From IMG/VR virus record IMGVR_UViG_3300031588_000004, positions 1 to 37,394 of that record: a stretch of DNA of 37,394 nucleotides. One strand, 5' to 3'. Each line of letters starts with the position of its first letter. Position 1 is the first letter of the stretch. Below the pieces are notes generated by a model. That model saw nothing but the letters and a program-made list of their open reading frames with translations. It searched no databases and had not been told where the DNA came from. This document shows positions 1-37,394 of the stretch, piece by piece. Origin of the DNA: a virus. Its lineage: Duplodnaviria > Caudoviricetes. A program made the translations under genes and the position numbers.

Positions 1-683
1 GGCCAATGGACGAGGCTGGGAACAGAGAGAACTCGATGCGGATCGAGGCGGGTCAGCGTCTGGGTGAACTCTTCGCACCGTACATGGGTGACTTGACGCA
101 GAAGTTCAAGCGCACTGCGGAAACTGCGACCTTTGGCCTTGTCGATGCAGTCACCCCCGACATTACGAAGCAAGAGAAGGTTCCCGGCACGGGTTCCAAT
201 GTGATGCCAATGTCCAAGATTGCACGCCTCATGGCTGTGCTGAACATGGGCAACGCGGGGAACCTCCAGAGACTGACTGACGGTTACGGGTGGAGCCAGT
301 CCGATGCTCTGGCAATTCTCGACACTCTTACCAAGGAGGACATGGATTTCGTCCAGGGTGTTTGGGATTACATCGAGGAATACTGGGGCGACGTGTCAGA
401 CCTACAGCGCAGGATTGCAGGCGTGGCTCCGAAGAAGATCAAGCGGCAAGCCATCGAGACGCGGCACGGGACTTATGCCGGTGGATACTTCCCGGTCAAG
501 TACGACAGCTCGCAAACCCCCCAGGCGTGGCAGGATTCCGTTGCCGATGCTGCCCAAAACATGATGTCCACGGTGCGCGGCAAGGCGAAGACACAAGACT
601 CATTTACGAAGCAGCGCGTGCGGAAGGTGGTAGACCGGCAGATCCAGCTTGACTTCGGTGTCATCTTCGGACATGTGGGTGAC
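1..683. repeat. Terminal direct repeat, left copy (683 bp)
   Basis: GGCCAATGGACGAGG...CATGTGGGTGAC matches 36712-37394. I found one mismatch (C69 vs A36780), and the ORF track confirms it (AKSSPRR vs AKISPRR). Confidence 0.98.
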
Positions 684-1886
684 GTGGTGCATCGTCTGGC
701 GTGGCAGGAATGGCTCATGGATACGGGCAGGCTGCTAGCCGACAAGCGAGTCGCGGGTGCCATCATGCAAGGTTACGGGGTTCCCGTGTACCGGACCATG
801 ATAAAGGCCCACGAGGATATTGCTTCGGGTGACGTGCCTGCCGAGATGGGATGGGAGCAAGCAGTCAACTGGATGCGGAAGGGCTCGAGCATTGCGGGCA
901 TGGGACTCAGCATTACAACCGCATTGTATCAGCCCTTTGGGCTTACCCAGTCGATGCGAAGGATTGGTCCCAAGTGGGTGGGGCGCGGCATTGCTAAGTG
1001 GTGGCGTGGTCCCGAAGAGATGAACAACACGGTTGAGTGGATCTACTCCCTTTCGTCGATGATGAAGAACAGGGGGACGGTGGCGACCTCTGACATGAAT
1101 CGTGAGATTCGCGAGGTGCAGAGTGATCTGACCGAGGGTGGCGTGCTCACCCCGGCAGCAAAAAGCTATTTCTACCTCGTTGTCAAATCCCAGATTCTTG
1201 CAGACGTACCGACATGGCTGGGAGCCTACGAGAAGGAAATGGAGATCGGTTCGGGTGACGAGTCCCGTGCGGTGGCAATGGCAGACCGTGCAGTCATCGA
1301 CGCGCAGGGTGGCGGCCAGATTCAAGACCAGGCGGCTATTCAGCGCGGCGGGCCACTGATGAAGGCATGGACGAACTTCTACAGCTTTTTCAATACCACC
1401 TGGAACAACACCGCAGAGTCGTATCGCAGGACTGACTTCCGAAAGCCCGACGAGTTTGGGAAGTTCTTGGTGGACATGCTGCTGCTCTACACCCTCCCAG
1501 CCGTTCTCTCTGACCTGATGAAGGATGCGATCATGGGAACTGGGGACGAGGACGAGGGTTTTCTTGAGTATGCCCTCCGCTCGCAGGCTGGTTATATGCT
1601 GAGCACGTTGGTGGGCGTCAGAGAGTTTGGCGGAATCGCGACGGGTTACATGGACTGGAGCGGGCCTGCTGGAGTGCGCGGGTTTGAAGCCGCCAACGCA
1701 TTAGGCAAGCAGATTGGTCAAGGTGATGCCGACGCTGCGCTGTTCAAGTCAGCGGTTCATGCGGCGGGGATTTTCCTCCATCTTCCCTCGGTGGCGATTA
1801 TGCGTGCCGTGGAGGGTGGCGAGGCATTGATTGAGGGCGAAACAAGTAATCCGGCTGCGCTTCTTTTAGGCGCACCCAAGGAGTAA
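1..1886 (+). CDS. 3' part of the giant ejection/polyvalent protein that starts at 29391 (not a stand-alone 626-aa gene)
   Basis: Met at 6 equals Met at 36717, which is in frame with the ATG at 29391. The frame ends at TAA 1884-1886. The sequence is helical with hydrophobic C-terminal segments. Confidence 0.93.
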   Translation, partial: PMDEAGNRENSMRIEAGQRLGELFAPYMGDLTQKFKRTAETATFGLVDAVTPDITKQEKVPGTGSNVMPMSKIARLMAVLNMGNAGNLQRLTDGYGWSQSDALAILDTLTKEDMDFVQGVWDYIEEYWGDVSDLQRRIAGVAPKKIKRQAIETRHGTYAGGYFPVKYDSSQTPQAWQDSVADAAQNMMSTVRGKAKTQDSFTKQRVRKVVDRQIQLDFGVIFGHVGDVVHRLAWQEWLMDTGRLLADKRVAGAIMQGYGVPVYRTMIKAHEDIASGDVPAEMGWEQAVNWMRKGSSIAGMGLSITTALYQPFGLTQSMRRIGPKWVGRGIAKWWRGPEEMNNTVEWIYSLSSMMKNRGTVATSDMNREIREVQSDLTEGGVLTPAAKSYFYLVVKSQILADVPTWLGAYEKEMEIGSGDESRAVAMADRAVIDAQGGGQIQDQAAIQRGGPLMKAWTNFYSFFNTTWNNTAESYRRTDFRKPDEFGKFLVDMLLLYTLPAVLSDLMKDAIMGTGDEDEGFLEYALRSQAGYMLSTLVGVREFGGIATGYMDWSGPAGVRGFEAANALGKQIGQGDADAALFKSAVHAAGIFLHLPSVAIMRAVEGGEALIEGETSNPAALLLGAPKE

Positions 1887-1890
1887 ACCA

Positions 1891-4152
1891 ATGACAATCT
1901 CCACAGAATCCACGCGGGTGGAGTACACAGGCGACGGGGCAACTTTACCGTTTGCCGTACCCTTCAAGTTTCTGGTCAAGACCGACATCGTGGTGGTGTT
2001 GCGTACAATCCTGACCGGCGTGGACGCCGTACAAACGCTGTACACGCACTACACGGTTACGGGTGCCGGGGATGCGAGCGGCACGGTTACGTTCGTTACA
2101 GCCCCTCCTAGCACGCAGAGGGTGGTGATTTACAACGATCCGCCTTTGACCCAACTCGTGGACTATATCGCGGGTGGGACATTCCCTGCGGAGACGCACG
2201 AGGAGGCTCTAGACCGTCTTACGATTCAGCAGAAGCGGACCCGTGAGATTACGACTCGAGCGATTCTTTTGCCGGATGCGGATACGGATGGGTCTGGTGC
2301 TTACGATGCGAAGAGCAACCGGATCAAGAACCTTTCCCCGCCGACTGCTACGACCGACGCAGCGTCGAAGGTCTATGTGGATTCAACGGTAAGCACAACC
2401 ATTGGCCCCATACCCACGAGTGACGCCTATGTAACTGCCACGGGTAGCATCACCTCCAGGAAACTGGCCGACCGATGGGCTGAGATCAAGAACGTCAAGG
2501 ACTTCGGTGCGGTAGGGGACGGGGTAACGGATGACACGGCTGCCCTAGTTGCTACTGCGGCTGCATCTGCGGCTGCACCCGGCAGTACAGTGGTGTTCGC
2601 TCCAGGCACTTATATGTGGGACGGAACTACGCTGGCCTTCGGAGATAACTTCAACCTCCAGGGTCACGGTGCTACGATCAAGATGATAGCCGGGACGTAT
2701 AGCGGATATACTTATGCCATATCCAGCCGAATACCTCCAACTCCGCTCGGGTATGACGCGGGGCTCACACAGCATAACGACATCCGAATATCCGGCCTAA
2801 CCATCGACGGTAACTACTCCAACGTAACAATGACCACGGGAAGCCTCTGCGGTATCTACCTAGAGTCCTGTACTAATGTGACTATCGAAGACGTAACTGT
2901 GTTCGACTGTGCTGGTGCGGATGGTTCACTCCCCGGGGTGGACATTTTTTATTGCACCGATGTACACATTCGGGGACATAAGTCTTACAACACCGACCGC
3001 CAGAACATTCAGTTCTGGGAGTCCACAGGGTCTTTGATCGACAGCACCCTTGGCCTCAGTCGCTACAGAGACTGCCTAATTGCGTCCTCCGCTTCACCTA
3101 CACCGGACTTCCAAGGAAGCAAGCTGGACGTAACCAGCGTCAACATGGACAACACCGGCACCACGGCTGGGACCCATGTAGTTCGGTACTCTGGACACTC
3201 TGATGGGGTAATACGCTCCTGCAACATTACAGGCGATGGCGGCCTCGATGGGGTCTACCTGACTGACGTGGGAGCCCATATCCTGCTGGTGGAGGATAAC
3301 TACATTTCTGGCTGTGAGTACGGGTTCTTAATTGAGTCCACTACCAACGGGAGGAAAGTAACATCCTTTAATAATAGGTACACCAACTGCACGAACGGCA
3401 TTCGGTGGAACGCAGGTGGTAGCGATAACGTGTTCTCGTCTATCAGTGACAGGATCACAGGGGCAACAGCCCAGTCATTCTACATTTCCACATGCAACGA
3501 TGTGCATATCACTAATCTGAACGCTTCCGGTGGTACTAGCCCTGTCTCCATTCTGACCTTCAATACCCTTAATATCAACGGTATGAATATCCAAGGTCAC
3601 ACAGATGCCAGCTACGCTCTCAACGTCAGTTCAGCAACGCAGACCGCACTTCCCAATATCAGCGGTGTCGTGATGCTGAGTAACACTTCGGACGCCATGA
3701 GTCTGGCATATGGTGCCAACGTACAAGGCACCACAGGAACCCAGGCAGGGGCAGGTCCGTACCTAACTCGGCTTGGCACGGGATACCTTTGGCGAGATGG
3801 CACGGGCGATCTTAGAATAAACTACGGCGTGCCAGCGACCGATACTTCTGGTGTCGCGGTTGGTACACAGTTTGCTGCGATTGCGATAGTGACCCTCGAC
3901 AACACGGGAACACCGACAGTCAGCGGTGGGAATGTATTCATTACCGGAGGGGTGGCCACCATCACCGACTTCGATGACGGCGTGCTCGGCCAGACCATCA
4001 CAGTGCTCTCAGAGCACGCAGTCACGATCACAGACGGTACAAACATCATCCTCAACGGTTCAGCCAACTTCGTCATGGCTGCCTCTGACTCGCTGACCTT
4101 GGTGCTCAAAGCTGACAACAAGTGGTATGAAACTGCGAGGATGGTGAACTAG
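1891..4152 (+). CDS. Tailspike/tail fibre 1: T7 gp17-like N-terminal anchor plus pectate-lyase-like beta-helix (753 aa)
   Basis: N-terminus YTGDGATLPFAVPFKFL, the motif VKDFGAVGDGVTDDTAA, and Asn/Gly/Thr/Ile-rich beta-helix repeats. Confidence 0.9.
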   Translation: MTISTESTRVEYTGDGATLPFAVPFKFLVKTDIVVVLRTILTGVDAVQTLYTHYTVTGAGDASGTVTFVTAPPSTQRVVIYNDPPLTQLVDYIAGGTFPAETHEEALDRLTIQQKRTREITTRAILLPDADTDGSGAYDAKSNRIKNLSPPTATTDAASKVYVDSTVSTTIGPIPTSDAYVTATGSITSRKLADRWAEIKNVKDFGAVGDGVTDDTAALVATAAASAAAPGSTVVFAPGTYMWDGTTLAFGDNFNLQGHGATIKMIAGTYSGYTYAISSRIPPTPLGYDAGLTQHNDIRISGLTIDGNYSNVTMTTGSLCGIYLESCTNVTIEDVTVFDCAGADGSLPGVDIFYCTDVHIRGHKSYNTDRQNIQFWESTGSLIDSTLGLSRYRDCLIASSASPTPDFQGSKLDVTSVNMDNTGTTAGTHVVRYSGHSDGVIRSCNITGDGGLDGVYLTDVGAHILLVEDNYISGCEYGFLIESTTNGRKVTSFNNRYTNCTNGIRWNAGGSDNVFSSISDRITGATAQSFYISTCNDVHITNLNASGGTSPVSILTFNTLNINGMNIQGHTDASYALNVSSATQTALPNISGVVMLSNTSDAMSLAYGANVQGTTGTQAGAGPYLTRLGTGYLWRDGTGDLRINYGVPATDTSGVAVGTQFAAIAIVTLDNTGTPTVSGGNVFITGGVATITDFDDGVLGQTITVLSEHAVTITDGTNIILNGSANFVMAASDSLTLVLKADNKWYETARMVN

Positions 4153-4164
4153 ATGCCCACCCTC
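3957..4164 (+). repeat. Copy 1 of a ~210-bp repeat (tailspike C-terminus, stop codon and the next 12 bp)
   Basis: Hand alignment to 6389-6599 gives about 21 mismatches over 193 coding bp plus a 3-bp indel. Both copies end TAGATGCCCACCCTC. Confidence 0.95.
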
Positions 4165-4178
4165 ATAGGAGCAACACG

Positions 4179-6587
4179 ATGACAATCACCAGCACACAAA
4201 ACCGGGTGAGCTATGCGGGCAACGGAGCCCCTGGCGTACCGGGCACCTTGGCCTTTTCGGTGCCGTTCAGGTTCCTCGCCATCAGCGACCTCGTGGTGCT
4301 AGTCCGCGTGGATGCCACGGGAGTGGACACCACCAAGACCTTGGACACGCACTACTCGGTATCGGGTGAGGGTGCAGCCACGGGTGGCACGGTGACGTTT
4401 CTGATTGAGGATGGGGAGCCTCAGACCGGCGAGACTCTAATCATCTACGGCAACCCTGCGATGACGCAGTTGGTGGACTACATCGCTGGCGGCACGTTTC
4501 CCGCAGAGTCTCACGAGGAGGCGCTGGATCGTCTGACGCTGCAAAGCACTCGGACCCGCGAGATTGCAGAGCGTGCGCTGCCGTTGACTGACTCGTCCAC
4601 GGATGGGTCGGGGCAGTATGACGCCAACAGCAACCGCATAAGCAACCTGGGCACGCCTACGGCCACCACGGATGCAGCGACGAAGACGTACACAGATACG
4701 CTTGTGAATAACACTGCGCTGGGTCCGGCACCTACGGGGCTGATTGCTACGGGGTCGGTGACCTCGAGGTTGTTGGCTGACCGATGGGGTGAGATCAAGA
4801 ACGTCAAGGACTTTGGTGCGACTGGTGACGGCGTAACCGATGACACCGTAGCCATACAGGCGGCAGTGGACGCCGTGACCACTGCGGGTGGTGGGGTCTT
4901 CTTTCCTGATGGGCAGTATGGGCTCAGTTCTCAGATTACTATCGAGTCCACCAAGCCCGTAAACTTGTTCGGCTCTGGGTTTGGGGCTGCGAACGGTTCC
5001 GACACCTCTATGGCTGGCTATGGCCCACACATCTACCCCATGAACTCCTTCGCCGGCTTTGCAGCCGATGCCCGGAGCCTCATCAGATACCAAGGTGGTA
5101 CAGGTTACGGGGCCGCAGGTATCATCAACGGACTCACCTTTGCTGATACGTCTAACGGTGCAAGCGCGACGAATGACAAGCGTGGGCACCTTATTGACGC
5201 CGCTCTTTTCCTAGAAGACTTCAGTTTTGGTCAGGTACAGAACTGCTACTTTCGCCACCTCAACGGCTCGTGCATCGAAGCTCAGAACATGACAATGGGC
5301 AACATCGAGAATTGTTACTTCTTGTATAGCGGGCGAACGGGACACCCGGCGATCTACTTAAACGGTACGGTGTACGGCGTCCCACAGAGTCTTAGTTTCG
5401 AGAACTGCAAGGTGGAGGTTTGTTTCGACGAGCCATACCTGAAAATTTCCAACGGCGGTTCCGTTAAGGTTCTCGCCTCCGGCTTTGAGTCACACTCAAC
5501 CCCAACTGGTGGAGCGGGTGTGCTGGCTGCAACCGGACAAACCTTCATCGCATTCACAGACGGAGGGGGCAACAACCATATTTCAGACTGCCACTTTAAC
5601 AGGACTACAGGCACAGCGGTTACCATTGCTGCTGCCACTGCTCCCAATCTAATCAGGAACAGCCATTGGTCTACGACTGAGGGTATGTGTATTGAAACGG
5701 ATGCCTCATCACAGTTTCAGGGTATTCAAGGCTGCCACTTCTATAGTGGTGGATCTGATGACTATGCCGTCAAGCTAGGCGGGACTGGTTGCAGCATAAG
5801 TGACAGCCAGTTCCGGTCTACAACCGGGGTCAAGCTCTCCGGTGTGGGTTGTCGGGCTACGGGCAACGTGTTTGAACTTGCCCGAACTACAGACACAGGT
5901 GCAGCAGAGGGCATTATCTACGTCACCGGGGCGAGGTCGGAGGTCAGTAATAATGCCCTATCGTGGCAAAACACTGGCGGTACAGCCGATATAACAGCAA
6001 TACACATGGCAACATACGGGCCGGTCAGTGGTAACACCTTCTACAACAAAGCCACCGGGCTTGCTTCAATGACTTGCATCGACATTGCTTCCGGGGGTTG
6101 CTCGGTTACTAATAACTACTTCTGGCCCGGCGCTCTCGCAGAGATCAACTTCAATGGGCAAGAGTACCGAACGTATTCGTGGGGCAACAACGTGCTTGGA
6201 TACAACGCAGCCTCAGACGGTGGTTACACCACCATGCTGCCCGTGTTGCGTGCCAGTGCGCCGACCCTAGCCGCCGAGGTTTGGAACAATGGCGGCAAGC
6301 TCCAGATAGGTCCGGGCATCACTGCCCTCGCAAACAACGCGACCCCACCCGTTGCAGGGGGCTCGACCTTCACCACAGGCGGGACTACCACCATTACCGA
6401 CTTCGATGACGGCACTGTGGGCCAGACCATCACAGTGCTCTCAGAGCACGCGGTCACGATCACAGACGCAACGAACATCATCCTCAACGGCTCGGCCAAC
6501 TTCGTAATGGCTGCCGCTGATTCACTGACGCTTGTGCTCAAAGCCGACAACAAGTGGTATGAGACTGCGAGGATGGTGAACCTCTAG
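4179..6587 (+). CDS. Tailspike/tail fibre 2, paralog of tailspike 1 with a different beta-helix (802 aa)
   Basis: Same anchor (TQLVDYIAGGTFPAEsHEEALDRLT), VKDFGATGDGVTDDT, and a near-identical C-terminus KWYETARMVN. RBS AGGAG upstream. Confidence 0.9.
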   Translation: MTITSTQNRVSYAGNGAPGVPGTLAFSVPFRFLAISDLVVLVRVDATGVDTTKTLDTHYSVSGEGAATGGTVTFLIEDGEPQTGETLIIYGNPAMTQLVDYIAGGTFPAESHEEALDRLTLQSTRTREIAERALPLTDSSTDGSGQYDANSNRISNLGTPTATTDAATKTYTDTLVNNTALGPAPTGLIATGSVTSRLLADRWGEIKNVKDFGATGDGVTDDTVAIQAAVDAVTTAGGGVFFPDGQYGLSSQITIESTKPVNLFGSGFGAANGSDTSMAGYGPHIYPMNSFAGFAADARSLIRYQGGTGYGAAGIINGLTFADTSNGASATNDKRGHLIDAALFLEDFSFGQVQNCYFRHLNGSCIEAQNMTMGNIENCYFLYSGRTGHPAIYLNGTVYGVPQSLSFENCKVEVCFDEPYLKISNGGSVKVLASGFESHSTPTGGAGVLAATGQTFIAFTDGGGNNHISDCHFNRTTGTAVTIAAATAPNLIRNSHWSTTEGMCIETDASSQFQGIQGCHFYSGGSDDYAVKLGGTGCSISDSQFRSTTGVKLSGVGCRATGNVFELARTTDTGAAEGIIYVTGARSEVSNNALSWQNTGGTADITAIHMATYGPVSGNTFYNKATGLASMTCIDIASGGCSVTNNYFWPGALAEINFNGQEYRTYSWGNNVLGYNAASDGGYTTMLPVLRASAPTLAAEVWNNGGKLQIGPGITALANNATPPVAGGSTFTTGGTTTITDFDDGTVGQTITVLSEHAVTITDATNIILNGSANFVMAAADSLTLVLKADNKWYETARMVNL

Positions 6588-6599
6588 ATGCCCACCCTC
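6389..6599 (+). repeat. Copy 2 of the tailspike C-terminal repeat
   Basis: Aligns to 3957-4164 at about 89% identity by hand count. Confidence 0.95.
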
Positions 6600-7490
6600 C
6601 GAGGCAAAGTCTCGCGTCAGCAGTTCCCAGCAGGACGGGACGGGCAGGCCCTTGTGCTGGACACGGCAAGCCCACACGGCATTGCATGGCGCAGTGGCAT
6701 CGACCGGCTGATAACCGACATCACCCCGGAGCTTTCGGGGAGTCTGGACTGCAACAGCTTCGACCTGACGAGTGTGGGGAACATTGGTTTCAGCGCAGTA
6801 ACCGGCACCGTGGCTGGCATCCAGAACCAGAACCTGCTGGACAAGAGCGCCACCGAGACGGTGGCCGGTGCGTGGACATTTGGCGCTGCGTTGACGGTTG
6901 CCACACCTTCCGCCGGCACCCATTCTGCCACCAAGGCTTACGTCGATACGGCAGTGGGTGCTGCACCGCTTGACCGTGCTTGGCTCCATGCCAACGTCAC
7001 CCAGGCATCGGTCTCCTACAGCTCGCTTGCGTTGAATACTGACCACTGGTACAAGCCAACAGCTTGGACGGTGCGGGACTCGAATAACTGGACGCACTCG
7101 AGTGGCGAGTTCACCTATGGCGGTGCGTTTCCAGCCAGTGGTACGCGGAAGTTCTTGGTGAGCTGGGCGCTGTCAGCGGAAAGCTACACGAGCAAAAACT
7201 ACACGAACACAAAGGTCAGAGTGACGAAGGACACAGGCTCAGGCCATGCGGTCGTGCCGGGTTCGGTTGTGAGTTCGACCTGGTACGGAGTTGTCGGCAT
7301 CTTCAGCCTGATATTCAATCGTGCCGATATTGCAGGGTCGTGTGTTGTGTCGATTGCCAGCGGTGACAAGATCGGGCTTGACTGGGGCCTACATTGCAAA
7401 CACAACCCCGGCTCCACATTCAACGCGAGTTGGTACACCTGGGATGACGGCATCATCATCTCGATCACCCCGGTGGACATCAACCCATGA
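6588..7490 (+). CDS. Tail fibre-like protein with a beta-rich (C1q/TNF-like?) tip (300 aa)
   Basis: Fibre motifs DITPELSGSLD, GAWTF and ATKAYVD, with an aromatic beta-rich C-terminal half. It abuts the tailspike 2 stop codon. Confidence 0.6.
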   Translation: MPTLRGKVSRQQFPAGRDGQALVLDTASPHGIAWRSGIDRLITDITPELSGSLDCNSFDLTSVGNIGFSAVTGTVAGIQNQNLLDKSATETVAGAWTFGAALTVATPSAGTHSATKAYVDTAVGAAPLDRAWLHANVTQASVSYSSLALNTDHWYKPTAWTVRDSNNWTHSSGEFTYGGAFPASGTRKFLVSWALSAESYTSKNYTNTKVRVTKDTGSGHAVVPGSVVSSTWYGVVGIFSLIFNRADIAGSCVVSIASGDKIGLDWGLHCKHNPGSTFNASWYTWDDGIIISITPVDINP

Positions 7491-7696
7491 TTAAAACCCT
7501 TTCTGAGATTTTACACATATACAGGGTGGCTTCGGGTGCGACACTTCGGTCTGAGTTGGCTGCAACAATGACCGCTGCTCAGCAGCTCAAGCTGGACGAA
7601 ATCGAGGGACTCCTAATCGAAATTGGAGAGCCGACCTTGGATGACGAACTAGACGCCACGATTGTCGAACTCACAGCGATAAGGGACGAGTTATGA
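7487..7696 (+). CDS. Hypothetical protein (69 aa)
   Basis: ATGA overlaps with the neighbouring genes on both sides. Confidence 0.7.
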   Translation: MIKTLSEILHIYRVASGATLRSELAATMTAAQQLKLDEIEGLLIEIGEPTLDDELDATIVELTAIRDEL

Positions 7697-7845
7697 TTAT
7701 GACGTTGGAACTCTCGAGTGAGCATGTCGAGGTGATTTTGAATGCCTTGGCAGAGCGTCCTCTGCGTGAGACGGTTGCGGCATTTTTATCCGTGCAGCAG
7801 CAGGTGCGGGATCAGAGTCTGGGGGAACCCGATGAGCCAGCATGA
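7693..7845 (+). CDS. Small hypothetical protein (50 aa), below the ORF-track cut-off
   Basis: Hand translation gives MIMTLELSSEHVEVILNALAERPLRETVAAFLSVQQQVRDQSLGEPDEPA. It has an ATGA overlap with the upstream gene and fills the gap to 7832. Confidence 0.7.
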   Translation: MIMTLELSSEHVEVILNALAERPLRETVAAFLSVQQQVRDQSLGEPDEPA

Positions 7846-8155
7846 TCCACTCGACGAGTGGTGGCAGTACATCGTTGCCGGGGTGAGCACTGCGAGTCTG
7901 GCAGTGGCGAGTCATTTGCGGGTGAGGGACCGGGTGAAGACTTTGGAGATCCGCCAGGATGTCATCGAGGATAGGGCGCACCAGCTCGAGGAGACCCACG
8001 ATGCGGTAATCCGGCTGGATGGCAGGATGAACACTCTCGAGACAGACCTGCGGAACAGCGGCGAGGCATTTGCGGCGACGATGAAGGAGACAGGTGAATC
8101 TCAGGCCCGTGTTGAGACTGCGCTGGAGCGCCTGGGAGAGCTTATCAAGCCATGA
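7832..8155 (+). CDS. Membrane-anchored coiled-coil protein (holin/antiholin-like, 107 aa)
   Basis: Start reassigned to the ATG at 7832 after GGGGGA. A hydrophobic stretch WWQYIVAGVSTASLAVA is followed by a coiled coil, directly before the endolysin. Confidence 0.6.
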   Translation: MSQHDPLDEWWQYIVAGVSTASLAVASHLRVRDRVKTLEIRQDVIEDRAHQLEETHDAVIRLDGRMNTLETDLRNSGEAFAATMKETGESQARVETALERLGELIKP

Positions 8156-8484
8156 GGCAGCCACTGACACCCAGCGAGTTTGATGCCGCCTGTAGGCGAC
8201 TGGTGAGGCTTGAGCCCTATCTATCGGAGACTTCGGGGCATAGGACGGTGGCGCGGAACAGAGCGGCTAACGGATCTGACGTGAGCAAGCATCTGCTCGG
8301 CATGGCTCGAGACTTTGCGGTGGATGAGGGGCGCGGACTTTACGCAGCGGAAACGACTGCGGAGGAGTTGGGGCTGTGGGCTGTGGTGCATGACGCAGGC
8401 AGCGGCAGTCATTTACACGTACAAGGACTGGCACCGGGGAATCCACCACGGTGGTGGTCACATAAATTCAACGAAGGAGAATGA
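8152..8484 (+). CDS. Endolysin, peptidase M15 family (110 aa)
   Basis: SGHRT..RN, SKHLLGMARD (H-x6-D zinc ligands) and HLHV motifs. Confidence 0.85.
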   Translation: MRQPLTPSEFDAACRRLVRLEPYLSETSGHRTVARNRAANGSDVSKHLLGMARDFAVDEGRGLYAAETTAEELGLWAVVHDAGSGSHLHVQGLAPGNPPRWWSHKFNEGE

Positions 8485-8485
8485 G

Positions 8486-8674
8486 ATGGACTTTTTGACA
8501 ACGATTCAAGGACTGGACTGGACTGGTATTTTGCAGGCTGCGGTGTCGATTGTGGGTGCGTTTGCGGTAATCGCATCGCTTACCCCCAATTCAAGTGACA
8601 ACGTGATTAGCGACTTCCTGCTGCGCGTGGTCAACGTACTGGGCGGCAATGTGAAGAACGCCGCGAACAAGTAG
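8486..8674 (+). CDS. Putative holin (62 aa)
   Basis: ATG at 8486 after GAAGGAG. Hydrophobic helix, LTPNSSDN turn, then an amphipathic helix. Lies between endolysin and spanins. Confidence 0.65.
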   Translation: MDFLTTIQGLDWTGILQAAVSIVGAFAVIASLTPNSSDNVISDFLLRVVNVLGGNVKNAANK

Positions 8675-8932
8675 ATGAGCGAGCTGCTTGTGCTGCTGCT
8701 GGCATTTTGCGCGGCGCTGGTGCTTGCACTAGGCGGCTGGCTTCGGGCATCTAAGAAGCAGGGCAACCTGGAGGGTCAAGTCGATGCGGGACGTATTCAG
8801 TTGGATAAGGCGAAGCGTGTCCTCGCGGAGTTGGCGCGTGCAGTTCCTCGCGGTCGCACCCTTGCTACTCGGCTTCGGGCTCGGATGCTGCACAAGGCCC
8901 CCGACGATAGGTCCGATCCCCCAGTGTCCTGA
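8675..8932 (+). CDS. Putative i-spanin (Rz-like, 85 aa)
   Basis: N-terminal TM helix followed by a helical domain. It is overlapped out of frame by a lipoprotein gene. Confidence 0.65.
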   Translation: MSELLVLLLAFCAALVLALGGWLRASKKQGNLEGQVDAGRIQLDKAKRVLAELARAVPRGRTLATRLRARMLHKAPDDRSDPPVS

Positions 8933-9047
8933 GCCGACTGAAGAGATGGTTCTAGAGTTGCTGGCGGATGAGATTCCCAGCGCAACGGCTGACTATATCG
9001 GGCGTGTGGAACTGCTGTGCTCGGCGTTGCAAGTGCTAGAAGAATGA
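8784..9047 (+). CDS. Putative o-spanin lipoprotein (Rz1-like); exact start uncertain
   Basis: Hydrophobic LAVAPLLLGFGLG-C followed by Pro-rich TRPPTIGPIPQCPEP. It overlaps the i-spanin in another frame. The lipobox is imperfect. Confidence 0.6.
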   Translation: MRDVFSWIRRSVSSRSWRVQFLAVAPLLLGFGLGCCTRPPTIGPIPQCPEPTEEMVLELLADEIPSATADYIGRVELLCSALQVLEE

Positions 9048-9050
9048 GCC

Positions 9051-9272
9051 ATGTCGCCAACTGAACGCGAATGGGGTGAACAATCGACCAAGCTGGAGCA
9101 ATGCGTACATCAGCAACGTAATCTGCGGATGATAATCGAGTCGATGATGGAAGACGCCCACGAAGACCGTGCCGCTATAGCTCGGCTAAATGTCATGCTC
9201 AAGACAACGCTGTCAGTTTTGGCAGTGGTGTCGGGGTTGCTGGCGTGGACCCTCGAGATGGTGCTGCGGTGA
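9051..9272 (+). CDS. Small coiled-coil protein with a C-terminal TM helix (73 aa)
   Basis: Hydrophobic tail LSVLAVVSGLLAWTLEMVL, in the lysis region. Confidence 0.65.
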   Translation: MSPTEREWGEQSTKLEQCVHQQRNLRMIIESMMEDAHEDRAAIARLNVMLKTTLSVLAVVSGLLAWTLEMVLR

Positions 9273-9323
9273 ATGATGTGGCGGTGTCTCCCAAAGCCAC
9301 TTATTGTGTGCCTGGGGGATTCA

Positions 9324-9794
9324 ATGGTTCAGGAACCGTCTTGGAAGAAGTGGCTTCGGATTCGAGAGGCCAGGATTCAGATCGACGAGATTGAGGGCCG
9401 TTGCCCGCTGCCGGTTGAAACCCCAATCGCAGAGATTCGACTGCTCGAGGTGTTTCTCAGGATTCCGATTGAGATTCCCCCGGACGCCGTGGCCGACCTC
9501 TACCGCGAGCTGCGAGACAAGGCCCTCTCAAGTACCGACGTGCCGCTCATCAAGAATACCCCGATTTCAGAGAAGACCCTTGAGGCGACCGTGTTTGCAG
9601 TGGCGCGCAGCCAGAGTGGGGACGCATGGGGCGACGTGTTTGACGAGTGGACGAGGTACGCCAAGAGTCAACGCAAGGGCAAGCAATGGGGCTTTGCTTC
9701 GACCCAGAGTTTCATCTCTGCCACGCGCAAGACGTACAAGCGTCTGACTGGCCGCGACCTTCAGTGGAAGAGGCAGCGAGGGGAGCGGAGGTAG
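9324..9794 (+). CDS. Hypothetical protein (156 aa)
   Basis: Open frame with the start reassigned to the ATG at 9324 after GGGGGA. It is the last + strand gene before the convergent junction. Confidence 0.65.
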   Translation: MVQEPSWKKWLRIREARIQIDEIEGRCPLPVETPIAEIRLLEVFLRIPIEIPPDAVADLYRELRDKALSSTDVPLIKNTPISEKTLEATVFAVARSQSGDAWGDVFDEWTRYAKSQRKGKQWGFASTQSFISATRKTYKRLTGRDLQWKRQRGERR

Positions 9795-9806
9795 GGCGCG
9801 CCATCC

Positions 9807-10214
9807 CTAGCGACTGAGCCCATCAATCATTCGCCACGGGGCACCAGGCTCTCGTCCGCTGATGGAGATGAGCGTGTACCCTATCCGGTCGGTAAGGATC
9901 TTGATCTCTGTAGAGTGACGTTGCCGGTTGTCGAGTGCCATCTTGCCCAGCACACAGATCAAATGCCCCCCACCCGTTTCGGTGAGACAAAGCAGGAGGC
10001 GGGGTGTATGCCCTTTTTCTCGCAGCAGGGCTCTACATGCGATGGCAAAGTCGTCGCAGTCCCCCGTCACTCGTTCAAAGTCTTCGGGAAGTCTCCAGTC
10101 GTCGATTGATCCTGGGTGTTGGACGCTGTCTTTGACGTATCTGAATCCTGCAAGGACTTTCTTGTGAACCTCGACGGTGTCGTCGATATAGCTTTGTGGG
10201 CTAGCAGTCGGCAT
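9807..10214 (-). CDS. Transglutaminase-like cysteine protease (BTLCP/peptidase C93, LapG-like), catalytic domain only (135 aa)
   Basis: Cys-His-Asp triad motifs GDCDDFA, GHLICV and LDN, with upstream YVKD...DDW. Confidence 0.85.
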   Translation of the reverse strand: MPTASPQSYIDDTVEVHKKVLAGFRYVKDSVQHPGSIDDWRLPEDFERVTGDCDDFAIACRALLREKGHTPRLLLCLTETGGGHLICVLGKMALDNRQRHSTEIKILTDRIGYTLISISGREPGAPWRMIDGLSR

Positions 10215-10392
10215 TTTCTACGCCATCCCTTTCCTGCCATTCGATACACCCACTTGGTGGGGTCACTTCAGGGCCTAGGATGAACGGGTCATCGAGTTCA
10301 GGGTTGAGTGGGTTTTCGGTCGTCGGTGTGACGCACCCCAAGAGCAGGGACAAAGAAAACAAACAAACAATCGCCAGCACTTTATGCTTCAT
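10201..10392 (-). CDS. Small lipoprotein (63 aa) overlapping the protease gene
   Basis: MKHK, a hydrophobic core and an LLLG-C lipobox. It ends GPEVTPPSGCIEWQERDGVENADC. Confidence 0.75.
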   Translation of the reverse strand: MKHKVLAIVCLFSLSLLLGCVTPTTENPLNPELDDPFILGPEVTPPSGCIEWQERDGVENADC

Positions 10393-10449
10393 CGCGACAT
10401 GGGACCTAACCCTGCACATTTAGTGGGATCTCGTCGCGGAGCAACTTCG

Positions 10450-10629
10450 TCACCCCTCTGCCTCGTAAATGATCTCGTCGATTTGATCTTGGCAGTCGCT
10501 AACCGATGCCCCGTTACCGCAACGCTTGTCTTCGGGACCGTCGTAATCGACGTGGGCAAAGTCAAAGTCGAAGTCTCGGTGTGGGATGGGCTTCGGGTCG
10601 AACGAGATGCTGTAGCCTCGGTATATCAT
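10450..10629 (-). CDS. Small acidic phage protein (59 aa)
   Basis: Start MIYRGY at 10629 with a GGAGG RBS and an ATGA overlap with the upstream gene. Confidence 0.7.
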   Translation of the reverse strand: MIYRGYSISFDPKPIPHRDFDFDFAHVDYDGPEDKRCGNGASVSDCQDQIDEIIYEAEG

Positions 10630-10973
10630 CCCCTCCTCCATATCAGTGAGCGGTAAACCACCCTGATTGCCATGTGCGCCTGTTTCGACTTGCGCGACTC
10701 ACCCGCCTCCTCCATCCAGCCGCACTTCTTTGCGTGCTTCATGACCGCGCCGAAGGCTCGTGGGGAAGCGGGACGTTCGAGACCTGCATCCCACACATCG
10801 TCGCAGAACAGTTTCCCGTGCTTGAGCAGGTAGCTGTGAACGAACCCCTTCGCGTACTCGACCCACTCCTCGCCACTCCGACCAGTCGATTGCCGTAGGC
10901 CCTCCTGCTGACCCTTGAGTGCTTCGGCAGGAGTAGGCATGTCGAACAGTCCCGGCTGTTTAATGTCGCTCAT
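10626..10973 (-). CDS. Hypothetical protein, possibly winged-helix (115 aa)
   Basis: Translationally coupled on both sides. Contains the pattern PRAFGAVMKHAKKCGWM. Confidence 0.7.
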   Translation of the reverse strand: MSDIKQPGLFDMPTPAEALKGQQEGLRQSTGRSGEEWVEYAKGFVHSYLLKHGKLFCDDVWDAGLERPASPRAFGAVMKHAKKCGWMEEAGESRKSKQAHMAIRVVYRSLIWRRG

Positions 10974-11464
10974 TTGACGTGCAACTTTTGCCGCTGCACC
11001 ATCTCAGCCCCGGGCACAGGTTCATTCTTGAGGGCTTGCCGCAGCTTGATTTTGTCAGGCCGAGGAGCGGGTGTGACGGGCTCGGTCATGAACTCCGCAG
11101 GGAGCTTGCTCTCGTCCGTGATCTCGACGGCACTCGATTTAGTCCACTTCAACCAATGCCTGTCATCCCTAACCGACTGGCCTTGTGGCAGATGCCGCTC
11201 CACATACGCCTGGAGCTTCTCTGCGCGCCTCTTATGGCCTTTAGCTCGCTCGGCCAGTGCATCGGCTTGGAGCTGCACAGCGTCACCCTCGGCACGCTCA
11301 CCCTTGATGTAGCCAGCAAGCGATAGGATCTTCAGCTCTCGATCAAGCTCGAGGGCGTCGATTTCAAACAGTGCCAGCTCATCAATCTCGCCGGTATCGC
11401 GATCCGTGGCCGCGTAGATCATTGCTTCGAGACGTTCGTCCATCTGCCAAAGTTTCAAACTCAT
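10970..11464 (-). CDS. Siphovirus Gp157-like protein (164 aa)
   Basis: MSLKLW start after GGAG, a coiled coil, and the C-terminal pattern S.AVEI.DE..LP.EF...PDK..L..ALK...VPGA. Confidence 0.85.
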   Translation of the reverse strand: MSLKLWQMDERLEAMIYAATDRDTGEIDELALFEIDALELDRELKILSLAGYIKGERAEGDAVQLQADALAERAKGHKRRAEKLQAYVERHLPQGQSVRDDRHWLKWTKSSAVEITDESKLPAEFMTEPVTPAPRPDKIKLRQALKNEPVPGAEMVQRQKLHVK

Positions 11465-11479
11465 GTGGATCTCCAGGGT

Positions 11480-11519
11480 GAGCCTGGGCATCACCGTGTT
11501 CTTGGTGACACCCAGACTC
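11480..11519 (-). other. Intergenic RNA hairpin (16-bp stem, 8-nt loop)
   Basis: Minus strand GAGUCUGGGUGUCACC-aagaacac-GGUGAUGCCCAGGCUC is fully paired with 3 G-U pairs and has no U-tail. Confidence 0.7.
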
Positions 11520-11535
11520 GTTGGGAGGTTCGGTT

Positions 11536-11916
11536 TTAGAACGGCGAGCCATCGTCGGAGGGGATGTTCTCATCCATCGCTGGAGCCACGATGCGGACCC
11601 GCAGGCAATCGACAATGTTGCCGCCAAACGAGGTCTTGTCGGGGTAAATCTGCACCGGCTTGCCGATCCAGTTGTCCGTGTCGTCGCCGTAGTACGCACC
11701 GATCATCTTGGAGTTCGTCACGTTCAGAACCCAACCCTTGGTGCCGTTTTTGAACTTGAACGGAGAGTCGGTGAAGTAAACGCAGGGCCTACTATCGGCA
11801 TCTGCGCCCTGGCCGACCTCCTCCATGACAACCTTCTCAATCGTTAGATTGATCGGCTTGCTTTCAAGATCTGCTGCTTTCATGTAGGCGGAGGGGAATG
11901 CTGTCTGGATATTCAT
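11536..11916 (-). CDS. Putative single-stranded DNA-binding protein (126 aa)
   Basis: Start MNIQTAFPS after GAGGA. Beta-rich body (LNVTN..., DNWIGKPVQI) and an acidic tail ending DDGSPF, as in SSBs. Confidence 0.6.
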   Translation of the reverse strand: MNIQTAFPSAYMKAADLESKPINLTIEKVVMEEVGQGADADSRPCVYFTDSPFKFKNGTKGWVLNVTNSKMIGAYYGDDTDNWIGKPVQIYPDKTSFGGNIVDCLRVRIVAPAMDENIPSDDGSPF

Positions 11917-11945
11917 TGTGTGTTCCTCGTGTTGTGGTGTGGGTC

Positions 11946-11992
11946 GAGTGGGTTGCCCCGCCATCGTTTTACTGATGACGAGGCACCTACTC
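11946..11992 (-). other. Intergenic RNA hairpin (~18 pairs, 8-nt loop)
   Basis: Minus strand GAGUAGGUGCCUCGUCAUC-aguaaaac-GAUGGCGGGGCAACCCACUC, with G-U pairs, one bulge, one mismatch and no U-tail. Confidence 0.7.
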
Positions 11993-12205
11993 ACTCTCGG
12001 CGAGAACATCCCGCCCGTATCCATCGACACCAATCGACGCCGATGAATTGTTCACATGGGTTTCCATGCTGAAAATGGTGATGACTGCTGCCGCGACGAT
12101 GACCGCAAGCACTACGAGTTTGCGTAGGCGGCGTGGCTTACGGTTGTGCGTGGTTGGCAATGCGAAGTCGAACTCGAGTGGCTTGCGACCGTAGAGATGT
12201 CTCAT
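11987..12205 (-). CDS. Small single-TM protein (72 aa)
   Basis: Basic patch RKPRRLRK followed by LVVLAVIVAAAVITIF. ATGA-coupled to the upstream gene. Confidence 0.65.
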   Translation of the reverse strand: MRHLYGRKPLEFDFALPTTHNRKPRRLRKLVVLAVIVAAAVITIFSMETHVNNSSASIGVDGYGRDVLAESE

Positions 12206-12780
12206 TGCCCCGGCTCCAGCCGTGAGCCAGCCAGATCGGAGATGCGGGTGGGAGCCTCGTGATTGGCGACGGGCTCGTTTTCACGCATATGGAGTGACTG
12301 GCCTTTGAACTCGTATTTGAGCGCGTCAACGATGCGGTCGGTGAACCCCACGTCTAGACCGCGCTCGAAACCCTCTGAGAGAGCATCGTTGAGCGTCTGG
12401 GCGAGGTCTTCAAGGTCAACGGAGTGCTCGACGGGTTCAGCCTTCTTGAAAATCGCCACGAAGTCGCCGGCTTCTGCGAGCGCGCTGTTGAGAGCACGAA
12501 CCTGATCGCGGGCCTGATCGAGAGAAAGGAACTGGGTGAGGTTGCCCGCCAGCTCGACCCTGCCGGTTTCATCTTCTTCGGGCGGCTCAAACCACGCTTC
12601 TTTGATCGTGACACGCAGTGACACGTAATCGTCTAGGGTGCGTTCTTTCTCCCAGAACGTGGCGTCAACTTCGGTTTCGCGACCAGTCGTGTGAACTGTC
12701 ACGTCGATGGCGCGGGCGTCAAGTTTGTACTCATCCGTGGTGCTTGCAGTGATGGCACCGTTTGACAGTTCGACCTTCAT
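12202..12780 (-). CDS. Hypothetical acidic protein, first gene of the leftward operon (192 aa)
   Basis: Start reassigned to MKVELSNG at 12780, with a GGGAGG RBS. Confidence 0.75.
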   Translation of the reverse strand: MKVELSNGAITASTTDEYKLDARAIDVTVHTTGRETEVDATFWEKERTLDDYVSLRVTIKEAWFEPPEEDETGRVELAGNLTQFLSLDQARDQVRALNSALAEAGDFVAIFKKAEPVEHSVDLEDLAQTLNDALSEGFERGLDVGFTDRIVDALKYEFKGQSLHMRENEPVANHEAPTRISDLAGSRLEPGQ

Positions 12781-12799
12781 GTTCTCGCCTCCCGTTGTT

Positions 12800-12892
12800 G
12801 AAGTTAAGCTATATTTGCCACAGGTCAAATGAGATGTCAACCTTTTGAGCGAGTCCATTGCAAATTTAGCTTAACTTCGGCAAGATGCTCAC
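12800..12892. promoter_or_regulatory. Divergent promoter region with a 19-bp inverted operator-like repeat
   Basis: GAAGTTAAGCTATATTTGC (12800-12818) and GCAAATTTAGCTTAACTTC (12860-12878) are inverted copies with 1 mismatch. Rightward promoter candidate TTGCAA-N17-CAAGAT. Leftward candidates TTGACA (12840-12835) and TTGACC-N16-TAACTT. Confidence 0.7.
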
Positions 12893-13177
12893 ATGACAAA
12901 GTGGAAGAGCCATCCGATAAGCAAATACATGGATCGTTTCGAGCTGACCAACACCGATTTCGCGGAGAAGCTCGGCGTGACCAGACAGCGAGTGTCCCAG
13001 ATTATCAACCAGCCTGGAGGTACGATCTCGGTCAAACTTGCCCGGAAGATAGTCGAGATCACGGCTGGAGAGGTCAAGTACGACGATCTGTTCAACTGGG
13101 TTCCGATGACGAAGGCCAAGAAGAGAGCCGCGACGAAGGCAGGAAACAAGCCTGAGCGGGCGAGTACATCATACTAA
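12893..13177 (+). CDS. Cro/XRE-family HTH regulator (94 aa)
   Basis: LTNTDFAEKLGVTRQRVSQII helix-turn-helix, and an EITAGEV motif typical of Cro-like proteins. Confidence 0.85.
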   Translation: MTKWKSHPISKYMDRFELTNTDFAEKLGVTRQRVSQIINQPGGTISVKLARKIVEITAGEVKYDDLFNWVPMTKAKKRAATKAGNKPERASTSY

Positions 13178-13202
13178 ATTAACCTTTGGGGGGTGAATAC
13201 GA

Positions 13203-13991
13203 ATGGCGAGACCGAAGCCACATTTCAAGATCCACCTATCTATTGATAGCCATAAGAACACTGCGGTGATGTGGGGGAATGTCATCGACCGTGGAATTTA
13301 TTGCGAGTTGGGCAGGCTGTCGGTGCAGAAATATGCCTCGAAAACCGGGAATCAATTCCACATGAGTACGGCCGAATTGATGGTGGTGACCGGCTGCGAA
13401 ACGGCTGGAGCTGCAGCGTTGAGATGGAAAGCTTTCCTGAGGCACTGCACACTTGGAGCAAAGGCACTCGGGGGTTACCCGCCTATTACCTCAGAGGCAC
13501 TCGGTAGGCACTGGAGAGTTACGATCCGCAACCTCTCGGAAAAGCAGGGGTTTGTATCCGGTAATAAACAAGAATGTACTCCTACAGAACACAGAGCACA
13601 GAATGAAGAACAAATAGCATTAACTACCCCCTCGACATACAAGTGGCAGAGGCCCGAGAGCGCGCCATTGCTTCCTGTCGAGACCGTCAAGAATATGGTC
13701 GCCGTCAAGCCCAATGGGGTAACCCACACAGCCGAAAATGTTCAAGTCTGGTGGCAGTGGGTAGTGCCGCAAATGCTGGATCGTGGGACCGAGGTTGAGA
13801 ATCTCGGCAGGGCTCGACCGAATTGGTGGAAGCGTCTACGAGCCGATGACATGGCAACTGCTCGTGCGTGGATTTCAAAATCTATCGTGTACGAGCAAGC
13901 CGCAGAGTTTGACGAGGCCGCAGAGGGCGACTCATCAAAACCACAATTCACCGATGACGAAATTCAGGAGGCAGCCAATGCCCTTTCATGA
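13203..13991 (+). CDS. Putative replication initiator/replisome organiser (262 aa)
   Basis: Lies between Cro and the helicase, and carries internal A-rich heptamer repeats. The function is inferred from position. Confidence 0.55.
   Translation: MARPKPHFKIHLSIDSHKNTAVMWGNVIDRGIYCELGRLSVQKYASKTGNQFHMSTAELMVVTGCETAGAAALRWKAFLRHCTLGAKALGGYPPITSEALGRHWRVTIRNLSEKQGFVSGNKQECTPTEHRAQNEEQIALTTPSTYKWQRPESAPLLPVETVKNMVAVKPNGVTHTAENVQVWWQWVVPQMLDRGTEVENLGRARPNWWKRLRADDMATARAWISKSIVYEQAAEFDEAAEGDSSKPQFTDDEIQEAANALS
13584..13618 (+). repeat. Five degenerate 7-bp tandem repeats, candidate origin element
   Basis: ACAGAAC ACAGAGC ACAGAAT GAAGAAC AAATAGC within an AT-rich patch. Confidence 0.5.
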
Positions 13992-14991
13992 AAACGGCAA
14001 AGCCAGGGGCTACCTGGAGATGCTGAACGACATTCCACTCGCGGATCGGCCTGAATTTGCCAGCACGATTCCAGACATGAAGGCATTCGAGGATGGTTTG
14101 TTGGAAGCTGGCTGCCCACTCAACGAGATCGACCAACTCATCACCGAACTCGAGTTCTATCGCAGTCCAAACAGCAAGGTCGATGATCCAGCCGTCGAGC
14201 TTATGAGGGTCTTGAGCGAGTCAATTCGGATACCAGACGAGAACAGCGCCATAGATCTGCTTGAGAGCACCCTAGAATCGCGTAAGCCGCGTTTTAAGAC
14301 GGGGTTGGCATCTTTGGACCAGATGACAGGCGGAGGCTGCTACGGGCTAACCACGGTCGCTGGAGACGCGAAGGCAGGAAAGACACTTTTCGCATTCTCA
14401 ACTGCGGTCGAGGCAGCGTTATCTCCAGAGGCGTGGAAGGTTGTTTATTTCAACGCGGAACTAGATCGCAACGAAGCCATTATGGCGGTCATTCGTAAAT
14501 GTGAGGGTAAAATCCCGCCCGAACTGGGTGAGAGGATGACGTTGATTACCCCCGACTACACCTTCCAGCCCAGAGATGCGATCAGCCGGATTCGGGAAGC
14601 AATCGAGTTGGGAGATGAGAAGGTTCTGGTTGTGCTCGACTCGATCAATGCGTTGATTGATTTATCGAGTGACGGGAGTGGCGACGAAGTCATCGACTAC
14701 TGGTCTGCGGCTGCGTTGTGGCGGAACTTTGCCGTGCGGGCGACGAAGAACTCAGGCGGCAAGATTGCATTCCTAGCCGTTTCGGAGACCAACCGTGCTG
14801 GTGGAATCAAAGGTGCGGCCCTCGAGTATAAAAGCGACCTTTGCGTAAAAATATGCAAGGATGACCAGAACCCGACACTGGTTGATATTGACGTTATGTT
14901 GTCACGATCTACGCCGTCAGGTCCGTTGGGTACATTCTATCGAGACTGGCTGAACTGTAAATTCAAGCAATGCGACAACACTTTTAAGTAG
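13978..14991 (+). CDS. DnaB-like/RecA-fold replicative helicase (337 aa)
   Basis: TGLASLDQMTGG, Walker A GDAKAGKT, YFNAE, Walker B VVLDS and LEYKSD. Start at the ATG at 13978 after AGGAGG. Confidence 0.85.
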   Translation: MPFHENGKARGYLEMLNDIPLADRPEFASTIPDMKAFEDGLLEAGCPLNEIDQLITELEFYRSPNSKVDDPAVELMRVLSESIRIPDENSAIDLLESTLESRKPRFKTGLASLDQMTGGGCYGLTTVAGDAKAGKTLFAFSTAVEAALSPEAWKVVYFNAELDRNEAIMAVIRKCEGKIPPELGERMTLITPDYTFQPRDAISRIREAIELGDEKVLVVLDSINALIDLSSDGSGDEVIDYWSAAALWRNFAVRATKNSGGKIAFLAVSETNRAGGIKGAALEYKSDLCVKICKDDQNPTLVDIDVMLSRSTPSGPLGTFYRDWLNCKFKQCDNTFK

Positions 14992-14993
14992 GG

Positions 14994-15182
14994 GTGACTG
15001 ACGTGAAGCCAGACAAATTGTCAGACGAGGAGTCTGCAAAGTTAGCCTTCATGCGCTGGGTGGCGGCATCCAGTGATAAGGCGTGGCTTCCTCGTCGGTC
15101 AGCGGCTGAAGCGGTTTGGTCATTTGTCGCAGCCTGGGTGAAAAGTGATGGGTTTGGGGTCAAGGACAAAGGGGAACGGTGA
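14994..15182 (+). CDS. Hypothetical protein (62 aa)
   Basis: GTG start, tightly packed between its neighbours. Confidence 0.5.
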   Translation: MTDVKPDKLSDEESAKLAFMRWVAASSDKAWLPRRSAAEAVWSFVAAWVKSDGFGVKDKGER

Positions 15183-15520
15183 CAACTGGAACGAGATGCT
15201 TTTCGATGAGGACCGAAGACGAGCTGCCGGGGACAAGCGGACACTTTTGGAACCAAGACCTCGAATGCCAAAATGGAAATTGCAGCAGCAATTGGTCTAA
15301 AAACCGAGATCGTCCAAGAGTCTGCAACTTCGCCAGTTACCGGCCTGCACCCCATATGACGGGTCAACTCAAACGAGACCTCGAGCTACATTCCCGACAC
15401 GGGGATTCAGATGACTCGTTCACCAAGGTTGCGGCCGAGATGGGGATGAACCGGCACGAAGCCTATGCCGCCTACCAGCGAGCCCGCCGCTATCACAAAA
15501 CAATGGCGGCGCGGAGATGA
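15179..15520 (+). CDS. Cys/His-containing protein with a C-terminal HTH (113 aa)
   Basis: Contains C7, H22, C30, C35 and C49. SFTKVAAEMGMNRHEAYAAYQRA resembles a sigma region-4-type HTH. Confidence 0.55.
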   Translation: MTTGTRCFSMRTEDELPGTSGHFWNQDLECQNGNCSSNWSKNRDRPRVCNFASYRPAPHMTGQLKRDLELHSRHGDSDDSFTKVAAEMGMNRHEAYAAYQRARRYHKTMAARR

Positions 15521-16035
15521 AGCGCCGAATCATCGCCATCGACCCCGGTACAGACCGCAGCGCGGTGGTGACAATCGACATCGACGGCGAAGTCCACGGC
15601 CAGATCCTCGACAACTACGTGCTTGAGAAATGGCTGGAGGATTTCCACCACAAGAAAGATTGGTGCTGCGCAGTCGAGATGATTGCCTGCTACGGGCAGC
15701 GAGTAGGCCGGGAAGTATTCGAGACCTGCGTCTGGATCGGTAAATTCATGTCCGCATGGCAAACTCGCACGATAGCCGAACCCGCAAGACTCGTCCGACG
15801 AGATGTGAAGATGGAGCTGTGCTCGACCAATCGCGCCAACGATGCAGATATTCGCGCTGCATTGATCGACCTCTACGGACCCGGCAAGCTCAAGGCTGTC
15901 GGATTGAAAGCCTCTCCCGGCCCACTCTACGGCTTCAAAAAAGACATGTGGGCTGCGTTAGCGGTAGCCGTGACATTCGACAGGATGCTCGACCGCACCG
16001 CAATCCATGTCAAAAAGCTGGGGGGAATAGGATGA
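15517..16035 (+). CDS. RuvC-like Holliday junction resolvase (172 aa)
   Basis: IIAIDPG, AVE and D.WAALAVA RNase H-fold motifs. Confidence 0.8.
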   Translation: MKRRIIAIDPGTDRSAVVTIDIDGEVHGQILDNYVLEKWLEDFHHKKDWCCAVEMIACYGQRVGREVFETCVWIGKFMSAWQTRTIAEPARLVRRDVKMELCSTNRANDADIRAALIDLYGPGKLKAVGLKASPGPLYGFKKDMWAALAVAVTFDRMLDRTAIHVKKLGGIG

Positions 16036-16238
16036 GTAAAGGCGGGGCGAGACTGGCCCCATTTGATTCTAGAATTACAGATGCCTGGGCGGCGGGAGCT
16101 AGATGGGTGCTCGAACGCATCCAAGCAGACAGGGTTGAACCCTCAATCGTAGAGGGGGAAGTCGCAGCCATCGCAGAGCAATCTACGAAGCGGCAGAGTG
16201 AACGGCCTAAACGTAAATTCGCAGGGAAAAGGCGATAA
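16032..16238 (+). CDS. Hypothetical basic protein (68 aa)
   Basis: ATG at 16032 after GGGGGA, overlapping the end of the resolvase gene. Confidence 0.55.
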   Translation: MSKGGARLAPFDSRITDAWAAGARWVLERIQADRVEPSIVEGEVAAIAEQSTKRQSERPKRKFAGKRR

Positions 16239-16242
16239 GTCA

Positions 16243-16385
16243 TTGACGTGTGACCGGATGTGTCACAAGGGGGATAAAAGCTCGGGATACCGGGTGCAAC
16301 CTCCCGCAGTGGATGGATGGGTCACCCCTACCATTACTGCGGCGGGGGGTGGCGGGGATTAAACCTTGCCATCCCTCGCTTATAT
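16243..16385 (+). promoter_or_regulatory. Non-coding late-operon leader: palindrome plus three hairpins
   Basis: TTGACG (16243), TGTGAC-N7-GTCACA (16249-16267), and stems at 16280-16295, 16304-16342 and 16342-16379 (16 bp with G-U pairs). Confidence 0.55.
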
Positions 16386-16438
16386 CAACGTCGTAGTCGT
16401 TCGCACTGAATTAGTGATCAAAAGTGAGGAGTGGATTC

Positions 16439-16723
16439 CTGCCGCGATTCGAGAAGGGACACGAGAAGGTTGGCGGTCGGAAGCCTGGATCGCTCAACAA
16501 GAGCACCCGTTCAGTCCGTGACGCACTGGTACGTGCCCTCGAGGCTACTGCCGAAGATGGCGGCGAGGAGTTCTTCACCGATCTCCGCGACTCCGATCCC
16601 AAGACGTTCGCCACGCTCGTGAGCAAGCTCATTCCCAACCAGACACACATCACAGGCGACGAAGGTGGTCCGGTGGTGATTATCAAAGATTATACCGGGG
16701 GAGCCAGTGGCAGCAGCGACTGA
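16439..16723 (+). CDS. terS: Terminase small subunit (probable CTG start; GTG at 16424 is the alternative)
   Basis: FEKG...GGRKPGSLNKST motif and a GDEGGP tail, overlapping the start of terL. Confidence 0.75.
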   Translation: MPRFEKGHEKVGGRKPGSLNKSTRSVRDALVRALEATAEDGGEEFFTDLRDSDPKTFATLVSKLIPNQTHITGDEGGPVVIIKDYTGGASGSSD

Positions 16724-18161
16724 GGTCCGCCTGGGAGTGCCCCAGTATCCCGTGCTGAACGCCTTTCTGCGCTCACGGGAGCGCGTTTCAGCCATCATGG
16801 GTCCGTTGGGCTCGGGCAAGACCTTTGCAGCCGTGCAGCGCATTCTCCACCAAATGACTGAGCAGAAGCCAAACGCGAAGGGCCAGCGGCCCAGCCGGTG
16901 GCTTGCAGTCCGCAATACTTACCCTGATCTCATGTCCACCACTCAGAAGGATTTCTGCGCGGTTTTTGAGGGTCTGGGCAAGATGAGATACGGGGGACTG
17001 TCTCCACCGACGTTCACCGTGGACTTCCATCTCGAGGACGGCACGCACGTCTTGAGCGAGATGGTATTCCTCGCCCTCGACCGAGAGGATGGAGTCCGAA
17101 AGCTGCGTGGACAACAGGTCACTGGCGTGTGGTTCAACGAAGGCAAGGAAATCCAGAAGTCGATTATCGACATGGCCGACCTTCGTCACGGACGTTACCC
17201 GTCGATGGCCTCGGGTGGTGTCGAATGCACTTGGCATGGCATGATCCTCGACACCAACGCACCCGACGAAGACTCTTGGTATTACAACCTGGCCGAGGTT
17301 GTGCGGCCAAAGGGCTGGAAGTTCTTTCGCCAGCCGGGTGGCGTGTTTCCTGGGGACAAGGTGGGCGAGTGGATTCCGAACCCTGACGCCGAGAACCTCG
17401 AGAACCTACCAGAGGGCTACTACCGCCGAGGCTTGGAGGGCAAGTCGCACGATTGGATTCGTGTATCCCTCGCCAACGAGTATCACTTTCTGGTGGATGG
17501 TAAGCCTGTCCACCCGTGGTTCGTCGATTCAATCCACACGGCAGATGAACCCATCGAGGCAGACCGCCGCTATCCACTCATCATCGGCATTGACTTCGGG
17601 CGCACTCCTGCTGCGGTTGTCACCCAGCACATCGAGGACATGGGCCGGCGAGTCGTGCTGGACGAGCTGGTCGCCACCGATATGTCAGCGGCGATCTTCG
17701 GCCCCGAACTCAAACGCTGGCTAGACACGAAGTATTCGGAAATGCCGGTGGAGGTGTGGTGCGACCCATCAGGTTCAGCACAGGGTCAGGCTACCGAGGA
17801 CACACCGATCCGCATCCTTCGGGCTGCGGGCATTCCTGCGAAGCCGTGCGCGACGAACAACCCAGACCTGCGCCGTGCATCGGTGTCAAACCCAGCACTG
17901 CGCTTGTGCATGGACGGCAAGCCTGCACTCCAGGTCAGTCCCACAGCCAAGATGGTACGGAAAGGATTGATGGGCGGGTTTTGTTACCGCCGCATGAAGA
18001 TTGCAGGCAGTGAGCGTTACACCGACCTGCCAGACAAGAATGAGTATTCGCACCCGGTCGAAGCCGCAGAGTATGCGCTGATGGGTGGAGGCGAGGGACG
18101 AGCAGCACTGATCCCCGCGAATCGCAGCCGTGGCGGCAACCAGACTCAGGCGGTGATGTAA
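16707..18161 (+). CDS. terL: Terminase large subunit (484 aa)
   Basis: Walker A GPLGSGKT, Walker B VWFNE, coupling motif DTN, and nuclease GIDFG. Confidence 0.95.
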   Translation: MAAATEVRLGVPQYPVLNAFLRSRERVSAIMGPLGSGKTFAAVQRILHQMTEQKPNAKGQRPSRWLAVRNTYPDLMSTTQKDFCAVFEGLGKMRYGGLSPPTFTVDFHLEDGTHVLSEMVFLALDREDGVRKLRGQQVTGVWFNEGKEIQKSIIDMADLRHGRYPSMASGGVECTWHGMILDTNAPDEDSWYYNLAEVVRPKGWKFFRQPGGVFPGDKVGEWIPNPDAENLENLPEGYYRRGLEGKSHDWIRVSLANEYHFLVDGKPVHPWFVDSIHTADEPIEADRRYPLIIGIDFGRTPAAVVTQHIEDMGRRVVLDELVATDMSAAIFGPELKRWLDTKYSEMPVEVWCDPSGSAQGQATEDTPIRILRAAGIPAKPCATNNPDLRRASVSNPALRLCMDGKPALQVSPTAKMVRKGLMGGFCYRRMKIAGSERYTDLPDKNEYSHPVEAAEYALMGGGEGRAALIPANRSRGGNQTQAVM

Positions 18162-18565
18162 TGGGCCTCGACTTTTTCCGCGAAGAGACAAACTGGGAGC
18201 AAGCCCAGAGTGACGTGATCGCATGGGGCTACCCAAGGCCCGTGAGCGACCTCGAGGCTCAGTCCGCCTCCTGGGTCCGGTACGGCGAGAAAGTCCTTGT
18301 GTGGTTCCTCCAGGGCCCTGAGGAGGAAAGTCTCGCGTTACACGCATGTGCAGCGCCCGAGGCACGGGGTCGGTTGGGAACAGAGCGTCATATGACTGGA
18401 ATCGAGGTCATTGGCGAGCTGCTCGGTGCGAAGCGGCTGTGGAGTGTAACGGGCTTGCCGGGTGAAGATCCCCGCATCCCAAGGATTATCATGCGCCGGT
18501 TTCTATCGGCTCGAGGCTGGACGAATGCAGAACGCGGAACCTTTCGCGATTTAGGAGTGAACTGA
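18161..18565 (+). CDS. GNAT-fold-like protein (134 aa)
   Basis: LHACAAPEARG, GAKRLW and RRFLSARGW follow GNAT motif A/B spacing. Confidence 0.5.
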   Translation: MGLDFFREETNWEQAQSDVIAWGYPRPVSDLEAQSASWVRYGEKVLVWFLQGPEEESLALHACAAPEARGRLGTERHMTGIEVIGELLGAKRLWSVTGLPGEDPRIPRIIMRRFLSARGWTNAERGTFRDLGVN

Positions 18566-19288
18566 ATGGCGACACAGAACTATAGCGAGGGTGTATTTAA
18601 GCCTGCGTTTGGGGGTACCCGCGCTTACGACTACAGCGTGATGGGTGGAAAGAGATATGGCGAGGTTGATTGGGATGACCTCGCATCTGTGCAGAAATTC
18701 TCGGGGATTGCCAAGCAACAATGGGATCAGAAAAAGGCGCAGCTTGAACAAATCCCCTTGCAGAATACAGGTGATCGGCTGATTTCGTCTGGGAACATCG
18801 TAGATCCGGTAGTTGGCGTCAGGAACCCGTACTACTCCCAAGGATTAGGCCCGGAAAATTACAAAGGCATGTACGAGTCCGACCAGGTCGGCGATCAAGC
18901 CCGCTGGTTTGAGGCGAGTTACAACAAGTTTGAATTGCGAGCGCAGGAACTGAAGGGGATCGCTGCGGCTGGCGGGCCGAAACAATTCGCAGCCCAGCAG
19001 ACAGCGAGAGAAGCACTAAGCAAACCATTTGCCGAGGGTGCTCGGAGTGCAGAACTGTTGCGTCAGGACCGAGGGCCACGAGTGGGCGGCGGTGCACCTC
19101 AAGGCGGTGCGGGTCGGCAAGCCAATCGAGCAAGAGCAGCCGAGGGCCGACGCCTTACCTCTAGTGACCGTACAACCGGCAGCGGTGGCGGTGGCGGTGG
19201 CACTGCGAACAGGCGACTACGCGCTGCCAACTTACTCCGGCAACCACTCGGTGCAGGATCACAATCAGCAGCCCAATTGCTGGGCTAG
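18566..19288 (+). CDS. Hypothetical virion-associated protein (240 aa)
   Basis: Gly/Arg-rich C-terminal half ending QLLG, located before the portal. Confidence 0.65.
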   Translation: MATQNYSEGVFKPAFGGTRAYDYSVMGGKRYGEVDWDDLASVQKFSGIAKQQWDQKKAQLEQIPLQNTGDRLISSGNIVDPVVGVRNPYYSQGLGPENYKGMYESDQVGDQARWFEASYNKFELRAQELKGIAAAGGPKQFAAQQTAREALSKPFAEGARSAELLRQDRGPRVGGGAPQGGAGRQANRARAAEGRRLTSSDRTTGSGGGGGGTANRRLRAANLLRQPLGAGSQSAAQLLG

Positions 19289-19300
19289 AAGGAGAACACA

Positions 19301-19567
19301 ATGGGAATGGAAGCCTTAGTGATTGCGTCGATACTAGCCTCAACCGCGACCTCTCTTGCCACTCAGCCGAAGTCACCAAAATCGCCTGGGAAGCCCGAAG
19401 TACCGGCCGATCTGTCGGGGCAAGCGGAGCAGACTGCACGGCGTATGGCTGAACAACGGCGCAGGCAGGCTGGGCAAGGCGGTCGAGCCAGCACGATCAT
19501 GTCGGGCTCACCACTGGGTCAACCCGGTCAAGCCAACACATCCAGCAAGTACCTCACAGGGGCATAG
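19301..19567 (+). CDS. Small pre-portal virion protein (88 aa)
   Basis: AAGGAG RBS, hydrophobic N-terminus, PKSP repeats and GRASTI...LTG, as in small podovirus pre-portal proteins. Confidence 0.7.
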   Translation: MGMEALVIASILASTATSLATQPKSPKSPGKPEVPADLSGQAEQTARRMAEQRRRQAGQGGRASTIMSGSPLGQPGQANTSSKYLTGA

Positions 19568-19568
19568 A

Positions 19569-21221
19569 ATGGCGAAATCAGTAGAGGATTGTCTGCGTAA
19601 GCTCGCGGAGTTGGAAGGCCGCCGGTACAACTGGGATAGTCATTGGTCCGAGGTCGCCGAATTGGTGTGGCCTGCGGCGGATGAGTTCCTGACCTCTCGC
19701 ACTCCAGGTGAGAAGCGAAGCGCCACGATCTTCGACGCCACTGCTGCGTTAGCACTCGAGAAGTTTGCGGCGGCAATGGAGTCCATGCTCACGCCGAGGG
19801 CACAGAAGTGGCACACACTCAAGAGCACCAACGATGACCTAAACAAGGATTCAGCAGTCAAGAAGTGGTTTGAGGAGGTGGGCCGGATCATGTTCCAAGC
19901 CCGCAACTCGCCGAAGGCAGGCTACTACGCGCAGATGCACGAGGGCTACAAGAGTCTCGGTGCCTTTGGCAATGCGTGTTTGTTTGTCGATGAGCCCAAG
20001 CAAGGTGTCGGCGTGCGATACGTGCAATGCCATGTGGGTAGTGTGTTCATCGAACTCGACCCGGCACGCAAGGTAGATACCGTCTATCGCAAGTACACGA
20101 TGAGTGCGAAGGCAGCCGCTCAGGAGTGGGGACGGGACAAGCTACCGCCAAAGGTTGCGGTGGCATTCGAGTCCGTAGACAACCACTACAAGCAGTTTGA
20201 TTTCCTCCATGTTGTCACTCCGCAGCTCGAGCGCGATCAAGACCGCAAGGACTACCACGGTATGCCGTGGATGTCGTATCACATCAGCATTGATGATAAG
20301 GCGATTGTCGACGAGGGTGGGTACGAAGAGTTCCCGTACATGTACAGCCGTTACACGGTGAACCCGACCGAGATGTATGGCCGAGGTCCCGCGATGCTCG
20401 TGCTGCCCGCGATCAAGATGGCGCAGGAGATGCAGAAGACATTCATTCGCAGCGGGCACAAGATCGTGGACCCGCCGCTACTACTTCATGATGACGGTGT
20501 TCTGGGCACCGGCTCCAAACAGGTCAGATTGACCCCCGGCGGGCTGAACTACGGCGGCGTCGATGCTCAGGGCAGACCTCTTATCGTGCCGCTTCAAACC
20601 GGGGCACGGCTAGACATCACCGAGGGGATGCTCGAAAAAGAGAGGATGACAATCAACGACGCCTTTCTCGTGACGCTCTTTCAGATTCTTGTCGATCAGC
20701 CGCAGATGACAGCCACCGAGGCATTGATTCGTGCTCAGGAGAAGGGGCAACTGCTTGCACCTACCGTGGGTAGGCAGCAGTCCGAGATGCTTGGGCCTCA
20801 GATTCACCGTGAGTTCAACATTCTAGGCCGGCAGGGTTATCTGCCAGAGATGCCTGGTGTGTTGGCTGAGGCTGAAGGCGAGTACGACATTACCTACGAG
20901 AGTCCTGCGATGCGGTTTCAGCGCAGCGAGGAACTGGTAGGGATTCAGCGAACGCTAGAGATTGCCATGCCATTTGCTCAGGCTGATCCCAGCGTGCTGT
21001 CGATCTTCAAACCAGACGAGATCATTCGACTGGCGGCTGAGATCAACGGTGCACCTAGTGACATCCTGCACACTTCAGACGAGATGGAAGACATTGCCGA
21101 GCAGCAACAGCAGCAGGCGCAGCAACAGCAGCAGATGGAGAGTATGCAGCAGATTGCTCCGGCGATGAAGGATATGGCTCAGGCTCAGGCTGCACTGCCA
21201 GCGGAGGCTGGCGTTGCGTGA
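19569..21221 (+). CDS. Portal/head-tail connector (T7 gp8-like, 550 aa)
   Basis: IFDATA..ALE, GAFGNA, YGRGP and MTATEALIR motifs with a Gln-rich tail. True start at the ATG at 19569. Confidence 0.93.
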   Translation: MAKSVEDCLRKLAELEGRRYNWDSHWSEVAELVWPAADEFLTSRTPGEKRSATIFDATAALALEKFAAAMESMLTPRAQKWHTLKSTNDDLNKDSAVKKWFEEVGRIMFQARNSPKAGYYAQMHEGYKSLGAFGNACLFVDEPKQGVGVRYVQCHVGSVFIELDPARKVDTVYRKYTMSAKAAAQEWGRDKLPPKVAVAFESVDNHYKQFDFLHVVTPQLERDQDRKDYHGMPWMSYHISIDDKAIVDEGGYEEFPYMYSRYTVNPTEMYGRGPAMLVLPAIKMAQEMQKTFIRSGHKIVDPPLLLHDDGVLGTGSKQVRLTPGGLNYGGVDAQGRPLIVPLQTGARLDITEGMLEKERMTINDAFLVTLFQILVDQPQMTATEALIRAQEKGQLLAPTVGRQQSEMLGPQIHREFNILGRQGYLPEMPGVLAEAEGEYDITYESPAMRFQRSEELVGIQRTLEIAMPFAQADPSVLSIFKPDEIIRLAAEINGAPSDILHTSDEMEDIAEQQQQQAQQQQQMESMQQIAPAMKDMAQAQAALPAEAGVA

Positions 21222-21453
21222 TTCACTCCTGGCTCGCAGTCAGGCATACAAGTCGATCTTCGATGGAGAGAGGGCAACCGCCGTCTTGGATGACTTGGCA
21301 CGCTTTTGTCACGCCAACAGCACAACCCACGTCGAGGGTGACAGTCACGGCACGTCGCAGCTCGAGGGTCGCCGTCAGGTTTGGTTAAGGATTCAGGGAT
21401 TCAGGGATCTGGTGCAGAGCACCGAGGAACCGGCTGCCGAGGCCGAACAGTAA
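21214..21453 (+). CDS. Conserved post-portal protein (Bbp19-like, 79 aa)
   Basis: TTG start with GGAGG. Pattern Y..IF.G.....VL.DL..FC...EGRRQV.L.I. Confidence 0.75.
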   Translation: MRDSLLARSQAYKSIFDGERATAVLDDLARFCHANSTTHVEGDSHGTSQLEGRRQVWLRIQGFRDLVQSTEEPAAEAEQ

Positions 21454-21471
21454 TTACTAGGAGGAGTCATC

Positions 21472-22350
21472 ATGTCCGAAGAAGTAGCAGCACCCGCAGC
21501 ACCAGAAGTCGCGTCAGTCGCGTCAGAAGCCGCACCACTGACCGCAGTGAGTACGGAGGCACCGGAAGCCCCAGCATGGACTGCGGGGCTTGCAGAGGAC
21601 GCTCAGGGCTACGTCGAGAACAAGGGTTGGAAGGGTGCGGATCAGATGCTTGATTCGTACCGCAACCTCGAGAAGGCGATGGGCGCACCGGGCGATCAGG
21701 TGTTGCATCTGCCCAAGAATGCAGAGGATGCAGAGGCTTGGGGCAAGGTGTACTCGAAGCTAGGTAGACCAGAGGACGCGGCGGGTTACGAACTCAATGG
21801 TGGTCCCGAGGTTCCCGAGGGTAGTCTTGACCTCACTCCTGACCTTGCAAGCTGGGCACATGAGGCGGGTTTGTCGAAGACTCAGGCTCAGAGCATCTAT
21901 GAAAAGTACAACGGGCGGATGGAGCAGGCCGTCCAGGAGAATGAGAATCAGCGCATGGAGCAGGCTAGTGCCGAAGAGGCAGCTCTGCGGAAGGACTGGG
22001 GTGGTGCCTGGGAGGAGAACATTGCCGCCGGCAGCCGGTTTAGGCAGAAGTTTGGAATCAACGATGCCACGATGAACAAGCTGGAGAATGCACTGGGTGT
22101 GCGCGGTGTACTCGAGCTGGCGGCAGAGATTGGGCGAGGGCTGGGCGAGCATCAGGGAATGCCCAGCGGCGAGGACTCAGGCGCAGGCAGTCAGTTTGGC
22201 ATGACCCCGGCAGCCGCCAAGGCCAAGATCGCGGACTTGTTTCTAGACGATAAGTTCAAATCGGACTATCTCGTGAAGGGTTTGCCCGAGGCAAAGGCCC
22301 GAATGAACCGATTGCACGCACTCGCTCATCCAGAGGTTGCAACTGAGTAA
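21472..22350 (+). CDS. Capsid scaffolding protein (292 aa)
   Basis: AGGAGG RBS, Ala/Pro/Glu-rich N-terminus, SY.NLEK, KLGRP and L.KDWG. Lies directly before the capsid gene. Confidence 0.85.
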   Translation: MSEEVAAPAAPEVASVASEAAPLTAVSTEAPEAPAWTAGLAEDAQGYVENKGWKGADQMLDSYRNLEKAMGAPGDQVLHLPKNAEDAEAWGKVYSKLGRPEDAAGYELNGGPEVPEGSLDLTPDLASWAHEAGLSKTQAQSIYEKYNGRMEQAVQENENQRMEQASAEEAALRKDWGGAWEENIAAGSRFRQKFGINDATMNKLENALGVRGVLELAAEIGRGLGEHQGMPSGEDSGAGSQFGMTPAAAKAKIADLFLDDKFKSDYLVKGLPEAKARMNRLHALAHPEVATE

Positions 22351-22387
22351 CTTCTGTGACAAGGGAGTAACTGTACTACCGCAAGAC

Positions 22388-22519
22388 CATTGAACCACGG
22401 CCCCGGCATGGCAACCGGGCAAGCCTTCCAGCCAACGAAATGGCCCCGAGGTGGCACTCGGGCAAGCCCTGGAAGCCGTGTGTATTTCAATGATGGCCCC
22501 GCCAATGGGCGGATAAGCC
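22388..22519 (+). ncRNA. Candidate structured cis-regulatory RNA in the capsid 5' leader
   Basis: Three GGC-CCCG..loop..CGG(G/A)-YAA-GCC units (22399-22425, 22442-22468, 22495-22519). Long-range stems CATTGAA/TTCAATG, CACGGC/GCCGTG and CTTCCAG/CTGGAAG. Confidence 0.65.
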
Positions 22520-22556
22520 TCGCAAGGCGCAATTATGCGTCAGAGGACTATCTCAA

Positions 22557-23426
22557 ATGTCAGATCAAATCTCAACTGCCTTTGTGCAGCAATACAATAC
22601 GAACGTCGCCCACCTGCTTCAGCAGAAGGGTTCCAAACTCCGCGACAGTGTTATGACGAGTTCAGCCACCGGCAAAGCAGCAAAGGCTGTGGAGCAAGTG
22701 GGTGCAGTCAACGCAGTCAAGCGGACCACGCGGCACTCGGATACGCCGCTGATTTCCACTCCTCACGATGCACGCTGGGTCTTCCCGGTGGACTACGAGT
22801 GGGCGGATCTCATCGACGATCAGGACAAGGTGCGGATGCTCATTGATCCGCAGTCACCGTATGCCGTCAACGGGGCGTATGCCCTGGGCCGCGCCATTGA
22901 TGACGAAATCCTTGGATCGTTCTTTGCCACGAGCAAGACCGGCGAGAACGGCACCACGGACGAAGCCTTTTCGACTGATCAAGATGTGGCGATTGACGGG
23001 ACGAGCGCCCTGACCATCGCTCAACTGTTGGAAGGGAAGCGGCTGCTCATGCAAAACGAGGTCGATCTCGATAACGACCAGATTTTCATGGCAGTCACCG
23101 CAGCGCAGCATGAAGACCTCCTGGGCATGACACAGATCCAGACCATTGATTCCAATGCCACCAAGGTGTTGGTTGACGGTCGGGTGCGTTCATTCCTCGG
23201 AATCAACTTCATCACGACGGAGCGCATTCCCGGCTCTGCCGATCCTTATCCTCTCCCGATGTGGGCGAAGAGCGGGATGCACTTGTGCGTCTGGAACGAC
23301 ATCACCACCAAGATCAGTGAGCGCGAAGACAAGAGCTACGCGACTCAGGTTTATTGCAAGGCAACAGTCGGAGCGACTCGTATCGAGTCTGGCAAGGTTG
23401 TGCGGATTTACGCCGCGACCAACTAA
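22557..23426 (+). CDS. Major capsid protein (289 aa)
   Basis: MSDQISTAFVQQY...QQKGSKLR, DLIDDQDK, ALGRAIDD and GATRIE, of BPP-1/T7-like capsid type. Confidence 0.92.
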   Translation: MSDQISTAFVQQYNTNVAHLLQQKGSKLRDSVMTSSATGKAAKAVEQVGAVNAVKRTTRHSDTPLISTPHDARWVFPVDYEWADLIDDQDKVRMLIDPQSPYAVNGAYALGRAIDDEILGSFFATSKTGENGTTDEAFSTDQDVAIDGTSALTIAQLLEGKRLLMQNEVDLDNDQIFMAVTAAQHEDLLGMTQIQTIDSNATKVLVDGRVRSFLGINFITTERIPGSADPYPLPMWAKSGMHLCVWNDITTKISEREDKSYATQVYCKATVGATRIESGKVVRIYAATN

Positions 23427-23440
23427 GACCCATGATGTGA

Positions 23441-23470
23441 AGGGACCGGGGCGGAGTCGTGCCGGTCCCT
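23441..23470 (+). other. GC-rich hairpin after the capsid gene (attenuator/stabiliser; no U-tail)
   Basis: AGGGACCGG-N12-CCGGTCCCT forms a perfect 9-bp stem. Confidence 0.55.
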
Positions 23471-23503
23471 AAGCGTCACTGTTAGACAGAAGGAATCAAA
23501 ATC

Positions 23504-24025
23504 ATGGCAACGAATTACTTTTCAGATCTTTATGCAGGACTCGCAACCCCAAGCACCCTCGACATGCAGAAGCGTGCATCGGCAGGCGTGTCTCACGGGC
23601 GACTTCGATATGCAGTCGTAAGGTTCGATCCCGGTGAAGCTGTGACAATCAGCTCCAACGTCCGGCTCAAGCAGTTCAAGAGTGGAGATCGAATCAACTC
23701 GATCCTCATCTCTTGCACGGATGCCGGTACGGCAGGAGACCTGGACATCGGTCTCTACAAGTCTGGGGCAAACCACGACGGCGCTGTAGTTGACGCTGAC
23801 GTCTTTGCCACCGCGTTGGATGTGAATGCTGCTGCGCTTTCTCAGGTAGACGTGTTCGACGAGGCTGGGCTTGACGACCAGGACCGAGGCAAGACGCTTT
23901 GGGAACTCGCCGGTCAGTCTTCCGATCCGATGGAAGATTGGGACCTCACGCTGGATGCAGTCGAAGCGACTACGGCAGCGGGTTGGGAAGCGACAATCGA
24001 GATCTACTACACCGCAGGCGATTGA
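23504..24025 (+). CDS. Putative capsid cement/decoration protein (173 aa)
   Basis: Follows the capsid gene, beta-rich with DLDIGLY and VDADVFA motifs, AAGGA RBS. Confidence 0.6.
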   Translation: MATNYFSDLYAGLATPSTLDMQKRASAGVSHGRLRYAVVRFDPGEAVTISSNVRLKQFKSGDRINSILISCTDAGTAGDLDIGLYKSGANHDGAVVDADVFATALDVNAAALSQVDVFDEAGLDDQDRGKTLWELAGQSSDPMEDWDLTLDAVEATTAAGWEATIEIYYTAGD

Positions 24026-24047
24026 GTTCTAAGGGAGCCAGTAACGA

Positions 24048-24608
24048 ATGCCCAGTGCAACGGACATTTGCAACAGGGCGCTAAGTCGTGTTGGCGAAGC
24101 GCGGATTACTTCACTCACGGATGACTCTAAGCAGGCTCGCGCCTGTAGTAGTGCGTATGCACACATCCGTGACGAGGTATTCCGCGCTCACCCCTGGAAC
24201 TCGGTCATCACCCGCGCCAAGTTGGCAAAGCTCGCCGATGCGCCACCATTTGGGTATGACGCGCACTACCAACTGCCGGCGGATTGTCTGCGTGTAGTGG
24301 AGGTGTACAACACCTCTCTGCCGTGGGTTATCGAGGGCAGGAAACTGCTTTCAGACGAAGGCTCGCCGGTTTCCATGCGCTACGTGCGGCGTGAAGAAGA
24401 TCCCAATCAATGGGACTCTTTACTTCAAAGCACCGTTGCGGCACGTCTGGCGATGGAGCTGTGCGAGGAGCTTACGCAGAGCAACACCAAGCGGCAGATT
24501 GCAACCCAGGAATATCAGGGGTTGATGAGCTTGGCTCGGAAGGCAGACGGGCAAGAGTCTTCGCCCATGCCGTTCGAGGAGGATTCTTGGATCAACGCGA
24601 GGTATTGA
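24048..24608 (+). CDS. Tail tubular protein A/adaptor (T7 gp11-like, 186 aa)
   Basis: DICNRAL..VG...I.SL, HPWN and YQLPADCLR motifs. Confidence 0.9.
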   Translation: MPSATDICNRALSRVGEARITSLTDDSKQARACSSAYAHIRDEVFRAHPWNSVITRAKLAKLADAPPFGYDAHYQLPADCLRVVEVYNTSLPWVIEGRKLLSDEGSPVSMRYVRREEDPNQWDSLLQSTVAARLAMELCEELTQSNTKRQIATQEYQGLMSLARKADGQESSPMPFEEDSWINARY

Positions 24609-24611
24609 GAG

Positions 24612-27275
24612 ATGGCAAAAGCCTCGACCATCCAATCATCATTCAACGCGGGCGAGCTTAGTCCCACACTCGACGGTCGCGTTGACTTGGCGAAGTATGG
24701 CTACGGCTGTGCGAAGATGGAGAATTTCTACCCACTCGTTCAGGGTGGAGCGCGTAAGCGCAGCGGCACTCGGTTTGTAAACGAGGTCAAGGACTCTGCG
24801 GATGTAACCCGTCTGATCCCGTTTGAGTTCAACACGACCCAGGCGTACATACTCGAGTTTGGCAACCTGTATATGCGGGTGTACAAGGACGGCGGGCAAG
24901 TGCTCGACTCCTTGTCTGCGATCTACGAGATTGCGACCCCGTACCCCTCTGCGAGCTTGGGCGCGATTCAATACGCGCAGTCTGCGGATGTGTTGTACCT
25001 CGCGCATCCTGACTACAATCCACGCAAGTTAATCCGCACAGCGCACGATGCTTGGACGCTTTCGATCATTGCGTTTGACCATGTGCCGTTTGAGCCGACA
25101 AACTTAGACGTTGCGGTTAAGGTTTGGTGCTCGCATACGACCGGCGAGGGCCGCACGCTTACCAGCGCATCGGCAGACGCAACCTGCGACACTACAAACA
25201 CAGACGCCACGGTAACGATGGATTCGACCACCAACATCCGTGCCGGGATGGCAGTCAGTGGCAGCGGCATACCCACATCCACAACGGTTGCCTCGGTCAC
25301 GAATGCCACAACCTTTGAGCTGTCTGCTGCGGCAACCATAACCGCGACGAATGCCACCCTGACATTTCAGGAGGCATTGTTTACGAGCAACATGGTGGGA
25401 GGCCAGTTCAAACTCTCGGAGTTACTCGGCAGCAATCACGGGGTCTGGGAGGCTCGTTCTGACAACACAGCTTACGGCGGGTCTTTGAACGTTGGCGAAA
25501 GCGTTTACTTTGAGAACAATGTTTACGAGTTGACAAGCAAGAGCGCCTCGGGAACGCCATCGACGAATACCGGCACGAGTGCCCCGATCCATGACGTGGG
25601 CACTGAAGCGGATGGTAAATTCGACTGGCTGTTTCTGCACAGCGGTTCCGGTTATGTCACGATTACCGCAGTCACCGGGAAGTCCATTTCTGCCACAACC
25701 GACGCAGCCCCAGTATCCGTAACCACTACTGCCGCACACGGCTATGTGACAAGCAACAGCGTGTATATATCAGGCACTGGCATCACGGCACTTGACCGTA
25801 AATACTGGACTGTCACGAAAACGAGTGACACCACGTTCACGCTGGACACAAGCACGGCCCCCGGTTTCACATCCTCATCCGGCTTTACGGATGGATTCAC
25901 CGCAACGTGTGACGTTGTAAAGACTCTGCCCGATAGCGTGGTGGGGTTGGTTACTGACGCTACACACCGCTGGGCGCATGGTGCTTGGACTGGCAAGAAC
26001 GGATACCCGCGAAGCGTCTCGTTCTTTGAGGATCGGCTGTGGTGGGCTGGAACAGCAAACAATCCCCAGACCCTGTGGGCGTCGAAGACCAGCAACTACG
26101 AGAATCATCAGATTGTAGACCTCGACGAGTCGGCGATGATCTTCACGTTGAATACCGATCAGGTCAACGTCATCGAGTGGATCAATGCGGGGCGTAAGCT
26201 CACCATCGGCACAGCGGGTGGCGAGTTCATCTGCTCGGCTGCCCTGGAGGGTGAAGCACTGACCCCCGGCAATGTAAGCGTGGTGCGTCACTCGACTTAT
26301 GGGAGTAAGTCCAACGTGGCCCCGGAGCGGGTGGAGCAGGTGCTGCTCTTTGTGCAGCGTGCAGGCAGGAAGCTGCGTGAGTTGGTCTATGACGATGCAG
26401 TCAATTCATACGTTGCCCCTGACATGACCATCCTGGCCGACCACATCACACTGGGCGGCATTACTCGCATGGCGTTTCAGCAGGAGCCCAACCGCATGGT
26501 ATGGGCCACACTCGCCACGGGTGACTTGGTTTGTTTCACCTACGAGCGAGCGCAGCAAGTTACAGCGTGGCACCGGCATACACTTGGCGGCACAGACTCC
26601 AAGGTTGAGAGCATCGCAGTCATTCCGCACCCGGATGGGGATCAGGATCAGCTTTGGATGGTGGTGAGCCGCACGATTGGCGGAGTTACTAAGCGGTTTG
26701 TCGAGTTCATGGAGCCTGAGTGGCTGCGCTCCAATGCACGAACGTCTGCGTTTTTCATCGACTCGGGACTTTCGTACTCGGGCGTGGCGGTGACTTCGGT
26801 GACTGGGCTGAGTCACCTCGAGGGCCAGACTGTTTCCATCCTTGCCGATGGAGCGACACACCCGGACAGGGTGGTTGTTTCGGGCACGGTGACTATGGAT
26901 CGCTCTGCCACGGTGGTTCACGTCGGACTGCCGTATTCGGCAACACTTCAGACAATGCGGCTCGAGGGTGGTGCATCTGATGGCACAGCCCAGGGCAAGA
27001 CGAAGCGGATTACGAACGTGGTGGTAAGGCTTGACCAGACGGGTGGTGGGTTGAGGTATGGGCCGACTGAAGTAGATGCGGACATGGACGAGTTTTTCAT
27101 TCGTGACTCATACGATCCGATGTCGGAAGCCGTGCCGTTGTTTGACGGGGACACGGACGTTCTTCCCTGGCCTTCAGGTTACGAGCAAGACGGCAAGGTG
27201 ACTATTCGGCACACGCTGCCGTTGCCTTGCACGATCACGGCAATCATGCCGCAACTGAACACGCAGGACCGATAG
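24612..27275 (+). CDS. Tail tubular protein B/nozzle (T7 gp12-like, 887 aa) with inserted Thr-rich domains
   Basis: QSSFNAGELSP, RLIPFEF, AQSADV, GYPRSVSFFEDRL, AWHRH and GLSHLEG motifs. Confidence 0.9.
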   Translation: MAKASTIQSSFNAGELSPTLDGRVDLAKYGYGCAKMENFYPLVQGGARKRSGTRFVNEVKDSADVTRLIPFEFNTTQAYILEFGNLYMRVYKDGGQVLDSLSAIYEIATPYPSASLGAIQYAQSADVLYLAHPDYNPRKLIRTAHDAWTLSIIAFDHVPFEPTNLDVAVKVWCSHTTGEGRTLTSASADATCDTTNTDATVTMDSTTNIRAGMAVSGSGIPTSTTVASVTNATTFELSAAATITATNATLTFQEALFTSNMVGGQFKLSELLGSNHGVWEARSDNTAYGGSLNVGESVYFENNVYELTSKSASGTPSTNTGTSAPIHDVGTEADGKFDWLFLHSGSGYVTITAVTGKSISATTDAAPVSVTTTAAHGYVTSNSVYISGTGITALDRKYWTVTKTSDTTFTLDTSTAPGFTSSSGFTDGFTATCDVVKTLPDSVVGLVTDATHRWAHGAWTGKNGYPRSVSFFEDRLWWAGTANNPQTLWASKTSNYENHQIVDLDESAMIFTLNTDQVNVIEWINAGRKLTIGTAGGEFICSAALEGEALTPGNVSVVRHSTYGSKSNVAPERVEQVLLFVQRAGRKLRELVYDDAVNSYVAPDMTILADHITLGGITRMAFQQEPNRMVWATLATGDLVCFTYERAQQVTAWHRHTLGGTDSKVESIAVIPHPDGDQDQLWMVVSRTIGGVTKRFVEFMEPEWLRSNARTSAFFIDSGLSYSGVAVTSVTGLSHLEGQTVSILADGATHPDRVVVSGTVTMDRSATVVHVGLPYSATLQTMRLEGGASDGTAQGKTKRITNVVVRLDQTGGGLRYGPTEVDADMDEFFIRDSYDPMSEAVPLFDGDTDVLPWPSGYEQDGKVTIRHTLPLPCTITAIMPQLNTQDR

Positions 27276-27277
27276 AT

Positions 27278-27859
27278 ATGGCAGCAGCAGGAGCATCACC
27301 CAATTACGCAGGTGGCGCGCTGATGGGCATACAAGCCATTGGCACTATTGCCGGCGCATTCATGCAGGCAGATGCTGCAAAGGCCCAAGCAAAGGCAGCA
27401 GCCGCAGCGGCTGAGTACAACGCGGTACTGGCCGAGATGGAGGGCAATGCCGAGGAGCGCAGGCGTCGTAGGGGTTCGCGTCGTGCCTTGTCTTCGCAGT
27501 TTGTTCAGATGGCGGGCAAGTCTGGTGTGATGGCAGAGGAGGGTGGCTGGCTCGAGCGTCTTACTCAGAACGCTGCGGAGTACGAGACGAATGCGTTGAA
27601 TGCTTCGATTGCAGGGCGTAACACAGCACGCTTGAACCGAATGCACGGAGCCAATGCCATTCGTCAGGGCAACATGCAGGCCGGTGCGGCGATGCTTACA
27701 GGTGCCAGCAGGCTGGGCGGCATGGCTTATTCGCTGTACGGCACAGGCAGCAGGAAGCCTCCGGGCACTGAGTTAGGTACCCCGTACCTTCAGGGCCAGA
27801 GCAGACAAGTACCTGCAACGGGTGGCCCAATGGCTCCTGACTATTCGAGGATCGGGTAA
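27278..27859 (+). CDS. Internal virion/ejection protein, small (gp14-like, 193 aa)
   Basis: Ala/Gly/Gln-rich with AEYNA..A and SGV motifs. Start at the ATG at 27278. Confidence 0.75.
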   Translation: MAAAGASPNYAGGALMGIQAIGTIAGAFMQADAAKAQAKAAAAAAEYNAVLAEMEGNAEERRRRRGSRRALSSQFVQMAGKSGVMAEEGGWLERLTQNAAEYETNALNASIAGRNTARLNRMHGANAIRQGNMQAGAAMLTGASRLGGMAYSLYGTGSRKPPGTELGTPYLQGQSRQVPATGGPMAPDYSRIG

Positions 27860-29394
27860 TGAAACTCCCCCAGGTACTGGCAGACCCGGCATCTTCTGGG
27901 CGTAGGGCTGCACCTCGAGACTTCGGGGGTGGCGAGGGCATGGCTGCAATGGGCCAAGCCGTTAGCGGTCTAGGTGACATCGCGGGCAAACTCTTTGAGG
28001 AGGAGATGAGCGCGCAGGTGTCTGGGTCATTGGGCGAGGCGACTCGTTCGTTGAATGATTTGAGCATGGAGGTGCAGGCTAACCCGGATCACAACACCCG
28101 GAACAAGATGTACGCAGACGGTGCGTCGAAGATTGCGAGTCAGTTCCGCAAGGGTCTGCATTATCCCCGCTTTCAGGGAATGTTTGACGAGCGGCTAGAG
28201 GGGACGCTCGAGCGTGGGCGTACAGGCATTGCCCAAGGTGTGCGTAAGGCATCGTTAGATTCAGCCAAGGCTGGGCGTATGACCTTCATCGAGTCCCAGC
28301 TAGATGCCCTCGAGAACATTAGCGACCCCACGGAGCGGTTGCAGACGATGAACGGCATCCGCGAGGAATTAGCTTCGGGTGTGCGCGGTGGGTTGTGGAG
28401 TGCGGCACAAGCCGCAGCCATGCAGATCAAGTTTGAAGACCGGATAGCTGGGCACGAACTCATCACAGAGTCTCAGGCGGCAGCGGATGAGATTATGGAC
28501 ACCTACCCAACGGCAGAGCAGCGGCTGGACGCTGCACTCGAAATTCAAGCCGGTCCACTCCGCGATGCAGTAGTGAGCCGTGTCGAGTCCCGGCAAAGTG
28601 CAGAGGACGGTCTTTATGCGAAGGCTGCGAAGGCCCAGCACACGGCTCTGCTGCACCGTGCCTATTCCGACTTGACTCAGGAGCAACTGCTTGAGGAGTC
28701 GATTTCGCTCAGTGCAAAGGGGACACCGCTCGATCCCGCTGTGCTGAAGTCGGTTGCCTCTGTAATCGCGCATCGGGTTAGCAGTGAGGGTGGCCTCCCC
28801 GATCAGGGTCCACTCAATCCCCATACCAACTACTCGAAACTCTTGGATATGGCTCGCGATCCGGTGACACGCCAAGAGTTCCTCGGCCTTGATCTGTCGA
28901 AGTACGCGGGTGGGTTACTGCCGGCGCAATATGACAAGCTGGTAGCGAATCAGGGGAATGGTGCTTGGGGATTAACGTCCGACACGACTAAACGTGTGGA
29001 CCGCGCACTGGCGAAGCTGAGCCTACCAGTCACCAGCGCGGACATAGCTGCTGAAGGCAATGCCACGAAGGTGGCATCCGCAGAGCAGTTCCGTGCGGTT
29101 GTAGAGAATGCAGTGATGCAAGAGGAGCACCGGACTGGGAACCCTCTATCTGGCAAGGCAACGCAGGACATCATCAACGCCCTCTCTGATGAGGTGGTGA
29201 TTGATGTAGATATGGCTTGGGATGATACGGTGCCGATTTACCAGATTTCCCCCGAAACCGAAATTGGTGATGTTCCTCACTCATTTGCTGCGAAAGCACG
29301 CGAGCGCGCCATTCCCAAAGTCTTGACCGATGAGGATGTTCGTAAGAAGTATCTCGACATGCTGCTGATTAGGCAGGCAGGCGGGACGCAATGA
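27859..29394 (+). CDS. Internal virion/ejection protein, medium (gp15-like, 511 aa)
   Basis: Helical, with an MKLP start and G.A..GLG N-terminus. Lies between the small and giant ejection genes. Confidence 0.75.
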   Translation: MKLPQVLADPASSGRRAAPRDFGGGEGMAAMGQAVSGLGDIAGKLFEEEMSAQVSGSLGEATRSLNDLSMEVQANPDHNTRNKMYADGASKIASQFRKGLHYPRFQGMFDERLEGTLERGRTGIAQGVRKASLDSAKAGRMTFIESQLDALENISDPTERLQTMNGIREELASGVRGGLWSAAQAAAMQIKFEDRIAGHELITESQAAADEIMDTYPTAEQRLDAALEIQAGPLRDAVVSRVESRQSAEDGLYAKAAKAQHTALLHRAYSDLTQEQLLEESISLSAKGTPLDPAVLKSVASVIAHRVSSEGGLPDQGPLNPHTNYSKLLDMARDPVTRQEFLGLDLSKYAGGLLPAQYDKLVANQGNGAWGLTSDTTKRVDRALAKLSLPVTSADIAAEGNATKVASAEQFRAVVENAVMQEEHRTGNPLSGKATQDIINALSDEVVIDVDMAWDDTVPIYQISPETEIGDVPHSFAAKARERAIPKVLTDEDVRKKYLDMLLIRQAGGTQ

Positions 29395-32300
29395 CCCAGC
29401 CCTTCTTCACAGATGAAGAGTGGGAAGCGGCTGACGAGCGTGATCGCAAACGCCAGGAGCTGCTAGTCGAAGCCGAGAAGGCACAGGTGCGGAACATCGC
29501 AGACGTGCGTGCCCGCGAGCAGGCCCCACAGCGCGCTGAAGTCCTTGGAATCGAGAAGCGCACCAATGTGCCCTTTGACACGGTTGAGCGCAACCTGGAC
29601 GAAATGCGGGCTCGTGACGCATGGCAGCAGCTAGGGCCGCAGAGTGTTGAGTACAGCCCAGCATGGCGCAAGTTGCTGAATAGCAAGATCGCTCCGCTTG
29701 TGATGCAGAACCCAGCGAGCACCCGCGCTATTTCCGACGCGATTGATTTCAGGACAGTAGGCAGCCCGCAGCAGGGTGCTCTTGGTGCGGGTATCGACCA
29801 AGGCAACTGGATGACTGAGGTGGCTAAGCTCGGCTGGCGGGTGAAGTTTGGATTAGGTTCAGACGCAGACAACGTGAATTTCAACCAGATGCGTCTGAAC
29901 CCGCCCGAGGTGCCTGATGCGCCGGGTTATCTGGATGACGTTGGTGTGATGGTTGCATCCCAGGTTCCGGTGCAGGCTTCCATCCTCGCTTATGGCACAA
30001 CGGCAGCCGCCGGAGGTGCTGCGCTTGGTGGGATGTCTGGCGGCTTGCCTGGGGCTGGTGCTGGTGGTGCGTCTATGTTCGTGGTGGGCACGGCATTCGC
30101 CAGTTACCACCTAGAGGGCGGGCTCGCCTATGCGGATATGCGGGGAGAGGCTGAGCGTGTTCTCAGCGAGTCTGGCGAGGTAATCCCACACGGGGCAATC
30201 GTTGGAGCCTCTGAGCTTGTGGGTGTATTGAACGGTGCGCTCGAGTTTCTTTCCTTTGGCGTGATGACTCGCAATCCGTTTGTGGCTGGACTGAAGCGAA
30301 AACTGTCGGCTAAGGCAGGGCTGGACATCATCAAGTCGAAGACCTTGCGTCCGTACTTGATCGCATTTGGCAAGCGGATGGCGGTGTCGGCAGGAACCGA
30401 GGCCAGCACAGAGTTCGCCCAGGAACAGGTTCTGATGGCCGTTAATCAGGCCCTCATTGCGTCTACGACAAGCCTGTCGGCACAGGTGCCAGAAGATTGG
30501 TCCGAGAGGTCACTCAAGTCATTCCTGTCAGGTTTTATTGTTGGGCCAGCGATGACCACCGCAGTAGCCCCCTACCACGCAGCGGTCATGCGCGTTGGAA
30601 TGAACAAGCAAACCCTGGCCCATGCCAAGCGACTTGATGCCATCACGGCGGCGCGTCTTAAGGACGGGGGGCTTGCCGACGCGGACCCGCAGGCAGTGCG
30701 CGAGTGGATACAGGGACAGATTGAAGAGGGTGGCGGTGATCCTAACCTGTACCTGCCTGCCGACAATATCGCGGAGTTGTTTCAGGAGGACGAGACACTT
30801 GCGGAGTCATTGCCCGAGGTAGCGGAGCAGTTGGCCGAGGCTCAGGTAGCAGGCACCGACGTAGTGATTCCCATTTCAGACTATGCGACCTATTTGGCTG
30901 CCTATCACGAAAAACTCAAGGGGGTGGTGCGTCATGGTTTGGGAGAGCGCAACACGTCAGAGGCCGAATCTAATTCTGCTGAAGACGAGGCAAACCTCCG
31001 CACTGAGCTAGAAGCCCTCGCCGGCACGGAAGAGGGTGCAGTAGAGCCGACTCCCGGCGAGCGGGTAGAGCAGAGCATGGTTGAGAAGTTGATCCGCACA
31101 GCTTCGGCGAGTCCCGAGACTGCTGCGCGTCTTGCGGATCTGCTAAGGCAGCACGCGGAGCGTCGAGCTTCAGACCCGGCAGTCGGAGAGCGTGCCTTTG
31201 AGGAGGCTGACATTGGCATAGAGGGACCGCTGGGTGCTCAGGCAGGGCCGGGTGTTGCTGCTGAGTTGGGCCAACCCGTAAACCTCGATTCGATGCTTAA
31301 CGAGTTGCGCGGCACAGCCCCCGAAGCCGCCGCAGAGGGTGCGGTTGAGGGTAGGTTGGCCGGGACGAAAGTGGTAGATGAGTCGGGGAATCCAGAAACC
31401 GTTTACCACGGAACGTCTTCCGCAAGGGATGCTCTTGAGCTTGAGGATCGGCGTGGGATAGGGGGGATCTTTTTCACGCGCAACCGCGCAGAGGCACAGC
31501 GTAGGGCTGAGTTTGTTGCCAATAGAGACGGCGGTGAACCCCGTGTATTGGAGGCGAAGGTAGGCATAAAGAACCCGTCGCCGCCTGGGTCCGGGTTGAG
31601 AAAAGAAAGAGTGGGACAAGAAGGGGAGACACTAGAGAGTTACGACGGGTATATATCGGATTCAGAAATTGCGGTGTTCGATAGGTCGCAGATTTTTGAA
31701 GTAGATCCCGCCCCCACCCCCCCCGCCGCCGCCACTCCTGAGTCTGCCGAACTTGCTGCGATGCTGGAGCAGTTGGGTTTCGACCTGGAGCAGATGACGA
31801 ACGAGGAAGTAATCGAGGCACTGGGGGATCGGTTTGCAGATGCCGGCACCACCCTGTTCCAGCCCGTCGAGCTTGATAACGAACGCCCACTAGCAGGTGC
31901 GTTTCACTCTGCGCTTGGCCGTGTACTTCGCGAGTCACCACAGCGCAAGATGACAGTGCCCCAACTCCGCAAGATGCTCCAGAAGAAGACAGTCAAGAAG
32001 GACGAGGTTGTTTGGTCTGGTGTAGAGGAGTACCTGGCTGCGCTAGATCCCGAGGCCAAGGTTGACCTCGACGAGATGATGGAGGTTATCAAGCTCATCA
32101 AAGTCGAGGAGGTGGTGCTGGGTGAACGGGGCGACAACACGAATGAGCTGCGCGAGTTGTGGATCGAGGAGGAGGTTCAGGGTCACAGCGCGATCATCAC
32201 GGAGGACGGTAGTTTTGAGGTTCGCGACAGCGACGGCTTTGTTGAAGCCGCCAACTTTGCAACCGAGGATGAGGCGCTCGAATCCGCTCGGGAAAATGTG

Positions 32301-35300
32301 GAAGCGGCTGCGCAGGAGATGGACGCGCAGGACTTTACGTCTGCCCTGTTTGAGATGGGCGTTGACATCCATAGCGAGTTCATGTCGGACGGTGCGACTC
32401 AGCACGAAACCTACGTCCTAGACGGCGGCACGGAATATCGCGAGACGCTGATAACGATGCCCGCAGATTGGCGGCAAGCAGGTGGACCGCCGGAAAGCGT
32501 GCTGCTGCGACAAGAGATTAATGCTCTAGAGAAACGACTAACAGATACAACGACTGAACTAACATTTTTACCATCCGACACGCTTAGTGTGGTCAATCCC
32601 GAGCGCGCAAGAATGCAGAAGGAGCTTCAGACTATAGCCGTTGAGTACAACGAGCTGAACGCGCAACTAGATGCGATCCCGAGGGAGCAAAAACTTGCGG
32701 AGCGGGAGCAGTGGAATCGTGAGACCGAAACCTTCACAGGCGGCCACTACGGCTCTACCGCCCCCAACGTCCTAGTCCACGTCCGCCACAATGACCGCAT
32801 TGGCCCTAACGGCGAGAAAGTCCTGTTTATCGAAGAGATTCAGGATGACTGGGCGAAGGCAGGGCGGAAGGAAGGGTACGGAGGACTCTCCACAGCAGAG
32901 AGTGAAGAACTAGCGAGTCTTCAGCAACAGTATCAAGCGGTGCCTTCCCCAGATAGGCACACTCGCGTCGATTACATTCCAATAGTTGAGCGCATCAAGG
33001 AACTGCAAGCGAAGGGGGGAGGCGTCCCCAACCGCCCGTTCAAGTCCACCGGCCACGAACTAGCCCTGAAGCGCATGATCGCCTTGGCAATCAACGAGGG
33101 TTACGACTCGGTAGCCTGGACGCCTGGTCACGTACAAGTAGAACGTTACGAAACCGAGCTACGGCAGACCGTGGACAGCATCAGGTGGGAGGTGCTCCCG
33201 TCTGACGGAGAGCAAACTGCTGCGGTAGTTGAAGACGTAGACGCTTGGATTGTCAGCGACCCCAATGGGGAGCGCGTTCTAAGCACTAGCAACGAAGACA
33301 GGGCGACCGCGCTGGCCGACAATATAGGCGGCACGGTTGTTAGGGAACAGGAAACGGTCACACCCGCCCAGGCTCCGGGTGAGATTGCCGTTTCCACCTA
33401 CAAGGACGGCAACGTCGCGGTGGGTATGCAAGTGGACCCGCAGAGCGGTCTAGTGAAGGGGAGCACCGCAGGCGATGGCATCCCCGTAGACACGCCGCTC
33501 GAGGATGTAGTAGGCAAGGACATTGCCAAGCAGATTCTTGAAGGTGGTCCCAGCGGCACGGTCGAGGGTGACAACCTGACGATTGGCGGCAAGGGCTTCA
33601 CCGACATCTACGACACGAAGCTCGTCAAGGCTGCGAACAAGCTGGGCAAGAAATATGGCGCGAAGGTGGAGATGGGCGAAGTTGAATCAGACGCTCTTAT
33701 AGGTCAAGCTCGACGAGCGCAAAGGTTCAACAGGGGTGAAGAGCTAGAAGTGACCCAAGTGGACGAAGGCGAGTGGACTATACTGAACTTAGGTGTACCG
33801 ACTGCGACGTACCCAGATAGGATGACAGCGGAAGCGCAGCGACAGAGGCTTATTGATGAAGTGCAAGTCATTGATGCGTCAACTGTCTCAGTCCACACCC
33901 TCAACCTCACCCCCGAGATGAAGTCGGCAGTGCAGGAGGAGGGTCTGCCTCTCTTCCAGCCTGCATTCCACGGCACGCCGCATCGCTTTGACAAGTTCAC
34001 GCTTGACCACATCGGCGAAGGCGAAGGTGCCCAGGCGTTCGGGTGGGGTTTGTACTTCGCTTCAAGGCGCGGGGTTGCGGAGTATTACAAAGAGTCTCTC
34101 ACGAAGAACGCTCGAACCTATGCAGTCGATGGCGTAGAACTCGATGATCCGACCAGACCTGGCGGCGGGATGGTCGAAAGTCTGGACCGTGCTGCTGAGT
34201 CCCCCGAATCGCTGGAGACGCGCATTGACTTTCTCAAGCGCCGTCTCGCACTTATATCGAGAAACGATTCGCGCTCTAGGCTTATTGGGCGAGAGCAGCG
34301 CGTTCTGGCGTTCGCTGAGTCCCTGCGCGGGAAGACTGTCACGATTACCAGCGAGTCCGGCCAACTATTCGAGGCCGACATCCCCGAGAGCGGCGAGTTG
34401 CTCGATTACGATCTGCCGCTGAGTGAGCAGCCGGAGGGGGTGAGACTGAAGTTGGAGCCGATCATGCGTGAGCGGTTCGGCGATGCGTGGGAAGATCACA
34501 TGCAGAGGACAGGTCAGAATTTTTACTACAATGTCGCCCTCCCGGTGGCGTGGAATAAATTCGCCCCATCCACCCAGGACGATATGAGCGAAACAAGCGA
34601 CCGTGATGCTGCGAAAATGGCATCTCAGTTACTGCTCGAGGCCGGAATCCCAGGACTCCAATACACCGAGGGCCAACTCTCGGGTGGTGGTGGCACTGCA
34701 AAGAACTTTGTCATCTGGGACGAGGAAGCCATCAACGTCCTGAACACCTTCTTCCAGCCTGCTGACAAAGGTATCCGGGGCTCACTCAGCTACAACAACG
34801 AACTCACCAACGTCATCATGCGGTTTACCAAGAGCAAGAACCTGAGCACGGGTCTACACGAGTCTGCTCACCTCTTCTTTGCCATGATGCTGAAGGACGC
34901 ACAGACGGAGGGCATTGCTCCGCAGTTGCAGACGGACATGCAGACAGCCCTCGACTTCCTTGGCATGGACTCAGTGGAGTCGCTGCTTCAAGACAGTCAG
35001 GGCAATCTAAGCGACGAAGCAAGAGCCGCTCACGAGAAGTGGGCTCGGGCTTTTGAGATGTATCTGCGAGAAGGCAAGGCACCCAGCGCGGCACTGCGCG
35101 AATCGTTTTCGCGGTTCAAGTCTTGGCTGCTCCACCTCTACAAGACGCTGCGCGGTTTGGACGTAGAACTAAACCCGGAGATGCGGCAAGTCTTCGACCG
35201 TTTGCTTGCCAGTGACGAGCAGATTGCCCAAGCCAAGCAGCAGGACCGTATGCTGCCTGCATTTGAGAGTGCCGAAGCAGGCGAGATGACCCCGGCACAG

Positions 35301-37394
35301 TTTGCGGCGTATCAGCAGTCTTACGAGCGCATGGATGTCAAGGCGCAAGAGGAACTCGGCAAGAAGGTCATGCGGGAGTTTGACCGTGAGTTGACTGCGG
35401 AGTGGAAGGAAAACTGGGAGAAGATGCAGGCCGAGGTGGAGGCAGAAATCAATGCCGATCCCATCGTCCAACTCAGGCACTGGCTCCAGATGAAGACACT
35501 GCTCAACGAAGAGACACCCGAGGAGATGGAGCACATCCGCCTGGACCTCGACACGATCAAAGAGAAGTACGGCGGCAAGAGCACCGTCAAGGCACTGGGC
35601 GGCACAGGTTCGTACTCGATGGTTCAGAAGGATGGCATGGACCCGGAGCTGCTTGCACCTCAATTGGGATTTGAGAGCGGGCAGGAGGTGGTAGACGCGC
35701 TGGTTGCGACAACCAACCGAAAGCTGTCAATCAAGATCGAAACCGACAAGCGGATGAAGGAAACCTACGGTGACATTCTAAACGATGGCACGATGTCCGA
35801 ACTCGCGATTGACGCCCTCGAGAGTGATGCCAAGGGGGATTTCCTCATCCGCCAGCAGCGCATTCTGGGGCACCGGGCAGGCATCGCAAACAACCTGCCG
35901 CAAGCGATTGCTCGAGACGTTGCTCGTGAAGTGGTGCAGGGCAAGCAGATCCGATCTTTGCGGCCTGATCTGTACCGTAACGCCGAGGCCAGGGCTGTTG
36001 CTGAACTCTTGGGTGCGGTGGAATCCGGTGACTGGCAGGCAGCCCATGAGGCTGGGCGTAAGCAACTGCTGAACCACTTCTTGGCTGTGGCTGCGGTGAA
36101 GGCCAAGGAGCAGACCACCAAGTGGCACGGGTACACGAAGACATTCGACAAGAAGGCCAAGCGGGAGCGTCTTGCGCGTGCTGGAGAGGACTATCTCGAT
36201 CAGGTTGATTCTCTGCTGGAACGGTTTGACCTGCGGCAGATGAGCAACAAGAAGGCCGACTTGGCGCTGGCTGATTGGGTAAACGCACGGCTTGATGCGG
36301 CCAAAGAACGGAACGATGAACTCGGCGGCGTACTCATTGCAGAGCCCGCGTTTGTCATCAATGAGCAGATGCTAGACCGGGATTTCAGGCAGCACTGGCG
36401 CACGATGACCGTTTCCGAGATGGGTGGCCTGGTCGATGCGGTCAAGAACATCGAGCACCTTGCCATGACAGAACTCAAGCTATTGCTGGAACGCGACAAG
36501 TTGGATTTCGAGACTCGCGTAGAGCAGTCCCTTGAAACCATCAATGCCAACCAGCGCACAGACAGGCCGATTTCGATTGAAACCGGGAACCAACTAAAAG
36601 AGCAGCTCCGCCTTTCGGTGGGTGCGTACTTTGCGAGTCATCGGAAGCTGGCGAGTCTTTTGTCCGAGATGGATGGCGGCTATGGGGGTGTACTCTTTGA
36701 CATGATTATCCGGCCAATGGACGAGGCTGGGAACAGAGAGAACTCGATGCGGATCGAGGCGGGTCAGCGTCTGGGTGAAATCTTCGCACCGTACATGGGT
36801 GACTTGACGCAGAAGTTCAAGCGCACTGCGGAAACTGCGACCTTTGGCCTTGTCGATGCAGTCACCCCCGACATTACGAAGCAAGAGAAGGTTCCCGGCA
36901 CGGGTTCCAATGTGATGCCAATGTCCAAGATTGCACGCCTCATGGCTGTGCTGAACATGGGCAACGCGGGGAACCTCCAGAGACTGACTGACGGTTACGG
37001 GTGGAGCCAGTCCGATGCTCTGGCAATTCTCGACACTCTTACCAAGGAGGACATGGATTTCGTCCAGGGTGTTTGGGATTACATCGAGGAATACTGGGGC
37101 GACGTGTCAGACCTACAGCGCAGGATTGCAGGCGTGGCTCCGAAGAAGATCAAGCGGCAAGCCATCGAGACGCGGCACGGGACTTATGCCGGTGGATACT
37201 TCCCGGTCAAGTACGACAGCTCGCAAACCCCCCAGGCGTGGCAGGATTCCGTTGCCGATGCTGCCCAAAACATGATGTCCACGGTGCGCGGCAAGGCGAA
37301 GACACAAGACTCATTTACGAAGCAGCGCGTGCGGAAGGTGGTAGACCGGCAGATCCAGCTTGACTTCGGTGTCATCTTCGGACATGTGGGTGAC
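29391..37394 (+). CDS. Giant ejection/large polyvalent protein; continues across the junction to 1886 (3,068 aa total)
   Basis: The ATG at 29391 overlaps the previous TGA. Hand translation found no in-frame stop, and the ORF track lists no closed ORF in this frame. Domains: Gly/Ala hydrophobic N-terminus, LPD22-like (~30750-30940), ART-like (31365-31694), EEIQxDW GNAT-like (31902-33950), ART-like (33963-34748) and HESAH peptidase (34770-35230). Confidence 0.92.
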   Translation, partial: MTQPFFTDEEWEAADERDRKRQELLVEAEKAQVRNIADVRAREQAPQRAEVLGIEKRTNVPFDTVERNLDEMRARDAWQQLGPQSVEYSPAWRKLLNSKIAPLVMQNPASTRAISDAIDFRTVGSPQQGALGAGIDQGNWMTEVAKLGWRVKFGLGSDADNVNFNQMRLNPPEVPDAPGYLDDVGVMVASQVPVQASILAYGTTAAAGGAALGGMSGGLPGAGAGGASMFVVGTAFASYHLEGGLAYADMRGEAERVLSESGEVIPHGAIVGASELVGVLNGALEFLSFGVMTRNPFVAGLKRKLSAKAGLDIIKSKTLRPYLIAFGKRMAVSAGTEASTEFAQEQVLMAVNQALIASTTSLSAQVPEDWSERSLKSFLSGFIVGPAMTTAVAPYHAAVMRVGMNKQTLAHAKRLDAITAARLKDGGLADADPQAVREWIQGQIEEGGGDPNLYLPADNIAELFQEDETLAESLPEVAEQLAEAQVAGTDVVIPISDYATYLAAYHEKLKGVVRHGLGERNTSEAESNSAEDEANLRTELEALAGTEEGAVEPTPGERVEQSMVEKLIRTASASPETAARLADLLRQHAERRASDPAVGERAFEEADIGIEGPLGAQAGPGVAAELGQPVNLDSMLNELRGTAPEAAAEGAVEGRLAGTKVVDESGNPETVYHGTSSARDALELEDRRGIGGIFFTRNRAEAQRRAEFVANRDGGEPRVLEAKVGIKNPSPPGSGLRKERVGQEGETLESYDGYISDSEIAVFDRSQIFEVDPAPTPPAAATPESAELAAMLEQLGFDLEQMTNEEVIEALGDRFADAGTTLFQPVELDNERPLAGAFHSALGRVLRESPQRKMTVPQLRKMLQKKTVKKDEVVWSGVEEYLAALDPEAKVDLDEMMEVIKLIKVEEVVLGERGDNTNELRELWIEEEVQGHSAIITEDGSFEVRDSDGFVEAANFATEDEALESARENVEAAAQEMDAQDFTSALFEMGVDIHSEFMSDGATQHETYVLDGGTEYRETLITMPADWRQAGGPPESVLLRQEINALEKRLTDTTTELTFLPSDTLSVVNPERARMQKELQTIAVEYNELNAQLDAIPREQKLAEREQWNRETETFTGGHYGSTAPNVLVHVRHNDRIGPNGEKVLFIEEIQDDWAKAGRKEGYGGLSTAESEELASLQQQYQAVPSPDRHTRVDYIPIVERIKELQAKGGGVPNRPFKSTGHELALKRMIALAINEGYDSVAWTPGHVQVERYETELRQTVDSIRWEVLPSDGEQTAAVVEDVDAWIVSDPNGERVLSTSNEDRATALADNIGGTVVREQETVTPAQAPGEIAVSTYKDGNVAVGMQVDPQSGLVKGSTAGDGIPVDTPLEDVVGKDIAKQILEGGPSGTVEGDNLTIGGKGFTDIYDTKLVKAANKLGKKYGAKVEMGEVESDALIGQARRAQRFNRGEELEVTQVDEGEWTILNLGVPTATYPDRMTAEAQRQRLIDEVQVIDASTVSVHTLNLTPEMKSAVQEEGLPLFQPAFHGTPHRFDKFTLDHIGEGEGAQAFGWGLYFASRRGVAEYYKESLTKNARTYAVDGVELDDPTRPGGGMVESLDRAAESPESLETRIDFLKRRLALISRNDSRSRLIGREQRVLAFAESLRGKTVTITSESGQLFEADIPESGELLDYDLPLSEQPEGVRLKLEPIMRERFGDAWEDHMQRTGQNFYYNVALPVAWNKFAPSTQDDMSETSDRDAAKMASQLLLEAGIPGLQYTEGQLSGGGGTAKNFVIWDEEAINVLNTFFQPADKGIRGSLSYNNELTNVIMRFTKSKNLSTGLHESAHLFFAMMLKDAQTEGIAPQLQTDMQTALDFLGMDSVESLLQDSQGNLSDEARAAHEKWARAFEMYLREGKAPSAALRESFSRFKSWLLHLYKTLRGLDVELNPEMRQVFDRLLASDEQIAQAKQQDRMLPAFESAEAGEMTPAQFAAYQQSYERMDVKAQEELGKKVMREFDRELTAEWKENWEKMQAEVEAEINADPIVQLRHWLQMKTLLNEETPEEMEHIRLDLDTIKEKYGGKSTVKALGGTGSYSMVQKDGMDPELLAPQLGFESGQEVVDALVATTNRKLSIKIETDKRMKETYGDILNDGTMSELAIDALESDAKGDFLIRQQRILGHRAGIANNLPQAIARDVAREVVQGKQIRSLRPDLYRNAEARAVAELLGAVESGDWQAAHEAGRKQLLNHFLAVAAVKAKEQTTKWHGYTKTFDKKAKRERLARAGEDYLDQVDSLLERFDLRQMSNKKADLALADWVNARLDAAKERNDELGGVLIAEPAFVINEQMLDRDFRQHWRTMTVSEMGGLVDAVKNIEHLAMTELKLLLERDKLDFETRVEQSLETINANQRTDRPISIETGNQLKEQLRLSVGAYFASHRKLASLLSEMDGGYGGVLFDMIIRPMDEAGNRENSMRIEAGQRLGEIFAPYMGDLTQKFKRTAETATFGLVDAVTPDITKQEKVPGTGSNVMPMSKIARLMAVLNMGNAGNLQRLTDGYGWSQSDALAILDTLTKEDMDFVQGVWDYIEEYWGDVSDLQRRIAGVAPKKIKRQAIETRHGTYAGGYFPVKYDSSQTPQAWQDSVADAAQNMMSTVRGKAKTQDSFTKQRVRKVVDRQIQLDFGVIFGHVGD
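33952..34762 (+). repeat. 13-bp direct repeat TCTTCCAGCCTGC at 33952-33964 and 34750-34762
   Basis: Exact copies 798 bp (266 codons) apart, bracketing the second ART-like domain. Confidence 0.85.
36712..37394. repeat. Terminal direct repeat, right copy (683 bp)
   Basis: Matches 1-683 except for A at 36780. Confidence 0.98.

Follow-up and report, generated by a model that had tools for sequence, protein, structure and literature searches.

A hydrophobic-x-Q tag at the cargo-module junctions of a podophage internal-virion protein as candidate cut site of a built-in zincin-like domain and point of module exchange

Large phage proteins that are encoded in the virion region and unite disparate domains with an HExxH peptidase have been described as polyvalent proteins with a zincin-like MPTase (PMC5512222). 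Iyer and colleagues already proposed their autoproteolytic release and the analogy to polyproteins in 2017; the same work lists the N4 vRNAP, ArdC, and TraC1, whose packaging or transfer takes place without cutting even though they possess a peptidase domain of this kind, a counterargument to the cut-site reading given below. In the available main text of that article, the word 'linker' does not occur and no cut site, junction tag, or crossover mechanism is named; its FTP alignments may show a motif. The IVP-D group is represented by BPP-1 Bbp10, listed as such in Table 2 of PMC4819975, and epsilon15 gp17. Its gene follows those for the tubular tail and the small IVPs, as is also the case for the gene analyzed here, and the accessible portion of that article describes the group only as ejection proteins. 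For a 2300-aa putative counterpart from a Xanthomonas podophage, the available text of a 2026 cryo-EM preprint reports no structural match.

Polymorphic toxins (PMC3482391) likewise feature a constant body and effector cassettes exchanged by recombination, with a peptidase thought to release them; according to the accessible part of this source, one C-terminal toxin is swapped from stand-alone cassettes, often accompanied by immunity genes. In the phage protein studied here, by contrast, the cargo consists of internal tandem modules located between two constant cores, and the C-terminus is conserved. Similarity also exists to boundary-sequence mosaicism, for which recombination targeted to conserved short stretches bordering the modules, or random joining under selection, has been put forward (PMC3233612). 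Unlike that model, as laid out in the available portion of the article, the edge is placed inside one reading frame and is constrained at the protein level, and the DNA repeat is not conserved family-wide. Our preferred reading, to which a probability of about 0.63 is assigned, is that every swappable cargo module of a likely injected protein terminates in a hydrophobic-x-Q tag, that crossovers fall inside the tag codons, and that the tag is the likely cut site of a built-in HExxH zincin-like domain.

The window, i.e., the whole stretch of 37,394 nucleotides analyzed, originates from a circular marine podophage of approximately 36.7 kb, the window ends overlapping by 683 bp. Its FQP-bearing protein (3068 aa, P0002) was assigned by homology to the polyvalent internal-virion proteins of the BPP-1 Bbp10 family (IVP-D/Bbp10-like, PHROG 9880). 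The gene is located on the plus strand at 29391..37394 and resumes at about 684-1886 via the terminal overlap; terminase, portal, capsid, tail tube, and internal virion genes are arranged upstream and tail fibres downstream. Synteny and Bbp10 homology suggest that the 3068-aa protein is likely injected into the host with the phage DNA. It combines several domains of the polyvalent set in one polypeptide, namely two ART-PolyVal regions and the HExxH domain, to which relatives add PBECR5, LPD22, a methylase, and DUF7178.

The N-terminal core (29391..31853), which is kept in close relatives and contains LPD22 in many homologs, ends at tag 1 (LFQP, 31854..31865), where the cargo array starts. A 699-aa module named EEIQxDW (31863..33959), which has no Pfam family, closes with tag 2, a second LFQP that includes the first copy of a 13-bp repeat (33951..33964). 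The next module, ART-like 2 (266 aa, 33960..34757), shows a partial ART-PolyVal match below the cut-off and is present or absent among relatives. Tag 3 (FFQP) with the second repeat copy (34749..34762) leads into the zincin-like metallopeptidase domain (34761..35261), featuring HESAH at 34857-34871 and invariant glutamates at 35034-35036 and 35055-35057. The conserved C-terminal core (35262..37394) runs on at the window start. A possible degenerate extra tag, LGQP (31266..31277), is uncertain; TLEQ or TFEQ is found in four relatives, and the tag is absent from L085 and P0005.

The preliminary description had reported LFQP at 31854 and 33951 and FFQP at 34749, and all three proved to be real (aa 822, 1521, and 1787 of ORF 29391->37394), as did the presence of TTCCAGCC in each of them and the exact 13 bp common to sites 2 and 3 (33952-33964 and 34750-34762, spacing 798 bp). 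Sites 1 and 2 are spaced by 2097 bp and have only 8 bp in common. The proposed placement at domain junctions holds for the three FQP sites, but not for ART-like 1 (PF18760, 32.7 bits with a cut-off of 31.2), which resides inside the N-terminal core at about 31350-31715 (plus strand) without FQP bounds; its position outside the tag system counts against the cut-tag explanation. The FQP count of three compares with 0.17 expected (P=0.0006 for the FQP tripeptide itself). However, the window alone is no proof, because 37% of shuffles give three copies of some equally rare tripeptide. Given the peptides, the P value for identical 13-mer codons is about 0.018 for sites 2 and 3, or about 0.05 if a match in any one of the three possible pairs is allowed. 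A second exact 13-mer, out of frame, occurs in the ORF (synonymously recoded ORFs average 0.9), and the 13-mer did not stand out from the many chance repeats in exact-repeat scans of the ORF. The DNA repeat alone is therefore only mildly unusual. That chance tripeptides and a chance 13-mer were being observed would agree with these values, neither of which is strong after look-elsewhere correction; it is hardly credible in view of homolog junctions and DNA breakpoints landing on these very sites. Evidence that the FQP sites matter thus comes, at the level of sequence comparison, from the relatives and not from the window.

Across the family, the comparisons indicate that the three FQP sites represent a hydrophobic-x-Q tag that recurs at the end of each cargo module. 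The motif as originally worded, FQP or TTCCAGCC, was too narrow, the conserved form being hydrophobic-x-Q at the protein level. Relatives share the layout N-core, tag, (cargo, tag)n, peptidase, and C-core, with n ranging from 0 to at least 3. A tag ahead of the HExxH domain was detected in 93 of 118 proteins versus 14-18% of control windows, with a Q frequency of 0.94 and a tag-to-HExxH distance floating between 25 and 49 aa in this set; in a second protein set, the values were 124 of 142 versus 22%. Internal junctions featured the tag in 72 of 77 cases (26/28, 21/23, 8/9, and 17/17) compared to 5-21% of controls, and in 18/20, 24/31, 7/9, and 8/8 cases of the second set, while cargo-free proteins possessed it in 7 of 35. 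In the cultured Caulobacter phage Jess A (P0088), for example, ART-PolyVal is flanked by L-T-Q and L-A-Q. The residue following Q is free (G, E, D, P, A, or S), and so is the middle codon of the tag. In P0003, the core of which is 94% identical, the junction reads LFSE, an observation that counts against the cut-site reading. The tag was carried by 84 of 94 ART-2 heads in host proteins having this peptidase versus 4 of 34 in others, and by 58 of 63 versus 6 of 26 ART-2 tails. In host proteins of the other type, ART-2 ends of the F-x-R or RFS type recur, and Q was also found at the tag position of 10 out of 34 heads. This distribution, which follows the peptidase-bearing hosts, favours the tag as a putative cleavage site, a conclusion that we regard as reasonably probable; the covariation may also go back to common descent of the host protein and not to specificity.

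Cargo was found to differ between near-identical cores (two ART types, EEIQxDW, PBECR5, cytosine methylase, DUF7178, and others), and five groups of sister cores with different cargo were obtained. DNA identity switches no farther than about 20 nt from the Q codon; crossover maps changed from 30% to 100% (L087/L088), from 100% to 31% (L084/L088), and from 27% to 100% (L004/L005). Eleven out of 18 blastn edges, which are not independent of each other, were located at most 20 nt from a tag, compared with 2.3% of the sequence, and loose ends started at exactly 33954 in 5 of the 7 sequencing runs used, out of 24 listed. The expectation that edges of module gain, loss, and swap coincide with FQP sites was accordingly borne out in close relatives, and the form lacking ART-like 2 was encountered in P0003, P0005, P0006, P0009, L085, and L088. 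Concerning the deletion junctions anticipated in reads, a 798-bp join was hinted at, and a clean 2097-bp deletion was not found in the seven runs. The apparent 798-bp join was present in a short seawater contig of run X10 and is a hint only, because the 17 bases past the repeat (15 of 17 matching) fall short of the 31 required for bridging. A joint in run X7 (31886->33956) was rejected as a clean 2097-bp deletion, its intervening sequence not being known and its short side comprising only 30 bases. No joints were seen in runs X2 and X5, and in a contig of run X6, ART-like 1 was replaced by 439 other bases (joint 31331->31711). An unbiased all-vs-all edge test at the protein level gave 21% versus 8% for HSP ends within 5 aa and 13% versus 8% for starts, and of 14 internal junctions of the insertion type, only 1 was close to a tag; this test is weak and noisy because modules also vary internally. 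When viral contigs were scanned with short stretches of the window and with the EEIQ head, no new close relative emerged; the matches were the contig of the window itself, a relative already known, and two further uncharacterised sequences.

Of the microhomology-based cassette system envisaged initially, the breakpoints at the sites stood, and the conserved repeat and the dedicated system were not supported. In the close marine clade, 4 out of 10 genes had repeats of 12-18 bp (at least 12 bp being expected in 0.49) compared to 0 of 51 genes elsewhere, and hence these repeats are probably both scars left by recent swaps and substrates for them. A dedicated DNA-level system, in which a fixed repeat and a recombinase move the cassettes and the peptide motif is a mere translation of the site, would account for these repeats, for the sharp crossovers, and for the excess of synonymous matches between tags of one gene within the clade (50 of 83 versus 33.8 expected, z 3.85, for linkers chosen after inspection of the sequences). 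Such a system is nevertheless highly improbable: the repeat sequences differ from gene to gene within the clade, one member (L087) has 0 of 5 synonymous matches, and outside the clade no conservation beyond coding need was observed (90 matches versus 88.7 expected of 153). The free middle codon argues in the same direction. Moreover, single-strand folding of the three sites revealed no shared hairpin and nothing beyond shuffles, and no integrase or site-specific recombinase match was obtained among the ORFs scanned, several small ORFs being without family. On these comparisons, the 13-bp repeat does not constitute a fixed site of recombination.

Within the peptidase domain, which is common to 6,965 clusters at E up to 1e-30, HExxH is intact in 117 of 118 proteins, and H51, E52, H55, E110, and E117 are invariant in 131 of 131. 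The top fold matches were zincins, but weak (Z at most 4.3, no match reaching 5), and the catalytic zincin fold matches begin just past the tag. A SprT profile match was weak as well (E 0.085), Foldseek gave no match for the domain model, and Pfam gave no MPTase match. In the AF2 model (pLDDT 84), three strands are followed by the HExxH helix, and tag 3 is a predicted beta-strand adjoining the RG strand of the peptidase. The tag strand may be structural rather than placed in the cleft. A single-sequence AF2 model was discarded as poor (pLDDT 58). The predicted complex of peptidase, Zn, and tag-1 peptide scored 0.02 and counts neither way.

Cysteine proteases, 3C being an example, typically cut at Gln. 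The tag could accordingly be cut by another protease, be it the host's or another phage gene product such as the Peptidase_C93 ORF (transglutaminase-like) encoded in the same genome at 9807-10214; this appears very unlikely, since the tag tracks the built-in peptidase family over many hosts and habitats. Alternatively, the tag may represent a binding strand that is not cut, docking on or completing the domain sheet or serving as a handle by which each module is packed, unfolded, and ejected in order, with the protein staying whole and HExxH acting on a host or envelope target. The confident strand modeled for tag 3 and the free residue after Q agree with this possibility, as do the N4 vRNAP, which has an HExxH domain and is packaged unprocessed (PMC5512222), and the available text of a 2026 N4 structure paper, which presents an RNAP:CTD assembly and describes no cleavage. 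We consider it unlikely, because the tag is retained even where internal junctions lie hundreds of residues from the domain, the catalytic residues are all invariant, and the tag changes with the host type. The cut-site reading, by which the built-in zincin-like domain is predicted to cut at the tags and free the modules, was preferred.

Under the cut-site reading, selection would act on the peptide tag, because the peptidase would have to recognise it at each junction. Because the modules would then all end in similar codons, they would have microhomology of a few bases in common, and precise swaps would result from general recombination of which only products with frame and tag preserved are retained. 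The 12-18-bp repeats of the marine clade would be the footprint of a recent swap, easing the next one. In its broadest form, for which we see slightly better than even odds, thousands of podophages would use a self-cutting polyprotein as a plug-in effector magazine, the three-residue tag being both zincin cut site and codon-level crossover point for adding, dropping, and reordering modules in a living population, and other polyprotein families would have their own peptidase-matched tags.

Polyvalent proteins and their autoproteolysis were already proposed in 2017, and a candidate site with single mutable residues is what is added here; literature searches, with most subscription journals outside coverage, returned no paper naming such a cut site. 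The tag offers a simple rule for the computational splitting of large proteins into modules, which would expose many unnamed early-infection effectors, for example the EEIQxDW module. It also suggests a route by which a protein-level constraint creates a recombination hotspot, and may show how a podophage delivers a 3000-aa payload into the cell as working pieces. The peptidase region of Bbp10 is homologous to that of the podophage protein (44% over 143 aa), and in Bbp10 itself, F-D-Q and F-Y-Q flank one insert.

The ORF starting at 29391 on the plus strand crosses the end of the window and resumes at its start, and the whole protein was found in the protein database (P0002, 3068 aa). Because of a 683-bp terminal overlap with one mismatch at 69/36780 (window positions 1–683 versus 36712–37394), the window is regarded as a phage genome of ~36.7 kb that is circular or permuted; its terminase, portal, scaffold, capsid, tail-tube, and internal-virion genes follow podovirus order, and the sequencing runs matching it best were seawater metagenomes, four of which may have supplied this DNA. 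The HExxH peptidase region of P0002 (34761–35261) matched 49 phage records, including BPP-1 Bbp10 and Caulobacter phage Jess A, and the gene position was the same in these relatives. Bbp10 is an IVP-D ejection protein according to a table in PMC4819975. Since, among other features, ART-PolyVal (Pfam) was found twice in P0002, the protein qualifies as polyvalent as defined in PMC5512222, which already proposes domain release by the peptidases of such proteins; a crAss-like phage polyprotein, with a zincin in gp65, is termed 'likely cleaved' in 10.1101/2020.03.07.982082. Literature searches yielded no paper that names a repeated tag at the junctions of such proteins, and the FTP files of PMC5512222 may bear on novelty. 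The window also encodes a transglutaminase-like C93 cysteine peptidase (9807–10214, minus strand), near an M15 peptidase gene (8152–8484).

Three copies of a hydrophobic-x-Q motif, referred to as the tag, separate the modules of P0002: LFQP at 31854 (tag 1) and 33951 (tag 2), and FFQP at 34749 (tag 3). Between the N-core, ending at 31853, and the peptidase, they delimit the EEIQxDW module (31863–33959) and ART-2 (33960–34757). The coordinates of the FQP sites, the 8-mer, and the exact 13-bp repeat (33952–33964 and 34750–34762) were all as reported in the preliminary description. Judged by the window alone, FQP sites and 13-mer are modest observations: with the peptides taken as fixed, the probability of the 13-mer is ~0.018 for that pair and ~0.05 for any pair, recoded ORFs contained 0.9 exact 13-mers on average, and a tripeptide as rare as FQP occurred three times in 37% of shuffles. 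Five further copies of TTCCAGCC outside the gene (7129, 14563, 17313, 22426, and 26045; 1.76 expected in all), none at an evident junction, are possibly due to codon bias.

The tag is a real feature, common to the whole family. Among 120 homologs, HExxH was placeable in 118 and intact in 117 of these, and hydrophobic-x-Q occurred within 30 residues upstream of the peptidase domain in 93/118, versus 14% and 18% in controls; the learned motif comprises L/Y/F, a free position, and Q at 0.94, located 25–49 residues before the first His. With module profiles built without the tag, it appeared on both sides of each tested module type. Internal junctions carried it at N-core ends (26/28 versus 21% in the control) and the heads of EEIQxDW (21/23 versus 17%), PBECR5 (8/9 versus 15%), and ART-2 (17/17 versus 5%). 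In cargo-free proteins (7/35), the N-core tag runs directly into the peptidase. A second set of 143 proteins featured the tag before the peptidase in 124/142 and at internal junctions in 18/20, 24/31, 7/9, and 8/8. An unguided HSP-edge test (all-vs-all proteins) was much weaker, because modules vary internally too: 21% versus 8% of HSP ends lay near a tag, as did 1/14 internal insertion junctions and 28/35 pre-peptidase junctions. The peptidase profile matched 12,265 cluster representatives, 6,965 of them with E ≤1e-30. ART-like 1 (31350–31715), inside the N-core, is not part of the tag system.

Cassettes are very probably exchanged at the tag, a reading to which we assign a probability of about 0.9. 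In close relatives, EEIQxDW occurs without ART-2 (P0003, P0005, P0006, L085, and L088), PBECR5 is found alone (P0004) or followed by ART-2 (L087), a different module stands by itself (L083/L084) or upstream of EEIQxDW (L088), and methylase arrays are present in L090 and L114. In a peptidase-core tree of 20 rows, five sister groups combined near-identical cores with differing cargo. Gain and loss had been predicted to break at the tags, and the close relatives bear this out. DNA identity jumps there from 30% to 100% (L087/L088), 100% to 31% (L084/L088), 27% to 100% (L004/L005), and 57% to 100% (L006/L090). A comparison of 12 close genes gave 18 blastn edges after which collinearity did not resume; 11 of them were located ≤20 nt from the tag Q codon in both partners, these zones representing 2.3% of the compared sequence, although the edges are not independent events. 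Contig matches started at exactly 33954 in five of seven metagenome runs (X6, X7, X8, X10, and X15) and, in X15, at 34752 after a PBECR5-like tail; unitigs started at 34752 or 34754 in X6, X7, and X8. As for the predicted 798-bp join removing ART-2, an X10 contig matched 33891–33964 without mismatch and continued with 17 bases matching 34763–34779 at 15/17, in agreement with the arrangements of long relatives, but the stretch falls short of the length required for a bridging match. The clean 2097-bp deletion of EEIQxDW was not found among the seven runs. P0128 and P0134 carry an ART-2 head and tail near-identical to those of the window together with an HExxxH-type peptidase, yet have retained the FFQP tag; P0134 matches loose ends at 33954 and 34761 from several runs. 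A second variable spot within the N-core (31331–31711) adjoins a low-complexity stretch rich in C and has no tags at its borders; ART-like 1 is missing there in P0004, and an X6 contig has 439 other bases instead. The peptidase region is present in 2–3 tandem copies, some identical, in P0240 and P0241, explained either by duplication at the tag or by an assembly artefact.

The proposal that the DNA repeat itself is a conserved site did not hold. Its sequence varies from gene to gene in the close clade (L087: 0/5 synonymous matches), and outside this clade there was no synonymous excess (90 versus 88.7 of 153; 40 versus 37.6 in an earlier mixed-set run) and no repeat in 51 genes. Within the clade (ten genes, tags picked by protein context after the sequences had been viewed), tags of the same gene had 50 of 83 synonymous codons in common, against an expectation of 33.8 (z 3.85, from 19 pairs that are not independent), and repeats of 12–18 bp were detected in 4/10 genes versus 0.49 expected (3/9 versus 0.40 without the window). 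Look-alikes away from junctions displayed no excess (156 versus 165 of 346). The local excess and its absence elsewhere thus indicate a repeat beyond chance locally and not a conserved site. From these comparisons, it reads best as footprint and substrate of recent swaps, falling between the two mosaicism models outlined in PMC3233612. A dedicated DNA system is very improbable; the fold check of the three tags revealed no shared hairpin, and the ORFs scanned in the window included no site-specific recombinase. General recombination genes are present, namely a Gam/Gp157-like gene, its unnamed neighbour (PHROG 21613), a DnaB/UvsX-like ATPase gene, and a Holliday junction resolvase gene (10970–12033 on the minus strand, 13783–14991, and 15517–16035), and could drive module swaps. 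Another module-swap site may be represented by two tail-fibre/tailspike paralogs (1891–4152 and 4179–6587) with common exact repeats of 32, 24, 18, 18, 17, 17, and 16 bp in their N- and C-terminal parts.

At the protein level, the tag probably marks where the built-in peptidase would cut. Judging from sequence and model, this role appears likeliest because the catalytic set is invariant (131/131), the tag is retained at junctions distant from the peptidase domain, it tracks the host protein rather than the cargo, and it is modelled as a strand. In a comparison of 120 ART-2-bearing proteins, heads and tails were tagged in 84/94 and 58/63 with this peptidase, versus 4/34 and 6/26 in other hosts (weak matches: 3/3 and 1/2). 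Head ends in the other 34 hosts were F-x-R (11), F/Y-M (4), Q at the same place (10), and other (9), and the same modules frequently end in RFS or F-x-R in other hosts. P0140, P0181, P0189, P0225, and other LPD38-type hosts, many with HExxxH domains, contain the same ART and EEIQxDW modules with RFS(R), F-x-R, or F/Y-M motifs at their ends, which probably constitute a second tag system. In the AF2 model (131 sequences, pLDDT 84), the tag is predicted as strand 13–19 beside an RG strand (22–29), and matches to catalytic zincins (lethal-factor catalytic domain, PPEP-2/3, thermolysin, and ArdC) start at model residues 20–21. By zincin numbering, the RG strand would line the substrate-binding edge, with the tag in the position of a substrate; match ranges at Z ≤4.3 faintly suggest this arrangement. 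Covariation of tag and peptidase may, on the other hand, reflect ancestry. The P0003 tag site reads LFSE, which counts against cleavage, and N4 vRNAP, ArdC, and TraC1 reportedly travel uncut (PMC5512222). Residues 986–1123 of PDB 8vb2_A, a part of the phiM1 ejectosome, weakly matched the peptidase domain (model residues 11–168; Z 3.7), and T7-like ejection proteins might contain a decayed zincin-like domain.
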